Source: a virus (taxonomy: Duplodnaviria; Caudoviricetes). Taken from it: a DNA stretch of 60,001 nt. The DNA lies in IMG/VR virus record IMGVR_UViG_3300036859_000134, positions 1 through 60,001 of that record; one strand, given 5' to 3'. Under the pieces are notes generated by a model. It was not told where the DNA came from. It ran no database searches and saw only the letters and a program-made list of their open reading frames with translations. Position 1 is the first letter of the stretch, and each line of letters opens with the position of its first letter. The translations under genes were made by a program, and so were the position numbers. Below, piece by piece: positions 1 to 60,001 of the stretch.

Positions 1-1397
1 CGGAGCTGGCGATCCGCATCGAGCTGTTCGACGACGAGGTCGACACGCTGCAGCTGTTCGATCCGCTGACCGGCCGCATCCGCCAGAAGATTCCGCGCTT
101 CACTGTCTATCCGTCGAGCCACTACGTGACGCCGCGCGAGCGCGTTCTGGCGGCCATCGACACCATCAAGGCCGAGCTGCGCGAGCGCCTGGCCGAGCTG
201 GTGGCCGCCGGCAAGCTGGTCGAGGCGCAGCGGCTGGAGCAGCGCACGCGCTTCGACCTCGAGATGCTGCAGGAGGTGGGCCACTGCAAGGGCATCGAGA
301 ACTACACGCGGCACCTGTCGGGCGCGGAGCCCGGCGATCCGCCGCCGGTGCTGGTGGACTACCTGCCGAAGGACGCGTTGATGTTCCTCGACGAGAGCCA
401 CGTGCTGATCGGCCAGCTCGGAGGCATGTTCAACGGTGACCGTGCGCGCAAGACGGTGCTGGTGGAGTACGGTTTCCGCCTGCCGTCGGCGCTCGACAAC
501 CGGCCGCTGAAGTTCGAGGAGTTCGAGGGCAAGATGCGCCAGGCGGTGTTCGTCTCGGCGACGCCGGCGGCCTTCGAGCAGCAGCACGCGGGGCAGGTGG
601 TCGAGCAGCTGGTGCGGCCCACGGGCCTGGTCGATCCCGAGGTCGAGGTGCGGCCGGCCGGGCACCAGGTCGACGACGTGCTGCAGGAGATCCGCGATCG
701 CGTGACGAAGAACGAGCGCGTGCTGATCACCACGCTGACCAAGCGCATGGCCGAGCAGCTCACCGACTACCTCGCCGACAACGGCGTCAAGGTACGCTAC
801 CTGCACTCCGACATCGACACGGTCGAGCGCGTGGAGATCCTTCGCGACCTGCGACTCGGGACCTTCGACGTGCTCGTGGGCATCAACCTGCTGCGCGAGG
901 GACTGGACATCCCCGAGGTGTCGCTGGTGGCCATCCTCGACGCCGACAAGGAAGGCTTTCTGCGTGCCGAGCGCTCGCTGATCCAGACCATCGGCCGCGC
1001 CGCACGCAACGTCAATGGCAAGGCCATCCTCTACGCCGACCGGGTGACCGACTCGATGCGCAAGGCGATCGACGAGACCGAGCGCCGGCGCAACAAGCAG
1101 ATCGCCTTCAACGCGGAGCAAGGCATCACGCCGCGCAGCGTGAAGAAGCAGATCAAGGACTTGATCGATGGCGTGTATTCGGAGAAGTCCGCCAAGGACG
1201 ATCTGAAGCGCGCCCACGATGCCGCCGAGGTCGAGGTGATGAGCGAGAAGGATCTTGGCAAGCGCATCAAGCTGCTCGAGAAGCAGATGCTCGACCACGC
1301 ACGCAACCTCGAGTTCGAGAAGGCGGCGCGGGTGCGCGACCAGCTGGCGCTGCTGCGCGAGCAGGCCTTTGGTGCTTCGCCGCACGACGCGCCATGA
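1..1397 (+). CDS. uvrB: Excinuclease ABC subunit B (5' end outside window)
   Basis: Frame open from base 3. Motifs [68 protein letters not shown] and C-terminal UVR motif [11 protein letters not shown]. Confidence 0.98.
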
Positions 1398-1439
1398 GCA
1401 AGCGCAAGCCTTACCGCGTGCTGATGGTCTGCATGGGCA
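1394..1439 (+). pseudogene. 5' fragment of a low-molecular-weight protein-tyrosine phosphatase gene, cut by prophage insertion
   Basis: ATG overlaps the uvrB stop (ATGA). Reads [15 protein letters not shown], the start of the LMW-PTP P-loop V-C-x-G-N-I-C-R-S, then switches to unrelated sequence (SRHRARR...). Confidence 0.8.
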
Positions 1440-1485
1440 GCAGACATCGCGCCCGGCGTGTTCACGAATTGTTCACTTCGTGCAC
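1421..1485. other. Probable attL (core ending about 1439) with integrase arm-type repeats
   Basis: Host homology stops at ...CTGATGGTCTGCATGGGCA. TGTTCAC at 1459-1465 and 1470-1476 plus CGTGCAC at 1479-1485 lie just downstream of the integrase stop. Confidence 0.6.
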
Positions 1486-1517
1486 ACATCAAGCGTTTCC
1501 CGTGGAACGAACAGGGC

Positions 1518-2548
1518 CTATTTCGCGCCGATGCGGACCCTGATTGGCTCAATGCCGCGCGGGTCGGCGTAGATGTCGGCCGCCTGCTCGGTGGTATGGC
1601 CGAGCAGTGCCTTCGTGTCGACGTTGCCCTGGGCATCGTAGAGCCGCTTGGACAGGCTGCGGATCTCGTGGAACGTGGGCGCGCCTTCGTCCGGTATCTC
1701 GGCCAGCTTGCGCGCCTCGGTGAAGGCGTGGCTGATGCGGTCGGGGTGCACCTTGCTGCCCGCTGGCGCGTTGCCCCAGGGGCCACCAGCTCGGCCAGCG
1801 ACAGGCCAATGGCGTCCAGGCGCAGGGCCAGCGGGATCGCCACCGGCTGGTTCGTCTTGCGCGTCTTGGTGCGCCAGGTGGTCAGGTAGCCGTCGGCGGC
1901 GTGCGCGCGCTCCATAGCGGCCACGGTGCTGCGATCCTGGCCGCTCACCAGCGCCAGCAGCATGGCGTGCTCCAGCCATTCGGCGGCCTCGGGCGCCTTG
2001 GCGCGGATGGCCTGGAATGCCTCCAGCGTCAACCGCCCTCGCTTCACCTCGACCTCGGGCTCGCCGGTCACCTCGGCCGGGTTCGAGTCCATCCAGCCGA
2101 GCTGCATGCCGCGCTGGCAGACGGCGATCAGCCGGGAGCGGATGGCTTGTGCCCACCGCGCCTTGCCCGCCTTTGCGATCGGCTCGATCACGCCGGCGCA
2201 GTCGGCCACCGTCAGCGCACAGCAGGCGAGGGTGCCGATCGCGGCCTTGATCAGCTTGTCCTGGCTGCGCCACGTCTTGGCCGTGTTCGTCGTCTTGGCC
2301 GCTGGCATCTTGAGCAGCAGGTCGGCGACGGTGTGCTCGGCTCCCGTCAGCTTGGCGACCAGCCCGGGCTTCGTGTCGGCGACGTGCTGGTTCGCGGCGA
2401 TCGCTTCGTTGCGTGCGGTGGCGAGCGGCACGCGGCCGATCACCAGGGTGCGCCCGTCTGGGTGGCGCCACACGAAATAGCCGGTCCGCAGCTCGTACAG
2501 GCCGCGCGGCCAATCCTGCTTCCGGCGCGATCGGCGTGCCGGGCTCAT
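1518..2548 (-). pseudogene. int: Lambda-family tyrosine integrase, frameshifted at about 1779-1783
   Basis: N-terminal arm-binding/core part (MSPARRSRRKQDWPRGLY...LALVSGQ...LAELVA) is in one frame. The catalytic C-terminus (PWGNAPAG...PTFHEIRSLSKRLY...LLGH...IYADPRG) is in another. Confidence 0.85.
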
Positions 2549-2760
2549 GCGGCGGCCCGCAGCCGGTCGACCAGGGACTCGCGCGGCATGTCGCCCGTGA
2601 TCCGGCGAGCAGTCTGTTCCACGTAGTAGGCCTTTCCGACGAGCTCTGGCGCAGGGTGAATCTGGCCCTCACGGACCCATTTGCGCAGCACCCATGCGCT
2701 GGGAGGGGGATCGTAGCGGGTCTCGGCCCAGGCGGTGAGGGTGATCTTCTTGGATGTCAC
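2545..2760 (-). CDS. xis: Excisionase
   Basis: MTSKKITLTAWAETRYDPPPSAWVLRKWVREGQIHPAPELVGKAYYV matches the lambdoid Xis pattern; 4-bp overlap with int start. Confidence 0.88.
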   Translation of the reverse strand: MTSKKITLTAWAETRYDPPPSAWVLRKWVREGQIHPAPELVGKAYYVEQTARRITGDMPRESLVDRLRAAA

Positions 2761-3551
2761 TCTGGCGCCTCCTGCGCTGTGATGGCGCAAAGCGCATCCG
2801 CTGCGGCTTCCTCTGGCGTATCACCCTGCCCGCGAGCAATGACCTTGCGGCTCTTGGCGTACTCGGCTGTGCCGGGCTCTCCCTTTGCCGGCTTGTCGGT
2901 GATCCATGCCATCCAGCCTGTGGACCGCGTGTAGGCCAACTCGAAGTAGCAGTAGGGGTTTCCTTCCAGCAGCTTCGCGTGCTCGGCAAGCAGGCCCGCC
3001 AGCGCCTGCCATGCTGTGGCAGAGGGCTGCGCGGGTGAGTTGAGCAGTTCGCAGATGCGATTCGCCGTAGTCTCGCATTCCTCTCCGCTGCATTCGGCCA
3101 CCGTAATTCCACGGTCTACCGTACACACGTCCGCCTTGATGACATCCGAGTTACTGCCTCGCCTTGTCAGGCTGACCCAGTATCTTTCATAGGTTATGGC
3201 TTGTGCGCGCGGGTCGTCGAACTCCACCGTTGGCTGCGCTGCTGGTGATGCATCGCTTGCGGCGAGGCGGTCGATGGCGACGAACGCAGCTCTCTCAGCC
3301 GCTACGCCAGCGCTTGGCGGGTAGACGCCGGGCGCCCCGATCTTGTCGCAGGCATCGCGTACGAGCCGCTTGCAGTCCTCCGCCAGCGCTACGCGGTCTG
3401 CTGGTGCTGGGGTCTGGGTGCGTGCGGCTTGCCATGCCGACCACATCGCATCGACGTGTGCAGATTCGTACTTGCCGCTGTCGTTTCGTTCCGTGAACGT
3501 CTCGCGCCCGAGCCACTGCTCAAACAGCGCCCGCTCGTTGTCTTGGGTCAT
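2757..3551 (-). CDS. Hypothetical mosaic phage protein
   Basis: 264-aa ORF coupled to neighbours; N-terminal ERALFEQW...MWSAWQAAR motif common in lambdoid accessory genes. Confidence 0.6.
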   Translation of the reverse strand: MTQDNERALFEQWLGRETFTERNDSGKYESAHVDAMWSAWQAARTQTPAPADRVALAEDCKRLVRDACDKIGAPGVYPPSAGVAAERAAFVAIDRLAASDASPAAQPTVEFDDPRAQAITYERYWVSLTRRGSNSDVIKADVCTVDRGITVAECSGEECETTANRICELLNSPAQPSATAWQALAGLLAEHAKLLEGNPYCYFELAYTRSTGWMAWITDKPAKGEPGTAEYAKSRKVIARGQGDTPEEAAADALCAITAQEAPE

Positions 3552-4054
3552 GCCTTACCTCCAAACGGTTGTGGCGTGCACGAGTAGGGCAGCATCAGCG
3601 GATGCCGCGGGATGCCGTCAGCCGTGAGCGCCAGCGCCATCGGCCTGGCGCCGGCGCCGCGCACCAACTTCATCACCTCGGCTGGTCGCGATAGCCCGCG
3701 TGCCTCAGCGCCCCACGCGCACACGAACACCTGCGCCAGGTGCGCGACGATGCCGATCGCCGAATCGTTCTGGTCGCTCACCGGATAACCGGCTGCCTTC
3801 AGGTCCTTCGGGTCGGTGGCGATCCAGTCGTACAGGTTCGAGGTGATGTAGCTGCCGCAGCCAAGGCGCTCAGCGAAGCCGCGGAACTTGCGCGATGACT
3901 GGTCCTCGCGATCGGCGGCGGCCTTGCTCGGGTTGAGGCAGCACAGGCCCAGCGTCGGCAGGCTGGCATCCCAGCAGCGCCACAGTAGATGGCGGAAGCG
4001 GCCGCAGGGCGAAAACACGGCACCGGCGGGCTCCCTGAAGTCGGGGCGGATCAT
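3548..4054 (-). CDS. DUF1643 family protein
   Basis: AVFSPCGRFRHLLWRCWD, LNPSKA, NLY...ATDP, CAWG, PRHPLM motifs. Confidence 0.85.
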   Translation of the reverse strand: MIRPDFREPAGAVFSPCGRFRHLLWRCWDASLPTLGLCCLNPSKAAADREDQSSRKFRGFAERLGCGSYITSNLYDWIATDPKDLKAAGYPVSDQNDSAIGIVAHLAQVFVCAWGAEARGLSRPAEVMKLVRGAGARPMALALTADGIPRHPLMLPYSCTPQPFGGKA

Positions 4055-4299
4055 GCGGACGGCTCCGTCAGTTCAACGGCCGCCGCCAGGATCTGCACCA
4101 CGTCGAAGCCTTCGTAGCCCTTGGCGGTGTCGATCGCGGCGTCGACCACGCTGCAGCCCTTGCGCTCGGCGAGCTTCGTCAGCGCCGCGCCGAGGTCTTG
4201 CATGCGCTTCTGGTACTTGTCGCCGAGCAGCGAGCGCGCCGCGTCGCGGCACTCGTAGAGCTTGGTGGCCATGCGGACCTGTTGTTCGGTGGCGGTCAT
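4051..4299 (-). CDS. Hypothetical protein
   Basis: MTATEQQVRMATKLYECRD...; ATGA overlaps on both sides. Confidence 0.65.
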   Translation of the reverse strand: MTATEQQVRMATKLYECRDAARSLLGDKYQKRMQDLGAALTKLAERKGCSVVDAAIDTAKGYEGFDVVQILAAAVELTEPSA

Positions 4300-4946
4300 G
4301 GCGTCACCCGCTTGAACTCGACCACCCAGACCCACGGGTTCGTGGTCCAGCTGTCGGGGCCGTTGATCTGTTCCCAGACTGCCCGGTAGCCCAGCTTGAA
4401 GGTCCCGGCCTTCGAGTGGGCAGGAAACAGCACCTCGCGCCCAGTCGCCTCATCGACACACGGCGCGCCATCGGCCTTCGCATCGGCCTCGCTGATATCC
4501 TGGAGCCGCTCCACGCGCACGCCGGTGATCTCCAGGGTGATGCGGCTGGCACAGCGGGGCATGTGGATGGAAGGTCTCGGCTTCGTCCAGTCGCCGCCAA
4601 TCGGATCGCCGTCCGCCCAATAGCAGATGCGCGAGCCGCTGCCCCATTTCGATGGCGGCACAGCGGCGCATCCATCCGACGCTTCCATGCAATGCGGGCC
4701 GCTGAAGGCCTCGCGCACCCACAGTCGATCGCCGATGCTGCCGTAAGGGCAGCGCATTTCGGAGACGTGGCCCCACCACTGGCTGCGCGGGTCATGGATG
4801 TCGCCGGTCTCCTCGCCGCGCAGCGCTCCACTCACGTACCACTCAAGGCCGCGCGGCATCTTCCAGGCGCGGCGCGTCTGCGTCTTCGTGCCGGAGAGGA
4901 TCGCGCGGACCATGGGCGCGCTGAAGAGGATCGGGCGTTCTTTCAC
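4296..4946 (-). CDS. ASCH/PUA-like phage protein
   Basis: KERPILFSAPMVRAILSGTKTQTRR...CPYG..GDRLWVRE...PSIHMPR.ASRITLEIT.VRVERLQDISE.DA...W..NPWVWVVEF. Confidence 0.8.
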   Translation of the reverse strand: MKERPILFSAPMVRAILSGTKTQTRRAWKMPRGLEWYVSGALRGEETGDIHDPRSQWWGHVSEMRCPYGSIGDRLWVREAFSGPHCMEASDGCAAVPPSKWGSGSRICYWADGDPIGGDWTKPRPSIHMPRCASRITLEITGVRVERLQDISEADAKADGAPCVDEATGREVLFPAHSKAGTFKLGYRAVWEQINGPDSWTTNPWVWVVEFKRVTP

Positions 4947-5272
4947 GGATACCTCCCCTCAGCCGCCGCCCGCACCTTCGCCGGCCACGCATCACGGTCC
5001 TCGCCGTACAGCGCCACGCCAGCCGCGGTGATCGCCTCGTTGTGCTCTTCGTCCGTGCAGGGCTCTTCGTCGTGCTCGGCGCACAGGTCGGGGATCATGC
5101 GCAGCATGGCGGCGAGGCACAGCCGGAGCGCGCCGGGCGTGCAGCTACAGGTCACGACCTGGCCGGTGCACGAATGCTGGTCACCGTTCAGCGCGCACAG
5201 ATCGTCGTCGCAGTCGTCGGCGTGCTCGAAGCGCTCGCCGGCGCCGTTGCAGAGGTCGCAGGGGTCGGCCAT
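4943..5272 (-). CDS. Cys/His-rich hypothetical protein (possible Zn-binding)
   Basis: CDLCNG...HADDCDDDLCALNGDQHSC...CSC; coupled to neighbours. Confidence 0.55.
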   Translation of the reverse strand: MADPCDLCNGAGERFEHADDCDDDLCALNGDQHSCTGQVVTCSCTPGALRLCLAAMLRMIPDLCAEHDEEPCTDEEHNEAITAAGVALYGEDRDAWPAKVRAAAEGRYP

Positions 5273-5499
5273 CAGTAGCTTCCGTAGTCGTCGCCCTGGC
5301 GCTCCTGCCAGGACGCTTCGACGGCCGCGCCGCGGCGTTCCTCGCGAACATCGCGTTCGTTCTCTCGGATGTCCCGCCGCAATTGGGCGACCTGACGCTG
5401 CAGGCGTTCGATCTCCTCAGCCGCCTCGCGGATCAGCAGCACGCTCGGCACTGGATGTCGTTGAGCGGCGCGCAAGCGCTGGAGCAGCGTGTCAGTCAT
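5272..5499 (-). CDS. Hypothetical coiled-coil protein
   Basis: MTDTLLQRLR...EAAEEIERLQ, a common phage motif. Confidence 0.6.
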   Translation of the reverse strand: MTDTLLQRLRAAQRHPVPSVLLIREAAEEIERLQRQVAQLRRDIRENERDVREERRGAAVEASWQERQGDDYGSY

Positions 5500-5749
5500 T
5501 GCCCACCTCTTCATTGCGCAGCGCGCGCTCCACCAGCGGCACCAAGCCGATCCACTCTCGGCCGGTGCGGTCGATCGCCTCAGCCAGCGTGTAGCCAATG
5601 CTCTGGAGCCAGTCCGCTCGGTTGAGCACGAGCGCGACGGCGACCTTCTCGCCGGTGGACTGCACAGTCCAGGCATCGCGGCCGCCGCGCTTGGCGTCGC
5701 TGGCCTTGCGCAGCAGGTGGTTGAACTCGGCATTGCGGTTGTCGGCCAT
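5492..5749 (-). CDS. Hypothetical protein
   Basis: MADNRNAEF...STGEKVAVALVLNRADWL..GYTLAEAIDR; GC3-rich frame. Confidence 0.65.
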   Translation of the reverse strand: MADNRNAEFNHLLRKASDAKRGGRDAWTVQSTGEKVAVALVLNRADWLQSIGYTLAEAIDRTGREWIGLVPLVERALRNEEVGND

Positions 5750-5751
5750 GC

Positions 5752-5949
5752 TCACCCCGCGAAGTGCTTGTCGAACAACCGCTCGACCACGTCGATCTGC
5801 TTCTCCGTGAGCGACGACGTGTTCTCTCCCTCGCCGGTCTGCTCGACGATCGACTGGATGAACTCGTCTTCCCACTCGTTCACGTCGCGCGTGCCGGCGA
5901 GGCCGGCGATGCGCTTGACCTTGGTGTTGAGGGTGGTCATGGTTGTCAC
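5752..5949 (-). CDS. Hypothetical protein
   Basis: MTTLNTKVKRIAGLAGTRDVNEWEDEFIQSI...LTEKQIDVVERL. Confidence 0.65.
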   Translation of the reverse strand: MTTMTTLNTKVKRIAGLAGTRDVNEWEDEFIQSIVEQTGEGENTSSLTEKQIDVVERLFDKHFAG

Positions 5950-6317
5950 GCGGCGGCTTCTTCGAACTTCGTCTCGCTGAGGTAGAGCCGCAGCACCTCG
6001 TCGTTCGTTGACGCGTTGGGCGCGTTCTTTACGCCAGCATTGGCGGCGCGGATCAACTCCATGACGCCGGCGAGCGCCGCCTGCCCGATCCCGATGCTGG
6101 AGCGCCCCTGCTCGCGCTGCCACGCGAGCATTGCGGCCACGCTTTCGCGCGCCTCCTGCACCTTGGCAGGGTCTTCGCCGTCGAGCTCGCGCAGCGTGGC
6201 CCACAGCCACACCAGCGTAGGGGCGTGCTTGTCGCGGCCGAGCAGCACGAACAGTGGTTCGTCAGGCTGCGCGTTGGCATAGCAGTCGTAGGCTCCGGGG
6301 TCGTTCTTCGTTCCCAT
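5946..6317 (-). CDS. Conserved phage hypothetical protein
   Basis: MGTKNDPGAYDCYANAQPDEPLFVLLGRDKHAP; ATG overlaps the RT stop (TGATG). Confidence 0.75.
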   Translation of the reverse strand: MGTKNDPGAYDCYANAQPDEPLFVLLGRDKHAPTLVWLWATLRELDGEDPAKVQEARESVAAMLAWQREQGRSSIGIGQAALAGVMELIRAANAGVKNAPNASTNDEVLRLYLSETKFEEAAA

Positions 6318-7681
6318 CAGGAAGCTCCTTTGCGATAGGTCTTGGTGAGGTCCGACTTGACGCTGTGCCCGCGCTGCCGAATGGCATTCGCGAGCCGCGC
6401 CAGGTCGGCGTGGCCATGGGATGCCTGTCGAAACAGGCCCATGTAGCTGTTGGCCGACGCGAACACCTCGTCGGCCGGCATGTGCTCGATGCGATGCAGC
6501 GCCGAGCGCACCGTGCGCGGCCGCGTCACACGGCGCCTCGGCTTGATGACCTGGCCGACGAAGTCGATGCCACGGTCGGCCGCCTGCAGGACGGTCTTGC
6601 TCGGATTCAGGCGCGCGTGCAGGCGCTCGGGCAGGAACGACGAGACATCGCTCAGCGCCGCGTTGAGCCACTGTGCGCTCGGGTGCAGCAGCACGAAGTC
6701 ATCGACGTAGCGCACGTAGTGCGGCGCACGCAGCTTGTGCTTGACGTGCTGGTCGAGGTCGTTGAGAAGCACGTTCGCGAAGAACTGCGACGACAGGTTG
6801 CCGATCGGCAGCCCGGTGTCGTCGGGCGCGTTGAACAGGCTCTTGTGCGGCGGTACCAGCTTCAGTAACTCGCGCTCGCCGCGGACCACGACATCACCAC
6901 GCGGGTCGTGGAAGAGGATCGTCTCGGCCAGAGCCAGCCACCACGGCTCGTGCACCTTGCGCGCCAGCTGCGCGCGCAAGACGTGCTTGTCGATCGCGAC
7001 GAAGAAGTTCGCGAGGTCGCACTTCAGGTAGAACGCGCGCCGGCTCCAGTTCTCCGTGACGCTGCGCACTTGGCGTTCGAGGCGCTTCGCCGCGTACAGC
7101 GTGCCGCGCCCTGGGATGCATGCGCACGAGTCGGCCACGAACGATGCGTGGAAGCGCGGGGCGATGTGGTTGTAGAGCAGATGGTGGACCACGCGATCGC
7201 GGAAGTCCGCGGCCCACACCTCGCGCGGCTTCGGCCGGGTGATGACAAAGCAGATCGATCGGCCGGGGCCGTAGGCGCCACTGACCAGATCGTCGTGCAA
7301 GTCGAACAGGTTCTGCTCGACATTGGCCTCGAAAGCCAGCGCGCTTGCGCTGTTGCGCTTGGTGCGCCTGCAATCGAGGTAGGCCTGCACCAGCAGGGCG
7401 AACAGGCAGGAATCTGCGGACGGCTCGGGCGCAACCTTCGTAGCTCTTGTGGTTGTTGTTCTGGTTGCCGTTGTTGAAGTTGCAATTCCAGGCGTAGGAG
7501 GCGCACCTATCGCGCTATGTGGGCCGCCATCCCGAAGGCCTTGGCCGATCAGGACGGAAGCTGCACCGGACGCGGCCCGCGCGGGGGCGGCGGTATCCGT
7601 GGTGTGCATGGCGGTGGCCTTGTGGGCCAGCGGCGCGACCAGATTCACTTGGCGCACGGGCATGAGGGCCTTGACCGTCAT
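6317..7681 (-). CDS. DGR-class reverse transcriptase (start uncertain; RT domain starts about 7405)
   Basis: KPREVWAADFRDRVVHH, YLKCDLANFF, GLPIGNLSSQFFAN (DGR-type SQ motif), YVRYVDDFV, GIDFVG; adjacent to avd and TR. Confidence 0.95.
   Translation of the reverse strand: MTVKALMPVRQVNLVAPLAHKATAMHTTDTAAPARAASGAASVLIGQGLRDGGPHSAIGAPPTPGIATSTTATRTTTTRATKVAPEPSADSCLFALLVQAYLDCRRTKRNSASALAFEANVEQNLFDLHDDLVSGAYGPGRSICFVITRPKPREVWAADFRDRVVHHLLYNHIAPRFHASFVADSCACIPGRGTLYAAKRLERQVRSVTENWSRRAFYLKCDLANFFVAIDKHVLRAQLARKVHEPWWLALAETILFHDPRGDVVVRGERELLKLVPPHKSLFNAPDDTGLPIGNLSSQFFANVLLNDLDQHVKHKLRAPHYVRYVDDFVLLHPSAQWLNAALSDVSSFLPERLHARLNPSKTVLQAADRGIDFVGQVIKPRRRVTRPRTVRSALHRIEHMPADEVFASANSYMGLFRQASHGHADLARLANAIRQRGHSVKSDLTKTYRKGAS
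7413..7504 (-). repeat. DGR template repeat (TR)
   Basis: Minus strand GCC TCC TAC GCC TGG AAT TGC AAC TTC AAC AAC GGC AAC CAG AAC AAC AAC CAC AAG AGC TAC GAA GGT TGC GCC CGA GCC GTC CGC AGA. Eight AAY codons; differs from both VRs essentially only at adenines. Confidence 0.96.
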
Positions 7682-8040
7682 GCTGCAGGCGCCCTGTTCG
7701 CTGTCTTGAGCCAGCCGCCGGCTTGCTTGCCGATGCTACCTAGAAGCTCGATGGACTCGGCCCACAGCTTGGGAGCGAGGTATCGGCTGTCATGGCTGAC
7801 GCGCAGCAGGACCGTGACGGCTCGCTGCTTGGTCAGCAGCTCCTGGATGTGGCCCGCGCGCAGGTCGCGCTGCGTGGCGTTGGCCAGGGCCATCAGATCC
7901 AGCATGTCCACGCAGTGCTGGGTGATCTTCTCGCCCAGGATGCGCTTCATGCTGCGCGGCATCTGCTCCTGCACCTTCACAGCGAGCGAGAGCAGCCGGA
8001 CGCCGGTCCTGTAGATGGGCAGATCGGTGTGCAATGCCAT
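7678..8040 (-). CDS. avd: DGR accessory variability determinant (Avd-like four-helix-bundle protein)
   Basis: 120 aa, basic, helical: HTDLPIYR...MPRSMKRILGEKI...ANA...VLLRVSHD...IGKQAGGWLK; located between target genes and TR. Confidence 0.9.
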   Translation of the reverse strand: MALHTDLPIYRTGVRLLSLAVKVQEQMPRSMKRILGEKITQHCVDMLDLMALANATQRDLRAGHIQELLTKQRAVTVLLRVSHDSRYLAPKLWAESIELLGSIGKQAGGWLKTANRAPAA

Positions 8041-8084
8041 GGTGGTGGCGGGCTCAGTTTCAAAGGATCAAAGGACCGAAGGAA

Positions 8085-8543
8085 TCAAGCTCTGCGGACG
8101 GCTCGGGCGCAACCTTCGTAGCTCTTGGGGTTGATGTTCTGGTTGCCGTAGCCGAAGTAGCAATGCCAGGCGTAGGCGGCGTCGCTCTCGTATTCCTGGC
8201 TTGACCAGTGCCACGCCGGTTCCAGGTGAGGCTTGCAGTTCGCGAAGAGCAGCGCTTGCTCCTGACGGTTGGGCAGCGCGCCGCCAACGCTCTCGGCCCA
8301 CGCCTTCGCGTCGTTCCAGTTGAGCTTCGAGGCCGGCGTCTCGGCCATCAACACCAGGTGGTGCCGCACGTTGCCGTCGGCATCCAGCACGGTGCCGGCG
8401 TAGTGCTCACCGGCGCGCAGTTCGATGCTCGCCTCGGGAATGGTGAGCAGCGTGATCTCTTCGGCCTGTGCTTGCAGCTTCTCGATCATTGCGGCCAGTT
8501 CGGCCTGCTTGGCCTTCACGGCCTCCATCGTGATCGCGGTCAT
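8085..8543 (-). CDS. DGR target protein 1 (DUF1566/CLec-like, N-terminal coiled coil)
   Basis: AAGGAG RBS; 152 aa; W..AK.WA...GG.LP.R.EQALLFAN...WHWSS...AW.CYF..G.Q....KSYEGCARAVRR; VR1 at 3' end. Confidence 0.9.
   Translation of the reverse strand: MTAITMEAVKAKQAELAAMIEKLQAQAEEITLLTIPEASIELRAGEHYAGTVLDADGNVRHHLVLMAETPASKLNWNDAKAWAESVGGALPNRQEQALLFANCKPHLEPAWHWSSQEYESDAAYAWHCYFGYGNQNINPKSYEGCARAVRRA
8091..8181 (-). repeat. DGR variable repeat VR1
   Basis: Versus TR: 7 substitutions at TR adenines (AAT>CAT, AAC>TAC, AAC>GGC, AAC>TAC, AAC>ATC, CAC>CCC) and 1 non-A change at the 5' edge (TCC>GCC). Confidence 0.95.
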
Positions 8544-8575
8544 GGTGCTCCTTGCGGTATGAAAGGATTGAAGGA

Positions 8576-8986
8576 TCAAGCGGCCAGGTGAATCAAGCGG
8601 ACGGCTCGGGCGCAACCTTCGTAGCTCTTGTGGCGGTAGCTCTGGGCGCCGTTGCGGAAGTGGCAAAGCCAGGCGTAGGAGGCGCCGTACTCTTCGTTGG
8701 TCCAGTGCCAGTCGGGCTCGAACTGGGCCTTGGCGTTGGCATAGAGCAGGGCCGCTACAGGGCGCGACGGCAACTGCCCGCCGACCTCGTCGGCCCATGC
8801 CATGGACTGCTGCCAGGTCATGCGCTCCTGCGCCTTGTTGGGCAGCAGGATCACGGCGGCGTGCTGGCCGGTGGGCAGCGTCGTGACGCCGGCAAAGATG
8901 CCGCCTTCGAGCTCGGCGCCAAGCGCTGGGAGAGAGGCGAACGAGAGGGTCGCGGTTGCGGTGGATTCTTGAGCGATGGCTTCCAT
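8576..8986 (-). CDS. DGR target protein 2 (DUF1566/CLec-like)
   Basis: 136 aa; GGIFAG...W..SM.WA..VGGQLPSR..AALLYAN...WHWT...YAWLCHF..G.Q...KSYEGCARAVR; VR2 at 3' end. Confidence 0.9.
   Translation of the reverse strand: MEAIAQESTATATLSFASLPALGAELEGGIFAGVTTLPTGQHAAVILLPNKAQERMTWQQSMAWADEVGGQLPSRPVAALLYANAKAQFEPDWHWTNEEYGASYAWLCHFRNGAQSYRHKSYEGCARAVRLIHLAA
8597..8685 (-). repeat. DGR variable repeat VR2
   Basis: Versus TR: 11 substitutions, all at TR adenines (AAT>CTT, AAC>CAC, AAC>CGC, AAC>GCC, AAC>AGC, AAC>TAC, AAC>CGC). Confidence 0.95.
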
Positions 8987-9077
8987 GGATTGCTTTCGTG
9001 GTGGGTGGGTTGATCAGGCGCCGCGGGCCACGCGGCCGCATGTGCCATGCGTAGCGCTCGCGGCGGCCATGCAGTCG

Positions 9078-9923
9078 TCAGGCGCAGGCGCCCATCAGCA
9101 GAGGCACGGCGCCGATGCCTTGGCGGATGATTTCGATCAGTTCCTTGGCCGCGCCTTCGTGCACGCGGTCTGGGCGCACCAGCTCGTAGAAGAAGCTCAC
9201 CTTGCCCTGCGAGAGGCGGTACTTGAGGCGCGCGGTGATGCTCCAAGCCGAGCCGGCATGGAACACCGGGATGCCGATCGCGAAGCGCTCGAACATCTGC
9301 ATCGTCTCGGTGGTACCGGCGTCCGGGTCGGCGATGTAAGTCAGCCGCACGCCGCCGCTCTGCAGCTTCACCGTCGACTTCAGCACGCGCTCCTCGTTGG
9401 CCACGAACTCGGTGGCCATCGCATGCATTTGCAGGCTCGTGGGCAGGCCAATGGCCGTCGACGTGATGTCGTCCTCGTGCTCCTGAATCCACTCGGCGAA
9501 GTTCACCTGCGGCATCGACTGCGCGTTCTTGCCGACCCACGCCTTCCATTCAGCGCTCATCTCCGGCGAGAACACGGCCTGGTGGCCACGCCAGCCGGCG
9601 AGGCCCTTCGCGTGCTCGTCGATCACCGCGGTGAACGTCAGCGCGAAGGTCTGCGGGTCGAACCGGCACCAGGTCACCGTGCCGTCTTCGGCGTGACGCT
9701 TCACGTACTCGATGAAGCTGGCCGCGTCGCTGAACGAGGCCTTGGCCTTCGTGCGGCGCGGGTTCGGCAGCAAACCTTCGGTGTCGATCTGCTTGAGCTC
9801 GTAGCCCTTGGGGACGGCAATCTGCAGGATGGCGTCGCCCTCGGCGCGCTGCTGCGTGTGCACGATCGCGGCCTTGGGCAGCACGTCGGCCAGCGTCTCG
9901 GCGATGTTCTTCTGGTTTTCCAT
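9078..9923 (-). CDS. DUF2303 (YfdQ-like) protein
   Basis: P.R......D..SFI.YV.RH...A.ID.H......W..H.A......S.EW..W....M.Q..FAEWI...F.IGIPVF...ARLKYR. Confidence 0.85.
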   Translation of the reverse strand: MENQKNIAETLADVLPKAAIVHTQQRAEGDAILQIAVPKGYELKQIDTEGLLPNPRRTKAKASFSDAASFIEYVKRHAEDGTVTWCRFDPQTFALTFTAVIDEHAKGLAGWRGHQAVFSPEMSAEWKAWVGKNAQSMPQVNFAEWIQEHEDDITSTAIGLPTSLQMHAMATEFVANEERVLKSTVKLQSGGVRLTYIADPDAGTTETMQMFERFAIGIPVFHAGSAWSITARLKYRLSQGKVSFFYELVRPDRVHEGAAKELIEIIRQGIGAVPLLMGACA

Positions 9924-9952
9924 GGTGGGTGGTGGTCCTCGTGGTGGAGTGG

Positions 9953-10312
9953 TCAGGCCGTACGGATTTCGCCGGTGGCTGGATCGACGGAGCGAACTTC
10001 CGCGGGCTTGCTGGACTCGACCGTGCGCAGGTCCAGGCTGCGCTGGTTCGGGTTGTTGAGCGACAGGTTGCCCTCGACGGTCGGCCACAGCAGATCGCCA
10101 TCGGGCTTGAGCTCCGGCGTCTTGTTCGTGACCTTCGCGAGGATCTCGATCGCGCCGCTGGACTTCTTCAGGTCGAGGGTGATGGTCAGCTTGCCGGCCT
10201 TGCCGGTCTCGTCGACACCCTTGACGAGCTCGGCCAGCTGCTCGCTGCACTGGTCGAGGAACAGGCCGCCCTGCAGCAGGCGCAGCGTGTCGGTGATGGG
10301 TCGGATGCTCAT
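9953..10312 (-). CDS. Conserved phage protein (usual partner of DUF2303)
   Basis: RPITDTLRLLQGG...L.ELV..V.ETGKAGKLTI...T.EGNL...NP.Q..L.L. Confidence 0.8.
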   Translation of the reverse strand: MSIRPITDTLRLLQGGLFLDQCSEQLAELVKGVDETGKAGKLTITLDLKKSSGAIEILAKVTNKTPELKPDGDLLWPTVEGNLSLNNPNQRSLDLRTVESSKPAEVRSVDPATGEIRTA

Positions 10313-10347
10313 GTCGTCCTTTCTGGTGGTGGCTGAGCGGGTGGCGA

Positions 10348-10596
10348 TCAGGCCTGCGCGGCCTGGGCTTCGTCGTCGAGCACCACGGCGTGCTCGAACT
10401 TGCCGCGGATGGCGGCGCCGAAGTACTTGCCGACGCTCTCGGCCTTGGCCAAGCCTTCGGCGACCTCGGGCGGCACGTCGCGGTACTGGTAGACCTTGTC
10501 GCCGCCACTGTTGAAGCGGATGGCCAGCACGCGGTTCACGGCGTCGTAGCCGTGCGCGGCGATCTGGCTGGACTTGACGGGGGTGAGCGGGATCAC
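10348..10596 (-). CDS. KTSC domain protein
   Basis: V.SSQI...GYD.....L.I.F..G...Y.Y.DVP.....L..A.S.GKYF...IRG.F. Confidence 0.92.
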   Translation of the reverse strand: MIPLTPVKSSQIAAHGYDAVNRVLAIRFNSGGDKVYQYRDVPPEVAEGLAKAESVGKYFGAAIRGKFEHAVVLDDEAQAAQA

Positions 10597-10618
10597 GGAG
10601 GTCCTTTCTTGGTGGTGG

Positions 10619-11152
10619 TCAGGCGGCGGGGCGCCAGGTGAAAACGCTTGCGTTGCTGGCGTGCTCGCGCCAAGCCTTGTTCTTGGCGATGCGGTCGATC
10701 AGCGAGTGATGCACATCGAACTCGGCTGCGAGCTTCAGCAGCGACTCGCCGGCGGCGCGGCGACGGCGGATCTCGCGCGCCTTGTCCATGTCCAACTTGG
10801 CCTGAGAAGCGCGCTTCAGCCGCTGCTGGTGAGCGACGCGGTCGATGCTCCTGGCGAGCAGCCCGCGCTGGCTTGCGAAGGCCATCTGCTGCCTCTTGGT
10901 CACCGGCAGCATGTGCTCCAGGTTCAGGCACAGCGGATTGCCGCAGCCCTTCGGCCCGTACATCGTCACGTTCCGGTTCTCGCACAGCGGGCCCTTGAAG
11001 TACTCCCAGACCCATCGACGCAGGCGCACTGTGTAGTTGGGAGGGCCATCGCTGGCGCAGGGTCCGCCGTCGCCTGACCGTCCGCCTGTCCAGACGAGGC
11101 ACCCGCCGTCCTCGATGCAGCGCGCGTAGATGGATTCGGGGGTCAAAGCCAT
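10619..11152 (-). CDS. HNH/His-Cys-box nuclease-like protein with C-terminal HTH
   Basis: GCLVWTG...RRWVW...G......CGNPLCLN.EHM..VT; C-terminal KL....AREIR.....GES...LAAEFDV...I.RI...K.W. Confidence 0.7.
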   Translation of the reverse strand: MALTPESIYARCIEDGGCLVWTGGRSGDGGPCASDGPPNYTVRLRRWVWEYFKGPLCENRNVTMYGPKGCGNPLCLNLEHMLPVTKRQQMAFASQRGLLARSIDRVAHQQRLKRASQAKLDMDKAREIRRRRAAGESLLKLAAEFDVHHSLIDRIAKNKAWREHASNASVFTWRPAA

Positions 11153-11346
11153 CACCGTGCACCCTGGGCCGGGAAGGGCCACGCGGCGCGCGGATTCAGC
11201 ACGCCACCACCACGCAGCGGCATCGCGTCTTCGTCGTCGATGTCGCCTTCGTCGTCCTCCTGGTCGAGCAAGTCGTCCTCCAGCGGATCGGAGTGCTTGC
11301 GCTGGACGGCGGCCAGCCGGGCCGCGCGGATCTGGCGGCGGCTCAT
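11152..11346 (-). CDS. Small acidic hypothetical protein
   Basis: Coupled ORF; D/E-rich centre, LNPRAAWPFP tail. Confidence 0.5.
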   Translation of the reverse strand: MSRRQIRAARLAAVQRKHSDPLEDDLLDQEDDEGDIDDEDAMPLRGGGVLNPRAAWPFPAQGAR

Positions 11347-12257
11347 GCTGCGGCTCGCAGAGACTTCTTCTCGAACACGCGAACGCCCGGGAGCTTCGTG
11401 TTCGCACCGAGGCCGCGCACGTAGGCGCGCAGCTTCACCTCGTCGGCGCGAACAAGGCTCACCAACTCGGGATGCGCGGCGATGTGCTTGACCAGATCGG
11501 CGAGGTTCTCGACCTCGAAATCGAAGGACTTGGCCGTGCTGATGCCGGTGGCCCTCACAGGAACCGCGGTCACCACTGGCGCGACGATGACCTGGGCTGT
11601 CTGCTGGATTGCGGCGACTTCGAGCGCGGCGTTCTGCGCGACGGTCTCGGCCTGTCGGGTAGCAGCCGCTGCGGCCGCGGCATCTGCCTCGCGCTGACGG
11701 GCGGCGGCGGCTTCGGCCTCTGCCGCTGCGGCAGCGTCTCCCGCAGCCTTCGCCGCGGCGGCTTCGGCGGCCAGGCGGTCATGCTCGGCCTTGGCCGCAG
11801 CGGCGCGCGCGGCTTCCTCACGGGCCAGACGCTCACGCTCGGCCGCGGCGGCCTGCTCGCGCGCCCGCGCTTCCGCCTCGAGCCGAGCTCGCTCCGCCGC
11901 GGCGGCTTCCTCGGCCTTGCGGCGGGCCTCGGCAGCGATGCGCTCCTGCTCTTGCTGGTAGCCCAGCATCTTGGCCTTGATCGTGTCCTCGGCCGATTTC
12001 AGGAACGAGGCGGGGCCGCGGAACAGGTCATTGATCGCTCGCAGCGCCTGGTTGATCGGGCCGGTGATCGACGTGCGCTGCTCTTCGATGCTGTTCGCCT
12101 TGGTCTTGATGGCCTTGAGCTCGTCGGCGGCCAGCGAGTAGGTTTCCGGGGAGTCGATCACCATCGACTCGACCATGCGCAATGCAGCCTGCGCGCGCTG
12201 GGTCATCTGCGCCTCGTCGGGGGTCTGAAGGGAGGCAAGGGCGGCGAGGGGATTCAC
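11343..12257 (-). CDS. Long coiled-coil phage protein
   Basis: AAGGA RBS, GTG start; A/E/R-rich helix; ends KLPGVRVFEKK, typical of recombination-module companions. Confidence 0.75.
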   Translation of the reverse strand: MNPLAALASLQTPDEAQMTQRAQAALRMVESMVIDSPETYSLAADELKAIKTKANSIEEQRTSITGPINQALRAINDLFRGPASFLKSAEDTIKAKMLGYQQEQERIAAEARRKAEEAAAAERARLEAEARAREQAAAAERERLAREEAARAAAAKAEHDRLAAEAAAAKAAGDAAAAAEAEAAAARQREADAAAAAAATRQAETVAQNAALEVAAIQQTAQVIVAPVVTAVPVRATGISTAKSFDFEVENLADLVKHIAAHPELVSLVRADEVKLRAYVRGLGANTKLPGVRVFEKKSLRAAA

Positions 12258-12844
12258 TTGAGGTTCCTTTCGTTCCAGCGGTAAGAGGTGAGCTTCGCGA
12301 GGAACACCGGCCAGTCGTTCGGCTCGGCGAACTCGTGGAGCTTGTAGGTGCCGTCGTTCTTGAGTTGCAGCGCGGCGCGCTTGTAGGGCCCGTCGTAGCC
12401 GAGCCACCCCTTGGGCAGCGCGTTGACGTAGGCCGCCGTCTGCAGCCCGACAGCGGGGTTGATCGACAGGGGCGTCTTCCAGTCCACGAGCCAGCGCGCG
12501 CCGTCGAACTCGGTGATCAGGTCGAGCTTCCCGGCGTATCGGTGCAGCGGGTGATGCACGATCTGCTCGGTGGCGACGACGTGCGTGCACTTGTGCTGCT
12601 TGAACAGCCGGTACGCGTCGAGGTAGGGGCGGACCTGCGCGTGCACCGACTCCTCGACGAGGTCGCCCGCATCGTCCAGTTCGCAGGCGAGGTGCACCGC
12701 CGTGCCAAGCTCGGCTTTCGCCTGCAGCACGTCGGGCGCCACGCGCGAGAAGTCGTAGCAGTCCTTCAGGACCTGGGTGACGGATGGCACGCGCACGCCG
12801 TCGATGGCGTATTCGTGCTTTTCGGGCTCGAAGGTGACCATCAC
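12254..12844 (-). CDS. PD-(D/E)XK exonuclease
   Basis: VPSVTQVL, GTAVH, YAGKLD, LVDWKT, QTAAY; adjacent to Bet. Confidence 0.85.
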   Translation of the reverse strand: MMVTFEPEKHEYAIDGVRVPSVTQVLKDCYDFSRVAPDVLQAKAELGTAVHLACELDDAGDLVEESVHAQVRPYLDAYRLFKQHKCTHVVATEQIVHHPLHRYAGKLDLITEFDGARWLVDWKTPLSINPAVGLQTAAYVNALPKGWLGYDGPYKRAALQLKNDGTYKLHEFAEPNDWPVFLAKLTSYRWNERNLK

Positions 12845-13797
12845 GCCATCGCCAGCAGTTCAGCCTTCAGGGCGTCGAACTTGTCGACGGTGATGGTCGT
12901 GTCGAGGGCGGCGATGCCATGCCGGGACAGCAGTTGCTTGACGGCCTCGGCATCGAGGTCGATCGACGCGATCTTGTTCTCCAGGTACTTGACCTGGCCG
13001 GCGTTGATGCATGCCGCCTGCGTCGCCGCTGGCGCATTCGGCTTGTCTTTGAAGGCCACGTCCTGCGCCTCGCCATTGGTACTCATCGGCGGCGACGAGT
13101 CGGTCGCGCTCTTGCGCTGAGGCATCAGCGGCGCGCCGCGCACCACACCGGTGTCCGCGTCGATCTGGTCGGCATCCAAACTCTTGCCCTCCATCTCGTC
13201 GGCGGTCGGCGCGGAGCCGACGGCGTCGGGGAAGCCCTTGCGCAGCGCCTGCGCCTCGGCGCACTTCGCCAACTGCCCATAGGGGCGCTTCTTCCACATC
13301 GCGTTCGGCGCGCTGCTCTTGCGGCTCTTGGTGGCGTAGTTCTCCTTCCAGCGCTCGATCGCGCTGTAGGCCACAGGCGCCGAGAGACCAGGCAGCAGGC
13401 GGTAGACGGTGACCCGGCACCATGCCGGGAAAGTGATCTGCACGCCATCGAGCGCCTCGACGACGTCGGGGCCGAACTCGGGCTCGCTCTGGCCGGCGTA
13501 CTGGCCCGTGCGTTGCGCCTTGGTGCGGTACAGGCCGATCCCCGGCATCACCACGTCGCGTGACTCGGTGATGTCCCAGCCATCGCTGTCCTTGCGGCCG
13601 GTGGGGACCTGCATCGGCACGATGTGCACCGGCTTGTCCATCGGATCCAGGTCAGCGGCCTTGCAGTAGCCAAGGACGGCAGCGACGCTCTCAATCTTGG
13701 CGCCGGGGTAGTGGCTGTCGCGCAGCGTCGCGATCAGTTCATCGCGGGAGATCGGCGCGGCAAGCGCGCCTTCCGCCTTCGGGACGATGTTGGACAC
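12841..13797 (-). CDS. bet: Phage recombination protein Bet (RecT/Redbeta ssDNA annealing)
   Basis: YCKA..LDPM.KPVHIVPM, VMPGIGLYR..A.RTGQYAG..EPEFGP, W.KRPYGQLAKCAEAQALRK.FP. Confidence 0.92.
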   Translation of the reverse strand: MSNIVPKAEGALAAPISRDELIATLRDSHYPGAKIESVAAVLGYCKAADLDPMDKPVHIVPMQVPTGRKDSDGWDITESRDVVMPGIGLYRTKAQRTGQYAGQSEPEFGPDVVEALDGVQITFPAWCRVTVYRLLPGLSAPVAYSAIERWKENYATKSRKSSAPNAMWKKRPYGQLAKCAEAQALRKGFPDAVGSAPTADEMEGKSLDADQIDADTGVVRGAPLMPQRKSATDSSPPMSTNGEAQDVAFKDKPNAPAATQAACINAGQVKYLENKIASIDLDAEAVKQLLSRHGIAALDTTITVDKFDALKAELLAMA

Positions 13798-13828
13798 GAG
13801 CGAGTTCCTTGTTGGTGTGGGACAGGGA

Positions 13829-13948
13829 TCAGAAAGCGCGAGGGCCAGTGACGTAGCGCCACAGCGCGCGCAGCGTGCGTGCGATCCGACGGGCCGCCGG
13901 CTCGCGGTGGTGCTCGATGGCGCCGGGCGCGAAGGGGTGGCGGCTCAT
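13829..13948 (-). CDS. Small basic peptide (39 aa)
   Basis: MSRHPFAPGAIEHHREPAARRIARTLRALWRYVTGPRAF; ATG overlaps the upstream stop. Confidence 0.5.
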   Translation of the reverse strand: MSRHPFAPGAIEHHREPAARRIARTLRALWRYVTGPRAF

Positions 13949-14028
13949 CACAGACCTCGCGACGCGATGAGGATGGCCGCCGCGATCGCGCCGAGCACGA
14001 TGGCGCCGAAGAAGTGCAGAGCCTTCAC
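13948..14028 (-). CDS. Small hydrophobic peptide (26 aa)
   Basis: MKALHFFGAIVLGAIAAAILIASRGL; GTGA overlap with upstream gene. Confidence 0.5.
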   Translation of the reverse strand: MKALHFFGAIVLGAIAAAILIASRGL

Positions 14029-14315
14029 GCCAGCACCCCCGGAAGGCGATAGCCCGCGGGCGCGTGCTGGTTCCAGAGCGCGCCGCTCGGGTCGACCTCG
14101 CGCTGCAGGATCCGCAGCTGCGCGCGCTCGTCGGCGCCGCGCATCCACACCTTGTGGTCGTCGCTGAACTCGTAGGCGAACTCGTGCGACTGCAGCAGCC
14201 GGATGTAGGCCTCGCGCTGCACGCGGCGCGCGATCACTGTGGACGACTCGATGTCGTCGAGGATGCCCGCGAAGATCGGGTGCAGGTCGCGGGCGATGAC
14301 GGCGGCGTCACTCAC
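14025..14315 (-). CDS. Hypothetical protein
   Basis: L..HEF.YEFSDDH.VW.RG...D....LWN.HAP motif. Confidence 0.7.
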   Translation of the reverse strand: MSDAAVIARDLHPIFAGILDDIESSTVIARRVQREAYIRLLQSHEFAYEFSDDHKVWMRGADERAQLRILQREVDPSGALWNQHAPAGYRLPGVLA

Positions 14316-14400
14316 GGCGACTTCCCTTCGGGTCCCACAGGACCATGCCGAAGACGATGGCCATCACGAGCAGCGGCCAGAGTGCGATGAGGGGGCTCAC
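14308..14400 (-). CDS. Small hydrophobic peptide (30 aa)
   Basis: MSPLIALWPLLVMAIVFGMVLWDPKGSRRE; GTGA overlap with upstream gene. Confidence 0.5.
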   Translation of the reverse strand: MSPLIALWPLLVMAIVFGMVLWDPKGSRRE

Positions 14401-14774
14401 GCTTCACCCCCGATGGCGACGATCAGAGGAGCCTGTTCGTTGGCGTAGGCGGACGCGATGGTTTCGCGCAGCGTGACGACGTCGGGGCAGTGGCTGAAGC
14501 GCAGCACGCTCAGCAGCGCCTTGCCGACCACGTCCAGATGCATGGCTTCGGCGACGGCTTCGCCGATCGGGCAGGGCTTGACTACATCGCCAGACACGCG
14601 GTGCTCGACATGCGGCACGGTGTTGCGCTCGCCGCGCAGCGCGTTGAGCATCGCGGCGCGAAGCGATTGGCGCGCGTGCTCGATCAGTGCGAGGCTATCG
14701 CGGTGCGGCGCGACGGCGTGGGCGGCTTCGTAGCCGACGTGAATCTCGGGACGGTATTCGTGCTGCAAGCCCAT
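14397..14774 (-). CDS. First gene of the pL operon, hypothetical
   Basis: GGGAG RBS; directly downstream of pL. Confidence 0.65.
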   Translation of the reverse strand: MGLQHEYRPEIHVGYEAAHAVAPHRDSLALIEHARQSLRAAMLNALRGERNTVPHVEHRVSGDVVKPCPIGEAVAEAMHLDVVGKALLSVLRFSHCPDVVTLRETIASAYANEQAPLIVAIGGEA

Positions 14775-14809
14775 CGCGTTCTCCCATTGGTTGGTGGTGC
14801 GATGGGAGC

Positions 14810-14851
14810 AGTCTAGGCACAGATGCCTTAGACGTCAAGGCATATGTGCCT
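14810..14851 (-). promoter_or_regulatory. pL promoter with two operators (OL)
   Basis: Minus strand TTGACG (14838-14833), 17 bp, TAGACT (14815-14810). AGGCA-CAGA-TGCCT at 14815-14828 and AGGCA-TATG-TGCCT at 14838-14851. Confidence 0.85.
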
Positions 14852-15059
14852 TACGATGCCGACGGGTCTGCCAATTCAGTTACCTAATGCATTACGTAGT
14901 TTGGCTGCGACTGTTCCGGCATTCGCGCCCACAGGCTCACGCAGTGAGCTACCGTCGAGGAATAGTCGGTGTAACCGAGTGCTTTTCGGCCAATCGAGCC
15001 TAGCGAGCATCGGCGTAGATTGTCGAAGTGACCTGGATGTTGTTGGGGGGCAAGAAAGA

Positions 15060-15551
15060 ATGAACGATCCCTGGTTGTGCCTGACGGCACGCCGCGATGG
15101 CGAAGTCTTGGTTGTTGCGGCAGAGGGGACGCTCACGCTCCCCGGCATGCGCCAGGTCGCTGCCGAGACGGCGCGCGAGCTTCAATTGGAAGATGCGAGG
15201 GCGGTGCTACTTGATCTGCGGCGACCCATCCATTGCCTGACCGAGGCTGACTGGCAGCAGCTCTACGTGGATGCGCGGGGGCTTCGGGAGAGCATCAGCC
15301 CGCCAGTCATGCTCGTGGTCCCTAGAGCTTGCCGGGAGCCGGCGGACAAGCACTGCAGGAAGATGGCCAGGGACGGCGCCGTCAGGCTCGTGGCCAGCGA
15401 CTTCAGGGTTGCGCTTTCCTGGTGCGCTGACTGGCGCGTGCACTGGCCTTGGCCGCCGATGGCGCAAGCTCCTTCTTCGGCTCGTCGCGCGCCGGCCCCT
15501 GCATCACATCGAGCAGCGCCTGCATCGCTGCGTCGACAGCTGCTCTCCTAG
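15060..15551 (+). CDS. STAS/SpoIIAA-like hypothetical protein in the immunity region
   Basis: VLVVAAEGTLT...AVLLDLRR...VMLVVP...AL.W pattern; convergent with and overlapping the repressor 3' end. Confidence 0.5.
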   Translation: MNDPWLCLTARRDGEVLVVAAEGTLTLPGMRQVAAETARELQLEDARAVLLDLRRPIHCLTEADWQQLYVDARGLRESISPPVMLVVPRACREPADKHCRKMARDGAVRLVASDFRVALSWCADWRVHWPWPPMAQAPSSARRAPAPASHRAAPASLRRQLLS

Positions 15552-15960
15552 CCTCGGGTGAAGAGAACGCGTCGAGCCTTCGCTCGAGGTCGGCGACGTC
15601 AGGGGCAACGTTGGGTGCGTCGAGACCCCGTGACAGGGCCTCAAGGCGCTTGAGTTCGCGTTCCTTGGCGACCGGGGTCAGGAACCGGAAGCAGGTGACA
15701 AGTGCCCCTTCGGGGCCGCTCAGTTCGTCCATTGTGATCCCCCGCCGTCCGAGGTTCGGGGCGATCATCTGCCATGGCTGCAAACCGAATTGTTCGGCCA
15801 GGGCTTCGATCTTCTCGAGCGTCGGACTATTCTTTCCCTTCTGCATCCGCCAGACCGTCTTCTGATCGATCTTTCCTTCCTTGGCGGCCGAGCCTGTGCC
15901 CCGCTCCCCGAGCAGTTGGGTCAGGTTCTCCGAAAGGTACTCGCGCGCTCTTTTGATCAC
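15403..15960 (-). CDS. CI-like XRE-family repressor
   Basis: LSENL..L...AAKEGKIDQKTVWRMQKGKNSPTLEKIEALAEQFGLQPWQM HTH; divergent from cro-like gene; GTG start at 15960 preferred. Confidence 0.85.
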   Translation of the reverse strand: MIKRAREYLSENLTQLLGERGTGSAAKEGKIDQKTVWRMQKGKNSPTLEKIEALAEQFGLQPWQMIAPNLGRRGITMDELSGPEGALVTCFRFLTPVAKERELKRLEALSRGLDAPNVAPDVADLERRLDAFSSPEARRAAVDAAMQALLDVMQGPARDEPKKELAPSAAKASARASQRTRKAQP

Positions 15961-15961
15961 T

Positions 15962-16038
15962 AGGCAAGTTTGCCAAGCCTCAAAGGAGCCAGAGCAAGGC
16001 AAATGTGCCTTGACTGGTAAGGCAAGTGTGCCTAGGAT
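15962..16038 (+). promoter_or_regulatory. OR operators (three) and pR promoter
   Basis: AGGCA-AGTT-TGCCA 15962-15975, AGGCA-AATG-TGCCT 15997-16010, AGGCA-AGTG-TGCCT 16020-16033. TTGACT (16010-16015), 17 bp, TAGGAT (16033-16038). Confidence 0.88.
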
Positions 16039-16044
16039 GGAGGG

Positions 16045-16272
16045 GTGGATCATCAGACCGACCTCCTAGACCGCGTCGTAGCCGAGCTTGCTAACCGCAA
16101 GGGCGACCTGCTCAAGGTGTCCCGCGAGAGCGGTGTCGCCTACGACACGGTGCTTCGCATCAAGAACCGCGAGAACGACCCGGGCTATTCCAAGGTTCGG
16201 GCGTTGGCCGTCTATTTCGGCTTCCTCCCTGCGGACGCGCACGACCCGGCCCTCGTCAGGGCTGCGGCTTAG
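16045..16272 (+). CDS. Cro-like HTH protein
   Basis: VSRESGVAYDTVLRIKNRENDPGYSKVRALAVYF. Confidence 0.85.
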   Translation: MDHQTDLLDRVVAELANRKGDLLKVSRESGVAYDTVLRIKNRENDPGYSKVRALAVYFGFLPADAHDPALVRAAA

Positions 16273-16313
16273 CGCCGAACTGCCGTGCAAGCAACGTCAT
16301 CTCCGTCGACGCC

Positions 16314-16628
16314 ATGAGCAACGCGCGAACCAAAGAAGCACGCACCGCACGAGAGGCCCACGCATTGACGCTCTCGGCCCGGCCGACATCGTCAGCCCTG
16401 GCCGGCAAGTGCACGGTGCCGGTGAAGACCTTGGTCACCGACGAGGTGGACGACGACCTGCGGCGCTTTGCCGCTCGCCACGGGTACCCCTCGGTGTCTG
16501 ACTGTTTGCGCGAGCTCATTGTTGTTGCCCTCTATGGCAGTGACTACATCGCGAGTCTCCACAAGAACCGGATCAAGGCGCTGGCACAGAACATGGCCGG
16601 AATCGGGACGGAGGGCGGCGCGGAATGA
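16314..16628 (+). CDS. Putative regulator in the cII position (ribbon-helix-helix-like)
   Basis: VPVKTLVTDEVDDDLRRFAARHGYPSVSDCLRELI beta-alpha-alpha pattern. Confidence 0.55.
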   Translation: MSNARTKEARTAREAHALTLSARPTSSALAGKCTVPVKTLVTDEVDDDLRRFAARHGYPSVSDCLRELIVVALYGSDYIASLHKNRIKALAQNMAGIGTEGGAE

Positions 16629-16936
16629 ACCGCCGCAAGCTCGTGGAACAGCTGGCCCCCAGTGCACCTGCTTGTTTTCCGACCCGGCTCGGCTGGATCG
16701 AGTACCTCGGCGCCGCAGCTGAGGCCCAGCGCGGCAAGGGCGGGCAGGGCGGCGACGGCGAGCCCGGCCCGCTGATCCTGGAGGCCGGCAAGCCCGTGCG
16801 CTTCAACTGGCGTTTCGATTACTGCGCCGACTGCGCCTTCACGCAGCTGGAGCGCATGGACCTCGCGCAGATCGGTGTCTGCCAGCCGGACCACCTGCGC
16901 CGGCGCGAACCCAAGACGGAGGCCGCCAATGCATGA
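16625..16936 (+). CDS. Hypothetical protein (Cys motif)
   Basis: PACF....W.EYL...DYCADC......C; ATGA overlap. Confidence 0.65.
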   Translation: MNRRKLVEQLAPSAPACFPTRLGWIEYLGAAAEAQRGKGGQGGDGEPGPLILEAGKPVRFNWRFDYCADCAFTQLERMDLAQIGVCQPDHLRRREPKTEAANA

Positions 16937-17291
16937 GCAGTTGGACCTTCTGTCGGGCGTGCCGCTGCGGCCGCCGATGTCCATCGCGCGCGCGGCGGGT
17001 GAAGAGGCTGCGGAGCGCTGCCTTGCGAAGGCCAAGCGCGTGAGCGATTTCGACGCCGACGGCGCCGGCAAGTTCATCTGCAGCTGGCTCGATCGCCATG
17101 GGCAGATGAGCGGCGAGGACCTCGTCGAAGCAGCGAAGGCCCACGGCTTCCGCGGGCACGACGACCGCTGCTTCGGCGGTGTGTTCCAGCGCCTCGTGAA
17201 CCACAACCAGATCCGCGTGATTCGCTCCGACCTCCCGCGCAAGCGCGGCAACGGTACGAGCGGCGGAAAGCTCTACGGGAGGGTTCGATGA
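16929..17291 (+). CDS. Hypothetical protein
   Basis: MHEQLDLL...SGEDLV..AK..G...HDDR.FG.VF..L. Confidence 0.65.
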   Translation: MHEQLDLLSGVPLRPPMSIARAAGEEAAERCLAKAKRVSDFDADGAGKFICSWLDRHGQMSGEDLVEAAKAHGFRGHDDRCFGGVFQRLVNHNQIRVIRSDLPRKRGNGTSGGKLYGRVR

Positions 17292-17938
17292 GCACAGAGT
17301 ACAAGCCCCGTCCTGGATCGACCGCTGACCTCGCGCTGCAGCAGCTGCGCATCCATGGCCCGATGTCGCGCGACGCGCTTGCGCTCGCGATCGACAAGCC
17401 CGGCGATGAGATCCGCGCCCTGATGGGCTACGCGGTCAACCTCGGCCTTATTGCCGTCGAGCAGCGCCCCGATGGCTCGTGGTTCAGTCTTGGCGACGGC
17501 AAGCCGAAGGCCGAAGCGCCGACGCCCGCCGCTCAGCAGCAAGAGAACGCCCCCAAAGGGCCCCTAACCGCGGTGCAAACGCGGGTGCAAGCCGAAGCGA
17601 CGGAGGCGTGCTCAGGCGCCGGCGCTGGAACGCCTGAGCGCACGGGGCCCGCTTCCATTCCCCAGGATTCAACCCAGCCTGACGGCGCAAACGGGTTGAG
17701 TGGTGACGGCGGCGGCTTCGGCCGTCGCCCGAGCCGTTCGACAACGCGCGCAGCTTCCATGAAGAGCGACAAGCAACTCCCCCCACCGGGGGACCTGCCC
17801 ATCGCACTGTGGAGCGACGGCACGCTGCAGATCCAGCGTGACGCTGATGACCTGGTGCTCTTCACGCGTGACGAGGCGCGGCAGCTCGTTGCCTACCTCG
17901 ATTCGATCGCGCTCGACTCAGTGCGAGAGGCTGCATGA
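17288..17938 (+). CDS. Hypothetical protein with N-terminal winged-helix-like region
   Basis: Coupled ORF; low-complexity linker; C-terminal ALWSDG.L.I......F...EARQLV.YL. Confidence 0.6.
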   Translation: MSTEYKPRPGSTADLALQQLRIHGPMSRDALALAIDKPGDEIRALMGYAVNLGLIAVEQRPDGSWFSLGDGKPKAEAPTPAAQQQENAPKGPLTAVQTRVQAEATEACSGAGAGTPERTGPASIPQDSTQPDGANGLSGDGGGFGRRPSRSTTRAASMKSDKQLPPPGDLPIALWSDGTLQIQRDADDLVLFTRDEARQLVAYLDSIALDSVREAA

Positions 17939-18123
17939 ACAAGCACCCGATCAGCAACCACTTGCCGCCGATGGTGCGCGATGCGCTGGTGTCCGCGGGG
18001 CAGGCGCGTGACTACGACCTCATCGACGAAATCACAGACAAGGCCGCGAAGACCTATCCAGAGCTCGTGCACGAGCGCAGGGTCTGCCGACCCGAATTCG
18101 CGCCGCTGCCCCGCGTTCGCTGA
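17935..18123 (+). CDS. Hypothetical protein
   Basis: 62-aa coupled ORF. Confidence 0.55.
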   Translation: MNKHPISNHLPPMVRDALVSAGQARDYDLIDEITDKAAKTYPELVHERRVCRPEFAPLPRVR

Positions 18124-18162
18124 ACCACAACAAAGCGCTTTAAGCGCATAGGAGAACTCGCT

Positions 18163-19785
18163 TTGCTCACCGGACAGTACATCCTGCCCATCGCTCACGA
18201 ACTGATTGTTGACCTGTTCGCCGGTGGCGGCGGCGCCAGCACTGGCATCGAGCGCGCCACCGGCCGCCACGTCGACATCGCGATCAACCACGATCCCGAG
18301 GCGGTCAGCCTGCACCAGGCGAACCACCCGCAAACGCAGCACTTCGTCTCGGACGTGTTCGAGGTCGACCCGGTCGCAGTGTGCGGCGACCGGCCGGTGG
18401 GCCTGCTGTGGGCGTCACCCGACTGCAAGCACTTCAGCAAAGCCAAGGGCGGAAAGCCCCGTAGCAAGAAGATCCGCGCGCTGGCCGACGTCATTGTGCT
18501 GTGGGCGGAGAAGGTGCGCCCGCGCGTCATCTGCATGGAGAACGTCGAGGAGTTCAAGACCTGGGGCGAACTCGACGACGACGGGTATCCGATTCCCGAG
18601 CGCGCGGGCGAGCTGTTCAAGGAATGGCGCCGCAAGATCGAGGCGCAAGGCTACGTCGGTGAGTTTCGCGAGCTTCGCGCCTGCGACTACAACACGCCGA
18701 CGATCCGCAAGCGACTGTTCGGGATCTTCCGCTGCGACGGCGAGCCGATCGTATGGCCGGAGCCCACGCACGGGCCGGGGCGCAAGCCGTACCGCACGGC
18801 GGCCGAGTGCATCGACTGGTCGCTGCCGTGCCCGAGCATCTTTGAGCGCGACAGGCCGCTGGCCGAGGCCACGATTCGACGCATCGCGCACGGCATCAAG
18901 CGCTACGTGCTCGACACGGCGAAGCCGTTCATCGTGCCGGTGACCCATCCAACCGACGCGCGCGTGCACTCGATCGACGAGCCGCTGCGCACGATCACCG
19001 GCGCGAATCGCGGCGAGCTCGCGCTGGCGTCGCCGACGTTGATCCAGACGGGCTACGGCGAACGCCCCGGCCAAGCGCCGCGCGTGCCTGGGCTCGACAA
19101 GCCGCTCGGCACTGCGGTCGATGGACAGAAACACGCGCTCGTCGCGGCCTTCCTCGCGAAGCACTACGGCGGGAACGAGACGCCCGGCTGGCCACTCGAC
19201 AAGCCGATCAGCACGGTGACGACGCAGGACCACCACCACCTAGTCAGCGCGCAGCTGGTGGGTTGTGGTGGCCGCGCCGGCCAGAGCCGCCCGCGCGAGG
19301 CCGCCGAGCCGGTGCAGACGATCACGGCCAAGGGCGACACTTGCCTGGTCACCTCGCACCTCGCGAAGCTGCGCGGCACCAGCTCGAGCGCGGCCACCGA
19401 TGAACCGCTGCACACGGTCAGCGCCGGCGGCACGCATCACGCCGAGGTCCGCGCGCTGCTGCTGAAGTACTACGGCACTGACCAGGATCCGAACCTGCGC
19501 GAGCCGCTGCACACCGTCACCACCAAGGATCGCTTCGGCCTGGTGACCGTGAAGGGCGAGGACTACTTCATCGCCGACATCGGTATGCGCATGCTGCAGC
19601 CGCGTGAGCTGTACCGCGCGCAGGGCTTCCCCGAGAGCTACATCATCGACCGCGGCGCCGACGGACGGGTGCTGTCGAAGGCGGCGCAGGTCCGCATGTG
19701 CGGCAACAGCGTCTGCCCGCCGCTGGCGAGCGCGATCGTCGCGGCGAACTACAGCGAGCAGCAGGCGCTGCGGAGGGCCGCGTAA
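18163..19785 (+). CDS. C5-cytosine DNA methyltransferase (phage orphan type)
   Basis: DLFAGGGG (motif I), SPDC (IV), MENV (VI), R.R (VIII), ELYRAQGFP and GNSV (IX/X); long variable region with repeated (E/K)P(L/I/V).T(I/V)T units. Confidence 0.93.
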   Translation: MLTGQYILPIAHELIVDLFAGGGGASTGIERATGRHVDIAINHDPEAVSLHQANHPQTQHFVSDVFEVDPVAVCGDRPVGLLWASPDCKHFSKAKGGKPRSKKIRALADVIVLWAEKVRPRVICMENVEEFKTWGELDDDGYPIPERAGELFKEWRRKIEAQGYVGEFRELRACDYNTPTIRKRLFGIFRCDGEPIVWPEPTHGPGRKPYRTAAECIDWSLPCPSIFERDRPLAEATIRRIAHGIKRYVLDTAKPFIVPVTHPTDARVHSIDEPLRTITGANRGELALASPTLIQTGYGERPGQAPRVPGLDKPLGTAVDGQKHALVAAFLAKHYGGNETPGWPLDKPISTVTTQDHHHLVSAQLVGCGGRAGQSRPREAAEPVQTITAKGDTCLVTSHLAKLRGTSSSAATDEPLHTVSAGGTHHAEVRALLLKYYGTDQDPNLREPLHTVTTKDRFGLVTVKGEDYFIADIGMRMLQPRELYRAQGFPESYIIDRGADGRVLSKAAQVRMCGNSVCPPLASAIVAANYSEQQALRRAA

Positions 19786-19790
19786 TGCCG

Positions 19791-19997
19791 TCAGCCCTCC
19801 AACTCATCCACCCGCGCCCGCGCCGCGCCGGTACCCAGGCGCCACGCAGTCTCCTCGTCGGGCAGCAGCCGCGGGCTCTTGCCAAACACATCGTCGTCGA
19901 TGGCGTAGGCCCAGCGCCAGGCGTGCTCGCGCTCCTGCGTAACGGTCACCCTGATCCGGTGCCGACGGTGCGTCTCGGTGCGTTCGAGTTCCTTCAT
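19791..19997 (-). CDS. Small hypothetical protein, counter-oriented
   Basis: MKELERTETHRRHRIRVTV...; follows 20006-20368 on the minus strand. Confidence 0.5.
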   Translation of the reverse strand: MKELERTETHRRHRIRVTVTQEREHAWRWAYAIDDDVFGKSPRLLPDEETAWRLGTGAARARVDELEG

Positions 19998-20005
19998 GGG
20001 CAAGC

Positions 20006-20368
20006 CTATTCCAACGCCAAGCGCACTACTGTGCGCAGGTACGGCCAGCCGCTGCCGACCAGGGCAACAGCTGCGAAGATAGCGGCCCACTTGGCCCACC
20101 TCGCTGAGGCGCCGGCGTGCCTGGCAGCCTCACTTGCGGCGTCTGCTGACTTTTCTGCGGCCTCAGTGGATCGTCTCATGAGGTCGCGTTGTTCGGCCTC
20201 GCGCGCGGCCTTCAGGGCTCCATCTCGCCGCTCTGCCCATGCTGCCAGGAGCATTCTCTGGCGAACGTCCAAGCGCCCAGGCTCGTTCAGGCTGTCCAGG
20301 GCCTTCACGCCGTTCCGCGCTACCCATGCGTCCACTTCGCTGATCGACTTCACGTCGAACGGTTCCAT
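20006..20368 (-). CDS. Coiled-coil protein with C-terminal TM helix, counter-oriented
   Basis: GGAGG RBS; ...AAEKSADAASEAA...WAKWAAIFAAVALVGSGW. Confidence 0.6.
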   Translation of the reverse strand: MEPFDVKSISEVDAWVARNGVKALDSLNEPGRLDVRQRMLLAAWAERRDGALKAAREAEQRDLMRRSTEAAEKSADAASEAARHAGASARWAKWAAIFAAVALVGSGWPYLRTVVRLALE

Positions 20369-20401
20369 GCGGCCCTCCAGTCTCGATCATGGGGGAATGG
20401 T

Positions 20402-21256
20402 ATGCCGGTGACGCGCCCAGCGCTGCGCTACCACGGCGGCAAGTTCAGGCTCGCGCCGTGGCTTATGCAGTTCTTCCCGCCACATGGCTGCTACGTCGAG
20501 CCATTCGGTGGCGCTGCCGGCGTGCTGCTGCAGAAGCCGCGCGTCTACGCCGAGATCTACAACGACCTGGATGGGGAGATCGTCAACTTCTTTCGGGTCG
20601 TGCGGGATCCTGCGCTGCGCGCGGACCTCATCGAGGCGTGCCGCCTCACGCCTTATGCGCGCGAGGAGTTCGACCAGAGCTACGAGCCGACCGACGATCC
20701 ACTCGAGCGAGCGCGCCGCACTTGCATTCGAGCAGCCATGGGCTTCGGGTCCGCCGGCGCCACGAAGGCCACCACGGGCTTCCGCACTGATACGCGGCGC
20801 AAGTACGGCACGGCGCAGCACAACTGGGCCGAATACCCCGCGGCGCTGGGTCCCATAGGCGAGCGCTTCGCCGGCGTGCTCATCGAAAACCGAGACGCGA
20901 TCGAAGTGATCCAGTCGCACGATGGGCCGGACACGCTGCACTTCGTCGACCCGCCATACGTGCACGAGACGCGTCACATGCGCAACAAGGGCGGCTACCG
21001 GCACGAGCTCGATGATGCGGGCCACGAGCGATTGCTGCAGGCGCTTGCCGTCGTCGACGGCATGGTGGTCCTGTGCGGCTATGCCACCGAGCTCTACGAC
21101 GCGGCGCTGAGGGGATGGCAACGCCATGAGACGCGCGCCCGCATCAGTGGCGGCCGTGGCACCTCGATTCGCACCGAGGTCGTCTGGCTCAACCCTGTGT
21201 GCAGCGAAGCGCTCCAGCGCTCGAGCGGCGGCCTGTTCGCGGGGGTGGCTGCATGA
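20402..21256 (+). CDS. N6-adenine DNA methyltransferase (Dam/D12 class)
   Basis: LRYHGGK, YVEPFGG, YNDLD, FVDPPY, TEVVWLN. Confidence 0.93.
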   Translation: MPVTRPALRYHGGKFRLAPWLMQFFPPHGCYVEPFGGAAGVLLQKPRVYAEIYNDLDGEIVNFFRVVRDPALRADLIEACRLTPYAREEFDQSYEPTDDPLERARRTCIRAAMGFGSAGATKATTGFRTDTRRKYGTAQHNWAEYPAALGPIGERFAGVLIENRDAIEVIQSHDGPDTLHFVDPPYVHETRHMRNKGGYRHELDDAGHERLLQALAVVDGMVVLCGYATELYDAALRGWQRHETRARISGGRGTSIRTEVVWLNPVCSEALQRSSGGLFAGVAA

Positions 21257-21747
21257 GGTGGCACGTCAGCTTCCGCTGCGACCCTGTTGGGCGAGTCCTG
21301 GCGGATCGCCACTACAACCGCCAGTCGGTCGGATCGCCGCAGTTCGTGCCGCCCGGCGAGTGCGTCGTGCTGCATAGCGTGTGCGGCCGCGCCGTTTGGG
21401 TCACGCTCTCGCAGCAGGCCCAGTACGTGAAGCACGACTGGCCTAACGCATGGATCAACAGCCTGTTCCGCAATGAGGGCGCTGGGCTGTCGTCCGAGCT
21501 GATCCGCAAGGCCATCGCCGCCACGCTCGCGCGGTGGCCGGTGCCGGCGCCGCGCGGCATGGTGACCTTTGTCGATCCAAAGAAGGTGCGTCACAAGCGC
21601 GATCCGGGCCGCTGCTACATCAGGGCGGGCTTCCGGCGCGTTGGCCTCACGAAGGGCGGGCTCGTAGTGCTGCAGATGCAGCCTCAGGACATGCCCGAGC
21701 CATGCGCGGCCATCGGTGCGCAACACGCCATGGAGTACGCCGCTTGA
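21253..21747 (+). CDS. Putative Mom-like/GNAT-fold DNA modification protein
   Basis: DRHY.R, FRNE...LSS.LI, TFVD...PG.CY..AGF..G pattern; coupled to the adenine MTase. Confidence 0.45.
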   Translation: MRWHVSFRCDPVGRVLADRHYNRQSVGSPQFVPPGECVVLHSVCGRAVWVTLSQQAQYVKHDWPNAWINSLFRNEGAGLSSELIRKAIAATLARWPVPAPRGMVTFVDPKKVRHKRDPGRCYIRAGFRRVGLTKGGLVVLQMQPQDMPEPCAAIGAQHAMEYAA

Positions 21748-22640
21748 GCACAGCCATCATGGGACTCTGCTGGCCGCTCCAGGTGCCGCCCACGCCGAAG
21801 GCGGTGCTGATGTCGCTCGCCGACCAGGCGAACGATCAGGGCGTGTGCTGGCCGGCAATTGGCAGCATCGTCAAGCGCACCTGCCTGTCCGAGCGAGCGG
21901 TACAGAACGCGATCAGCTGGCTGCAGCAGTCCGGCGTGCTCGTGCTCAAGCGAGAGCAGGGTAGGGCCACGACGTACCAAATCATCCCCGATGGGCTCGG
22001 CACGCAAGACTTATTCACAGCCCCCGCACGACATGCACCCCCGCAGCAGGTGCACCCCCGCACCACCGACACCACCCCACCGCAGCAGGTGCACCCCACC
22101 CCCGCAGGAGATGCACCCCACCCCCGCACGACGTGCACCCAGAATCGTAATAGAACCATCAAGGAACCCAAACAGAACCGTAAGTCACCCGGCGCCTTCG
22201 ACGCCGAGTCGATGGTCCTGCCGGCATGGCTCGATCCGAGCGACTGGTCCCGATGGGTCAAGGACCGCAAGGACCGCAAGAAGCCGCTCACCGAGGAGGC
22301 GGCAAAGCTCAGCATCGCGATGCTCGACAAGCACCGCGCGGACGGCTTCACGCCGCAGCAAGTCATCGACAACGCGATCGCGGCTGGCTGGCAAGGGCTC
22401 TACCCACCGATCGGCAACAAGCGCTCCAGCACGCCGGCGGTCGACATGGCGCACTGGTGGCGCACCGACGCCGGCGTCGATGCCAAGGGCGCCGAACTCG
22501 GCATCGAGCGTGGCAACGCCCCAGGCACCTTCGAAGCTCGCGTGTGGGTCGCCGCGGGTGATGGGCCATGGTGGGATGACACCAAGGCAACGACGTACCG
22601 CATCGCCAAGAAGCTGCGTGAGGAGGGTGTACTGGCATGA
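21744..22640 (+). CDS. Replication initiator (lambda O-like, N-terminal HTH)
   Basis: KAVLMSLADQAND.G.CWP....I..RT.LSERAV..AI..L; internal iterons; C-terminal W..W...R...KKPLT..A...GWQG domain. Confidence 0.88.
   Translation: MSTAIMGLCWPLQVPPTPKAVLMSLADQANDQGVCWPAIGSIVKRTCLSERAVQNAISWLQQSGVLVLKREQGRATTYQIIPDGLGTQDLFTAPARHAPPQQVHPRTTDTTPPQQVHPTPAGDAPHPRTTCTQNRNRTIKEPKQNRKSPGAFDAESMVLPAWLDPSDWSRWVKDRKDRKKPLTEEAAKLSIAMLDKHRADGFTPQQVIDNAIAAGWQGLYPPIGNKRSSTPAVDMAHWWRTDAGVDAKGAELGIERGNAPGTFEARVWVAAGDGPWWDDTKATTYRIAKKLREEGVLA
22024..22185 (+). repeat. Replication origin iterons plus A-rich tract
   Basis: 17-mer CCGCA(C/G)(G/C)A(C/G)(A/G)TGCACCC at 22024, 22041, 22080, 22102, 22124, a degenerate copy at 22058, then A-rich 22141-22185. 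Confidence 0.8.
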
Positions 22641-22858
22641 CCTACTCCAGCGCCAAGCGCCAGATCCACCGCCAGCAGATCGCGCGCCGCGCCGCCGCGT
22701 TGTCGGCAGAGCTGAAGAACCGCGCCCGGCCGGATCCGAAGGCCTGGGCATGGGCGCTCAGGGCCCGCGAGGAAGCCGGCGAGCGCCTGAACGAGCACGA
22801 GCGGCGCATGTGGCGCGAAGCGCTGCAGTGGGAACTGGAGGCCGGCTGTGAGCAGTGA
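22637..22858 (+). CDS. Hypothetical protein
   Basis: DPKAWA..L.ARE.AGE.L......WREAL. Confidence 0.65.
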   Translation: MTYSSAKRQIHRQQIARRAAALSAELKNRARPDPKAWAWALRAREEAGERLNEHERRMWREALQWELEAGCEQ

Positions 22859-23300
22859 GGTCCTCGAGCGCATCGTCACCACGCGCGAGGACGCGCACCG
22901 CGCGGCGACGCTCTGCTACCAGCATGCGCAGGCGCTGATCGCGAATGGCGTGCGCGTGCGCATCACCGCGGAAGAGCAGGAAGACGACCGCACTCTGCAG
23001 CAGAACAGGTTCTATTGGGGCCCGTGCCTGAGCGAGATCAGCGAGCAGGCCACGATCAACAGCCAGCGGTACACGATCGACGCGTGGCACGAGTTGTTCA
23101 AGCGCCAGTTCCTCGGCTACGAGGTGCTGCGCGTGCACGTCGCCGGCCGCAAGCGGCCGACCATCATCCGCCGCCTCCGCAGCACCACGAAGCTCAAGGT
23201 CAAGGCAATGAGCAAGTACCTCGACGAGGTGCAGGCGTTCGCCGCGACCGAGCTGGGCGTGCGGTTCAGCGTGCGCAATTGGCAGGAGTACACGGGGTGA
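22848..23300 (+). CDS. ninB: NinB/Orf-family recombination protein
   Basis: RTLQQN..YW...L.EIS......W.ELFK..FL...ST.KL...MS.YL.EV.AFA..ELGV.F. Confidence 0.8.
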   Translation: MSSEVLERIVTTREDAHRAATLCYQHAQALIANGVRVRITAEEQEDDRTLQQNRFYWGPCLSEISEQATINSQRYTIDAWHELFKRQFLGYEVLRVHVAGRKRPTIIRRLRSTTKLKVKAMSKYLDEVQAFAATELGVRFSVRNWQEYTG

Positions 23301-23524
23301 GCCAAGACAACGAACTGATGTTGACCATCGTCAGCCAGGCGAACCAGATCAGGCACCTGGGCGAGCAGCTGGGCGTCGTGTCGCAGGCGATGCAGACCCA
23401 GCAGCAACAGCACGCCGAGGCTATCAAGGCCAAGGATGCCGAGATCGCCAGACTGCGCGCCACCAGCCCGCCGTTGCCGGCGCCGCCGGGCCCGATCGAC
23501 ACCGAAGGCGGAGCGCCCGACTGA
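23297..23524 (+). CDS. Short coiled-coil hypothetical protein
   Basis: GGAG RBS, GTGA overlap. Confidence 0.5.
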   Translation: MSQDNELMLTIVSQANQIRHLGEQLGVVSQAMQTQQQQHAEAIKAKDAEIARLRATSPPLPAPPGPIDTEGGAPD

Positions 23525-23907
23525 TGGCCGAGGCCGGCTTTCGCTGCTACCTGAAGGGCTACAAGGGCCCCGGTGCGGTGCCGCCGGCGAAGCGCCGCGT
23601 GCCGAAGGACCCGCCGCCGACCAAGGCCGAGGCCGAGCACATGGGCCGCGTGAAGCGCCTGCGCTGCGTGCTGTGTGTCCGGCTCGGGCTGGTGCAGGAG
23701 AGCGTCACCGACGTCCACCATCTGCGCGAAGAGCAGGGCGGTGCACAGCGGGCATCGAACTGGCTCACCGCTGCGCTGTGCCACGAGCGCTGCCACCAGG
23801 GTGCGAACGGCATCCACGGCGACCGCGCGCTGCTGCGGCAGGCCAACTGCACTGAGCTCGACCTGCTCGCCTGGACCCTGGAGGATCTCGCAGCATGCCG
23901 TGCCTGA
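23524..23907 (+). CDS. Ref/DUF968-like HNH nuclease
   Basis: EHMGRVK.L.CVLC...VHH.R...G..QR.S.....LC...CH.G..GIHG. Confidence 0.75.
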   Translation: MAEAGFRCYLKGYKGPGAVPPAKRRVPKDPPPTKAEAEHMGRVKRLRCVLCVRLGLVQESVTDVHHLREEQGGAQRASNWLTAALCHERCHQGANGIHGDRALLRQANCTELDLLAWTLEDLAACRA

Positions 23908-24572
23908 CCTGCGCCAAGGCCGCGATGCGCGACACCGCCGACCAGGAGCGCGACAAGCTGTTGCGCCGCATGGCCGCGCTCGGCGCGATCAATTGCACGC
24001 TGAGCCCGTTCCGCGCCACGTTCTTTGCGCTCGACGCCACCTGTACACGCTACGTCGAGGCAGACCCCGACACCGTCGCCAAGCGTCAAGCCTGGGCGGC
24101 GAAGAACCAAGCAACCCGAAAGGACCCCCGCATGACCTGCATTGCCTGGGATGGGACGACGCTGGCCTCCGACAAGCGCGCCAGCAGCAGCGGCTTCCCG
24201 ATAACCGTGACCAAGATATTCCGCACCGCGTACGGTCTCGTCGGGCTCGCCGGCAGCGGGCCGGTGGCTCGCGCGCTGCTCGCCTGGGTGAACGACGGCA
24301 TGGACCCCGCGAAGTGGCCGGCGTGCGCCGAAGAATCGGACGCCGAGATCATGGTGATCACGCCCGACGGCAAGTGCACGAGCTACGGCGCACGGCCGTA
24401 CCCGCTGGTCATCGAAGACGGCTACGCCGCGGTCGGCTGCGGCCGTGACTTCGCGCTCGCGGCGATGTACCTGGGCAAGAGCGCCGAGGAGGCCGTCGAG
24501 GTCGCATGCGCGCTGGACATCCACTGCGGCAACGGCATCGACGCGCTCACGCTGCAAGAACCGCAGCCGTGA
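23895..24572 (+). CDS. HslV/proteasome-beta-like Ntn hydrolase (domain starts at ATG 24132) with in-frame Cys-rich N-terminal extension
   Basis: M-T-C-I-A-W-D-G.TLASDK...TKI...VGLAGSG...AVGCG.DFA.AAM..G.SA.EAV..A..LD...G..I; own AAAGGA RBS before 24132. Confidence 0.7.
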   Translation: MPCLTCAKAAMRDTADQERDKLLRRMAALGAINCTLSPFRATFFALDATCTRYVEADPDTVAKRQAWAAKNQATRKDPRMTCIAWDGTTLASDKRASSSGFPITVTKIFRTAYGLVGLAGSGPVARALLAWVNDGMDPAKWPACAEESDAEIMVITPDGKCTSYGARPYPLVIEDGYAAVGCGRDFALAAMYLGKSAEEAVEVACALDIHCGNGIDALTLQEPQP

Positions 24573-24769
24573 AATCCATCGAGCACCACCTCATCGCCTA
24601 CGCCAAGAAGGTGCTCGGCGGACTCGGCGCAGAAGCCGGCATGGACCGCCAGCGCATGCGCGAGCACCTACACGCGTGCATCGACCGCTGGCGCGCCGCC
24701 TACGGCGACCAGGTGGCCGACCTCGTCTACACCGAAATCAAGGGCGCCTGGAAGGCGCAGAGCACGTAG
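24569..24769 (+). CDS. Hypothetical protein
   Basis: GTGA-coupled 66-aa ORF. Confidence 0.55.
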   Translation: MKSIEHHLIAYAKKVLGGLGAEAGMDRQRMREHLHACIDRWRAAYGDQVADLVYTEIKGAWKAQST

Positions 24770-24794
24770 TATCTCGACAACTCAACGGAGGCCA

Positions 24795-25109
24795 ATGATG
24801 GTCCAATGGAAATCCCTTGAAGACGCGCTCGCCGATCCGATCTTCAACCAGTGCAGATCCATCGTCGGAGCGAAAACGGAGTCGCAGTCTGAGGCTCTGA
24901 TGCGCGCCCTGCTGCACTTTGGGTCGTTCGCCATCAACGAGAGATCGGCCGGCGGCGTTCGCTGGGAGGCGCCGACCCCTATGGCCGCGGTCGTCTCGCT
25001 CGGCGATGTCACTGTCGAGATGAGGCGCAAAGAGACAGTGATTCTCAAACTCGCCATCCCTCAGATGCTTGTCCACCGCATCGATGTCGAAGGGGCGCCG
25101 CTAACATGA
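24795..25109 (+). CDS. Hypothetical protein
   Basis: GGAGG RBS. Confidence 0.5.
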   Translation: MMVQWKSLEDALADPIFNQCRSIVGAKTESQSEALMRALLHFGSFAINERSAGGVRWEAPTPMAAVVSLGDVTVEMRRKETVILKLAIPQMLVHRIDVEGAPLT

Positions 25110-25489
25110 AGCACAAGGTATCCGAGCTGGAAGGCGCGCAGCTGGCGCGTGCTGTTGCCATGGCCTGCGGCTATCGCGTTGAGCATGAGGTCGAATGGGA
25201 CGTATGGCTGCCACCGGAGGCCACGCCGGACGCTTCGCCATGCCACTCGTTCGGCGAACACGGCTGGCGCCCGGACAAGAACTGGGCGCACGGCGGCCCG
25301 ATCATCGAGCGCGAGCGGATCACGGTGAGCAGTCTGCTTGATCGATCCTTCCAAGCCTCTTGGCATCCATGGGAGACCGAATACGACCCATCGGACATGG
25401 GGGTGGAGCAAACCGGGCCAACCTATCTGATCGCCGCCATGCGCGCCTACGTCGCCAGCAAGCTGGGCGAGGAGGTCGACCTGCCATGA
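25106..25489 (+). CDS. NinX/DUF2591 family protein
   Basis: KVSELEG..L..AVA...W..GGPIIERE.I...GPT.LIAAMR.YVASKLG.EV. Confidence 0.85.
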   Translation: MKHKVSELEGAQLARAVAMACGYRVEHEVEWDVWLPPEATPDASPCHSFGEHGWRPDKNWAHGGPIIERERITVSSLLDRSFQASWHPWETEYDPSDMGVEQTGPTYLIAAMRAYVASKLGEEVDLP

Positions 25490-25659
25490 GTCTCCTGATG
25501 CTTGGCCCCTGGCTGGCCATCGCTGCGGTGCTCGTCTATCGCTGGTGGCTGCTACGGCAGATCGCGAAGCGGCAAGCGGTGACCACGCGCGCATACACCG
25601 ACGCGGCCGCGCGCGTGATCGAGTGGGAGCGCGCCGAGTACGAGGCGCGCCGGCCATGA
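25486..25659 (+). CDS. Small membrane protein
   Basis: N-terminal hydrophobic helix; ATGA overlaps. Confidence 0.5.
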   Translation: MSLLMLGPWLAIAAVLVYRWWLLRQIAKRQAVTTRAYTDAAARVIEWERAEYEARRP

Positions 25660-25886
25660 TGTACCTCTGCCTCGACCTGTGCCCACGCCCTGGCACCGAC
25701 ATGCTCACCTTCGACACGGTGGCCGAGGTCCTGGCCAACCCATCCGTGCAGACCGACGCATGGCTGCGCAACTGGCAGGTCTTCACCGATGCAGAGGCTG
25801 CGCAGCGCTACGCCGACGCCAGCCCGACCATCGTGGTGATGCCGCTGGTGCTGCAGGATGGACCGGTTCCGGGCTTTGCTCGGTAG
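25656..25886 (+). CDS. Hypothetical protein
   Basis: Coupled ORF, GC3-rich. Confidence 0.5.
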   Translation: MMYLCLDLCPRPGTDMLTFDTVAEVLANPSVQTDAWLRNWQVFTDAEAAQRYADASPTIVVMPLVLQDGPVPGFAR

Positions 25887-25916
25887 CCTCGCTCCGCCGT
25901 TGCATTCCAGAAATCC

Positions 25917-26045
25917 CATGTGATCGTCAGCCTCGTCGCGAAAGCGGCAGAGCGAGTCTCCTGATCAAGGAGTTGTCCCGGGGCCCAGCGCCCCGGTCTT
26001 TTCGGTGGATCGCTCGCCGCGCAATTCAACGAGGCACGATCCATG
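25917..26045 (+). promoter_or_regulatory. Multi-stem structured RNA leader upstream of terS
   Basis: Nested complementary segments (see findings) including a 7-bp GC hairpin followed by TCTTTTC. Confidence 0.6.
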
Positions 26046-26981
26046 TCCCAGTCGCGCAGGAGCAGCGGCAAGCCGGCCGGCAAGGCGCCGGCGAAGAAGA
26101 CACCGAAGCGGGGTAGCTCAACGGCAGAGCAGCGGGTTCATACCCCGAAGGCAGCTGGATCGACACCAGCCCCCGCTACCACCCCCAAGCCCACCGCCAA
26201 ACGCGCCCCCGCCAAGAAGGCGGCACCCCCGAAGCCTGCGCGCAAGAAGGCGCAGCCAACCGAGCCGGCGCAGCCGTCGGCCGCAGGCACCGCCCAGCGC
26301 CTGCTCGCAGCAGAGCCGGCACCAGACCCCGAGACGGGGCTGCACCCGCGCGTGCGCGCCTTCGCCGACGAGTACCTGCGCGACTTGAACGGGACGGCCG
26401 CCTATCTGCGCGTGCACCCGGACGCCAAGGTGAGCACCGCTGCGACCGAGTCGTGCCGCATCCTCAGAAACCCCAAGGTCCGGGAATATGTCGCAGCGCG
26501 CCGCGAGCAGATGGCGTTGGCGGTCGACTTCAGCAAAGAGGACGTGATCCGCGAGCTCGTGGCGCTTGTCCGGGCGGATCCCAACGAGCTCACGCAGATG
26601 CGGCAGATCTCGTGCGACGAGTGCTGGCCGCCGGAGAAGGACGAGGGCGGGGAAAAGCGGTTGCCCATGTGGACCGAGCCGAACCCTGAGTGCCCGCACT
26701 GCAACGGCAACGGCATCCCGCGGCCGTGGTTCGCCGACACCCGCAAGCTCTCGCCGGCCGCGCGCCGGCTGTTCAGCTCGGTGCACGTCACGCGCGACGG
26801 CATGCGCATCAACCTGCGTGACCAGGATGGCGCGCTGGACAAGCTCGCGAAAGTGTTCGGCGCCTACGAGGAAGACAACAAGCAGAAGCAGGGCACACTT
26901 GCCGAGGCCCTCAGCGAGTTGTTCGGCCAGCTGCACAGCGCCGGCGGATCCCGGCTGCCGATCGCGGGGCGCGGTAAATGA
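26043..26981 (+). CDS. terS: Terminase small subunit (H1-like basic N-terminus, Zn-finger insert)
   Basis: F.DEYL.DLNGT.AY...A.TES.RIL.NPKV..Y core; CDECW...CPHCNG.G insert; directly upstream of terL. Confidence 0.88.
   Translation: MSQSRRSSGKPAGKAPAKKTPKRGSSTAEQRVHTPKAAGSTPAPATTPKPTAKRAPAKKAAPPKPARKKAQPTEPAQPSAAGTAQRLLAAEPAPDPETGLHPRVRAFADEYLRDLNGTAAYLRVHPDAKVSTAATESCRILRNPKVREYVAARREQMALAVDFSKEDVIRELVALVRADPNELTQMRQISCDECWPPEKDEGGEKRLPMWTEPNPECPHCNGNGIPRPWFADTRKLSPAARRLFSSVHVTRDGMRINLRDQDGALDKLAKVFGAYEEDNKQKQGTLAEALSELFGQLHSAGGSRLPIAGRGK
26107..26181 (+). tRNA. tRNA-Met(CAT)-like gene, initiator-like, nested in terS
   Basis: Acceptor AGCGGGG/CCCCGCT + A + CCA; D arm GCTC/GAGC; anticodon stem (G)CGGG/CCCG(A) with loop TT-CAT-AC; T arm GCTGG/CCAGC with loop ATCGACA. 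Confidence 0.8.
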
Positions 26982-28519
26982 CCGAGGTCGCGGACATCGA
27001 GTCGGTCCTGGCCACGCTGGGCCCGCAGTTCAGCGACCCGCTCTGGCGCCTCGACAACCTGTATTGGATCGTCGACAAGGACGGCCGCACGGTCAAGTTC
27101 AAGCTCAACGACGAGCAGCGCGCGTTCGTCACGAACCTGTGGACGCGCAACCTGATCCTCAAGGCGCGGCAGCTCGGGTTCAGCACGCTGATGATGGTCC
27201 TCGAGCTCGACCAGGCGCTGTTCAACGAGAACTACAACGGCGTGGTGATCGCCGACACGCTGCCCAACGCCGGCAAGCTGTTCGCCAAGATCGAGTTCGC
27301 CTACAACCACCTGCCCGATGCGGTGAAGCAGGCGCTGCCCATCACCAGCATGGCCAGCCAGTCGAGCATCCGCTTCGCGCACGGCAGCACCATCGGCGTG
27401 GGCGTCAGCGCCCGCGGCGGCACGGTGAACCTGCTGCACGTCAGTGAGCTCGGCAAGATCGCGGCCAAGTTCCCGCAGCGCTCCAAGGAGATCATCACCG
27501 GCTCCTTCGAGGCCGTGGCCACCGACAGCGTGATCGTCGTCGAGTCGACGGCCGAGGGTGCCGCCGGCGACTTCTTCGACCTGTGCATGGCCGCGTTGCG
27601 CCGCCTGAAAGAAGGCGCGCCCGAGACGCCGCTCGACTTCCGCCTGCACTTCTTCCCGTGGTTCCGCTGCCGCGACTATCGGCTGAGCGCCGAGGACGCC
27701 GCAGTCACGCCGATCAGCGTCGACGAGCACAGGTACTTCGACAAGCTGCAGGTCGAGCTCGGCATCACCATCGACGCAGGCCAGCGCGCGTGGTACGTGA
27801 AGAAGAAGGAGGTGCTCAAGCGCGAGATGAAGCGCGAGTACCCCTCGACGCCGGAGGAGGCCTTCGAGGTCGCCACCGAGGGCGCGGTGTACGGCCTCGA
27901 GATGACGTACCTGCGCGAGAAAGGCCGCGTCACCAGCGTGCAGCTCGACCCGGCGCACAAGGTCAACACCTTCTGGGACCTGGGCAAGCGCGACAAGACC
28001 GCCATCTGGCTGCACCAGTACATCGGCGTGCAGCACCGGTGGATCAAGTACTTCGAGGACAGCAACCGCGACCTGCGCTACTACTGGACGGAGCTGGAAG
28101 CGTTTCGCGTGGAACACGGCTTCATGTGGGGCAAGCACTTCCTGCCGCACGACGCCGCGACCGAGATCCTCGGCGAGTCGATCACCACGCACGAGCAGAC
28201 CCTGATCAAGCTCGGCATGCGCAACACCGTGATCGTGCCGCGAGTGTCCGACCTGTCAGTGGGCATCGACAAGACCCGCGAGGTCCTGGTGGGCAACCAC
28301 TGGTTCGACCGCATCGCGTGCGCGCAGGGCATCAAGTGCCTCGACGGCTACCAGTACCAGTGGAACGACAAGCTCGGCGTGTGGAGCAGCGATCCGCTGC
28401 ACAACTGGGCGTCGCACGGCGCTGACGCCTGGCGGCAGTTCGCGCAGGGCTGGCGCGAAGCCACCAACGACGAGTCGTTCGAGAAGTTCAAGAGGAGAGA
28501 TCGATCATGGAGACGCTGA
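26978..28519 (+). CDS. terL: Terminase large subunit
   Basis: ILKARQLGFST (Walker A), LLHVSE (Walker B), VESTAEG, WDLG..D, PHD, SHGADA nuclease motifs. Confidence 0.95.
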   Translation: MTEVADIESVLATLGPQFSDPLWRLDNLYWIVDKDGRTVKFKLNDEQRAFVTNLWTRNLILKARQLGFSTLMMVLELDQALFNENYNGVVIADTLPNAGKLFAKIEFAYNHLPDAVKQALPITSMASQSSIRFAHGSTIGVGVSARGGTVNLLHVSELGKIAAKFPQRSKEIITGSFEAVATDSVIVVESTAEGAAGDFFDLCMAALRRLKEGAPETPLDFRLHFFPWFRCRDYRLSAEDAAVTPISVDEHRYFDKLQVELGITIDAGQRAWYVKKKEVLKREMKREYPSTPEEAFEVATEGAVYGLEMTYLREKGRVTSVQLDPAHKVNTFWDLGKRDKTAIWLHQYIGVQHRWIKYFEDSNRDLRYYWTELEAFRVEHGFMWGKHFLPHDAATEILGESITTHEQTLIKLGMRNTVIVPRVSDLSVGIDKTREVLVGNHWFDRIACAQGIKCLDGYQYQWNDKLGVWSSDPLHNWASHGADAWRQFAQGWREATNDESFEKFKRRDRSWRR

Positions 28520-28581
28520 TTTGGGGTGTCGTGTGCTTCGCGTGCGCCTTCGTGGGCGCCTATCTCGGGAGCCGTGCCTGA
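28507..28581 (+). CDS. Small hydrophobic peptide (24 aa)
   Basis: METLIWGVVCFACAFVGAYLGSRA; GAGGAG RBS; its TGA overlaps the next ATG. Confidence 0.5.
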   Translation: METLIWGVVCFACAFVGAYLGSRA

Positions 28582-29054
28582 TGGAACACCTACCCATCCT
28601 CGGCCCGAGCGGCGAAGCAACGTTCCGCTTCGGCGGCAAGCGCGCCTGGAAGCAGTTCACCTACAAGGACTACATCGTCAGCCTGGAGTGGTTCGGGCCC
28701 GACGGGCGCCACGTCGATGCGTGCATGGTCATCTGGAATGCCAGGCCGAACACCAACGACGCCGGCGCGCTGATCGTCGGCCGCCGGCAGATCACGAAGT
28801 ACTGCGACGAGCACATGAAGCCGACGCCGTACGCCTTCGGTGAGGTGGCGCAGGCGCTGCCGGTGCTCGGCCGTGCGCCGCTCAACTTCGAGGTGCACGC
28901 GCTGATCGACACGATCCTGCACCACATCGACGACCTCATCCACATGCCCATCGCGCCGCTCGCGGTGCGCCGCGAGCTCTCGGGCGACGCCATGTTCGAG
29001 GTCACCCACAAGGAGAAGGACAGCGGCAAGGTCCTTCACGAAGCCGCCATCTGA
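28581..29054 (+). CDS. Hypothetical protein between terL and portal
   Basis: MEHLPILGPSG...; strong codon bias. Confidence 0.75.
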   Translation: MEHLPILGPSGEATFRFGGKRAWKQFTYKDYIVSLEWFGPDGRHVDACMVIWNARPNTNDAGALIVGRRQITKYCDEHMKPTPYAFGEVAQALPVLGRAPLNFEVHALIDTILHHIDDLIHMPIAPLAVRRELSGDAMFEVTHKEKDSGKVLHEAAI

Positions 29055-29062
29055 GGACCGCC

Positions 29063-31219
29063 ATGCCCGACATCATCGTCCCCAAGCGCACCGACCAGCT
29101 GGACGCCACGGAGCGGCACGACAGGCGCATCGGATGGTTCGTGGCCGAGGCGTCGCGCCAGGCGTCCACGCGCGCCGTCATGGCGAAGTGCGAGCGCTAC
29201 TACGACAGCGAGCAGCACGACCCGCAGGAGGCGCAGGACATCCGCGAGCGCGGGCAGAACCCGGTGACGATCAACGAGATCGCCCCGTCGATCGACTGGC
29301 TGATCGGTACCGAGCGCCGGACCCGGGTGGACTTCAAGGTGCAGCCGCGCGAGTCGCTGGATCCGGACTCGACGAAGGACGCCGAGAACAAGACCAAGCT
29401 GCTGAAGTGGCTCGACGACACCAACGGCGGCGGCTTCGAGCGCAGCAACGCGTGGGACGACGCGGTGAAGGCGGGACTGGGCTGGATCGAGGTCGGCGTG
29501 CGGGGTGATCTGTCCGACGAGCCGATCTACAAGCGCTCCGAAAGCTGGCGTGCCATGCTCCACGACAGCATGGGCACGCGCAAGGACACGCGCGACTGGC
29601 GCTACACCTTCCGGCTGAAGATGGTCGACCTCGACATCGCGCTGGCCTACTTCCCGAGCAAGGAGAAGGAACTGCTCAAGGTCCGCCAGCGCGGCAACGA
29701 CCTGCAGACCTTCTCGACCTGGTGGATGGGCGCCGGCAACCTGATGGACCTGGGCCTGCTCGAGGCGGCCAGCGCGCTCGACCAGAACGCCATGCCGCTG
29801 GACCTGTTCAACCCGCGCGACCGCGTGCTGCTGGTCGAGTGCTGGAACTATGACCCGTTCACCGTGAAACAGCGGCCGAACTCGTCGCTCTACGACCGCG
29901 TGCAGCTGCGCATGCGCATGTCGATCATGACGGAGTTCGACACCCTCATCGAGGACTGGAGCCCGTACAAGCACAACCGATTCCACTTCATCCCGCTCTG
30001 GGGCTACCGCAACAAGACCACGGGCATGCCCTATAGCCCGATCAAGCGGATGCTCGACAAGCAGGACGCGGTCAACCACGCCTACACCAAGGCACTGTTC
30101 GAGATCAGCGTCAACCAGATCATCATGGAGGCCGACGCGATCGACAACGAGGCGATGACGATCGAGGAGGTGCAGGAAGAGATCTCCGACCCGGCCGGCG
30201 TCGCGGTGCTCGCCAAGGGCGCACTGACGAACAAGAAGTTCCAGACGCGCCGCGGCATCGAGAACGCGCAGGCGCAGCTGCAGCTGGCCGATCGGATGAT
30301 CACCGCCATGCAGGGCGAAAGCTCTGTCACCGGCGAGAACCGCGGCCTGGACACCAACGCCATCAGCGGCAAGGCCATCGGCCTGAAGCAGGACCAGGGC
30401 GGCGTGCTGTCGGCCGAGCTGTTCGACAACGCGCTGCTCGCCCGCAAGCAGGAAGGCGAGATCGAACTGTCGCTGGTCGAGCAGTACCTCGTGAAGCCCA
30501 TGGCGGTGCCCATCGCGGGCGAGCGCGGGCAGTACGAGATGCTCGAGCTCAACCAGATGCTCGACGACGGCACGGTGCTGAACGACATCACGGCCCGCTC
30601 GGCGCGCTTCGTTGTCGACGAGCAGCCGTGGCGCGCGACGCTCGGCCAGGCGATGTTCGAGTCGCTCATCGAACTGATGGGCAAGCTGGCACCGGTGGCG
30701 CCGCAGGTGGTGACCGCGATCCTCGACCTCGTGTTCGAGTACGCGGACATGCCGAACAAGCAGAGCATGCTGCAGCGCATCCGCGCCGTGACCGGCCAGC
30801 CGGGCCCGGACAACGAGATGACGCCCGAGCAGAAGCAGGCGCAGGACCAGGCCAACGCGGTCAAGGAAGCGCAGTTCCGGGCGCAGATGGCCAAGCTGGC
30901 GGCCGACATTCACGAGGCATCGGCGCGCGGCGACAAGCTGGACGCCGAGTCGGTAGCCAAGCGGCTGGAGGCGCTCTACATGGCCGCCCAGGGCGCCCAG
31001 GTGATCGCGATGAATCCGACGATCGCCCCGATGGTGGACGAGCTCGCCAAGTCGGCCGGCTTCCAGGACCAGAACGCGGCGCCCATCGCGCCGGAGCCCG
31101 GAGCCGTGCAGCCGGGCGCAGCCATCCCGCCGGCGCAGCAGGCCGACGGCGCACTCGTCGGTCACGAGACCGGCATTCGCACCCCAGGCGCCGACGGCGT
31201 CATCAACCCCCAGGAGTGA
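29063..31219 (+). CDS. Portal protein (P22-like)
   Basis: YYD.EQ......RGQ.P.TINEI...IDW.IGTE; G.GW.EV; SPY....F..IP.WGY; D.QD..N; A.SG.AI..KQ.QG; Q/A-rich barrel. Confidence 0.9.
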   Translation: MPDIIVPKRTDQLDATERHDRRIGWFVAEASRQASTRAVMAKCERYYDSEQHDPQEAQDIRERGQNPVTINEIAPSIDWLIGTERRTRVDFKVQPRESLDPDSTKDAENKTKLLKWLDDTNGGGFERSNAWDDAVKAGLGWIEVGVRGDLSDEPIYKRSESWRAMLHDSMGTRKDTRDWRYTFRLKMVDLDIALAYFPSKEKELLKVRQRGNDLQTFSTWWMGAGNLMDLGLLEAASALDQNAMPLDLFNPRDRVLLVECWNYDPFTVKQRPNSSLYDRVQLRMRMSIMTEFDTLIEDWSPYKHNRFHFIPLWGYRNKTTGMPYSPIKRMLDKQDAVNHAYTKALFEISVNQIIMEADAIDNEAMTIEEVQEEISDPAGVAVLAKGALTNKKFQTRRGIENAQAQLQLADRMITAMQGESSVTGENRGLDTNAISGKAIGLKQDQGGVLSAELFDNALLARKQEGEIELSLVEQYLVKPMAVPIAGERGQYEMLELNQMLDDGTVLNDITARSARFVVDEQPWRATLGQAMFESLIELMGKLAPVAPQVVTAILDLVFEYADMPNKQSMLQRIRAVTGQPGPDNEMTPEQKQAQDQANAVKEAQFRAQMAKLAADIHEASARGDKLDAESVAKRLEALYMAAQGAQVIAMNPTIAPMVDELAKSAGFQDQNAAPIAPEPGAVQPGAAIPPAQQADGALVGHETGIRTPGADGVINPQE

Positions 31220-31222
31220 TCC

Positions 31223-31696
31223 ATGGAAGAGCAGACGAACGAGCAAGGCGCCGTCGGCGACACCGAGACCAAGGCCTACGAGGACGGCACGACCGCGACC
31301 GGCCCGGGCCCGCTGCCCGACGAGTCGCCGACGATCGGGGGTGCGCACATGCTGGATCAGGCGCCCGAGGCTGTGACCATCGCGCCGTCCGATGTCGGTG
31401 ACCTTGCGCAAGTGCTTTCGGCCCAGCTGGCGCCCGACGTTTCGCAGCCACCGGCGCCGCCCCCGAGCCCCGAGGCCTTGCGGGAACTGCTGGCTGAAGC
31501 AGTGCCAGTGCCGCGGCTGCTTCGCCTCGAAGCGGCCCGCGCGCTGCCGGAAGCGGTGGAGGGCGACGATGTGCTCGGCGCGTACACGAAGCCAGATGAC
31601 GAGTGCATCGAGTCGTTCGTCGACACCGACGACCGCGTGATGCGCGTCGTCGTCACGCCGGCCGGATTGGCGAAGGTGGAGCTGCATCATGGCTAA
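31223..31696 (+). CDS. Acidic hypothetical protein
   Basis: AGGAG RBS; YEDGTTATGPGPLP motif. Confidence 0.6.
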   Translation: MEEQTNEQGAVGDTETKAYEDGTTATGPGPLPDESPTIGGAHMLDQAPEAVTIAPSDVGDLAQVLSAQLAPDVSQPPAPPPSPEALRELLAEAVPVPRLLRLEAARALPEAVEGDDVLGAYTKPDDECIESFVDTDDRVMRVVVTPAGLAKVELHHG

Positions 31697-31886
31697 GACC
31701 AAGGCAGCAAACGCCGCGATCGGCGGCCCGAGCATGGCCGACCAGCAGAAGTGGCAGGCCGAGGACGACCTGCGCACGCTGACCCGGGCCAACGAGATCC
31801 GGAAGGACGCGCCGCGCTACAAGCGCGCGCTGGCCCTCGCGCAGGAGCAACTCGCGACGATCAAGTCAGTCGCCGAGTCGAAGTAA
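31689..31886 (+). CDS. Small conserved phage protein
   Basis: WQAEDDLRTL.RA.EI.KD..R...A. Confidence 0.75.
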   Translation: MAKTKAANAAIGGPSMADQQKWQAEDDLRTLTRANEIRKDAPRYKRALALAQEQLATIKSVAESK

Positions 31887-31914
31887 ACCCACCACATCGC
31901 AGGAGCGATACCCC

Positions 31915-32985
31915 ATGGCAAAGATCATCGAAGACGCGGCGCTCAAGTTCATGACGCCAGAGGAACAGAAGATCGCGCGCGACCTGCTCGCCGCGGAAGA
32001 AGCTGGCCAGGACGCGCTGGGCGACGGCACCACGCCCGAGCCAGCTGCCGCAGCAGCCGAAGGCGAGGCCACCGATCCGCCGGCGACGGACGCGAACGCC
32101 GAGGGCGATGAGCCTGCCGGCGATGCGGCCACCGTCGAAGCTGGCGACCAGCCCGCCGACGGCGGCGATGGCCAGGCGGCAGCCGCGACCGAGGGCGAGG
32201 GCGACAAGCCGAACGCCGACGCGCTCGAAGAACTGCTGCACGGCGACGCGCCTTTCGTGCCCAAGCTCGACGGCAAGGGCCCGGAGAACTACGACCAGCA
32301 GCGCAAGGACCTGCGCGAGCAGAAGTCCGCCGCGCGCGCCACGAAGCACAAGACCGTGAGCGATGCGCGCAAGAAGTGGAGCGATGGTCTGATCGAAGAC
32401 GAGGCATTCGATGCTGCCGAGCGCGCAGCCGAGGACGCCTACGAGGCCGTCGCCGACGAGGTGGACGAGAAGCTGCAGGGCCTGCTCATCCAGCGCACGA
32501 AGGCCGAGGCGCTCAAGGAGGCCGGGCAGCAGATCGCGCAACAGTCCGAGCAGGGTTACCTGTCGAAGCTCGCCGCGCGCGCCAAGAAGGACGGCACGCT
32601 GGATTATTCCGACGCCAAGGTGGCCGGGCAGTTCGACCGCACGCTGACCGTGATCGAAGCCGATCCAGAATGGGCCGCCAAGTCCTTCGAGGAGCGCGCT
32701 GACGAAGCGCACCGCGTGGTGATGGCGCTCAACGGCAAGGTTGCTGCTGCGCCTGCGCCGGCAGCAGCGGCGCCTGCAGCCGCACCCGCGGCGCAGAAGC
32801 CCGCCGCGCGCACCACGCCGCCGGCGCCTCCCGTCACGCTGCGCGACCTGCCGGCCGCCGCGGTTGCCAACGCAGCTGGCACGGTCAAGGAGCAATGGCA
32901 GGCGCTGTCCGGTGTCGCAGCCGAGCGCTTCTTCGCGTCGCTGTCGCCGGCGAAGCAGGCCGAACTGCTCGGTGAGGCTGCCTGA
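31915..32985 (+). CDS. Probable scaffolding protein
   Basis: Acidic N-terminus, coiled coil, A/P linker, PVTL.DLPAA tail; upstream of capsid. Confidence 0.75.
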   Translation: MAKIIEDAALKFMTPEEQKIARDLLAAEEAGQDALGDGTTPEPAAAAAEGEATDPPATDANAEGDEPAGDAATVEAGDQPADGGDGQAAAATEGEGDKPNADALEELLHGDAPFVPKLDGKGPENYDQQRKDLREQKSAARATKHKTVSDARKKWSDGLIEDEAFDAAERAAEDAYEAVADEVDEKLQGLLIQRTKAEALKEAGQQIAQQSEQGYLSKLAARAKKDGTLDYSDAKVAGQFDRTLTVIEADPEWAAKSFEERADEAHRVVMALNGKVAAAPAPAAAAPAAAPAAQKPAARTTPPAPPVTLRDLPAAAVANAAGTVKEQWQALSGVAAERFFASLSPAKQAELLGEAA

Positions 32986-32987
32986 CC

Positions 32988-33185
32988 ATGGCGCAGCGCG
33001 GCGTATCGATGGACGTGCGGGTCGGCGAGGTGCTGGAGATCGTCCCGCCCGCTGGCGCCGTTGACAACCGAAAAATCACCGTGACACTCGAACACAAGGA
33101 CGGGCGCAGGGCCCGTCTCAGGATCACGGCGAGCGAGGATGTTCGCATCGAGCGCCAGGATCGACGGCTGGTAACGCAGCCGTAG
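32988..33185 (+). CDS. CsrA/RsmA-like small protein
   Basis: SMDVRVGEVLEI...ITVTLEHKDGRRARLRITASEDVRIER parallels CsrA LTRRVGETLMI...[27 protein letters not shown]. Confidence 0.6.
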   Translation: MAQRGVSMDVRVGEVLEIVPPAGAVDNRKITVTLEHKDGRRARLRITASEDVRIERQDRRLVTQP

Positions 33186-33246
33186 GTGCCCCGCAAGGGG
33201 TTGTTGGACGCGCAGGAGTGCGTCGTGTGCCCTCAACGGAGGTCTC

Positions 33247-34392
33247 ATGGCACGCACTTCTGTCCTGCCCACCGATCCGCAAACGCGGAAGGCCTGGGCC
33301 GTCAAGGTCGCCAACGACAGCATCAAGGACCAGTACTACGCCCGCCTGATCGGGCCGGAGGGTTCGCGGTCGGTCGTGATCCGCAAGACGGACCTCGAGT
33401 CCGGTGCAGGCGACGAAGTCACCACCACGCTGGTCGCCAAGCTGCGCGGCGCGCCGGTCACTGCCGGCCAGAAGCTCGAGGGCCGCGAAATGCGCCTCGA
33501 CTTCGCGACGCACAAGATGCGCATCGACGTCGTCCGCCAGGGCGTCAACGTCGGCACGAAGATGGACCAGAAGCGCGTCGACGCGAACCTGAAGCAGCAG
33601 GGTCGTGCGCGCCTGACGGACTACATCAAGGAACTGTACGAGGAGTACATCGCTGCGGCGGCCGCCGGTGCCCGTGGCGTGGGCGACGAGTTCCAGCACC
33701 TGGACACCAGCTACGCGGGCTACCCCAACGCGTTCCGCGCGCCGGACTCGGCGCACCTGTACGTCGGCACCGCCGGCGACAAGGCGAAGGCCACGCTGGC
33801 CACCACCGACAAGCTGGCGCTGTCGACGCTGAACAAGCTCAGCGTCAAGGCCCGCAAGATGCTGGGCGGCGTGCAGGACGGTAAGTCCGTGAAGATGACC
33901 AAGACGGTCATCGGCGGCAAGGAGTGCTGGGTGCTGGTGACCATGCCAGAGGGCATGCAGGACATCCGCGACGACTCCGGCACCACGGGCTGGTTCGAAG
34001 CGCAGAAGGCGCTGATCCAGAACATCGGCAAGGAAGCCGAACTGTTCAAGGGCGGCGCAGGCCTCTTCAACGGCGTGCTGGCCGACGAGTGCGAGACCGG
34101 CGTCAAGTTCAACGACTACGGCGCTGGCGGCACCACCCTTGCGATGCGCTCGCTGTTCTGCGGCGCCAACGCCATCAGCGTGGCCCACGGCACGAAGGGC
34201 ATGGCCGATGGTCTGTCGCTCGAGCTCGACGAGGACAGCGACGACCGCGGCTTCGAAGACGTGATCACGTTCCTCATGATCTTCGGCGCCGACAAGACGC
34301 AGTACAGCCCGGTCAACGGCCAGACGGCCCGCGACTACGGCGTGATCAGCGTCGACCACGCGTACACGCTGGCGCCCGGCGCCACGATGTAA
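33247..34392 (+). CDS. Major capsid protein (N4-gp56/DUF4043 type)
   Basis: K.W.......YY....G....S.V.RKTDLE..AGD.V...L...L.G.P......LEG.E..L.F....M.ID..R..V..G..M.QKR; strong RBS and codon bias. Confidence 0.9.
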   Translation: MARTSVLPTDPQTRKAWAVKVANDSIKDQYYARLIGPEGSRSVVIRKTDLESGAGDEVTTTLVAKLRGAPVTAGQKLEGREMRLDFATHKMRIDVVRQGVNVGTKMDQKRVDANLKQQGRARLTDYIKELYEEYIAAAAAGARGVGDEFQHLDTSYAGYPNAFRAPDSAHLYVGTAGDKAKATLATTDKLALSTLNKLSVKARKMLGGVQDGKSVKMTKTVIGGKECWVLVTMPEGMQDIRDDSGTTGWFEAQKALIQNIGKEAELFKGGAGLFNGVLADECETGVKFNDYGAGGTTLAMRSLFCGANAISVAHGTKGMADGLSLELDEDSDDRGFEDVITFLMIFGADKTQYSPVNGQTARDYGVISVDHAYTLAPGATM

Positions 34393-34422
34393 GGCCCACC
34401 TCTCGACTGAAAGGACGCAACC

Positions 34423-34905
34423 ATGGCCTTCTTCCAAGCCAAGCAGGTGGTCGCCAACAAGGCGCTGCCGTCGCCCATCGGCGCCGACGACACCACGACC
34501 ATCGTGGGCGAGTTCGTGGTGCCTACTGGCCTCGCCAACGGCGACATCATCGAAATGGCCGGCCTACCGGTCTACGCCATCCCCGTGGACCTCACGGTGT
34601 GCGGCGACCAGGTGGACTCGAACGGCACGCCCACCGTGTCGCTCGACTGCGGCTACCTCTCGGGCAACTACGGCGCGAATGACTCCAGCCGCACCATCGG
34701 CAACGAGTTCTTCGCGGCGGACACCAGCTTCCGCAACGCCGCCGGCGGTTTCGTGCGGTCTGCCAAGAAGAACGGCTTCATGGTCACCCCGGCCACCACC
34801 GAAAAGGGTATCGGCCTGAAGCTGGCGGCCGGCGCGGCGACCCTGGTGGTCGGCGCGAAGATCCGCCTGATGGTCGCTGTGGTGGCTGCGCCGCTGGCGA
34901 TGTAA
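34423..34905 (+). CDS. Probable capsid decoration/cement protein
   Basis: Beta-rich 160 aa after MCP; GDIIEM..LP....D.D.NG.P....D.G. Confidence 0.65.
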   Translation: MAFFQAKQVVANKALPSPIGADDTTTIVGEFVVPTGLANGDIIEMAGLPVYAIPVDLTVCGDQVDSNGTPTVSLDCGYLSGNYGANDSSRTIGNEFFAADTSFRNAAGGFVRSAKKNGFMVTPATTEKGIGLKLAAGAATLVVGAKIRLMVAVVAAPLAM

Positions 34906-34909
34906 GGCG

Positions 34910-35203
34910 ATGCCGCGCAAGAAGGGCGTCAACCACGGTACGCAGCCCACCGCGGCTGCGGGCCGTGCGCCGCGCGCGCTCAAAGCCGAGGCCGTCGCAG
35001 TGTCGGACGGCCTCGCGCACACGGCCGATGAACGCGCCAAACTCAGCGCGGCCGACCGCGAGAACCCGAAGCGGCTCGCCGGCCAGGCGCTCAAGGACCT
35101 CGCTCACCAGTGGGGCATCGCGCGCAGCGAGTCCGCCGTGATGAGCGACGAGAAGCTGCGCCAGCAGCTGAACATCATCGCCCATCGCCGCTACGAGGGG
35201 TGA
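34910..35203 (+). CDS. Hypothetical protein (C-terminal helix-extension-helix-like)
   Basis: L.GQALKDLA...GI......SDEKLR.QL. Confidence 0.55.
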   Translation: MPRKKGVNHGTQPTAAAGRAPRALKAEAVAVSDGLAHTADERAKLSAADRENPKRLAGQALKDLAHQWGIARSESAVMSDEKLRQQLNIIAHRRYEG

Positions 35204-35206
35204 TCC

Positions 35207-35998
35207 ATGGCCGCAACCATCCTGGTCAAGGATGCGCTGGCCAGGGTTAGTGGCCTGCTCAACGACCTGAGCCCGCAGTACGCGCGCTGGTCCGAGGCGG
35301 AACTGGTGCGCTGGCTCAACGATGCCCAGGCGGCCGTCGCGAAGTACCTGCCGTCGGCCTCGACGCGCATCGACACGATCAAGCTTCAGCCCGGCACGCG
35401 CCAGAGCATCGCGGTCATCGCGGCTGCCGATTGCAAGCCCGGTGACGGCTCGACGCCGCAGGCGCCGATCCACGGCATCCAGCTGCTCGGCGTGGTGCGC
35501 AACATGGGCGACGACGGAGTCACGCCGGGCCGAGCTATTCGGTTCACGGACCGCGACGTGATCGATGCCGTAAACCCGCTGTGGCACACGAAGAGCGACG
35601 CGACGGTGCGCAGCGCGAGCTTCAAGCCGACGTCGCCGAAGACCTTCTACGTGTCGCCCGGCGTGGCGGGCGAGGTGTGGGCCGAGGTCGAGTACCTGGC
35701 CATGCCGCTGCTCATCCCTGCCGGCGGCGCGCCAGGCTTGGAGATCTATGCGGTCGGCGGCACCAACAACAGCACCGAAAAGCTGACGATCGACGACGAG
35801 AACATCGACGAGGTCGTGTACTACACCGTCGCCCGCGCGCACATGACCGATGCGAAGTGGGCTGATCGCGGTGTGGCGCAGGCCTACACGGGGATGTTCA
35901 CGGCGTCCATCAACGCACGCGTCGCCGTGCTCACCGGCACGAACCCGAACCTGACGCGGCTCCCGTTCGCGCCACAACCCGTGGGAGCGGCGCAGTGA
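35207..35998 (+). CDS. Head-tail adaptor-like virion protein
   Basis: L.D.....RWSE.EL..WLNDAQ...L.PGTRQ...LL.VVRN...LD..NP.WH...FYV.P. Confidence 0.7.
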   Translation: MAATILVKDALARVSGLLNDLSPQYARWSEAELVRWLNDAQAAVAKYLPSASTRIDTIKLQPGTRQSIAVIAAADCKPGDGSTPQAPIHGIQLLGVVRNMGDDGVTPGRAIRFTDRDVIDAVNPLWHTKSDATVRSASFKPTSPKTFYVSPGVAGEVWAEVEYLAMPLLIPAGGAPGLEIYAVGGTNNSTEKLTIDDENIDEVVYYTVARAHMTDAKWADRGVAQAYTGMFTASINARVAVLTGTNPNLTRLPFAPQPVGAAQ

Positions 35999-36603
35999 CC
36001 TACGACGACTTCCTTCCCTACGTGTTGCTCGGGGTTCCTGGGTGCCCGGACGAGCTGGCGATCCAGCACATCCGGCTCGCGGCGATCGAGTTCTGCGCGC
36101 GCACGCTTGTGTGGACCGATGAGACGGATCCGCTGCCGTCGGTCGCCGATGTGTCGTCGTATGCGATCAAGCCGCCGGACGACGCGGAGATCGCGAAGCT
36201 GCTCACCGTGTGGGTGGGGACGAGCGAGTTCGAGGTGATCACGCCCAGCACCGCGCGCACGCTTATCCGCCGCGGCTCGGCGCGCGAGTTCGCCTACAGC
36301 GACCGCTCGAACGTGATCCTCTCGGCCGCGCCGGCAACGGTGGGCACGCCGATCGTGTGCGAGGCCGCCTTCAAGCCAACGATCGAGTCGTTCGAAGTCC
36401 CCGACATGCTGGTCCCGTACACCAGCGACATCGCCTGGGGTGCGATGTCCTCGCTCAAGCGCATGAGCAAGAGGGACTGGAGCGACGTGGCCTCCGCTGC
36501 GCTGGACCGCGGCACCTTCGACGCGCGCATCGCGACGATCGCCATCCAGGTCGCCAAGGGTTTCAGCACCGCCCGGCAGAAGACGCGGGCCCGCTTCTAC
36601 TGA
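35995..36603 (+). CDS. Adaptor/tail tubular A-like protein
   Basis: F.PYV...VPGCP......IR.AAIEFC..T.VW...KPT...P....Y...IA.GA...L. Confidence 0.7.
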   Translation: MTYDDFLPYVLLGVPGCPDELAIQHIRLAAIEFCARTLVWTDETDPLPSVADVSSYAIKPPDDAEIAKLLTVWVGTSEFEVITPSTARTLIRRGSAREFAYSDRSNVILSAAPATVGTPIVCEAAFKPTIESFEVPDMLVPYTSDIAWGAMSSLKRMSKRDWSDVASAALDRGTFDARIATIAIQVAKGFSTARQKTRARFY

Positions 36604-36613
36604 GGGCGGACCC

Positions 36614-38221
36614 ATGCGCATCGCGATCACCGGATTCAGGGGCGCGAACAAGGCACTGCACGCGAAGCTGCTGCCTGACACCGGTGTGGGCGCCGAGTCG
36701 CTCAACCAGAAGCCGGGCCGCGGCGACCTGCGGCCGTGGAACGTGCCCCTGCAGGTGGCCACCGTGCCCAACCTCGTCCAGCGCAAGACGATCTACCGCA
36801 TGGGCCGCGACGTGCCGAACGACGCCAGCTACTGGCTGTCGTGGACCACGCCGGTGCACGCGATGCGCGGCTTCAACGCGACGGACACCACCGAGAAGAC
36901 CTACTACACAGGCGACGGGCCGCCGAAGTGGACGGACAACACCAAGGCGCTGGCCAGCGCGCCGTACCCGACGGCGTGGCGGCTGCTCGGCGTGCCCGCC
37001 CCGACGACCCAGTGCGTGCTGGCGATCAACACGAACGGCACCGGCACCGACGAAACGCGGTTCTACGTGCACACTTTCGTGACGGACGAGGGCGAGGAAT
37101 CGGCGCCGAGCCCGGTGAGCGCATCGCTCACCTGCAAGCCGGGCGCGATCATCGACATCACCAACCTGCCCGATGCTCCGGCCGGCAGCTACGGCATCAA
37201 CCGCCGGCGCATCTACCGCACACAGGTCGGAAAGACATCGACCGAGTTCTACTTCCTGCGCGAGGTGGCGATTGGCGTCACCAGCACGCAGGACGACGCG
37301 CGGGCGCTGGGTGAGGTGCCGCCGACAGCTACGTGGGCGATCCCACCTGTCGACGGCCACGGCCTCATCCCGCTGTGGAACGGCATGGCATCGATGGTGT
37401 CCGGCAAGTCGATCCGCTACTGCGTGCCCAACACGCTGTACGCATGGCCGCTCGACTACGAGCTGCTCACCAACGACACCATCGTCGGCCAGGCCGCTTA
37501 CGGCCAGACGCAGGTGGTGCTGACGACCGGCTCGGCCTACACGGTGACAGGACAGGAGCCGTCGAGCATGAGCCAGATGGATCTCGACGGTGGGTTCGCG
37601 TGCGTGTCGGAAGCATCGATCGTGTCGGTCAAGCACGGCATCGTGTGGGCGTCGCCGGATGGCCTGGCCTACACCGGCACGGCCGGGCCGACCCGGCTGC
37701 TCACGTCGGGCCTGCTGATGCCGGAGGACTGGCGCGCGCTGGCGCCGACCACCATCGTCGGCTGCCAGTTCGCCGGCCTGTACTTCGGCTTCTACAACGA
37801 CGGATCGGGGCTGAAGGGCTTCATCATCGACCCGATCGACCCGCAGGGCATCTACTTCCTCTCGACGGGCTACAACGCCGCGTTCTTCGACACGATCACG
37901 AACGCGCTGTACGTGCTCGATGGCGGGAACATCAAGAAGTGGGACGCCGATACGTCGCTGATGGTGGCGTCGTTCAAGTCGAAGGTGCACCGCGCGCCGA
38001 ACCCGACGAACTTCGCGGTAGCCCAGGTGGTTGCCGACGCGTTTCCGGTGACGGTGAAGCTCTATGCAGACGGTGCGCTGAAGATCACGAAGACCGTGGC
38101 CGATGGTTCCCCATGGAACCTGCCCAAGGACTTCCTCGCCGACGACTGGCAGGTCGAGGTCAGCTGCGCCGGCGCGGTGCAGGGCGTGATGCTCGGCGAG
38201 ACGGTGGATGACCTCGAATGA
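36614..38221 (+). CDS. Tail nozzle / tubular B-like (stabilisation) protein
   Basis: Beta-rich 535 aa; YV.TFV...GEESAPSP, RIYRT, YAWP..Y, CVS..SIV, WASPDGL; podovirus position. Confidence 0.75.
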   Translation: MRIAITGFRGANKALHAKLLPDTGVGAESLNQKPGRGDLRPWNVPLQVATVPNLVQRKTIYRMGRDVPNDASYWLSWTTPVHAMRGFNATDTTEKTYYTGDGPPKWTDNTKALASAPYPTAWRLLGVPAPTTQCVLAINTNGTGTDETRFYVHTFVTDEGEESAPSPVSASLTCKPGAIIDITNLPDAPAGSYGINRRRIYRTQVGKTSTEFYFLREVAIGVTSTQDDARALGEVPPTATWAIPPVDGHGLIPLWNGMASMVSGKSIRYCVPNTLYAWPLDYELLTNDTIVGQAAYGQTQVVLTTGSAYTVTGQEPSSMSQMDLDGGFACVSEASIVSVKHGIVWASPDGLAYTGTAGPTRLLTSGLLMPEDWRALAPTTIVGCQFAGLYFGFYNDGSGLKGFIIDPIDPQGIYFLSTGYNAAFFDTITNALYVLDGGNIKKWDADTSLMVASFKSKVHRAPNPTNFAVAQVVADAFPVTVKLYADGALKITKTVADGSPWNLPKDFLADDWQVEVSCAGAVQGVMLGETVDDLE

Positions 38222-40839
38222 GCGTCAAGGACCTGCCGGCGCTCGTCGGGCCTGACAACATCTCGCTGTTCCTGCAGCGCCTGGAGGCGATGCGCGAGCG
38301 CGTTCAGGTGCTGGGCGGGCACCGCGGCGATCAACTCGACCATGCCATCACCTGGCGCGACGCGATCGCGAGCGGGCTCGCTACTGTGGAATTCAAGCCG
38401 GGGGGGTCTGGTGCGCCAGGCCCCGCGGGCACGCCAGGCCCTGCGGGTCCGCCGGGAACCGGGCCGACACCGGACCTGACGCCGCCGCCGACGCCGACAG
38501 GTCTTCAGACCACGGCCACCTTCTCGAACATCATCATCGAGTGGGACCCCGCGACCTACACCCAGGGCCACGGCCACGGGCAGACGAACATCTACGGCGC
38601 GACCTGGAACGGCACCGGCACACCCCCGACGTTCGCCGATGCGGTGATGATCGGCTCGGCGCCCGGGGCGCTGACGATCTACGCGCACCCGACAGCGCTC
38701 GGCGTCAACTGGCACATCTGGATCAAGTGGCAGACCAAGGACGGTGTCGAGTCGACGTCACCCGCCGGCGGCACGAATGGCTCCGAGGCCACGACGGGGA
38801 AGATCGGTACCGCCGACCTCGGGTCGCTGATCGTTCAGGCGACGAACCTCGCGAACGGTTCCGTGACAGCGGCCAAGATCGCGGCGGCCGCGGTAGACAA
38901 GACGAAGTTCGCCTCCGGCATCACGCCGGTGGAGATCCTCGACGTGTTGCCCACCATCGGCAACTTCCGGGGCCGCACTGCTCTGCTGACGACCGACAAC
39001 AAGCTCTACCGGTTCAACGGCACGGCATGGACGAAGGCGGTGGACGGTGCCGATCTCGTGGTCAATTCCGTGACCACGGGATCGATCGCCGCGGGGGCGA
39101 TCAAGGCGCAGCAGATCGATGTCGGCGCGATCATCGCTTCCAAGCTGGTGGTCCAGAACAGAGACGCTGCTGACCCGGACCCAGCCTTCTATGACGTGTC
39201 GTTCTGGACAAACGGCGGCGCGGCGTATCCGCCGGGGGTCGGGGTCGGCGAAAACGTTGGCTGGCCCGTGAAGCGCACGCTGGTGTTTGCCAGCACCGGC
39301 GGCAACTTCGACTTCACGACCCAGTTTTTCCCCATGGAACTGGGCGCGACCTATCGTTTCAAGGTCACGATGTTCGTGGCGTCTGCGGTCGGTGGGGAGT
39401 TCTCGGCGTACGCCCATTTCCCGCAGCAGGTGTGGTTCCCGCTGGGGGCCACGTCCGGTACCAGCGCTGTCACCGGGCTCCCGAAGTTCAACCTCTCGAC
39501 GCGAGACGTCTGGTACACCTTCACCGGCACATACACCAACAGCGCCACGCTGCTGAGCACGGTAAATCCGAACAACAGGACGCAGTTCCGGTTCGCCGGC
39601 AACCTGACTGGCGGCAATCTCCACATCGCCATCGAGATGGTCCGCGTCGCCGACGCGGATCTGATTGTTGACGGCGCCGTCATCGCCAGCAAGATCGCTG
39701 CAGGCGCCATCGCTGTCGGCTCCGCGGCCATCGAGAACGGCGCGATCCGCAACGCGCTGATCGCGAACCTCGCGGTCGACGACGCCAAGATCGCGAGCAT
39801 GAGCGTGGCCAAGCTCATCGCAGGGTCAATCTCGGTCGGCGCGTACATCCAGAGCACGAACTACGTCAGCGGATCAGCAGGCTGGCGCATCGACGGCGCA
39901 GGTGGTGCCGAGTTCTCGTTCGGCATGATCCGCGGCACGCTGCTCGCATCGCAGGTCTCGGCGAACCTGATCACCGCCACGATGATCGACAGCCGCAACC
40001 TGACGATCAAGGACGGCAGCGGGAACATCATCTTCGGTGCCAGCCAGAACCTGGATTGGGGGCGCATCGCAGGAGCGGCCAAGCCCCAGGGCTGGCGGGT
40101 TGTCTCCCAAGGGCTGGGCGCAACAGGTGTTCCTGCCGGGGCGGGGCTCTACAACGCAGACACGGGCGCACAGGTGTTTGGGGCCGTTCGCTCCTACATG
40201 CTGGCGCAATGGCGCCGCAGTGACGGTGCGCTCGATTTCGCGCAGACCTATGACGTGTACAACAGCGGGGAGGTAACGGCGGGCCGTGGCGCAGCGCAGC
40301 TGGCGGCCCAGATGAACCTCATCGCCTCCGACCACATCTTTGCGCTGTACACCTTTGACGAGCCGGCAAATCTTCGTCTCACTGGGGGCTTGCCTGCCGC
40401 GATCTATCGCTGCGGTGGCACGCCGGGGAAGTTCGAGAGCACCGGATTCGCGGGCCGGGGCGCCTACCTGCTGATCGGCATCGGTGGCTGCGGACCCGGC
40501 AATGCCTTCTATGAGGGCTACGCAGGAAGCGGTGCGGACACCGGCGGCGACGGCCCGGACAACGCTTGGCTCGATGTCACCTTCTACATCGCCAACGGCA
40601 ACCCGATCGTCAGCGGCGCGGGGCTCGGCGGGTTCCAGATCAACGGCAGCAACATCAGCACCTACATCGCGTCGGCTGCGATCAGTGCGGCGTACATCTC
40701 TAGCCTCAGCGTCGGCCTGCTCTCGACGGCCATCAACGGTGGCGCAAGCAGTGGCGCACGGATCGAGATGGCCTCGAACGTGATCAAGGTCTTCGACTCC
40801 AGCAACGTTGTTCGCGTGAAGCTGGGCAACCTCGCGTGA
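38218..40839 (+). CDS. Tail fibre / host-specificity protein
   Basis: Collagen-like GAPGPAGTPGPAGPPG, FN3-like region, I.A..I.A..I repeats, CBM-like insert, ILEI-like domain, C-terminal VRVKLGNL. Confidence 0.8.
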   Translation: MSVKDLPALVGPDNISLFLQRLEAMRERVQVLGGHRGDQLDHAITWRDAIASGLATVEFKPGGSGAPGPAGTPGPAGPPGTGPTPDLTPPPTPTGLQTTATFSNIIIEWDPATYTQGHGHGQTNIYGATWNGTGTPPTFADAVMIGSAPGALTIYAHPTALGVNWHIWIKWQTKDGVESTSPAGGTNGSEATTGKIGTADLGSLIVQATNLANGSVTAAKIAAAAVDKTKFASGITPVEILDVLPTIGNFRGRTALLTTDNKLYRFNGTAWTKAVDGADLVVNSVTTGSIAAGAIKAQQIDVGAIIASKLVVQNRDAADPDPAFYDVSFWTNGGAAYPPGVGVGENVGWPVKRTLVFASTGGNFDFTTQFFPMELGATYRFKVTMFVASAVGGEFSAYAHFPQQVWFPLGATSGTSAVTGLPKFNLSTRDVWYTFTGTYTNSATLLSTVNPNNRTQFRFAGNLTGGNLHIAIEMVRVADADLIVDGAVIASKIAAGAIAVGSAAIENGAIRNALIANLAVDDAKIASMSVAKLIAGSISVGAYIQSTNYVSGSAGWRIDGAGGAEFSFGMIRGTLLASQVSANLITATMIDSRNLTIKDGSGNIIFGASQNLDWGRIAGAAKPQGWRVVSQGLGATGVPAGAGLYNADTGAQVFGAVRSYMLAQWRRSDGALDFAQTYDVYNSGEVTAGRGAAQLAAQMNLIASDHIFALYTFDEPANLRLTGGLPAAIYRCGGTPGKFESTGFAGRGAYLLIGIGGCGPGNAFYEGYAGSGADTGGDGPDNAWLDVTFYIANGNPIVSGAGLGGFQINGSNISTYIASAAISAAYISSLSVGLLSTAINGGASSGARIEMASNVIKVFDSSNVVRVKLGNLA

Positions 40840-40840
40840 C

Positions 40841-41107
40841 ATGGCATTCGGGCTGCAGATCCTCGGACCCTCTGGACAGGTCTGGTTCGACTCGAACGAC
40901 GCCACGGGAGGCGTGCCCGTCGGGCTGCACGCCGGCTCGAGCTCGTTCACCAACACGTACCCCTCACTGGCGGGCCGCACGCTCGAAGTGCTGGCAATGT
41001 CCCTCGGTGGCACGGATGGCGTGACGGTGGACCACTCCCTGGGTTATCCGCGGATGACCGTCTCGGTGGGCGATGCGTCGCGCGTCTGGCTGGCGGTGGT
41101 GCGCTGA
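40841..41107 (+). CDS. Tail-associated protein
   Basis: MAFGLQI....G...FDS motif. Confidence 0.7.
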   Translation: MAFGLQILGPSGQVWFDSNDATGGVPVGLHAGSSSFTNTYPSLAGRTLEVLAMSLGGTDGVTVDHSLGYPRMTVSVGDASRVWLAVVR

Positions 41108-41850
41108 TGGCGTTCGGTCTTCAGGTCGAGAACCCGCTAGGCAACCTGGTGGTGAGCACCGAGGGCTTCGGCGCCAACTACATCGGCAAGGCTTCGTATC
41201 TCTCCGACGTGCAAGCCTTCACGCCTGTCGGCGGAGCCGGAACGTACACCAACCACAAGAAGTACCGCATCACCACCACCACCTCGGCCATCGCGGTATT
41301 CCTCAAGCTGACCAGCAACAAGTGCGGGGTCACCGAGATCGTGCACAGCGGCGACAACTGGGACATCACGGTCTTCAACGAGGGGGCAGGAGGTGGGACC
41401 TACGGCTTCGGCACCCAAGCCGCGGCGGACGTGTACTGCTTTGCGCGGCCGACATCGACGTCGGCCTATGGCCTGGCCTTGTACGACGGCGCCGGCAATC
41501 TCGCGTACGACATCGGCGGCCCGCAGCCACCGCTGTTCTTCAAGCACCGCCTCGCGATGGCTGCAAACGTCAACAGCGCGGCGATGCCCTCGGGCTATAC
41601 GACGCCAGCATTCCTCATCTGCTCGGCCGGGTTCAACGATCCCGCGCAGGTGTTGATCGATGCCGGCCTGGGTCGCTATCGCGCCGACGCCTACGTGTAC
41701 GGCGTGGCGCTCAGCGGCGGAAACATCGTTCGCCAGAGCGCGAAGGTGCGCTACGGCGAGGTGGCCGACTACGGCGCTGAGTCGCCACCCACCGGAGACG
41801 AGCCGGCCGCCGTCTCCCTGTACCTCATCGAGGCCGGCGGACTCACCTGA
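41107..41850 (+). CDS. Tail-associated protein
   Basis: MAFGLQV.N..G and internal YGL.LYD.AG...YD repeat. Confidence 0.7.
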   Translation: MAFGLQVENPLGNLVVSTEGFGANYIGKASYLSDVQAFTPVGGAGTYTNHKKYRITTTTSAIAVFLKLTSNKCGVTEIVHSGDNWDITVFNEGAGGGTYGFGTQAAADVYCFARPTSTSAYGLALYDGAGNLAYDIGGPQPPLFFKHRLAMAANVNSAAMPSGYTTPAFLICSAGFNDPAQVLIDAGLGRYRADAYVYGVALSGGNIVRQSAKVRYGEVADYGAESPPTGDEPAAVSLYLIEAGGLT

Positions 41851-41943
41851 TGGCCATGTTCTGGGCCTGTATCGGTCCTCCGAAACGGGATGGCCACCGG
41901 CAGACTGCTTCGCGCCCGATCAATGACAACTCCAGGAGCCGCC

Positions 41944-42108
41944 ATGACTCTGCGTAGCCTCATTCTCGTCACTGTGTTTTGCCTCACCGCCTGCGGTGGT
42001 GGCGGCAGTGACAACCAGATCGAAGCCAGCAAGGCCTGCAAGGCCGGCCCCAAGCAGGACTTGGTGGCGACGCCGTCAGACGGCGACCAGCTGCCGCCCT
42101 GCATTTGA
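41944..42108 (+). CDS. Small lipoprotein
   Basis: AGGAG RBS; MTLRSLILVTVFCLTA-C lipobox, GGGG linker, two further Cys. Confidence 0.7.
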   Translation: MTLRSLILVTVFCLTACGGGGSDNQIEASKACKAGPKQDLVATPSDGDQLPPCI

Positions 42109-42189
42109 CGGCCGCGCATCCGCCGTTGAAATCAGCGGGACGGCGGATAGCGTAGGGGCGAGCCCGGCACCGGGCGTCAAGGCCCGCCC

Positions 42190-42789
42190 GTGATCGACCT
42201 GCACCTGTTCCGCCGCGCTGCTGCTGCCCACCTGGGGCAGATGCTGACACCCGAGGTGGCGGCGCAGATCGAGATGGCCTGCCGCATCGTGCGCGCGCCC
42301 GTCGACCTCGAAGCGCTCGGCAGCGAAACGCACGGGGACTACGTGCTGCGCGCCGAGCGGATGGCCGACATCCTCGACGAACTGCACCCGCTGCACGTCG
42401 CGCACTGGCAGGAGACCGAGAAGCACCGCCACGGCCTGCCGCTTGAGCCGGACTACGACTACATGCTCGGGCGCGAGCGCGACGGGACCATGGTGCAGTT
42501 CACGCTGCGCCGCGGTGGTGTTCTCGTCGGCAACCTCCGCATGTACCTGGGCCTGTCGCGCCACAGCGGCACTCGGTTTGCGCAGGAGGACACGTTCTAC
42601 GTCATGCCGGAGCACCGCAAGGGCCTGCTGGCCATCCGCTTCTGGCAGTTCATGGAGCGGGCGGTCCGAGCGCTCGGTGCGGTCGAGATCCGCACCGACT
42701 CGAAGTTGATCAACAGGGTGAACAGGCTCAACGAGTACCTCGGGTACACGCCGGTCGCCACGAAATTCGTCAAGGTCTTTCAGGAGTAG
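42190..42789 (+). CDS. GNAT-family acetyltransferase-like protein
   Basis: G.LVG...Y.....H......EDTFYV.PEHRKG.......E......G.....K.......LGY. Confidence 0.75.
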   Translation: MIDLHLFRRAAAAHLGQMLTPEVAAQIEMACRIVRAPVDLEALGSETHGDYVLRAERMADILDELHPLHVAHWQETEKHRHGLPLEPDYDYMLGRERDGTMVQFTLRRGGVLVGNLRMYLGLSRHSGTRFAQEDTFYVMPEHRKGLLAIRFWQFMERAVRALGAVEIRTDSKLINRVNRLNEYLGYTPVATKFVKVFQE

Positions 42790-42793
42790 GCCC

Positions 42794-43870
42794 ATGTGCT
42801 CGGACGCCCCGGACACCAGCGGAATAAACGCCGCGGCCCAAGCGAACGCAGCGATCGCCAAGGAAGCGCTCGACTGGTACAAGCAGGAGTACGCGAGGAC
42901 CGCGCCTCAGCGAGACGAGGCAGCCGTGAAGGCAGGCGAGGTCACCGACGCGCAGATCGCGTCGATGAAGCAGCAGAGCGAGCTCGCCCAAGACTACGCC
43001 GACTACAACAAGTCCACCTTCAGACCGCTCGAGCAGGGCATCGTCACGGACGCCCAGAGCTACGACACCGATGCGCGCCGCGAGGCGGCTGCGGCCAGCG
43101 CGACGGCCGACGTGCGCACCGCGATGTCGAACGCGCAGGGCGCCACGACTCGCGCGCTCAATCGCATGAACGTGAACCCGGCTGCTGGCCGGGCCGTGTC
43201 AATGCAGAACGCGCTCGCGCTGGAGGGCGCCAAGGCCGAGGCCGGTGCCGCGACGAACGCGCGCCAGACGGTGGAAGCCACCGGCCGCGCGATGAAGATG
43301 GACGCGGCGAGCCTCGGGCGCAATCTGCCGTCGGCGCAGGCCACTGCCATCCAGACCGGCACGAATGCAGGCAACAGCGCTGTCGGCGCGTCGAACGCCA
43401 GCCTCGCAGCGTCGCAATCCGGCGCGGCAATGATGGGCCAGGGCTTCAACACCGCCATCGGCGCCAACCAGAGCGCTGGCAGCCTGTACGGCACGGCCGG
43501 GTCGCTGACGAATCAGGCGCGCGGCCAGGACCTGGAGTTCATGAGCAGCGTCTTCGGCTCGGCGATGAAGAGCGACCGCAGGGTCAAGACGGGCACCGGC
43601 AAGCGCAAGAGTGGCGCGTCGATGCTCAAGGCCATCGAGGACACGCCGGTGCACGAGGGCTGGCGCTACGACACGGCCAAGGGAGGCCCCGACGACGGCG
43701 GCCAGCCACACGACGGGCCTATGGCCCAGGACGTGAAGAAGACGATGGGCGAGGAGGCCGCACCGGGCGGCACGGACATCGATCCGATCACCGTGCAGGG
43801 CAACCTCATCGGCGCCGTGCAGGAACTCAGCAAGCGGGTCGGCCGCATGCAGAAAGCAATGGGGCGCTGA
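42794..43870 (+). CDS. Probable ejection/internal virion protein with C-terminal S74-like chaperone domain
   Basis: A/G/N/Q-rich helical body; SDRRVK...W.Y...GPMAQDV...AVQELSKRV. Confidence 0.7.
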   Translation: MCSDAPDTSGINAAAQANAAIAKEALDWYKQEYARTAPQRDEAAVKAGEVTDAQIASMKQQSELAQDYADYNKSTFRPLEQGIVTDAQSYDTDARREAAAASATADVRTAMSNAQGATTRALNRMNVNPAAGRAVSMQNALALEGAKAEAGAATNARQTVEATGRAMKMDAASLGRNLPSAQATAIQTGTNAGNSAVGASNASLAASQSGAAMMGQGFNTAIGANQSAGSLYGTAGSLTNQARGQDLEFMSSVFGSAMKSDRRVKTGTGKRKSGASMLKAIEDTPVHEGWRYDTAKGGPDDGGQPHDGPMAQDVKKTMGEEAAPGGTDIDPITVQGNLIGAVQELSKRVGRMQKAMGR

Positions 43871-43871
43871 C

Positions 43872-45431
43872 ATGCCACTTCCGATGCTCCTCGCGCTGGG
43901 CCTGATGGGCGCCGGCGGCTACCAAAAGTACCAGCAGAACCAGCAGGACCTCGCGGACGCGCAGGCCGATCGCGAGTTCAAGGCGAAGGAACGCCAGCGC
44001 ATGACGGACCTGTGGGCGCGCGACGACAAGCTGCGCTCCGACATCGCCGCCGCCGGCAAGCCGGCCGCTGTGCAGAACGGTGCGACCGTGGCCGGCATCG
44101 CGTCGGCTCCCGCGACCTACGACGACGCCGACGTGGCGGCGAGCGACGCGCGCCAGGTGCGTCAGGCTGCACTGGCCACCGGTACCGACGCGCCCGCCGT
44201 GTCGGTCACGCCGACCGCGGTGGTCAACGGCCAGGCCTACGGCGACACGGCGGCGGCCAAGACCGCGGCCGACGCCTACAACAAGCCCGGGGCTCGGGCT
44301 CAACGCACGTACGACGCCCTGGTGGCCAACGGCCAGATCAACCAGGCGGAGGACCTGCGCGCGAAGACGACGCAGGGCGACCTCGCCGGTCTCCAGCTCG
44401 ATGCCGCCAAGCAGGCGCGCCTCGACGACGCCTACAACCGCGACCTCATGGCCAAGGTGCCGCTCAACGACTGGGGCGCGCTGGAGAAGTTCGTCAACGA
44501 CACCAAGGGTGACGGCCGGGGCGGCGGCCTGAAGGTGAAGCTCGTGAAGTCCGACGACGGCAAGACCGTCACGGTGCACAAGGTCGGCGACGATGGCAGT
44601 ACCTCGCCGATGGCGCAGGTCGCCAACACCCCGGAAGGTTTCGCGGGGCTCGTTCGTGGCGCGGTGATGCAGCTGTCGCCCGAGTCGAAGCTGCAGCACG
44701 TCATCGACACGGCCAAGACGACGGAGGACCGCCGCCGCTGGGAAGCCGAGTTCGGCGTAAAGCAGACCGAGAGCCAGGCGCGCATCACCGCGGAGAACCG
44801 CCGCGCGTCGGCCGAGGAGCGGCGGGCCACCGCGGACGAGCGCCGCGCGAACCTCGCGGAGAAGGCGCTGGACGTGAAGAAGAGCGGCATCGTCGATCGC
44901 ATGTCCGAGGTCGACAAGGTGCAGTTCGGCAACCTCGCCAAGCAGGCAGAGACCATCAACTCCGCCATTGCAAAGTCGCAGGCCGAGGGCATGTGGAACC
45001 CGGATTCCCCGGGCTCGAAGCAGCTCATGGAACGGCAGGCGACGATCAGCGGGATGATGGCGAAGCTCGTGAGCCAGTACGACGACAGCGCGAGCGATGC
45101 GGACCCGCTGGGCATCATGGGCAAGGGCTCGGCACCGGCCAAGCCTCCGGCGAAGGCAAAGGAGCCGCCGCCCGTCGTCCCCGCGCGCGCGAGCATGGCC
45201 GCCGCAGCGCCGCTCGTCGCGGCTGCTGCGCCTGCTGCCCCCGACCCGGCGACTATTCGCCAGCAGCGCATCCAGGAGATCACCCGCCAGCTGGCCACCG
45301 ACGACACCATCAAGTCAGGTGGCCTGGGCGGCATGGGCATGCGCGCCGTCCAGGCGGGGGCTCTGCCGCTGGGCATCGGCGGCCGGCGCGCGCTTGAAGA
45401 AGAGCTCGCGAACCTGCAGACGGGGAAATAG
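43872..45431 (+). CDS. Probable ejection/internal virion protein
   Basis: Helical A/Q/E-rich 519 aa between ejection genes; LALGLMGAGGY N-terminus. Confidence 0.65.
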   Translation: MPLPMLLALGLMGAGGYQKYQQNQQDLADAQADREFKAKERQRMTDLWARDDKLRSDIAAAGKPAAVQNGATVAGIASAPATYDDADVAASDARQVRQAALATGTDAPAVSVTPTAVVNGQAYGDTAAAKTAADAYNKPGARAQRTYDALVANGQINQAEDLRAKTTQGDLAGLQLDAAKQARLDDAYNRDLMAKVPLNDWGALEKFVNDTKGDGRGGGLKVKLVKSDDGKTVTVHKVGDDGSTSPMAQVANTPEGFAGLVRGAVMQLSPESKLQHVIDTAKTTEDRRRWEAEFGVKQTESQARITAENRRASAEERRATADERRANLAEKALDVKKSGIVDRMSEVDKVQFGNLAKQAETINSAIAKSQAEGMWNPDSPGSKQLMERQATISGMMAKLVSQYDDSASDADPLGIMGKGSAPAKPPAKAKEPPPVVPARASMAAAAPLVAAAAPAAPDPATIRQQRIQEITRQLATDDTIKSGGLGGMGMRAVQAGALPLGIGGRRALEEELANLQTGK

Positions 45432-45433
45432 GC

Positions 45434-48400
45434 ATGCCGAGCATCGCCGACCTGCGCAAGAAGCTCCCATACCTCGACGGACTCGACGATCAGCAGGCCG
45501 TCAACGTCATCCAGCAGGTGTACTACCCGAGCGTGTCGCGCGACGTGCTCGCGCAGCGCCTGGGCGTCCAAGCACCGGAAGCACCGCCGCCGAGCGACGG
45601 CATCGTGCGGCGCATGGGTGACGTCGGCCTGTCGCTGGCCAAGGGCGTCATCGAGGTGCCCGAGGCAGCCGTCGGCCTGGCCGACCTCGCCACGGGCGGA
45701 CGCGTCGGCAAGATGGCCGAGGCCATGGGCTACCGGCCGAAGGAGGCCCGCGAGTTCCTCGACCAGTACTACAGCGACTCGGCGAAGGCGGCGCAGCAGA
45801 AGGTGAACGATGCGAAGGGCATCGTGGACACCACGGTCGCGGCGCTGCAGAACCCATCGGTGATCGTGAACTCGGCGGCCGAGTCGCTGCCGTCGATGGG
45901 GCTCGGTGGCGTGATCGGCCGCGGTGCCGTCGCGATCGCGCCGCGCATGTCGCCGGTCATTGCCGGCGCGATCGGCGAGGGCGCGGTGTCGGCCGGCCAG
46001 AACGCGGAGCAGGTGCGCGAGGAGGGCCCGAACGGCACGCTCACCGGCAAGCAGTCGGCGATCCTGGCCGCATCCGGCGCGCTCACCGGCGGGCTGAGTC
46101 TGCTCGGTGGCAAGGTGGCGCAGAAGCTGGGCATCCACGACGTGGACACCATGCTGGCCACCGCCGGCAAGAGCGATGCCGCGCGCAAGGGCATCGTGCG
46201 CAGCACCATCGAAGGTGCGCTCTCCGAGGGCATCCTCGAAGAGATGCCGCAGTCCGTGCAGGAGCAGGTCGCGCAGAACCTCGCGCAAGGCAAGCCGCTG
46301 GACGATGGTGTCGATCAGCAGGCCGTGCTCGGCGCGCTCACCGGCGGCCTCATGGGCGGCGGAGCGAACGCCCTGCACGGCGCCCAAGCTGCGCCGCAGA
46401 AGCTGCCCGAGACCGGCCCGATGTCGCGCGCGGTGAATGCGGGCATCGACAGCGGTGCAGTGGCGTTCCAGCCGGTCCCGGTACCGGCGGCCAAGCCCGC
46501 GGAGCCGGCCATCGCCGAACCGTCGTCGGACAGCATTCCTTTCGAGGCCGATCCGCGCTTCGCGCAGGCGCCGGCGGCGGACATCGCCATCGGTGAGGGT
46601 GGCCTGCTCGGCACGCACGAGGCCGTCGAGTCGCAGCCTGGTGCCTTCGAGGTGCGGCCGATCGGTACGAGCGCCGGCATGGTCGCGCCCGGCGTCTACG
46701 AGGCCGCGCCGACGCCGGCCGCTCCGCAGCGCCAACTCGAGCGTCCGGCGCCGGTGGAGGCGTCGCCGCCTGCAGCCGCGAACCCTGCGCCGGAGACGTT
46801 GGCGCCAGGGCCTGCTGCTGCTGCGCCGCAGACGAAGGGGCCTTTCTCGTCCGTGCAAGAGGCCGAGGGCTACATCTCGCAGCAGCGGCGCGCCGCGAGC
46901 GCGAACCTGCCCGTTGCACTTCCCATCGAGCACGCCGACGGCAGCGTCGGTGTGGCCACCTCCGGCTCTCCGGATTTCGAGACGGCGAAGCAGCAGGACG
47001 TGACGCGCCAGCGCGCCGCCGCCGGCATCCTCGACGGCGACGTGATGAACGCGAGTGGCAGCCCGTTCAAGAACCAGGGCGCCGCGCGACGCGCGCTCAA
47101 GGCGAACCCCGGGACGGTGATCGCGGAGGTCAAGGGCGGTTGGGTGCTGCGGAAAGGACCTGCCGATGTCAGCGTGGATGTGGCCGCTGGACGAGGCGCT
47201 GGAGACAGCGGTGATGGCGGGCGCTCTGAGCCTGCTGGAGGCGAACAAGCTGCAGGACGAGCACCTGTTGAACCCGTACCTGCCGTACCCGCTGGAGCTG
47301 ATGCCGGCGGTGCTGAAGTGGCGCCTGTTCGCGATGGACAGCAACGAGATGACGCGGCAGTAGTCGATGCCGCGGCTCATGAGGCTGCGACCTCGCCGAC
47401 GAACGACTTGCCGCAGCCCACCGAGGCGCAGCGCGAGGCGGGCAACTTCAAGATGGGCCACGCCAAGGTGTCCGGCCTTGACGTGACCGTCGAGTACCCG
47501 AAGGGTTCGGAGCGCACCGGCACCAGTGCTTCAGGCGAGCAATGGCGCCGGCCGATGAATGCCCACTATGGCTACATCAAACGCACCGAGGGCGCCGACG
47601 GCGAGAACGTCGATGTCTACGTGGGCCCGTCGCCTGACGCGCCGAAAGCCTACGTGGTCGACCAGACCAAGGCCGACGGCTCGTTCGATGAGCACAAGGT
47701 CATGCTCGGCTACAGGTCGATGGGCGCGGCCCGCAAGGCCTACCTGTCGCACTACCCCAAGGGGTGGAAGGTCGGCGCGATCACCGAAGCGCCGGTCGAG
47801 GATTTCAAGGCCTGGCTGAGGGATGGCGACGCGACCAAGCCATTCGCCTCGAGTACCGCGCCGAAGGGCGCACAGGAAACGGCCGCCCCTGAACCTCAAA
47901 GCGCGGCCGAGCACCCAGGAGAGAACCATGGCGAAGAAGGGCAAGGGCGGCGGCAAGAAGTGCTGACGCCGGGGGCGCCGGAGGCTGGTGCGCCGGCGCC
48001 CACCCCAGACCGCAAGCCACGCAAGACAAAGCGCGAGCCTGAGACCGTCGAGGATCGCACTCCGCCGGTGATCGCCGACGCCGGCGAGAAGATCGGCGGC
48101 GCTCGCAAGGACCGCTGGAAGGAGCGCGGCCTCAGCGTGGCCGACCTCGACGCCATGAGCGAGTCGGAGGGCGCCGAGCTCGCGACGAAGGCGAACGTGT
48201 GGAAGCCGGACTACGCGGCGATGGTGGCCGGCGGCACGCCGCCCAAGCATGCAGCGCTCGTCAAGGTGGTGTACGACCGGCTGGCCGCTCAGCCGGCGCG
48301 TAACACACCAGAAGGCCGGCGCGCCTACGTGCAGATGATGCAGGCCGTACGCGCCGCGTTCGGCTCTCTCGACGGGACGCAGGACCCGCGCCGCGCGATG

Positions 48401-51400
48401 ACCGAGGCGCGAGACAACATGCTGAAGGCCATCGGCATGCACAGCCGCGACACCGCGGAAGTGCAGAAGGCCAAGCAGCTGCTGTTCTCCGTCTACAAGG
48501 GCCGCAGCGAGCCGTTCCAGGTCTTCTACGACGAGGAGCGGCGCGCCGACAAGATGGTGCGCGACGGCTTCCCGGGCAAGGTCGAGCCGTGGACGCGTCG
48601 CTTCGTGCTGCGCGACGCCGGCGGCGCCGGTACCACGGACGCGGGCGTCGGCATTTACCGGGAGGCCTCCGAGAAGCTCGGCACGCCGCTGGCCGACGAG
48701 CAGATCAAGGCGGGGTTCTTTCAGGTGCGGTCGAAGGCCGGGCAGACAGTTGCCATGCTGCCGACCAAGGCCGATGCCGAGGTGGCTGCGAAGCGCCTGT
48801 ACGAGGCCACGCTGGCGAAGGAATCGACCGAGGAGCCCGAGCGGCCGCACCTCGACAAGCTGTCTCGCGAGGGTCTGCCGAAGAGCGTCGATCGCGACGT
48901 GACGGCCGATGACTTCCTCAAGCACTTCGGCTTCCGCGGCGTGGAGTTCGGCAACTGGTCGGCGCAGGACGAGCGGCAGAAGCTGCTCAACCTCTCATAC
49001 GACGGCTTGACCGACCTCGCCTCGATCCTGAACGTGCCGCCCAAGGCGCTGAGCCTGAACGGCACGCTGGGCATGGCGTTCGGTGCGCGCGGCGGCGGCC
49101 GCTTCGCCGCGCACTACGAGCCGGGCAAGCTCGTCATCAACATGACGAAGATCCGCGGCGGCGGGTCGCTGGCGCACGAATGGGCGCATGCGCTCGATCA
49201 CTACCTGGGCGAGCTCGCCAAGGACGACGCCTACAAGACCAGCGCGCGCGGTGCGTCGGGCTGGATGCAGCGCATGGTCTACGACCGCGGGCAGCAGAAG
49301 AAGCTCGCCTACGAGCCAGGCACGCGCAAGATGATCAGCGTCGCGACACCGCGCCTGACGAACCTGCGCACCGAGTTGGCCGAGTCCATCGACAACGTCA
49401 TGCAGACGATGTTCGGCGCAGACAGGCAGCCGACCAGCTATGCCCGCGAGGCGCAGAAGCTGTCGGGCAAGTCCGAGGACGGGTACTGGATCCGGCCGAC
49501 GGAGATGTGGGCCAGGGCCTTCGAGTCCTACGTGTTCGATCGCCTGCTGGCGATGGGCGCGAAGTCCGAATACCTGGTGCACGGCGTCGAGCCCGATCGC
49601 TTCGCTGCAGCCGACCGGTACAAGGGCAACCCGTACCCCGTGGGCGCGGAGCGTGCGGAGATCAACAAGGCGTTCGACAGGTTCGTCGGCGAGCTCAAGT
49701 CGCGCGACACCGACAACGGCGTGGCGCTGTACAGCCGCGGTGCCGGCCGAGGCCTGTCCGCCGACGCCGTCGAGAAGCACATCCGCCCGATCGTCGACTC
49801 GTGGGCCAACGGTCCGAAGGGCGGCGTGGAGGTCGTGAAGAAGGCCGGCGAGCTGCCGGCCAACGTGCTGAAGGCGGTGAAGGCTGCCAATGCCGACGGC
49901 GTGGCCAAAGCGTTCTTCGTGCCCGGCACCGAGAAGGTCTACCTGATCGCCAGCAACCTCGAGTCCACGGCCGACGCCGAGTTCGCGCTGTTCCATGAGG
50001 TCTACGGGCACTACGGCATGCGGTCGATCCTCGGCGACGACTATGCCCAGGCGATGACGCGGCTGCGCCGGCAGAACCAGAACCTCGCGATGCAGGCCTC
50101 GATGTGGATGTCGCGCTACGGCGCCGACGAGGTCAAGGCGCGCGTCAAGTCGGGCATGGACAAGCTCGCCGCCGAGCGCGAGGTGCGCCTGCTGTCGACC
50201 GAGGAGGCGCTGGCCGATGCCGCGGCCGCGGTGCCGGAGTTGAAGGGCTGGAAGTACGTCGCTGCGCGCGTGCAGGCCTTCCTGCGCAAGATCGGCCTGC
50301 ACTCCATCGCCGACTGGATGGAGACGCGCACCGAGGCCGAGACGCTGCAGTTCCTCGTGCGCGCGCGCCGCGGGGTCCAGGGCGGCATGGCTGGGCTGCC
50401 CACCGGCGAGCAGGCGCTGTTCTCGCGCGACGACGAGCGCCATGCGCTGCAGGCGCTGTCGCAGAACGATGACCTGTTCGCGCTGCCGAAGTCCGACAAG
50501 ACGACGGTGGAGGGAATCGCCGCGGACGTGGACCCCGAGATCAAAGTCAAGAAGCGCTCGAACATCCCGGGCGAGACGCGCTACGACCTGACCATGCCGG
50601 ACGGCAAGACAGCGCGCCTGATGGTGCGCGAGCCGAACCCCTACGGGCAGAGCACGTACGGCTTCGACTACGTCGACGGCGAGATGTCCAGCGTCTACAA
50701 CGAGCGGCCCGGCGAGAACCCCGAGGACGTGCCGCCCAAGGGCGATGTTTGGATCGACGTGTCGCTGCTGGAGAGCGGCGGAGGCGGCACGCAGGTTTAC
50801 GCCATCGCTGCCAACTACGCGCACAACACGGACCGCATCTTCATCGGGGATCCTGCCGGACTGTCCGACGAGGCGATGATGCGCCGGCCGGAGCAAATGC
50901 TGTCCAGTGCGCTGAAGTTCGGCACGACAGAGCACCTCGCGCCGCACCCGCGACAGGTGGCAGGCGATGAGAAGCTGGGCGTGCCGCCGCTGCGCTGGGT
51001 CTACGGTGACGACCCGGGCAACATCCGCAGGCTCGTTGACCTCAACCTGAAGACGCTTGAGAATGCAGGCCTTTCCGACGCAATCACTTTCGACCCCACC
51101 AGTGGACAGTTCCTCGACTCAGAAGGCCAACCCATCGACAGAGCGGGCATCGACGCTGTCGCCGTGGAGGCGCGTCTCGGCGAGCGAGCGCGCGCAGGCG
51201 GCCGAACGCTTGCGCGCAGCGCTGTCCTGCGTGCCCTTCTACGCGAGGAAGGCGGCGGAGCACAAGGAGCGGACCGGGGACGAGATGGGCTACTGGCTCG
51301 ACTTGCAAGGCTCGGAGATGACACTCCGGAGGCCACCCGTCGCCTCTTCTACAGCCGCGGTACCGGATACCTCGACACCCTGAGGTCGGCGGGCACGGCC

Positions 51401-53995
51401 CGCGCGTTCGGCGAGGCGTTCCACGACCTCAGCAAGACGCAGCGCGGCTTCAACTGGTGGCACCGCAGTGTCGGCACCCAGTACCACAAGGCCCAGGCGA
51501 ACGAAGGCTTCAAGCGCGTGTACGAGCGCGCGCAGGACTACCTGCACGACACGTCGGCTTTCGCCAACGACGCCGCAGAGTACGCGAAGGACCTGCTGCC
51601 GCAGCTCAAGAGCCTGCGTGACCTGGGCCGGCGCATCGCGCTGCCGGAGAAGGATCGCGAAGCCATCGCTGCGCCGATCTACGACGGCACGCTGCGCTAC
51701 ACGCGCGACGCCGACGGCAACCTGCAGGAGGCCGGCGAGGGCGACCACGCTGGCGTGGTGTTCACCGACAACGAGCTGCGCGAGCGCTTCGGCCTCGACG
51801 ACCGGCAGATCGGCCTGTACCACCAGTACCGCGCCGCGATCGACCGGTCGCTCGACATCATGACCGCGTCCGACGTGGCGCGGCTGATGGGCGAGGCCTT
51901 GCCGAAGGACATGCGGCAGATGGTCTCGGAGGGCGACACCGGCCGCTTCAAGGGCCTGGTGACCGCGCTGCTCGCCGACCGCATCGAGAAGGCCGGTGGC
52001 CCGCAGGAGAAGTCCTCGCTCGAGGAGATGCGCAAGCTCGTCACCGAGAAGTACGACCGCATCGACCAGCTCAAGAACGAAGGCTATGCGCCGCTGATGC
52101 GCTTCGGCCGGTACACGGTCGACGTCACCCGGCCCGGCAACGACGGCTCGGACCGCGTGTTCTTCGGCATGTACGAGAGCCAGCGCGAGGCGAACGCGGC
52201 CGCGCGCCAGTTCGCCAAGGACGACGGCGTGCAGGTCACGCAAGGCGTCATGTCCAAGGAGGACTACAAGCTCTTTGCGGGCATGAGCCCGGAGACGCTG
52301 GCGCTGTTCGCCGACCTCGCGGGCGTCGAGAAGAACGACGCCTTCCAGAAGTACCTGCAGCTGGCCAAGGCCAACCGGTCGGCGATGAAGCGCCTGATCC
52401 ACCGCAAGGGCGTGGCCGGCTTCTCCGAGGACGTGACCCGCTCGCTGGCGCAATTCATCACCAGCAACGCGCGGGCGTCGTCGGGCAACCTGCACATGGG
52501 CGAGATGGAGAACGCCGTGGCGGCCATTCCGCGCGAGCAGGGCGACGTGCGCGACGAGGCGATGCGGCTGAAGGAGTACGTGCAGAACCCGCAGGAGGAG
52601 GCGCAGCAGATCCGCGGCCTCCTGTTCGCGCAGTACCTCGGCGGCTCGGTGGCGTCGGCGATGGTCAACATGACGCAACCGCTGACGATGACCCTGCCGT
52701 ACTTGAGCCAGTTTGGCGGCGCCGGCCAGGCGATGACCCGGCTCGTGTCGGCCATGAAGCAGGCGGCTGGCAAGGTGGATGCGAAGTCCGAGCTCGGTCA
52801 GGCGCTCGCCAAGGCCGAGAAAGAGGGCATCGTCAGCCCGCAGGAGATCCACCAGCTGCAGGCGGAGTCGTCGCGCAGCATGGGCAACCATCCGTGGGTG
52901 CGCAAAACGCTGTTCCTGTGGGGCAGCCTGTTCCAGCTCGCCGAGCAGTTCAACCGGCGCTCGAGCTTCATCGCGGCGTACGACATCGCGAAGGCGCAGG
53001 GCATGGCGGACCCGTTCGCCTTTGCCGCCAAGGCGGTCGACGAGACGCAGGGTGTCTACAACAAGGGCAACCGGCCGAACTGGGCACGGGGTGCACTGGG
53101 CTCGACGCTGTTCACGTTCAAGCAGTTCTCGATCGGCTACCTCGAGTTCCTCGCGCGGCTGCCGATGAAGGAACGCGCGCTGGCGCTCGCCGTTCTGCTG
53201 CTCGCGGCGGGGGCCCAGGGCCTGCCGTTCGCCGACGACGTGGACGACCTCGCCGATGCGCTGGCGCAGCGCATGGGCTACGACTTCAACAGCAAGCGGC
53301 GCAAGGAACGATTCCTGGCCAGCGTGCTGGGGCAGGGCGGGGCAGACTTCGTGCTCCATGGCTTCTCCGCGCTTCCTGGAATGCCGCTCGACGTGTCAGC
53401 CCGCATGGGCGTGGGCAACCTCATCCCCGGGACCGGCATGCTGCTGAAGTCGGAGAAGGATGCGTCGAAGGATTTCGCCGAGATCGCGGGCCCGGCCGGC
53501 AATCTGGTCACCGGAGCACGAGACCTCGCGGTGAACGGCAACGCCAGGGCATTGATGCCGACGGCCATCGCGAACCTGTCGAAGGCGCTGGAGATGTACC
53601 AGACGGGCCAGTACCGCGACACGCGAGGCCGCAAGGTGATGGATGTCGGAGCCGGCGACGCCGTGACGAAAGCCCTGGGCTTCCAGCCGCAGCAGGTGGC
53701 CAGCGATTCACGGAAACGCCAGGTGCAGGCGCAGCAGAACAACCTCGCGAAGCAGGTGCAGGCCGAGATCGTGCAGCAGTGGGCGGCTGGCATCGTCGAC
53801 GGCGAGCCCGACCAGGTGAAAGCCGCGCGTGACCGCGTGGCGAAGTGGAATCGCGACAACCCGGAGAGCCGCATCGCGGTGTCGCCGGCTGCCGTGGCCG
53901 GGCGCGCGCGCGAGATGCGCCGCGATGCCGACGAACGCGCCGTGCGCGGCGCACCCAAGACGATGCGCGCCGACGCGCGAGCGGTGCTGCAGTGA
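45434..53995 (+). CDS. Giant polyvalent internal virion protein (2853 aa): InPase-like, LPD1/DarA-like, zincin peptidase-like and PLxRFG domains
   Basis: PTEAQ.EAGN.K.GH...HYGYI..T.GADG..VDV...FDEHKVMLG; GEKIGGARKD; GVEFGNW...AFGARG...AHYEP...SLAHEWAHALD; EMWARAFE; HEVYGHYG...EE.LA; GYAPLMRFG. Confidence 0.88.
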   Translation: MPSIADLRKKLPYLDGLDDQQAVNVIQQVYYPSVSRDVLAQRLGVQAPEAPPPSDGIVRRMGDVGLSLAKGVIEVPEAAVGLADLATGGRVGKMAEAMGYRPKEAREFLDQYYSDSAKAAQQKVNDAKGIVDTTVAALQNPSVIVNSAAESLPSMGLGGVIGRGAVAIAPRMSPVIAGAIGEGAVSAGQNAEQVREEGPNGTLTGKQSAILAASGALTGGLSLLGGKVAQKLGIHDVDTMLATAGKSDAARKGIVRSTIEGALSEGILEEMPQSVQEQVAQNLAQGKPLDDGVDQQAVLGALTGGLMGGGANALHGAQAAPQKLPETGPMSRAVNAGIDSGAVAFQPVPVPAAKPAEPAIAEPSSDSIPFEADPRFAQAPAADIAIGEGGLLGTHEAVESQPGAFEVRPIGTSAGMVAPGVYEAAPTPAAPQRQLERPAPVEASPPAAANPAPETLAPGPAAAAPQTKGPFSSVQEAEGYISQQRRAASANLPVALPIEHADGSVGVATSGSPDFETAKQQDVTRQRAAAGILDGDVMNASGSPFKNQGAARRALKANPGTVIAEVKGGWVLRKGPADVSVDVAAGRGAGDSGDGGRSEPAGGEQAAGRAPVEPVPAVPAGADAGGAEVAPVRDGQQRDDAAVVDAAAHEAATSPTNDLPQPTEAQREAGNFKMGHAKVSGLDVTVEYPKGSERTGTSASGEQWRRPMNAHYGYIKRTEGADGENVDVYVGPSPDAPKAYVVDQTKADGSFDEHKVMLGYRSMGAARKAYLSHYPKGWKVGAITEAPVEDFKAWLRDGDATKPFASSTAPKGAQETAAPEPQSAAEHPGENHGEEGQGRRQEVLTPGAPEAGAPAPTPDRKPRKTKREPETVEDRTPPVIADAGEKIGGARKDRWKERGLSVADLDAMSESEGAELATKANVWKPDYAAMVAGGTPPKHAALVKVVYDRLAAQPARNTPEGRRAYVQMMQAVRAAFGSLDGTQDPRRAMTEARDNMLKAIGMHSRDTAEVQKAKQLLFSVYKGRSEPFQVFYDEERRADKMVRDGFPGKVEPWTRRFVLRDAGGAGTTDAGVGIYREASEKLGTPLADEQIKAGFFQVRSKAGQTVAMLPTKADAEVAAKRLYEATLAKESTEEPERPHLDKLSREGLPKSVDRDVTADDFLKHFGFRGVEFGNWSAQDERQKLLNLSYDGLTDLASILNVPPKALSLNGTLGMAFGARGGGRFAAHYEPGKLVINMTKIRGGGSLAHEWAHALDHYLGELAKDDAYKTSARGASGWMQRMVYDRGQQKKLAYEPGTRKMISVATPRLTNLRTELAESIDNVMQTMFGADRQPTSYAREAQKLSGKSEDGYWIRPTEMWARAFESYVFDRLLAMGAKSEYLVHGVEPDRFAAADRYKGNPYPVGAERAEINKAFDRFVGELKSRDTDNGVALYSRGAGRGLSADAVEKHIRPIVDSWANGPKGGVEVVKKAGELPANVLKAVKAANADGVAKAFFVPGTEKVYLIASNLESTADAEFALFHEVYGHYGMRSILGDDYAQAMTRLRRQNQNLAMQASMWMSRYGADEVKARVKSGMDKLAAEREVRLLSTEEALADAAAAVPELKGWKYVAARVQAFLRKIGLHSIADWMETRTEAETLQFLVRARRGVQGGMAGLPTGEQALFSRDDERHALQALSQNDDLFALPKSDKTTVEGIAADVDPEIKVKKRSNIPGETRYDLTMPDGKTARLMVREPNPYGQSTYGFDYVDGEMSSVYNERPGENPEDVPPKGDVWIDVSLLESGGGGTQVYAIAANYAHNTDRIFIGDPAGLSDEAMMRRPEQMLSSALKFGTTEHLAPHPRQVAGDEKLGVPPLRWVYGDDPGNIRRLVDLNLKTLENAGLSDAITFDPTSGQFLDSEGQPIDRAGIDAVAVEARLGERARAGGRTLARSAVLRALLREEGGGAQGADRGRDGLLARLARLGDDTPEATRRLFYSRGTGYLDTLRSAGTARAFGEAFHDLSKTQRGFNWWHRSVGTQYHKAQANEGFKRVYERAQDYLHDTSAFANDAAEYAKDLLPQLKSLRDLGRRIALPEKDREAIAAPIYDGTLRYTRDADGNLQEAGEGDHAGVVFTDNELRERFGLDDRQIGLYHQYRAAIDRSLDIMTASDVARLMGEALPKDMRQMVSEGDTGRFKGLVTALLADRIEKAGGPQEKSSLEEMRKLVTEKYDRIDQLKNEGYAPLMRFGRYTVDVTRPGNDGSDRVFFGMYESQREANAAARQFAKDDGVQVTQGVMSKEDYKLFAGMSPETLALFADLAGVEKNDAFQKYLQLAKANRSAMKRLIHRKGVAGFSEDVTRSLAQFITSNARASSGNLHMGEMENAVAAIPREQGDVRDEAMRLKEYVQNPQEEAQQIRGLLFAQYLGGSVASAMVNMTQPLTMTLPYLSQFGGAGQAMTRLVSAMKQAAGKVDAKSELGQALAKAEKEGIVSPQEIHQLQAESSRSMGNHPWVRKTLFLWGSLFQLAEQFNRRSSFIAAYDIAKAQGMADPFAFAAKAVDETQGVYNKGNRPNWARGALGSTLFTFKQFSIGYLEFLARLPMKERALALAVLLLAAGAQGLPFADDVDDLADALAQRMGYDFNSKRRKERFLASVLGQGGADFVLHGFSALPGMPLDVSARMGVGNLIPGTGMLLKSEKDASKDFAEIAGPAGNLVTGARDLAVNGNARALMPTAIANLSKALEMYQTGQYRDTRGRKVMDVGAGDAVTKALGFQPQQVASDSRKRQVQAQQNNLAKQVQAEIVQQWAAGIVDGEPDQVKAARDRVAKWNRDNPESRIAVSPAAVAGRAREMRRDADERAVRGAPKTMRADARAVLQ
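47166..47363 (+). CDS. Overprinted 65-aa ORF in the +1 frame of the giant gene
   Basis: AAAGGA RBS about 8 nt upstream; codon bias switches to this frame for its whole length. Confidence 0.6.
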   Translation: MSAWMWPLDEALETAVMAGALSLLEANKLQDEHLLNPYLPYPLELMPAVLKWRLFAMDSNEMTRQ

Positions 53996-54111
53996 TCGCC
54001 GTCGTCGCCATCGCGGGCGGGTACGCGGCGCTCATCTGGCAGTTCGGCTGGTGGGGCGTGGCGGCCGCTGCCGTGCACCTGATCGTGATGGGGGCCGCAA
54101 CCCGCCGTTGA
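53992..54111 (+). CDS. Small membrane peptide (39 aa)
   Basis: MIAVVAIAGGYAALIWQFGWWGVAAAAVHLIVMGAATRR; GTGA overlap. Confidence 0.55.
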   Translation: MIAVVAIAGGYAALIWQFGWWGVAAAAVHLIVMGAATRR

Positions 54112-54158
54112 TTTCCGGGAATTGGGTCTTGCAATGACGCAACCACAGCGCTTGCGTC

Positions 54159-54560
54159 ATGAAAGATCCAGCCACCGCCGCCACCACGCTCGCCGCAGCG
54201 AGTGCAGGCGCATCGATCATGACCGGCGAACTGCTCGGCATGCCGATCGGTGCATTGGTCGGTGGCCTCGCCGGTGGGCTGGTCGCGATCCTCGCGCTAC
54301 GGCCTCCTGAGCAGGAGAAGCCGCAACCGGGGGGCCTCGGTCTCGCGCTGGCGCTCGCCGCCACGCTCGTCGTCTCTGTCCTCACCGCAGGGATGCTGGG
54401 CCCGCTCACCGCCGGCCTGCTGCACGTCGACAAGGTTGCTGCAGCCGTCGAATTGCACGCGTACTCGTTCCTCTGGGGCGCCGGCGCACAGGCGGGGCTC
54501 CTGGTCGCAGCCATCAACGCGCTGCGCAACCGCATCAACCAGGTCGGAGGTGGAGCGTGA
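54159..54560 (+). CDS. Holin-like membrane protein
   Basis: 133 aa, about three hydrophobic helices, basic C-terminus; position after virion genes. Confidence 0.65.
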   Translation: MKDPATAATTLAAASAGASIMTGELLGMPIGALVGGLAGGLVAILALRPPEQEKPQPGGLGLALALAATLVVSVLTAGMLGPLTAGLLHVDKVAAAVELHAYSFLWGAGAQAGLLVAAINALRNRINQVGGGA

Positions 54561-55084
54561 TCAACCTGCTGCTCATCGTGATGGGCTCAGCCGCCGCATG
54601 GGCGGTGGCCATGGCGGCGATCTTCGTCCTGTACCACATCCCGCTGCGCACCGCAGGGTGGCCGACGGCGTTTGGCTGGCTCGGCACCGCCTTCGCGGCG
54701 ATCGTGCTGGGCAGCATGCCGGCGTATCACCGGCAGCAACTCGACCCGACCGTGCTGATGCTGGTGTGCACTCTGGCCATGGTGTGCTGGCTGCACATCG
54801 AAGCGCTCGTCGCGCACGCCACGCGACCGGTGAAGAAGCGCCGCGCGTGGCCATGGCTCGTCGGCTTGGGTCTGCTTGCCGGCGGTACAGCCAACGCCCC
54901 AGCGATGGACGTCGCGCGAACCGAAGGCGCCGTGCACCTGATCCTCGACACGCAGGAAATGGCGGCTTGCAACGCAGGAGGTGGCTGCACGCTCGTCCCG
55001 AAGAGCGACCTGCAGAAGGCCCTGCTCGGTGCCTACGAGGCCGGCGCGAAAGACCAGAAGGCGCGGTGCTCGCGCGAGATCTGA
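54557..55084 (+). CDS. Multi-pass membrane protein (lysis-associated?)
   Basis: Three to four hydrophobic segments followed by a soluble Cys-containing tail. Confidence 0.55.
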   Translation: MINLLLIVMGSAAAWAVAMAAIFVLYHIPLRTAGWPTAFGWLGTAFAAIVLGSMPAYHRQQLDPTVLMLVCTLAMVCWLHIEALVAHATRPVKKRRAWPWLVGLGLLAGGTANAPAMDVARTEGAVHLILDTQEMAACNAGGGCTLVPKSDLQKALLGAYEAGAKDQKARCSREI

Positions 55085-55107
55085 CTCGACCCACAAAGGA
55101 CTGACCC

Positions 55108-55989
55108 ATGGGCATGTTCACCGACTTCCTGCAGAACCTCCTGGTCGACGGCCTGCGCCGCGGCGGCGCGCTCACGACCGCGGGGGCTGCGGGCTCATCG
55201 GCAGTGGTGAAGGGCATCTGGACGGCCTCGACGGCTTATTCGGTCGGCGACATCGTGGTGCCGCACGCCAACATGACCGGCGCCGGCGGCAAGTTCTTGC
55301 GGTGCACGACCGCCGGCACGAGCGGCACCACCAACACGCTGGCCGTGCCGAACCCCGGCAGCACGCTCGTCGACAACACCGTGACGTGGACGGCGGTGTC
55401 CGGCGTCCCCGTTCCGGTGACCACGTACTTCGGCCTGCTGAAGTGCACGAAGGGCGCGCGCGCGAACAGCACGGCGTATTCGCTCAACGACACGATCGCG
55501 GTACTGGCGAACGACAGCAAGTTCCACCTCTACAAGTGCACGACGGCCGGCACCACCGCCGCGAGCCAGAGCACGCTCTATCCCGGCGCGGCCGGCGAGG
55601 CCATCACCGACGGCACTGCGGTTTTCACCGAACAGAACGCCGCGCTCGATGCCAACAGCGGCATCAACGAGGTCACCGGCGGCAGCTACGGCCGAGCCTC
55701 GGTCGCGGCCACGCTCGCGAACTGGGCGGGCACTCAATCGTCCGGCAGCACGTCCGCCAGCACCGGCTCGGGCGGCCAGAGCAGCAACAACGGCACGATC
55801 GCCTTCCCGACGCCGACCGCCGACTGGGTGTCCGGCACCGAGAAGATCTGGGGGTGGGCTGAATTCGACAGCCTCACCGGCGGGAACCTGCTGAACTGGG
55901 GGCCGATGACGACGCTGCAGAGCGTGCTCAACGGCCAGGCGGCGCCGACGTATGCCGCCGGCTCTCTCATCGTCACGGTGGGCAATTGA
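55108..55989 (+). CDS. Fibre-associated structural protein with two CBM5/12-like inserts
   Basis: W.ASTAYSVGD.V...RCTTAGTSG and ANSTAYSLND...YKCTTAGTT; EV.GGSY.R...N...I.FP.PTA.W...D..TGGN.L.WG. Confidence 0.7.
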   Translation: MGMFTDFLQNLLVDGLRRGGALTTAGAAGSSAVVKGIWTASTAYSVGDIVVPHANMTGAGGKFLRCTTAGTSGTTNTLAVPNPGSTLVDNTVTWTAVSGVPVPVTTYFGLLKCTKGARANSTAYSLNDTIAVLANDSKFHLYKCTTAGTTAASQSTLYPGAAGEAITDGTAVFTEQNAALDANSGINEVTGGSYGRASVAATLANWAGTQSSGSTSASTGSGGQSSNNGTIAFPTPTADWVSGTEKIWGWAEFDSLTGGNLLNWGPMTTLQSVLNGQAAPTYAAGSLIVTVGN

Positions 55990-56333
55990 CGATGATCGCG
56001 CAAGCTGATCCGGTGCTGTCGATCACATCACGCGTGCCCGACTGGACCGGTGTCGTGATGGTCGAGCGTCCGGACATGACGCGCGCGTCGCATGTGCCGT
56101 TCGCGCACGGCCCGATGTGCCCGGTGCGCAGCGCGCGCAGCGCTGCCTACAACGGTCGACGGGCCATCGTGTGCCAACTGCCGTACCAAATGCTGGCGCA
56201 GTTCTTCACTTCCGCCGATGAGGACCACGTCTTCGTCTGGGCCGAGCTTCATGGCGAGCACCTCGAACTGAGGGAGCGGGCGTCACTGAAGGAGTGGGCA
56301 GAAACCGCACACATCGGGGCGCCCGTCCATTAA
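55986..56333 (+). CDS. Hypothetical protein
   Basis: TTGA-coupled ORF. Confidence 0.5.
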   Translation: MTMIAQADPVLSITSRVPDWTGVVMVERPDMTRASHVPFAHGPMCPVRSARSAAYNGRRAIVCQLPYQMLAQFFTSADEDHVFVWAELHGEHLELRERASLKEWAETAHIGAPVH

Positions 56334-56349
56334 CCCGTAGGAGAGAAAC

Positions 56350-56814
56350 ATGATCCCGTACAACGTGCGCATCCCCCAAGCCACCTTGGGCGCCACCACC
56401 GCCGCGATCGGCACGATCATCGCTGCAGCCGCGCGGTCGCTGCTCATCACCGAGTTCGACTTCGAGGGCATGGGCAACGCCTCAGCCTCCAACGAAATCG
56501 GCTTGTACCGCGTGGGCACGGCCGGCGTCACCGGCTCCGGTGCACTGACCTTCACGCCGGTCGTTGCGCCGTCGACGGCGCCGACGTTCCAGGGTACCGG
56601 CTTCGCGTCGTACTCCACGCAGCCGATCGCCGGCGCGCTGATCCAGAACATGCCGCTGAATGCCAACGGCCAGCGGTACTACTGGAAGTGCAACCCGAAC
56701 TTGAACAACGCGATCAGCGTGCCCGGCGGCAACAACGCCGCGGCGTCGGTGGCGCTGTTCCCGATCTCGGGCTCGTCGTCGGTCGCTGGCCGCATTCAGC
56801 TCAACGAGCTGTAA
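56350..56814 (+). CDS. Probable structural protein (beta-rich)
   Basis: AGGAG RBS; A/G/T/S-rich. Confidence 0.7.
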   Translation: MIPYNVRIPQATLGATTAAIGTIIAAAARSLLITEFDFEGMGNASASNEIGLYRVGTAGVTGSGALTFTPVVAPSTAPTFQGTGFASYSTQPIAGALIQNMPLNANGQRYYWKCNPNLNNAISVPGGNNAAASVALFPISGSSSVAGRIQLNEL

Positions 56815-56873
56815 GCCGCTTGCGATGTTTTCCCGCCGCGGTGCGCCGCGGCATTTGCGCTTGAGGAGAACGC

Positions 56874-57554
56874 ATGGCCAACAGGCAAATGGTGGGCACC
56901 AAGGTCACGACGGCCGCCACCACGCACGTCGCCAACGTGGCCGCCACGCTGGCCGGCAGTCTGCTGGTGCTGTTCGCGTACAACAGCGGCTCATTCGACA
57001 TCAGCGGCGTCACGGACAACCAGGGGAACACCTGGCAGCGGGCATACACGCCGGGGCTGATCTATTTTCAGATCTGGTACGCGCCCAACGCGGCCGCCGG
57101 CGTCACGCAGGTGACGATCACCTACGCTGGCTCTGCGAAGTCCAAGTCGATCTTCCTCGAGCGGGACGATGCAACCCCGAGTCCGCTCGACCAGATGAAG
57201 GTCGAGACGAGCCAGGGCGGTGTCACGTCTTTCTCCACCGGCAACGCGCCCGCAACGACCCAGGCTCGCACCGTGGGCATCGGCTGCCACAGCACGTTCA
57301 CCAACGACACGTCGACCTTCAGCCCGAGCGGCGGGTGGGTCGCGGTGAGCGGCTCTGGCATCACCAACGGTTCGGTGGCCGATGCAGGCGAGATGATCTA
57401 CATGCAGACGCAGGACTTCTCGTCGACTGGCGCCTACGCTTCGACGGGCACGTCGGACACCTCGGACAACATCAAGTCCTCGCTGCTGCTGTTCGATCTC
57501 GCCGCTGCGGCTGCGCCGCCGTCGTACCCGATGCGCAGCGACAACTGGTTCTAG
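56874..57554 (+). CDS. Probable fibre/spike beta-sandwich protein
   Basis: GAGGAG RBS; AGSLLV...VTDNQGNTW...IWYA.N...G...VT.T. Confidence 0.7.
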   Translation: MANRQMVGTKVTTAATTHVANVAATLAGSLLVLFAYNSGSFDISGVTDNQGNTWQRAYTPGLIYFQIWYAPNAAAGVTQVTITYAGSAKSKSIFLERDDATPSPLDQMKVETSQGGVTSFSTGNAPATTQARTVGIGCHSTFTNDTSTFSPSGGWVAVSGSGITNGSVADAGEMIYMQTQDFSSTGAYASTGTSDTSDNIKSSLLLFDLAAAAAPPSYPMRSDNWF

Positions 57555-57557
57555 GTC

Positions 57558-58499
57558 ATGGAGTGGCACCAGACGTTCAGGACCGGGCCGCGGCTGATCG
57601 CGCCGCCCCCGCCGCCCCCGGCCCCCGCGCCGGGGCCGGCTCCGCTTTCGGCGATCCTGCTGCCGGCTGGCCTGCAAGTTGGCAAGAGCGACGGCACGTC
57701 GCAGTTCACGGGCGCCTACAACGGCGCGACGCTGACTGACCCGACCGACGGTTTGGTGCGCCTTGGGCCGGTGCTGGATCCGGGGGGCAGCGGGCAGACC
57801 GTCTACATCCACCGAGTGCTGAACGGCGACACCATCATTTCCGGTGGCGTGCGCTCCGAAGAGCTCTTCGAACAGTCCTACTCTGGGATGCGCGGCACCA
57901 TCGTGCCCGGCACGCGGTGCTGCTTCGGGTTCGCGGTGCGCATCAAGGGCGGCGAGATGGAAGTCGGCGCCTCATCGAATGATGCCTTCCTCTTCCAGCA
58001 GACGCACACGCCGATGCAAGGGGACACCCAGCCGCCGCTCGCCTTTCGTTTCGCTTCCAAGGAAAGCAGCTTCACGAACACGCTGACCGTCGCCAAGGCA
58101 TGGCAGTCGAATGCTCCCGTGGCCGGTGCAACGGACAATGCCGCCCCGAATGGCGGCACCGCGTTGCTCTACCGAGGCAACCTCCCGGCCGTTGACACAT
58201 GGACGAAATTCATCGTCGATGGCGTATGGAGCTGGCAGGCATCGGACAACCCGTTCATCAACATCTATGCGTCGTTCGACGGCGGCGTCTACTCGCAGAT
58301 CGTCGCCGACGCGGGCGTCAACGACTACAACCCCGGCGGGAGCTCAGCCAACTACAGCTACCTGCGCATCGGCCTCTACAAGTGGACCACCGGGGTGTGG
58401 GCCGGCACCGATCGAATCGCGGTGTACGAAACCCCGATCTACTTTGGCCAGGGCGCCGGCCTGATCGAGAGCGCCAAAGCGGCGATGGCCGCGCTTTGA
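57558..58499 (+). CDS. Polysaccharide-lyase/ConA-like domain protein
   Basis: Pro-rich N-terminal linker; RSE, FQQTH, W.KFI....W, YLRIGLYKW motifs. Confidence 0.55.
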   Translation: MEWHQTFRTGPRLIAPPPPPPAPAPGPAPLSAILLPAGLQVGKSDGTSQFTGAYNGATLTDPTDGLVRLGPVLDPGGSGQTVYIHRVLNGDTIISGGVRSEELFEQSYSGMRGTIVPGTRCCFGFAVRIKGGEMEVGASSNDAFLFQQTHTPMQGDTQPPLAFRFASKESSFTNTLTVAKAWQSNAPVAGATDNAAPNGGTALLYRGNLPAVDTWTKFIVDGVWSWQASDNPFINIYASFDGGVYSQIVADAGVNDYNPGGSSANYSYLRIGLYKWTTGVWAGTDRIAVYETPIYFGQGAGLIESAKAAMAAL

Positions 58500-58500
58500 C

Positions 58501-58716
58501 ATGGACGTTTGGGACGACTATGGCAGCGACGATGCCGCGCTCAACGAAGCGTGGCAGGACGTCGCGCTGCTCGAAGCCGTAGGTAGCGCCCCGGTGAGTG
58601 CGTTGCGCGTGATCGTGCAAGTCGCGCGCGACGCCGTGCTCTGGTTCGTCGAGCGTGCCGAGCGCATCGCTTCGTTCACCTGGGCCACGCCGCCAGCGCT
58701 GGCGCCGCCCGCCTAA
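58501..58716 (+). CDS. Hypothetical protein
   Basis: 71-aa ORF in operon. Confidence 0.45.
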   Translation: MDVWDDYGSDDAALNEAWQDVALLEAVGSAPVSALRVIVQVARDAVLWFVERAERIASFTWATPPALAPPA

Positions 58717-58719
58717 GCC

Positions 58720-60001
58720 ATGAGCGCGCCAGTCGACCTGCCGCAGACCATTGAGTGGCCGTCCTGGGACGAAGGCCACGAACAGACGTGCGTACCGGTC
58801 GACTACCAGCAGTCGGACTTCCCGCAGCCCCTGCCGCCGTTCGGCGACCCGGTCGACCGCGTCAACGACGACGAGCTCGAGGACTGGTTCCCTGGGAACT
58901 TCGTAGGCGCGGACTACGACAACACGAACCCCGATCCGCCCGTGGAGGACGGGTGGCCGTGGATGTTCATCGACGACGGGTTCGATCCCGTCGGGCCGTT
59001 CCCTGATTCTTACCTGCAGGCCGATGCGCCTGCGATGGCGCGCTACGACGAGTTGGTCGAGGACGATGGCTTCGACACGACGTGCATCCCCGATGACTAT
59101 CAGCAGTCGGACAACCCGAGCAGCGTCCCCGCGCTGGCGCGATCCGACGAGCCGACGTTCGACGACGGCTTCGATCAGAGCATGGTGCCCGACAGCTATC
59201 AGCAGTCGGATACGCCAAGCCAGCGGCAGACGTTCAGCGATGACGCCGAGTTAGCGCAGGAGTACGTTACGGAGTGGTTCGCGGACCACTTCACCAACGA
59301 GGATCCGGACCCGCCGGTGCAGGACGGTTGGCCGTGGGACAGTGGTGATCACGGCTTCGACCAGGTGCCGGTGCCGGATAGCTACCAGCAGGCGAACATC
59401 TCCGTCAGCCTCGCCGGTATCGGATCTGCCGACGCGCAAGGCGTCGCGACGCTTCTGACCGGCGGCAGCCAACTCTCGGGCTCGGGTCTGGCGTCCGCCT
59501 TCGGCATCGGCACTCTGAGCGGCAACGGCGTGCAGCTCACTGGCACTGGCGTCGCGTTCGCGTCTGGCTCGGCCGCGCTCACGACGGTGAGCTCGCTGGC
59601 CGGCGCAGGCTCTGCGCAAGCCTTCGGTACCGGTTCGCTGAGCGGCAACGCTGCCGTGCTGATTGGCTCCGGCTCGGCGCTGTCCTATGGCGTCGGCACA
59701 CTGTCGACGTCCGTTGCTCTGGCTGGTACGGGCGCAGCGCCGGTGAACGGCGCCGGTGCGCTGACTGTTCGCGCGTCACTGTCCGGCACGGGCGTGGCTC
59801 TTGCCTCGGGCAGCGCCACGCTCTTGCAGGCTGGCGCGGTGCTGTCGGGAACCGGCTTCATGCGGGCCAACGGCGCGGCCGCGCTCACGACGCGTGCTTC
59901 CTTCGTCGGCAAGGGCGACATGCAGGCGTTCTCGTTCGGCATGCTGCGCACCGCCGCCGCGCTGTCGTCTGAGGCTTCGGTTCAAGCCTATGGCATCGGC
60001 C
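58720..60001 (+). CDS. Repetitive fibre-like protein (3' end outside window; not in ORF track)
   Basis: Open from ATG 58720 to window end; acidic DGFD..PDSYQQSD repeats then G/A/S-rich repeats of about 19-20 aa. Confidence 0.75.
   Translation, partial: MSAPVDLPQTIEWPSWDEGHEQTCVPVDYQQSDFPQPLPPFGDPVDRVNDDELEDWFPGNFVGADYDNTNPDPPVEDGWPWMFIDDGFDPVGPFPDSYLQADAPAMARYDELVEDDGFDTTCIPDDYQQSDNPSSVPALARSDEPTFDDGFDQSMVPDSYQQSDTPSQRQTFSDDAELAQEYVTEWFADHFTNEDPDPPVQDGWPWDSGDHGFDQVPVPDSYQQANISVSLAGIGSADAQGVATLLTGGSQLSGSGLASAFGIGTLSGNGVQLTGTGVAFASGSAALTTVSSLAGAGSAQAFGTGSLSGNAAVLIGSGSALSYGVGTLSTSVALAGTGAAPVNGAGALTVRASLSGTGVALASGSATLLQAGAVLSGTGFMRANGAAALTTRASFVGKGDMQAFSFGMLRTAAALSSEASVQAYGIG

Follow-up and report, generated by a model that had tools for sequence, protein, structure and literature searches.

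Can a complete tRNA gene also be read, on the same strand and in frame, as part of a protein-coding gene? By annotation practice a tRNA gene and a protein-coding gene exclude each other on a given strand, and the source pipeline of this record shortened the packaging protein TerS accordingly, to the version called P0001. The record comes from an uncultured soil phage. A first-pass annotation of the window, that is, of the whole 60,001-nt stretch analysed, had claimed that a complete cloverleaf with CCA, 75 nt long, lies 64 nt past the ATG of terS and in frame with it. Based on the sequence of the locus and of its relatives, we consider it probable that the same DNA is an initiator-derived tRNA-Met gene and terS codons 22-47. 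The two features concerned are as follows.

26043-26981, + strand: terS, full open frame of 312 aa from ATG 26043, with Pfam and phrog_51 matches
26107-26181, + strand: initiator-type tRNA-Met(CAT) gene of 75 nt, CCA included

The tRNA is real and its cloverleaf is structurally intact. ARAGORN, run on the whole 60-kb window, returned a single tRNA, a tRNA-Met(cat) at 26107-26181 on the + strand. Rfam model RF00005 matched 26107-26178 over its entire length (model 1-71 of 71) with an E value of 8.7e-10 and 57.4 bits, 28 bits above the gathering score of 29. Folded alone, the 75 nt adopt a cloverleaf of -30.5 kcal/mol (z -2.37), and the cloverleaf also forms within 231 nt of surrounding mRNA, in both the MFE and centroid structures. 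The molecule ends in an A1:T72 pair, the discriminator A73 and the encoded CCA. The anticodon stem GCGGG/CCCGA places three G:C pairs next to the loop and has a mismatched top pair, G27/A43; save for this one pair the four stems, of 7, 4, 5 and 5 bp, are intact. The anticodon loop reads TTCATAC and the T-loop ATCGACA, so that the details reported at first inspection are all present in the sequence. The nucleotides conserved in tRNAs for tertiary contacts are U8, A14, G18-G19, U33, G53, T54, U55, C56, A58 and C61; the window tRNA has every one of these except that position 54 is A. Two initiator copies that stand free in phages, L054 and L062, have the same A54, which thus appears to be a recurring variant and not random decay.

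What does the protein frame look like across the tRNA? Three parts of TerS are relevant.

26043-26279, + strand: Lys/Ala/Pro-rich disordered N-terminal tail, residues 1-79, from AlphaFold2 and codon bias, which houses the tRNA
26280-26348, + strand: conserved segment known from homologs, with a helix at residues 80-89 and the motif LLAAxPxxDP...P, upstream of the called start
26349-26882, + strand: Terminase_2 core, residues 103-280, from Pfam

The frame 26043-26981 is open throughout, in agreement with the initial claim that the tRNA sits inside it without a stop, and the tRNA corresponds to TerS residues 22-47 (KRGSSTAEQRVHTPKAAGSTPAPAT), the anticodon CAT being a His codon. The product matches Pfam Terminase_2 (PF03592) with 71.1 bits (gathering 26.1) over residues 103-280 and phrog_51 with an E value of 1.5e-30 over residues 52-284. 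In the AlphaFold2 model residues 101-270 are folded (pLDDT 79-97), a helix is predicted at residues 80-89, and residues 1-79 have a pLDDT of 44-56 and are devoid of secondary structure. A disordered Lys-rich tail of this kind can tolerate almost any Gly/Ser/Ala/Pro-rich peptide, and it may have a role in DNA recognition. Reading through the tRNA, the peptides predicted from residues 1-100 include GSSTAEQR, VHTPK and AAGSTPAPATTPKPTAK. The description of the tRNA flanks as Lys/Ala/Pro-rich coding sequence is borne out by codon signatures: GC3 is 0.88 in the tail without the tRNA and 0.90 in the core, as compared with 0.63 in the intergenic stretch 25887-26042, and Lys codons are used at an AAG:AAA ratio of 12:1 in the tail and 27:2 in terL.

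An in-frame tRNA in terS is a family trait that recurs in a clade of TerS homologs. Alignment-based scans of contigs yielded seven embedded loci, at which the arrangement is known at the DNA level; for the other homologs the evidence consists of protein calls. At all seven of the related loci with a tRNA no more than 400 nt from the TerS core, the tRNA is in frame and the reading frame runs open from an ATG upstream of it. Genes of the clade carry one to three tRNAs each, the kinds at the DNA loci being Met and Ile(GAT). Tail segments resembling translated tRNAs are found in 25 of 83 homologs, with up to three per protein, and in 12 of 150 cluster representatives, all twelve ranking within the 40 best matches. 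In loci L089 and L090 the first 9 codons are identical and the tRNAs differ, both being in frame. Length changes inside the embedded tRNAs are multiples of 3, and the D-loop differs among copies by exactly 3 nt. Among the non-embedded tRNAs checked, 4 of 16 are closed in all three frames, and all four are canonical initiator copies. Single-protein locus scans of viral and genome contigs gave no close relative, and 401 genomes from the order of the Roseateles MAG contained five TerS matches at E <=1e-20 with a tRNA at none of the five loci. In four soil-metagenome DNA runs there were pieces of identical sequence (X2, X3) and short matches of an unrelated kind, and neither variants nor joints; a search of sequencing runs gave no RNA run with this sequence. 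The idea that certain tail motifs, AAPHGPSEG of L014 and L100 for instance, are tRNA remnants is unsupported: L014, L091 and L100 had no Rfam tRNA match at E <=1.

The embedded copies can moreover be asked whether they have kept their fold. In the five Met copies (window, L009, L013, L089 and L092) 104 of 105 pair cells are standard (99.0%), and 8 of the 21 pairs are changed on both sides; values as high as these did not arise in any of 500 shuffles, and slid controls paired at 44-50%. A wider set of 16 tRNA sequences is 94.9% paired, with 16 pairs changed on both sides. Such compensatory changes among embedded copies indicate selection on the fold after embedding. They also bear on the alternative that the window tRNA is a relic, a tRNA gene turned protein code that now serves the tail only. 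The window copy has the lowest Rfam score of the five, 57.4 against 59-70 bits, and together with A54 in place of T54 and the G27/A43 mismatch this could mean that it is decaying. Decay does occur in the clade: L090, together with P0011 and P0013, has a clearly degenerate embedded tRNA that is still in frame, in L090 a 94-nt tRNA-like element with an anticodon loop of 25 nt, which indicates that embedded copies degrade while the frame persists, and the second tRNA copy of L092 is weak (32.5 bits). Nevertheless, a relic is decidedly unlikely at the window locus, given stems that are intact but for one top pair, the full complement of the other conserved nucleotides, the wide margin over the Rfam threshold, the recurrence of A54 in free-standing copies and the compensatory changes.

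Where does TerS start? If translation began only at GTG 26352 or some other internal codon, the tRNA would lie in an untranslated leader, as in tRNA-mRNA co-transcripts, and the open frame around it would be a by-product of 67% GC. Two signals are relevant here.

26031-26034, + strand: Shine-Dalgarno sequence GAGG, 8 nt ahead of ATG 26043, seen in the sequence
26352-26354, + strand: in-frame GTG, the gene caller's start (P0001) and a possible internal start

The source gene caller did choose the GTG, giving P0001 with 209 aa and the N-terminus VRAFADEYLR; the calls for P0008 and P0014, homologs of 69-70% identity, begin with an ATG at that position; and the Pfam match begins at residue 103. 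Together these make a short form of TerS possible. Frame +1 of the window tail is stop-free as well, and long frames without stops arise by chance at high GC. Against a downstream start stands the ribosome-binding signal: L009 too has GAGG at a similar spacing, and the 13 nt preceding GTG 26352 contain none of GGAG, GAGG and AGGA. In addition, the LLAAxPxxDP motif ahead of 26352 keeps its residues while its codons vary synonymously at 6 of 7 DNA loci (its Leu codons are CTG, CTC, CTT, TTG or CTA), and the tail has the codon bias of the core. Where window TerS has the codon at 26352, other homologs have Leu, Gln, His or Glu, so no start is conserved there. In relatives, HTH domains of globular type are fused to the core from upstream in that frame, which marks this region as coding in the TerS family, and an N-terminus of the form M..S.RRSSGK is common to window TerS, P0003, P0005, P0006 and P0009. 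The N-terminal region of the seven related loci is stop-free in frame in 7/7 cases, while 13 of 14 off-frames have at least one stop, and the open frame is therefore more than chance. Chance frames look different. The longest open frames over non-embedded tRNAs have a GC3 of 0.68 (L062) and 0.64 (L029); considered as further cases, these two were rejected as chance because they lack GC3 bias and translate into Arg-rich junk. As had been stated from the outset, no ATG lies in frame between the tRNA and the TerS core, nor does any GTG or TTG before 26352, and in the window, L089 and L092 none of the three codons occurs in frame between the last tRNA and the motif. The start at GTG 26352, which the first-pass annotation had named as a finding that would overturn its reading, is thus the gene caller's choice and is opposed by the comparative evidence. 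We regard it as unlikely; the sequence evidence favours ATG 26043 as the TerS start.

What type of tRNA is embedded in terS? Aligned with the E. coli K-12 references, the window tRNA is 68% identical to metZ (initiator), 53% to metT (elongator) and 59% to ileX, and the embedded copies as a group show 68-82% identity to the E. coli initiator and 53-61% to elongator Met and Ile2; with blastn at an E threshold of 0.01, the window tRNA matched none of the complete E. coli genomes. An A1:U72 pair is found in 5/5 embedded Met copies, where metZ has C1/A72. The free-standing phage copies in alignment A2 have C1/A72 in 6 of 8 cases, the others being U1/U72 in PHB09 and A1/A72 in L054. In the window, L013, L089 and L092, G29-G31 and C39-C41 form the three consecutive G:C pairs of the anticodon stem that mark bacterial initiators, and L009 has G:C, G:C and C:G at these positions. 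In the D stem the window has C11:G24, as against A11:U24 in the metZ row of A2, the latter being a feature of bacterial initiator tRNA-fMet. The TTCATAC anticodon loop is shared by 7 of 13 phage initiator-like copies. A1:U72 with A54 and A60 are features of the initiator tRNAs of eukaryotes and archaea, and the likeness to eukaryotic initiators that was pointed out earlier holds for the window copy, which has all three. It appears not to extend to descent: among the five embedded Met copies A54 and A60 occur in the window copy only, the other four embedded Met copies have T54, and the nearest relatives are of bacterial type, so the likeness is a resemblance. Judged by these alignments, the window tRNA is initiator-derived and closest to the bacterial initiator tRNA, but with position 1:72 paired.

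A complete in-frame tRNA in the window, and one to three at the same place in relatives, make the same DNA seem both tRNA gene and protein code. How could such dual use operate? The downstream genes enter the argument at this point.

26978-28519, + strand: terL, terminase large subunit (phrog_2 and phrog_5989)
29063-31219: portal gene (phrog_156)

The terS gene directly precedes terL and the portal gene, and its stop overlaps the ATG of terL as ATGA. A late transcript beginning with terS would be put to two uses. Ribosomes loading at ATG 26043 would read through the melted tRNA and make full-length TerS, and translation of terL may be coupled to that of terS via the overlap. On transcripts in which the cloverleaf is folded, or which are undergoing degradation, RNase P would cut at 26106/26107 and the 3' end would be trimmed. 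This cut would free a stable tRNA and separate the start codon from the TerS core, so that one RNA would yield tRNA either at a cost to TerS translation or once that translation is over; the first-pass annotation had proposed that tRNA output and TerS synthesis would exclude each other. The CAU anticodon and A73 predict charging with Met, and with the paired A1:U72 and the GGG/CCC anticodon stem the tRNA may act as an initiator-like Met tRNA supplied by the phage. The TTCATAC loop could conceivably escape anticodon-loop nucleases of the VapC type, as the first-pass annotation had proposed. More speculatively, the nested tRNAs might form a switch, in which RNase P against read-through sets the dosage of TerS (and, via ATGA, of TerL) together with the supply of a defence-resistant Met tRNA; we find this possible though doubtful. 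Processed transcripts might also give a tail-less TerS from an internal GTG or ATG. A bolder variant is that the tRNA is excised precisely and the mRNA religated, removal of a multiple of 3 keeping the frame. The embedded tRNAs are indeed 75 or 78 nt long in 6 of 7 cases; as a sign of excision and religation this was rejected as not significant, because the five Met copies are non-independent and L090 has 94 nt.

Two further explanations are to be weighed. The cloverleaf could be a cis-acting RNase P target that tunes the terS-terL mRNA or yields tail-less TerS, as its location in the packaging operon's first gene, 64 nt from the start, the ATGA overlap, and the closest clade's use of GTG, ATG or Leu codons at 26352 would allow. 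However, a mere cleavage signal needs neither anticodon nor loop geometry nor discriminator nor encoded CCA, and all of these, the anticodon CAT included, are conserved; relatives moreover embed different tRNA species (Met, Ile-GAT and others). We consider a cis-acting element very improbable. Many temperate phages integrate into tRNA genes, and the tRNA could accordingly be an attachment-site remnant, a host tRNA copy used for integration. This is barely credible for a copy that is full length, divergent and placed within the packaging module, in a window with no match to the PF00589 tyrosine integrase (14 of 14 control genomes matched) and in a clade with up to three different tRNAs at the same place. 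Dual use as tRNA gene and terS code remains the reading that we prefer.

What are the implications of this dual use? A terS clade with whole in-frame tRNA genes would be a clear natural case of a single sequence constrained both as a tRNA fold and as codons. It would offer a testable system for the competition of ribosome and RNase P for one RNA, for the delivery of initiator-like tRNAs by phages late in infection, and for whether tRNA genes seed new protein sequence. If the switch described above were real, decayed copies of the L090 type would show tRNA genes becoming new protein-coding sequence. In practical terms, gene callers and tRNA masks will mis-annotate such TerS proteins.

The arrangement shares elements with several known systems. 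In the E. coli thrU-tyrU-glyT-thrT-tufB operon, tRNAs and a protein gene are carried on one tRNA-mRNA co-transcript, with the tRNAs upstream of the coding sequence and untranslated. In such co-transcripts RNase P and other RNases part tRNA from mRNA, as is predicted for the window, whereas in terS the whole tRNA follows the start codon in frame and its bases are codons. To our knowledge, the gene overlaps known in viruses are of protein on protein in different frames. Like these overprinted genes, terS would place two sets of constraints on one stretch of DNA and pack more into the genome; unlike them, it nests a structured RNA gene in the protein gene's own strand and frame. The bacterial initiator tRNA-fMet of E. 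coli (metZ/W/V) has the same acceptor stem save position 1 and the GGG/CCC anticodon stem, but differs from the window tRNA, which has A:U at 1:72, C11:G24, a U32/C38 loop and the A54/A60 T-loop. Bordetella phage vB_BbrS_PHB09 has an unannotated tRNA-Met (MN103401, 15176-15249) of the same lineage, with 78% identity and the TTCATAC loop. F116-like contigs also carry an initiator tRNA-Met, but 0.7-2.2 kb upstream of terS. These phage copies lie between genes or in frames closed by stops, and differ from the embedded ones, in which 1:72 is A:U and the D-loop is of a length that leaves the frame open. Literature searches turned up no precedent for an in-frame tRNA gene within a coding gene of a phage; passages of PMC9144972 and PMC2194725 are unrelated to the subject. 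As for the protein, TerS of the F116- and Bcep22-like phages F116, Atpa001, BcepIL02 and JC1 resembles the window protein in its core domain, its adjacency to terL and an identity of 27-34%. The matches to cultured-phage TerS differ in covering query residues 76-310 only, and among 88 matching phage records none covers the tail or the tRNA-coded part.

A further structure lies upstream of the gene.

25978-26006, + strand: terminator-like GC hairpin and T tract, 37 nt upstream of the terS ATG, from a stem search

The hairpin at 25978-25996 has a 7-bp all-GC stem and is followed by TCTTTTCGGT; it is the sole such site in 25400-26600, where shuffled sequences have a mean of 0.7.

ARAGORN found a single tRNA in the window, a tRNA-Met(cat) at 26107-26181 on the plus strand, and this gene is embedded in an open frame (26043-26981, 312 aa) whose ATG lies 64 nt before the tRNA start. 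The Rfam tRNA model matches 26107-26178 over its full length (57.4 bits, gathering score 29, E 8.7e-10). The isolated 75 nt are predicted to fold into a cloverleaf, which is recovered identically in the minimum free energy and centroid folds with 231 nt of surrounding mRNA. The acceptor end has A1:T72, A73 and an encoded CCA; the D stem is GCTC/GAGC; the anticodon stem, GCGGG/CCCGA, has three G:C pairs adjacent to the loop (TTCATAC) and a G27/A43 mismatch at its top; the T stem is GCTGG/CCAGC and the T-loop ATCGACA. Read as codons, the tRNA supplies residues 22-47 of the protein, the anticodon CAT becoming a His codon. The first-pass annotation had described a tRNA-Met(CAT) in frame inside terS, and its descriptive statements were all borne out. 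The frame encodes the small terminase TerS (Pfam Terminase_2, 71.1 bits, residues 103-280; phrog_51, E 1.5e-30) and has the following surroundings:

25978-25996: terminator-like hairpin
26043-26981, plus strand: terS open frame (Terminase_2, phrog_51)
26978-28519, plus strand: terL (phrog_2 and phrog_5989), directly after terS
downstream of terL: portal gene (phrog_156)

The terS stop and the terL ATG overlap as ATGA. The completeness of the IMG/VR record is estimated at 89%, and two more soil metagenome runs contain identical pieces of the window. That the tRNA is the remnant of an attachment site is extremely improbable, as the window carries no integrase. In an AlphaFold2 model TerS residues 1-79, the tRNA-coded stretch included, form a disordered tail (pLDDT 44-56). 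A second frame without stops (frame +1, 26005-26388, 127 aa, Arg-rich) overlaps tail and tRNA and resembles the off-frames that are common in high-GC coding DNA.

Where does translation of TerS start? In the source's own annotation TerS (P0001, 209 aa, N-terminus VRAFADEYLR) begins at GTG 26352, the very start that the first-pass annotation had named as the case against an in-frame tRNA, and which would place the tRNA in an untranslated leader. Six lines of sequence and model evidence, however, argue that translation begins at ATG 26043 and continues through the tRNA, and we consider a downstream start unlikely. Firstly, GC at codon positions 1/2/3 is 0.70/0.69/0.88 in the Lys/Ala/Pro-rich tail minus the tRNA, 0.66/0.46/0.90 in the Terminase_2 core and 0.65/0.60/0.63 in the intergenic stretch 25887-26042, and Lys codons AAG:AAA stand at 12:1 in the tail and 27:2 in terL. 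Secondly, a GAGG ribosome-binding site is located 8 nt 5' of ATG 26043, and sequence inspection upstream of 26352 found no comparable site. Thirdly, conservation extends upstream of 26352: TerS homologs of 44-69% identity, most of them with 280-367 aa, have in common an N-terminal Met and a Lys/Ala/Pro-rich tail, followed by a conserved segment, ..LLAAxPxxDP..(L/M)TP.., which is 5' of the 26352 position. This segment varies synonymously across seven DNA loci (Leu CTG/CTC/CTT/TTG/CTA; Asp GAC/GAT; Pro CCG/CCC/CCA), and TerS residues 80-89 are modelled as a helix (AlphaFold2, mean pLDDT of the ten-residue block 75). Fourthly, in the window and in the related loci L089 and L092 the stretch from the last tRNA to this segment contains no in-frame ATG, GTG or TTG. 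Fifthly, globular helix-turn-helix (HTH) modules are fused in frame at the tail position in L010, L011, L012, L093, L097-L099, L101 and L107, and the tail is present without any tRNA in L091, L100 and L014, so that an N-terminal extension is the rule in this TerS family. Lastly, the window N-terminus, MSQSRRSSGK, matches those of the homologs P0003, P0005, P0006 and P0009. At the 26352 position members of the closest clade have V, M or L; beyond that clade the position is not conserved.

The arrangement is not confined to the window. An ARAGORN scan of about 105 related DNA loci placed inside the ORF every tRNA that lies up to 400 nt upstream of the TerS core, and in all seven loci of this kind the frame runs without a stop from an ATG further upstream into the core. 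The embedded tRNAs known at the DNA level are:

window: Met, 75 nt
L009: Met, 75 nt
L013: Met, 78 nt
L089: Met, 78 nt
L092: Met, with a weak second copy, 78 nt
L096: Ile-GAT, 75 nt
L090: odd tRNA-like element, 94 nt

The tRNAs of all seven loci are confirmed by Rfam (48-70 bits), and stops occur in 13 of 14 off-frames and in none of the seven in-frames. Two small profiles built from the translated DNA-verified tRNAs detected tRNA-like segments in 25 of 83 TerS homologs (two segments in six of them, three in one) and in 12 of 150 sequences representing 50% clusters, eight at i-E <1e-5, with all 12 among the 40 best matches. The trait thus marks a clade of the TerS subfamily. The N-terminal 100-140 codons of TerS are exchanged as a module (L010, L011, L012, L093-L095, L097-L099, L101, L102, L107), the alternatives being a second Terminase_2-like HTH, a different HTH (TDWKAVERDY...), the Lys/Ala/Pro tail, or the tail plus tRNAs; a conserved LLAxxxxxDP linker follows in every case.

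Both fold and frame have left their mark on these genes. The five embedded Met copies together have standard pairs in 104 of 105 pair cells, the exception being G27/A43 of the window, and both sides have changed at 8 of 21 pairs; these values were reached by 0 of 500 shuffles, and slid partners pair in 44-50%. The only length difference is a 3-nt indel in the D-loop, as would be expected from an additional need to preserve the reading frame. Read from base 2, the tRNA includes TAG (U8-A9-G10), and this frame is closed in 22 of the 23 tRNAs examined. Six embedded copies have a normal anticodon arm, and in these the anticodon is at base 33 or 36, so the triplet itself is in frame; it is at base 35 in 6 of 8 aligned free-standing relatives, and none of the three frames is open in four of these free-standing initiator copies. 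At the level of sequence, these comparisons show one stretch of DNA held under a dual constraint, in an arrangement that recurs. Including CCA, embedded lengths are 75 or 78 nt in six of seven loci (94 nt in L090), multiples of three that are not significant because the copies are non-independent; precise removal would keep the frame. The L090 element (2510-2603), in frame in terS, has intact acceptor, D and T arms, but its anticodon stem carries a loop of 25 nt; it is a tRNA that has either decayed or gained an insertion, and it recurs in the related proteins P0011 and P0013. Together with the second copy of L092 (32.5 bits, Rfam), it suggests that embedded copies can decay; that the window tRNA is itself a relic, now serving only as coding sequence, seems to us quite unlikely.

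L089 (2417-2657) and L090 (2420-2675) share near-identical upstream DNA and identical first nine terS codons, and carry different tRNAs, both in frame, flanked by indels of whole codons. The comparison points to cassette exchange within the terS ORF. In L005 and L006 (3011-3176) a tRNA-Met and a tRNA-Ile(GAT) lie 9 nt apart outside long ORFs, and the tails of P0024 and P0029 show the same Met-then-Ile order as in-frame peptides, which suggests that the cassette moved as a unit.

What kind of tRNA is carried? In an alignment with the three classes of E. coli tRNA that have a CAU anticodon, the embedded copies are 68-82% identical to the initiator metZ and 53-61% to the elongator metT and to ileX (Ile2). 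They have in common with the bacterial initiator the acceptor stem, base 1 excepted, and the GGG/CCC anticodon stem; they differ from it in a paired A1:U72 (5/5 Met copies) and a C11:G24 D stem. C1/A72 is kept in six free-standing phage relatives (L005, L034, L043, L051, L052, L062), the exceptions being U1/U72 in Bordetella phage vB_BbrS_PHB09 (MN103401) and A1/A72 in L054. A U32/C38 loop (TTCATAC) replaces C32/A38 in 7 of 13 phage copies (L005, L054, L062, PHB09, window, L089, L092), and A54 occurs in three (window, L054, L062). The eukaryote-like initiator traits noted in the first-pass annotation are thus real in the window copy, but the backbone is that of a bacterial initiator and only A1:U72 is general among embedded copies. 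The main MetRS identity elements are CAU and A73, and a 1:72 base pair weakens formylation and favours EF-Tu binding; the embedded tRNA would therefore be compatible with either class, initiator or elongator. The PHB09 tRNA-Met (L001, 3000-3074), unannotated in GenBank, directly adjoins a convergent brnT-family toxin operon; 4 nt separate its end from the 3' end of the hypothetical gene beside brnT.

How might one transcript serve both products? We propose two alternative fates for the late terS-terL transcript: ribosomes translate through the melted tRNA, or RNase P cuts at the tRNA 5' end, which would detach the Shine-Dalgarno sequence, the AUG and 21 codons from the remaining mRNA. The encoded CCA suggests 3' trimming of the bacterial type. 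Release of the tRNA may compete with TerS synthesis, or may just follow it during mRNA decay, and a tail-less TerS could possibly be made from GTG 26352 on the processed RNA. That the cloverleaf acts only in cis, as a non-decoding RNase P target, we regard as very unlikely. The loop variation might also bear on defence: one report gives precedent for anticodon-loop variation in phage tRNAs as escape from tRNA-cleaving nucleases, and notes that where tRNA-fMet is a VapC target, phages as a rule do not encode it (PMC10264068); cleavage of initiator tRNA by enterobacterial VapC is stated in another (PMC5175351). By analogy, the window tRNA might escape such nucleases.

The known arrangements akin to this one are gene overlap and tRNA-mRNA co-transcription. 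Full-text literature searches returned no description of a phage coding gene that contains a whole tRNA gene in frame, and the tail is covered in 0 of 88 cultured-phage records matching the window TerS.

The window also carries a diversity-generating retroelement (6317-8693, minus strand):

6317-7681, minus strand: reverse transcriptase ORF (phrog_1423, E 7.5e-112)
7413-7512, minus strand: template-like repeat
7503-7694, minus strand: RT-15 RNA (RF03018, 162 bits)
8091-8190, minus strand: variable copy (88%)
8594-8693, minus strand: variable copy (80%)

Most differences between the variable copies and the template fall at plus-strand T, that is, coding-strand A.

Follow-up and report, generated by a model that had tools for sequence, protein, structure and literature searches.

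Why would a phage keep a CsrA-like gene between its scaffold and major capsid genes, and does the product of this gene act on the RNAs of its neighbours? These questions are raised by a 60,001-nt stretch of viral DNA (hereafter the window), a soil phage contig that is Bcep22-like, its portal being of the P22-like kind and its capsid matching PF13252. In bacteria, CsrA is mostly known as a global regulator. The phage gene has already been annotated in print, as a 'moron' (PMC9144972, PMC10269572), and within the portions of these papers available to us the cis element and the circuit considered here appear to be undescribed. Given that the phage carries its own CsrA-type protein next to a conserved, target-like hairpin in the capsid leader, it probably controls capsid production via a self-contained translational switch.

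The CsrA-like ORF, the two hairpins with AGGA loops, the hairpin with a GCAA loop and the capsid Shine-Dalgarno sequence (SD) had been located in a first-pass annotation, and all of these coordinates were confirmed by reading the sequence (Table 1). The capsid protein matched PF13252 Phage_capsid_3 (E = 4.5e-51) and PHROG 334 major head protein (E = 1e-70). No Pfam family was matched by the scaffold-like protein, for which the role of scaffold is suggested by position and composition; in relatives its syntenic counterpart lies between portal and capsid (tblastn identities 24-40%). A simple promoter/terminator scan of the + strand at 31500-34600 called nothing, and the hairpin at 33188..33201 was passed over because its stem has fewer than five GC-type pairs.

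Table 1. Positions of genes and RNA features in the head operon of the window.
Feature	Position	Strand	Remarks
Scaffold-leader hairpin ATCGC-AGGA-GCGAT	31896-31909	+	sequence read
Scaffold SD AGGAG, within the hairpin loop	31901-31905	+	about 9 nt 5' of the scaffold ATG at 31915
Scaffold-like gene, 356 aa, acidic, Ala/Pro-rich	31915..32985	+	ORF
CsrA-family gene, 65 aa	32988..33185	+	starts 2 nt past the scaffold stop
GC-rich hairpin (G)CCCC-GCAA-GGGG(U), followed by UGUU	33188..33201 (core 33189-33200)	+	immediately 3' of the CsrA-like stop
P1 capsid-leader hairpin GACGCGC-AGGA-GUGCGUC, 7 bp	33207-33224	+	candidate site of the CsrA-like protein
Alternative long-range helix 33212-33227 x 33246-33263	33212..33263	+	predicted fold
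Capsid SD ACGGAGG	33236-33242 (GGAGG 33238-33242)	+	sequence read
Major capsid gene, 381 aa, ATG at 33247	33247..34392	+	PF13252, PHROG 334

A CsrA-family protein encoded in the head operon

Sequence profiles and structure prediction agree that the ORF at 32988-33185 is a member of the CsrA family. Direct searches with the 65-aa protein were empty (no match by tblastn against phages, and only the window's own protein in a word-indexed search of 5.8 billion proteins), and the relatives were therefore gathered via the capsid protein; blastn of the region against phages also gave no match. A family profile then recovered 263 relatives at E<=1e-10 among 1.84 billion representatives. Residues 6-58 of the window protein matched PHROG 8397 'CsrA-like regulator' (E = 4.1e-9, 37.3 bits), and the match to PF02599 CsrA was 14.7 bits (E = 0.031), below the curated cut-off of 27 bits (13.8 bits in a six-frame search). 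CsrA was the sole family matched among 53 relatives, 20 of which reached E<=0.01 against PF02599 (best 3.4e-8). When the profile of these 53 relatives was compared with the PDB, the best 11 of the 16 matches listed were CsrA/Rsm entries, headed by RsmE (2jpp, E = 1.4e-8), 2bti (1.6e-7) and CsrA (1y00, 1.6e-7) and including 5z38, 1vpz, 7yr6, 5dmb and RsmF/RsmN, with an aligned span from beta1 to beta5.

The structure predictions were compatible with this assignment. The AF2 model (pLDDT 84.7) gave CsrA/RsmA/RsmE chains as 12 of the best 13 Foldseek matches listed, the top ten having TMq values of 0.53-0.60 and E-values of 0.16 or weaker. Thus the first-pass annotation of the ORF as CsrA-like held when checked by structure prediction, in agreement with the PHROG and PDB profile matches. 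The predicted homodimer scored 0.47 against 0.00 for the best control and was interdigitated, with beta1-beta4' and beta5-beta2' pairing, at least 86% of contacts agreeing between runs and partner pLDDT of at least 67; the score mark is reached by 20/30 solved homodimers and 1/23 single chains, and the pass may reflect likeness to known structures since CsrA dimers have already been solved. The CsrA fold of five short beta-strands and its interdigitated homodimer were in this way both recovered by prediction. R56 aligns with R44 of E. coli CsrA, an RNA-binding arginine (PMC7652899), and is basic in 45/53 relatives (R in 29, K in 16); similarly, R11, the basic residue after beta1, is R in 27/53 and K in 16/53. 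Members of the window's clade carry an insertion of 8-10 residues between beta1 and beta2.

A conserved hairpin before the capsid gene

On the + strand of the window seven hairpins of at least 5 bp with an AGGA tetraloop were found, compared with 1.5 +/- 1.3 in 100 dinucleotide shuffles (maximum 6), and the - strand had zero. We regard comparative conservation and covariation in related phages, as read from aligned sequences, as the decisive evidence for hairpins beyond chance. Judged in this way, P1 is a conserved, covarying sense-strand RNA element before the capsid gene, which it precedes in Bcep22-like phages whose capsid identity falls as low as 33%. Among 70 unique homologues of the hairpin, 91.4% of the cells were paired versus 76.8% in shuffles, and the covariation score was 0.403 versus 0.139, a value reached by 0/500 shuffles. 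Pair 11-23 occurred as GC (51), AU (8), UA (8) and GU (3) and was never unpaired, and a G.U pair was kept in 66/70, which points to sense-strand RNA. Folded alone, P1 had an energy of -11.8 kcal/mol (z = -2.79; equalled by 2/200 shuffles). With a covariance model built from the 70 relatives, the capsid leader was the sole strong match over both strands of the 60 kb (34.3 bits, E=7e-7), and matches at the capsid leader were found across the relatives' loci. The runner-up (6964-7003, + strand, 20.4 bits) lies antisense within a reverse-transcriptase gene and was treated as chance. Rfam gave no match at the gathering threshold for the capsid and scaffold leaders and nothing relevant at E<=10 for 31700-33400.

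A conserved block just 5' of a highly expressed late gene might also work at the level of DNA as an operator or late promoter, or it might serve for intrinsic termination or cleavage by RNase III, but we find these roles hardly credible. The conserved G.U would be a C.A mismatch on the other strand and the outer pairs covary; the 60-kb window has a single strong copy, and in distant clades P1 lies downstream of a promoter-like site; there is no U-tract after the hairpin; and RNase III needs a stem longer than 7 bp, so that the P1 stem is too short.

The GGA of the P1 loop (33215-33217) and that of the capsid SD (33238-33240) are 23 nt apart in the window and 20-37 nt apart in 64 unique leaders. 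A CsrA dimer can bridge sites 10-63 nt apart, with an optimum above 18 nt, and the core CAGGA(N)G of the P1 loop is similar both to the SELEX site and to the repeat of CsrB, CAGGA(U/A/C)G (PMC7652899). By sequence, then, the window leader presents a loop GGA with an SD GGA within 10-63 nt, as in a CsrA target site. The spacing of 23 nt fits classical dual-site repression equally well. GGA is present in 51/70 unique P1 loops, and the other 19 have AUGA, AGUA, AAGA or variants; canonical CsrA would not bind these GGA-less loops, and inspection of the sequences revealed no obvious association of such loops with individual residues of the protein. Seven of 71 unique leaders are without GGA at -18..-4. 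In some loci (L034/L046, L024, L035) P1 and the capsid SD are about 550 nt apart, with a gene for an HNH endonuclease lying between them, and a close spacing between P1 and the start site is therefore not indispensable.

Of the two leader hairpins proposed in the first-pass annotation, P1 proved nearly universal in the lineage, whereas the scaffold hairpin was conserved in only 17/53 unique scaffold leaders. These share a comparable hairpin with the SD in its loop and a core CGC-AGGA-G(U/C)G with varying outer pairs, and the carriers belong nearly all to clades with at least 46% capsid identity. In the window the scaffold hairpin alone had an energy of -5.5 kcal/mol (z = -2.58; equalled by 3/200 shuffles), its leader in a 60-nt context was not unusually structured (z = +0.93), and it ranked 11th under the P1 covariance model (11.4 bits, E=0.52). 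A further hairpin with a GGA loop inside the CsrA-like ORF (33129-33146) was treated as chance, its position not being conserved (12/56 unique ORFs, scattered).

The GC-rich hairpin at 33188..33201 is terminator-like, or might be a 3' stabiliser. A hairpin of this kind ends shortly 5' of P1 in 34/39 unique spacers of the window's clade, with at least three T in the next 8 nt in 23 of the 34, and in 6/19 spacers of distant clades, none of them with such T residues. A single 199-nt contig from a soil metatranscriptome, with 7 mismatches, covers the 3' end of the CsrA gene, P1 and the capsid start (33155-33353) and is a weak hint of expression and read-through. The DNA runs X2-X4 held fragments or relatives of the window only, and parts left uncovered carry no meaning.

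The CsrA-like ORF lies just 5' of the capsid gene in 91/111 loci, including Bcep22 and Ralstonia phage Claudette where it is annotated at this position, and its place in the head operon is fixed across capsid identities of 100% to 33%. Among 47 capsid clusters (80% identity), 31 had both gene and P1, 11 neither, 4 the gene only and 1 the motif only. In the nine clusters where no gene was found (L022, L076/L083, L115, L118-L123) there were zero P1 matches at the capsid leader at E<=1, and the complete record of L083 had neither element. It had been argued beforehand that equal conservation of the hairpins in phages lacking the gene would speak against a circuit, and these nine clusters thus leave the proposal standing. 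In L075, L093 and L094, three records whose capsid has a P1-type hairpin but no adjacent gene, the CsrA-like gene lies about 4 to 33 kb away beside a scaffold-like gene.

In the host genomes of related prophages (Rhizobacter, Roseateles and Undibacterium), PF02599 was found in prophage copies only (5/5), which fits the self-contained circuit of the first-pass annotation. Its other suggestion, interference with host Csr/Rsm control, is unlikely where hosts lack such a system. It has been suggested that phages use CsrA/RsmA homologues to exploit the Rsm control of the host (PMC8450108), and one CsrA peptide was detected in JC1 virions (PMC9144972), so the protein could be an effector that imitates or disturbs the Csr/Rsm network of the host or its CRISPR control, with the hairpins being incidental. 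We consider this very unlikely: besides the five host genomes, the Burkholderia hosts of csrA-bearing phages are reported to be without chromosomal csrA (PMC7366521), and P1 is conserved with covariation and is gene-specific.

Predicted competing folds of the capsid leader and the proposed direction of control

In the window and its relatives the P1 loop and 3' arm are complementary to the capsid start region, and the leader is therefore predicted to be bistable. In the alternative helix, the last 2 nt of the P1 5' arm, the loop, the 3' arm and GUG would pair with CAUG and capsid codons 2-6, enclosing the SD in a small CCUC/GAGG hairpin. The minimum free energy of the window leader was -38.9 kcal/mol with this helix, versus -33.3 with P1 forced (z = -2.11), and the duplex by itself gave -21.7 kcal/mol. 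The alternative fold was the minimum in 6/6 leaders tested, by margins of 5.6 kcal/mol in the window and 13.8 in Bcep22. When the first codons were included, 39/43 duplexes in the window's clade were at or below -12 kcal/mol, and among 44 clade members 69.8% of the alternative-helix cells paired, versus 12-54% when slid. The complementarity in this clade is conserved with almost no compensatory change (covariation 0.098 versus 0.094 shuffled), and RNAalifold on the leaders returned P1 only and no alternative helix. An additional helix between GUGUGCC, after P1, and codons 1-3, seen in a short-context fold, was dropped, since the differing Ala codon showed no compensatory change and RNAalifold gave P1 alone.

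In distant relatives the predicted partner of the P1 loop and 3' arm is the spacer that separates SD and AUG. The native duplex with the translation initiation region (TIR) was at or below -12 kcal/mol in 19/27 leaders and better than 95% of non-native pairings in 15/27. A GCAC-anchored test gave 87 flanking pairs versus 67.8 +/- 6.5 (p=0.001, n=12). The non-GGA loop AGUA is matched by a complementary ...CACUAC/U 5' of the AUG. Overall, the TIR was less accessible than with shuffled upstream sequence in 54/69 leaders (Wilcoxon p=3e-6), and accessibility was above shuffles in some close relatives, e.g. L049, L027, L053 and L020. Capsid codons 2, 4 and 5 in the window (GCA, ACT, TCT) are rare A/T-ending codons of a kind that makes up 7.3% of the gene, although such codons are common at the 5' ends of genes for other reasons.

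One explanation of these data is that the two folds form a switch independent of any protein, either a co-transcriptional folding timer or a stabiliser of the mRNA 5' end, with the CsrA-like protein acting on other mRNAs with GGA sites, of phage or host, and the co-occurrence being ancestral. The identity of the loop covaries with the start region (the AGUA loops are an example), so that pairing between RNA segments can by itself account for some of the conservation of the loop, and the quarter of loops lacking GGA and the published view of the gene as a moron agree with this. Gene and P1 are adjacent, so that one deletion could account for their joint loss in loci such as L022. The distant clades have a promoter-like site upstream of P1, which would hence lie at the mRNA 5' end; a strict sigma-70 rule placed such a site 5' of P1 in 6/28 distant-clade and 2/45 window-clade leaders, and with so few matches this location remains a suggestion. 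We nevertheless judge a protein-independent switch unlikely. Gene and hairpin are both retained in the three records where they lie far apart, none of the nine clusters without the gene has P1, most loops keep GGA in a context matching known CsrA sites, and the gene, unlike a moron, holds a fixed position in the head operon.

The main rival to a model in which the protein locks P1 is classical repression through the SD, the mode that the first-pass annotation had assumed: the two faces of the dimer would hold the high-affinity P1 loop and the GGA of the capsid SD and block the ribosome, the scaffold would be treated likewise, and the ratio of the two proteins would be set in this way. The loop-to-SD distances fall within the bridging range, the scaffold SD sits in a hairpin loop, and the majority of known CsrA targets are repressed (PMC7652899). 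This reading is a serious contender, but we hold it to be doubtful. The most stable fold of the leader already hides the start site, so that repression would gain little, and a means of opening the site would still be required by the phage. Leaders without GGA near the SD and loops without GGA also count against it, and in the loci with an HNH insertion P1 is too far from the SD for bridging. Finally, the major capsid protein is the most abundant protein of the virion, which makes dedicated repression harder to rationalise.

Given the complementarity of the P1 loop and 3' arm to the capsid start, activation by anti-sequestration is at least as likely as classical repression. We therefore favour, if tentatively and as almost an even call, a head operon with a CsrA-family protein and cis targets in which locking of P1 activates capsid translation. 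The main target of the protein would be P1, about 23 nt 5' of the capsid SD. P1 and the alternative fold would be mutually exclusive, the latter burying the translation start, and the GGA loop would be exposed only while P1 is formed. A bound dimer could then lock P1, keep the start region open and allow capsid translation; both the binding to P1 and the sign of its effect are what we infer from the leader and the protein family. In the window's clade, protein bound to the scaffold hairpin would block the ribosome and damp scaffold synthesis, and through the 2-nt gap between the ORFs this damping may extend to synthesis of the CsrA-like protein itself.

A bolder version, which we rate as unlikely, is a 'scaffold-first' translational timer in which one phage protein and two RNA hairpins turn scaffold off and capsid on. 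Scaffold and CsrA-like protein would be made first; the accumulating protein would fill the scaffold hairpin, shutting off the scaffold and, by coupling, itself, and would lock P1 to switch capsid translation on. The protein-RNA pair would have co-evolved in phages of Csr-less hosts, with some clades leaving GGA recognition (AGUA and AUGA loops).

Comparison with known systems

The phage copy of CsrA has the look of a portable regulator devoted to the major capsid gene, equipped with a cis RNA of its own and residing in hosts without CsrA. If confirmed, it would be a compact, orthogonal protein-RNA translational switch, explain the timing or balance of head proteins in widespread podophages of Burkholderia, Ralstonia and soil Burkholderiales, and offer a natural series of co-varying protein/loop pairs for studies of CsrA specificity. 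To our knowledge, no sponge sRNA accompanies this phage system. Like CsrA/RsmA/RsmE (PF02599), the protein is small, at about 65 aa, and made of beta-strands, with a profile match, a predicted fold and dimer and a basic residue equivalent to R44. The subfamily differs in being divergent, below the Pfam cut-off and, in the window's clade, enlarged between beta1 and beta2, and in being encoded by phages inside the head operon, in hosts without csrA where examined. The P1 loop has 4-5 nt instead of the 6 usual for CsrA targets, and about a quarter of the loops are without GGA.

The candidate site, with a GGA in a hairpin loop and a second in the SD 23 nt away, resembles glgC-type targets of CsrA, and in flhDC CsrA binds near the mRNA 5' end and stabilises the mRNA (PMC7652899). 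In E. coli ymdA a hairpin sequesters the SD and is opened by CsrA binding (PMC7652899). Here too the start would be hidden in the stable fold, with the GGA loop accessible in the open fold only, whereas the protein would stabilise a competing hairpin, P1, rather than melt the inhibitory one as in ymdA.

The 'CsrA morons' (Bcep22 gp54, JC1 gp47, CSP3 orf23, DC1 and GP4) belong to the same gene family and occupy the same place upstream of the major capsid gene. The accessible parts of the papers on them treat the gene as a host-derived accessory and do not describe a cis element, unlike the conserved head-module component with its hairpin seen here. Scaffold synthesis in phage P22, whose portal type the window shares, is also controlled post-transcriptionally (bioRxiv 10.1101/2022.12.13.520362). 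There the scaffold protein itself is implicated, whereas a separate CsrA-like protein and a hairpin with the SD in its loop would be used here. In phage Mu, the small protein Com binds a short hairpin 5' of a translation-inhibition structure and exposes the start of the late gene mom (PMC6483171). Com is a zinc-finger protein unrelated to CsrA, and its target is a DNA-modification gene, not a capsid gene, but the logic is the same as that proposed for a CsrA-like dimer locking P1.

The CsrA-like gene and the phage head module

The window, an IMG/VR virus record of 60,001 bases with a completeness estimate of 89%, carries a head-assembly module on the + strand (see table), and the features named in the first-pass annotation were all verified, coordinates included, by reading the sequence. 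A tRNA gene (Rfam tRNA, 57.4 bits) lies directly 5' of the large terminase gene. On the - strand a reverse-transcriptase gene (PF00078, E=5e-13) has the Rfam RT-15 RNA (162 bits) at its 5' end and, nearby, an ORF whose C-terminal domain weakly resembles the Lcl_C type (26.5 bits, short of the cut-off); the region 6317-9041 looks like a retroelement cassette of the phage, possibly a diversity-generating one.

Features of the window and of related loci (L-numbers; R1, covariance model of the capsid-leader hairpin P1; SD, Shine-Dalgarno sequence)
Feature	Record	Position	Strand	Remarks
Reverse-transcriptase gene	window	6317-7681	-
RT-15 RNA	window	7503-7694	-
ORF near reverse-transcriptase gene	window	8085-9041	-
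tRNA gene	window	26107-26178	+
Large terminase	window	26978-28519	+
P22-like portal	window	29063-31219	+	PF16510, E=2e-118
Two small ORFs	window		+	listed between portal and scaffold-like gene
Scaffold hairpin	window	31896-31909	+	SD in loop
Scaffold-like gene	window	31915-32985	+	356 aa, acidic, Ala/Pro-rich
CsrA-like ORF	window	32988-33185	+	65 aa
P1	window	33207-33224	+	AGGA loop
Major capsid gene	window	33247-34392	+	PF13252, E=4.5e-51
Five further AGGA hairpins	window	1244-1257, 22883-22896, 33129-33146, 37719-37734, 49471-49484	+	coding strand
Weaker R1 match	L056	5187-5225
Weaker R1 match	L055	2810-2848
Weaker R1 match	L063 / L064	2302-2340 / 5153-5191
Weaker R1 match	L124	5164-5203
HNH insertion	L034	1411-1968
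HNH insertion	L002	4322-4807	-
Unrelated 82-aa ORF	L022	2739-2987

The product of the 65-aa ORF is a CsrA-family protein. It scored 14.7 bits against the Pfam CsrA model, below the cut-off of 27, and matched PHROG 8397 ('CsrA-like regulator') at E=4.1e-9. In a search of the whole PDB with a profile built from 53 relatives, the 11 best of the 16 matches listed at E<=1 were CsrA, RsmA, RsmE, RsmF or RsmN (top 2jpp, E=1.4e-8), with the alignment covering beta1 to beta5. Of the relatives themselves, 20/53 matched PF02599 (E<=0.01), and none matched another Pfam family. The CsrA-like fold that had been proposed was also recovered from an AlphaFold model (pLDDT 84.7), for which CsrA/RsmA/RsmE chains made up 12 of the 13 best listed Foldseek matches in the PDB, with TMq values of 0.53-0.60 in the top ten and weak E-values, as expected for a query of 65 residues. 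The residue R56 aligned with R44, the key RNA-binding residue of CsrA; 45/53 relatives have R or K at this position. Given that residues 5-10 form the predicted beta1, the ATG at 32988 is favoured as the start.

A two-copy model scored 0.47 against 0.00 for the best of three controls, with at least 86% of contacts common to runs and a partner pLDDT of at least 67. The predicted dimer places beta1 on the partner's beta4 and beta5 on the partner's beta2. In calibration the dimer mark was attained by 20/30 solved homodimers and 1/23 single chains, and since CsrA dimers have already been solved, the pass may reflect likeness only. Out of 1.84 billion representative sequences, 1747 matched the family profile at E<=0.001, of which 263 reached E<=1e-10. 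One sequence of 3295 residues (P0049) matched the profile in seven separate stretches (E=1.5e-14); either it is a giant protein in which CsrA-like modules recur, or the match is an artefact of low complexity.

A search with the capsid protein returned 67 phage records at about 35% identity, including Ralstonia Gervaisevirus, Burkholderia Lessievirus (Bcep22, JC1, CSP3) and others, and a 'CsrA-like regulator' is annotated in the equivalent position in Bcep22 and Ralstonia phage Claudette. The capsid loci collected were 13 from IMG/VR, 80 more (the best 80 of 521 relatives, some contigs being repeated) and 28 from bacterial genomes or MAGs. An HMM of the CsrA-like protein matched 91/111 loci, almost always immediately 5' of the capsid gene, and divergent copies beyond these 91 were found by inspection in L105 and L110. 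The CsrA-like gene is a constant member of the head module in this large lineage of phages. The interval between it and the capsid gene is apparently a homing-endonuclease hot spot, with HNH insertions in L034, L046, L024, L035 and L002; the insertion lies 3' of P1 in the IMG/VR loci and 5' of P1, on the opposite strand, in Claudette.

AGGA-loop hairpins of the capsid and scaffold leaders

The 100 nt upstream of each capsid start were printed and a GCGC-AGGA-GUGC block, the core of P1, was seen 20-45 nt 5' of the ATG in nearly every gene-bearing locus, down to 33% capsid identity. Among 70 unique versions aligned, 91.4% of the cells of the 7-bp helix were paired compared with 76.8% after shuffling, and the covariation (0.403 vs 0.139) was attained by 0/500 shuffles and was far above all slid controls. 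This covariation was carried by the outer four pairs, which are free of the collection pattern that partly set the inner three. Pair 11-23 is GC in 51, AU in 8, UA in 8 and GU in 3 sequences and unpaired in none. Pair 13-21 is G.U in 66/70, and given that G.U becomes a mismatch on the opposite strand, this indicated that P1 acts as sense-strand RNA.

When R1 was searched over the whole window on both strands with filters off, the capsid leader was the only strong match (34.3 bits, E=7e-7), the next being 20.4 bits and antisense within the reverse-transcriptase gene. R1 also recovered hairpins outside its seed, and no Rfam family was found to cover the element. In L034/L046, L035 and L024, P1 stands immediately 3' of the CsrA-like stop and is followed by the HNH gene (PF13392, E=4e-17) and then by the capsid gene. 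P1 is a conserved RNA element of the capsid leader. Several relatives also have a weaker R1 match (13.5-20 bits), always about 1.67 kb 3' of the capsid start, which may represent another copy of the hairpin 5' of a later head gene.

Between the CsrA-like stop and P1, 34/39 spacers of the window's clade contain a GC-rich hairpin, 23 of these with a T-rich tail, and in Bcep22-like clades a promoter-like site was seen 5' of P1 (by a strict rule in only 6/28). A 199-nt soil metatranscriptome contig (run X6) matching 33155-33353 with 7 mismatches extends from the end of the CsrA-like gene across P1 to the beginning of the capsid gene. It hints weakly at expression of a close relative, with RNA continuing through both genes.

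The co-occurrence of gene and hairpin, put forward as a check of the proposed circuit, was counted in clusters formed at 80% capsid identity from loci with 700 nt or more of upstream sequence. Gene and hairpin went together: of the 47 clusters 31 had both, 11 neither, 4 the gene without an R1 match and 1 an R1 match without an adjacent gene. Inspection showed variant hairpins in all four clusters that scored as 'gene only' (L080/81, L095, L106, L110). Three loci (L075, L093, L094) had a P1-type hairpin at the capsid gene and no gene adjoining it; only L093 scored with R1, the other two being included by pattern. When their whole records were searched, a CsrA-like gene was found immediately 3' of a scaffold-like gene, about 4 kb from the capsid gene in L094 and about 33 kb in L075 and L093. 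Thus, the hairpin has stayed beside the capsid gene, the regulator beside the scaffold gene, and neither has been lost.

The complete record L083 had neither gene nor P1, and neither was found within the 3.5 kb examined in the deep branches L115 and L118-L123. L022 (67% capsid identity, record 22% complete) also lacked both, which one deletion could explain; an unrelated 82-aa ORF without Pfam match and a spacer of about 400 nt replace them.

The hairpin described at the scaffold SD is real and typical of the window's clade rather than lineage-wide. A GGA-in-loop hairpin of at least 4 bp was present at the SD in 17/53 unique scaffold leaders, almost all in clades with capsid identity >=46% to the window. 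The core is CGC-AGGA-G(U/C)G, the outer pairs vary by clade (AU..AU, AG..CU, CA..UG, CU..AG, CG..CG, UU..AA), and the L021/L049 version is P1-like enough to score 23.4 bits with R1. AGGA-tetraloop hairpins of at least 5 bp numbered 7 on the + strand of the window (1.5 +/- 1.3 after shuffling) and 0 on the - strand. The five further ones lie inside ORFs without the CGC...GUG core and could be extra binding sites or a coding-sequence effect; the one within the CsrA-like ORF was not conserved among relatives.

Alternative pairing predicted for the capsid leader

In distant clades the loop and 3' arm of P1 are complementary to the interval between SD and AUG (Bcep22 GGAUGUGC/GCACAUCC; Claudette GGAGUGUG/CACACUCC; L089 GGAAGUGC/GCACUUCC; L099 AGUAGUGC/GCACUACU). 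The native duplex reached <=-12 kcal/mol in 19/27 of these leaders and was better than 95% of non-native combinations in 15/27, and in a GUGC/GCAC-anchored ungapped test 87 flanking pairs were found compared with 67.8 +/- 6.5 in permuted sets (p=0.001, n=12). For the window's clade, the complementary stretch is the start codon with the first codons, and 39/43 unique leaders reached <=-12 kcal/mol (window duplex -21.7 kcal/mol, pairing -2 to +17). The 85-nt window leader folded at -38.9 kcal/mol with the alternative helix and -33.3 with P1 forced; the values for Bcep22 were -31.6 and -17.8.

Both strands of the helix are conserved in the window's clade, hence complementarity was 69.8% (12-54% when slid) with almost no compensatory change, and the RNAalifold consensus contained P1 only. 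In the second fold the U of the conserved P1 G.U pairs with A instead, and capsid codons 2, 4 and 5 (GCA, ACT, TCT) are of the rare A/T-ending type that makes up 7.3% of the gene's codons; both fit the second fold, although rare codons at 5' ends have other explanations. Accessibility of the start region was 0.38 compared with 0.46 with shuffled upstream sequence and was lower in 54/69 leaders (Wilcoxon p=3e-6), the direction being opposite in several close relatives.

These data suggest a bistable capsid leader and activation rather than repression. The GGA loop would exist in the P1 fold alone, and this fold would leave the start region free, so that binding to the loop would be thermodynamically coupled to an open start site. 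CsrA dimers are described as binding GGA within hairpin loops and as able to bridge two sites 10-63 nt apart, the usual mode being repression by covering the SD; activation is described where an SD-sequestering hairpin is opened (ymdA) or a 5' end is protected (flhDC) (PMC7652899). The main rival is classical dual-site repression, with the protein on the GGA of the P1 loop and on that of the SD, and the two are suitably spaced (23 nt in the window, 20-37 nt in 64 leaders). Against any CsrA-style reading, 19/70 P1 loops are without GGA and P1 is about 550 nt from the SD in loci with an HNH insertion. We favour activation of capsid translation by anti-sequestration, through predicted binding of the CsrA-like protein to the P1 loop. 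In the scaffold leader the SD itself is inside the loop, and binding there should therefore repress.

Hosts and relation to known systems

Interference with host Csr/Rsm control had been offered as another function of the gene. In five host genomes with related prophages (a complete Rhizobacter genome, an Undibacterium isolate, and MAGs of Rhizobacter and Roseateles) PF02599 gave two matches in total, both being prophage CsrA-like genes, and no csrA was found by this model outside the prophages. This agrees with a report that Burkholderia hosts of csrA-bearing phages are without chromosomal csrA (PMC7366521). Given hosts without a Csr system, such interference is unlikely as the main function. 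The first-pass observation was confirmed and its interpretation as a translational circuit setting the scaffold:capsid ratio, or as host interference, partly supported.

The CsrA-like gene was already known: PHROGs and RefSeq both annotate it, and it is among listed phage CsrA homologues (PMC7366521; PMC8450108) and is treated as a 'moron' in the JC1 (PMC9144972) and CSP3 (PMC10269572) papers. In the full-text literature, with subscription journals mostly outside coverage, no description of the capsid-leader element or of a phage-internal target was found. The gene and P1 are a CsrA-type regulator and a putative cis RNA embedded in, and apparently dedicated to, the phage head operon. The capsid-leader activation proposed here would follow the same logic as that described for Com of phage Mu on mom mRNA (PMC6483171).
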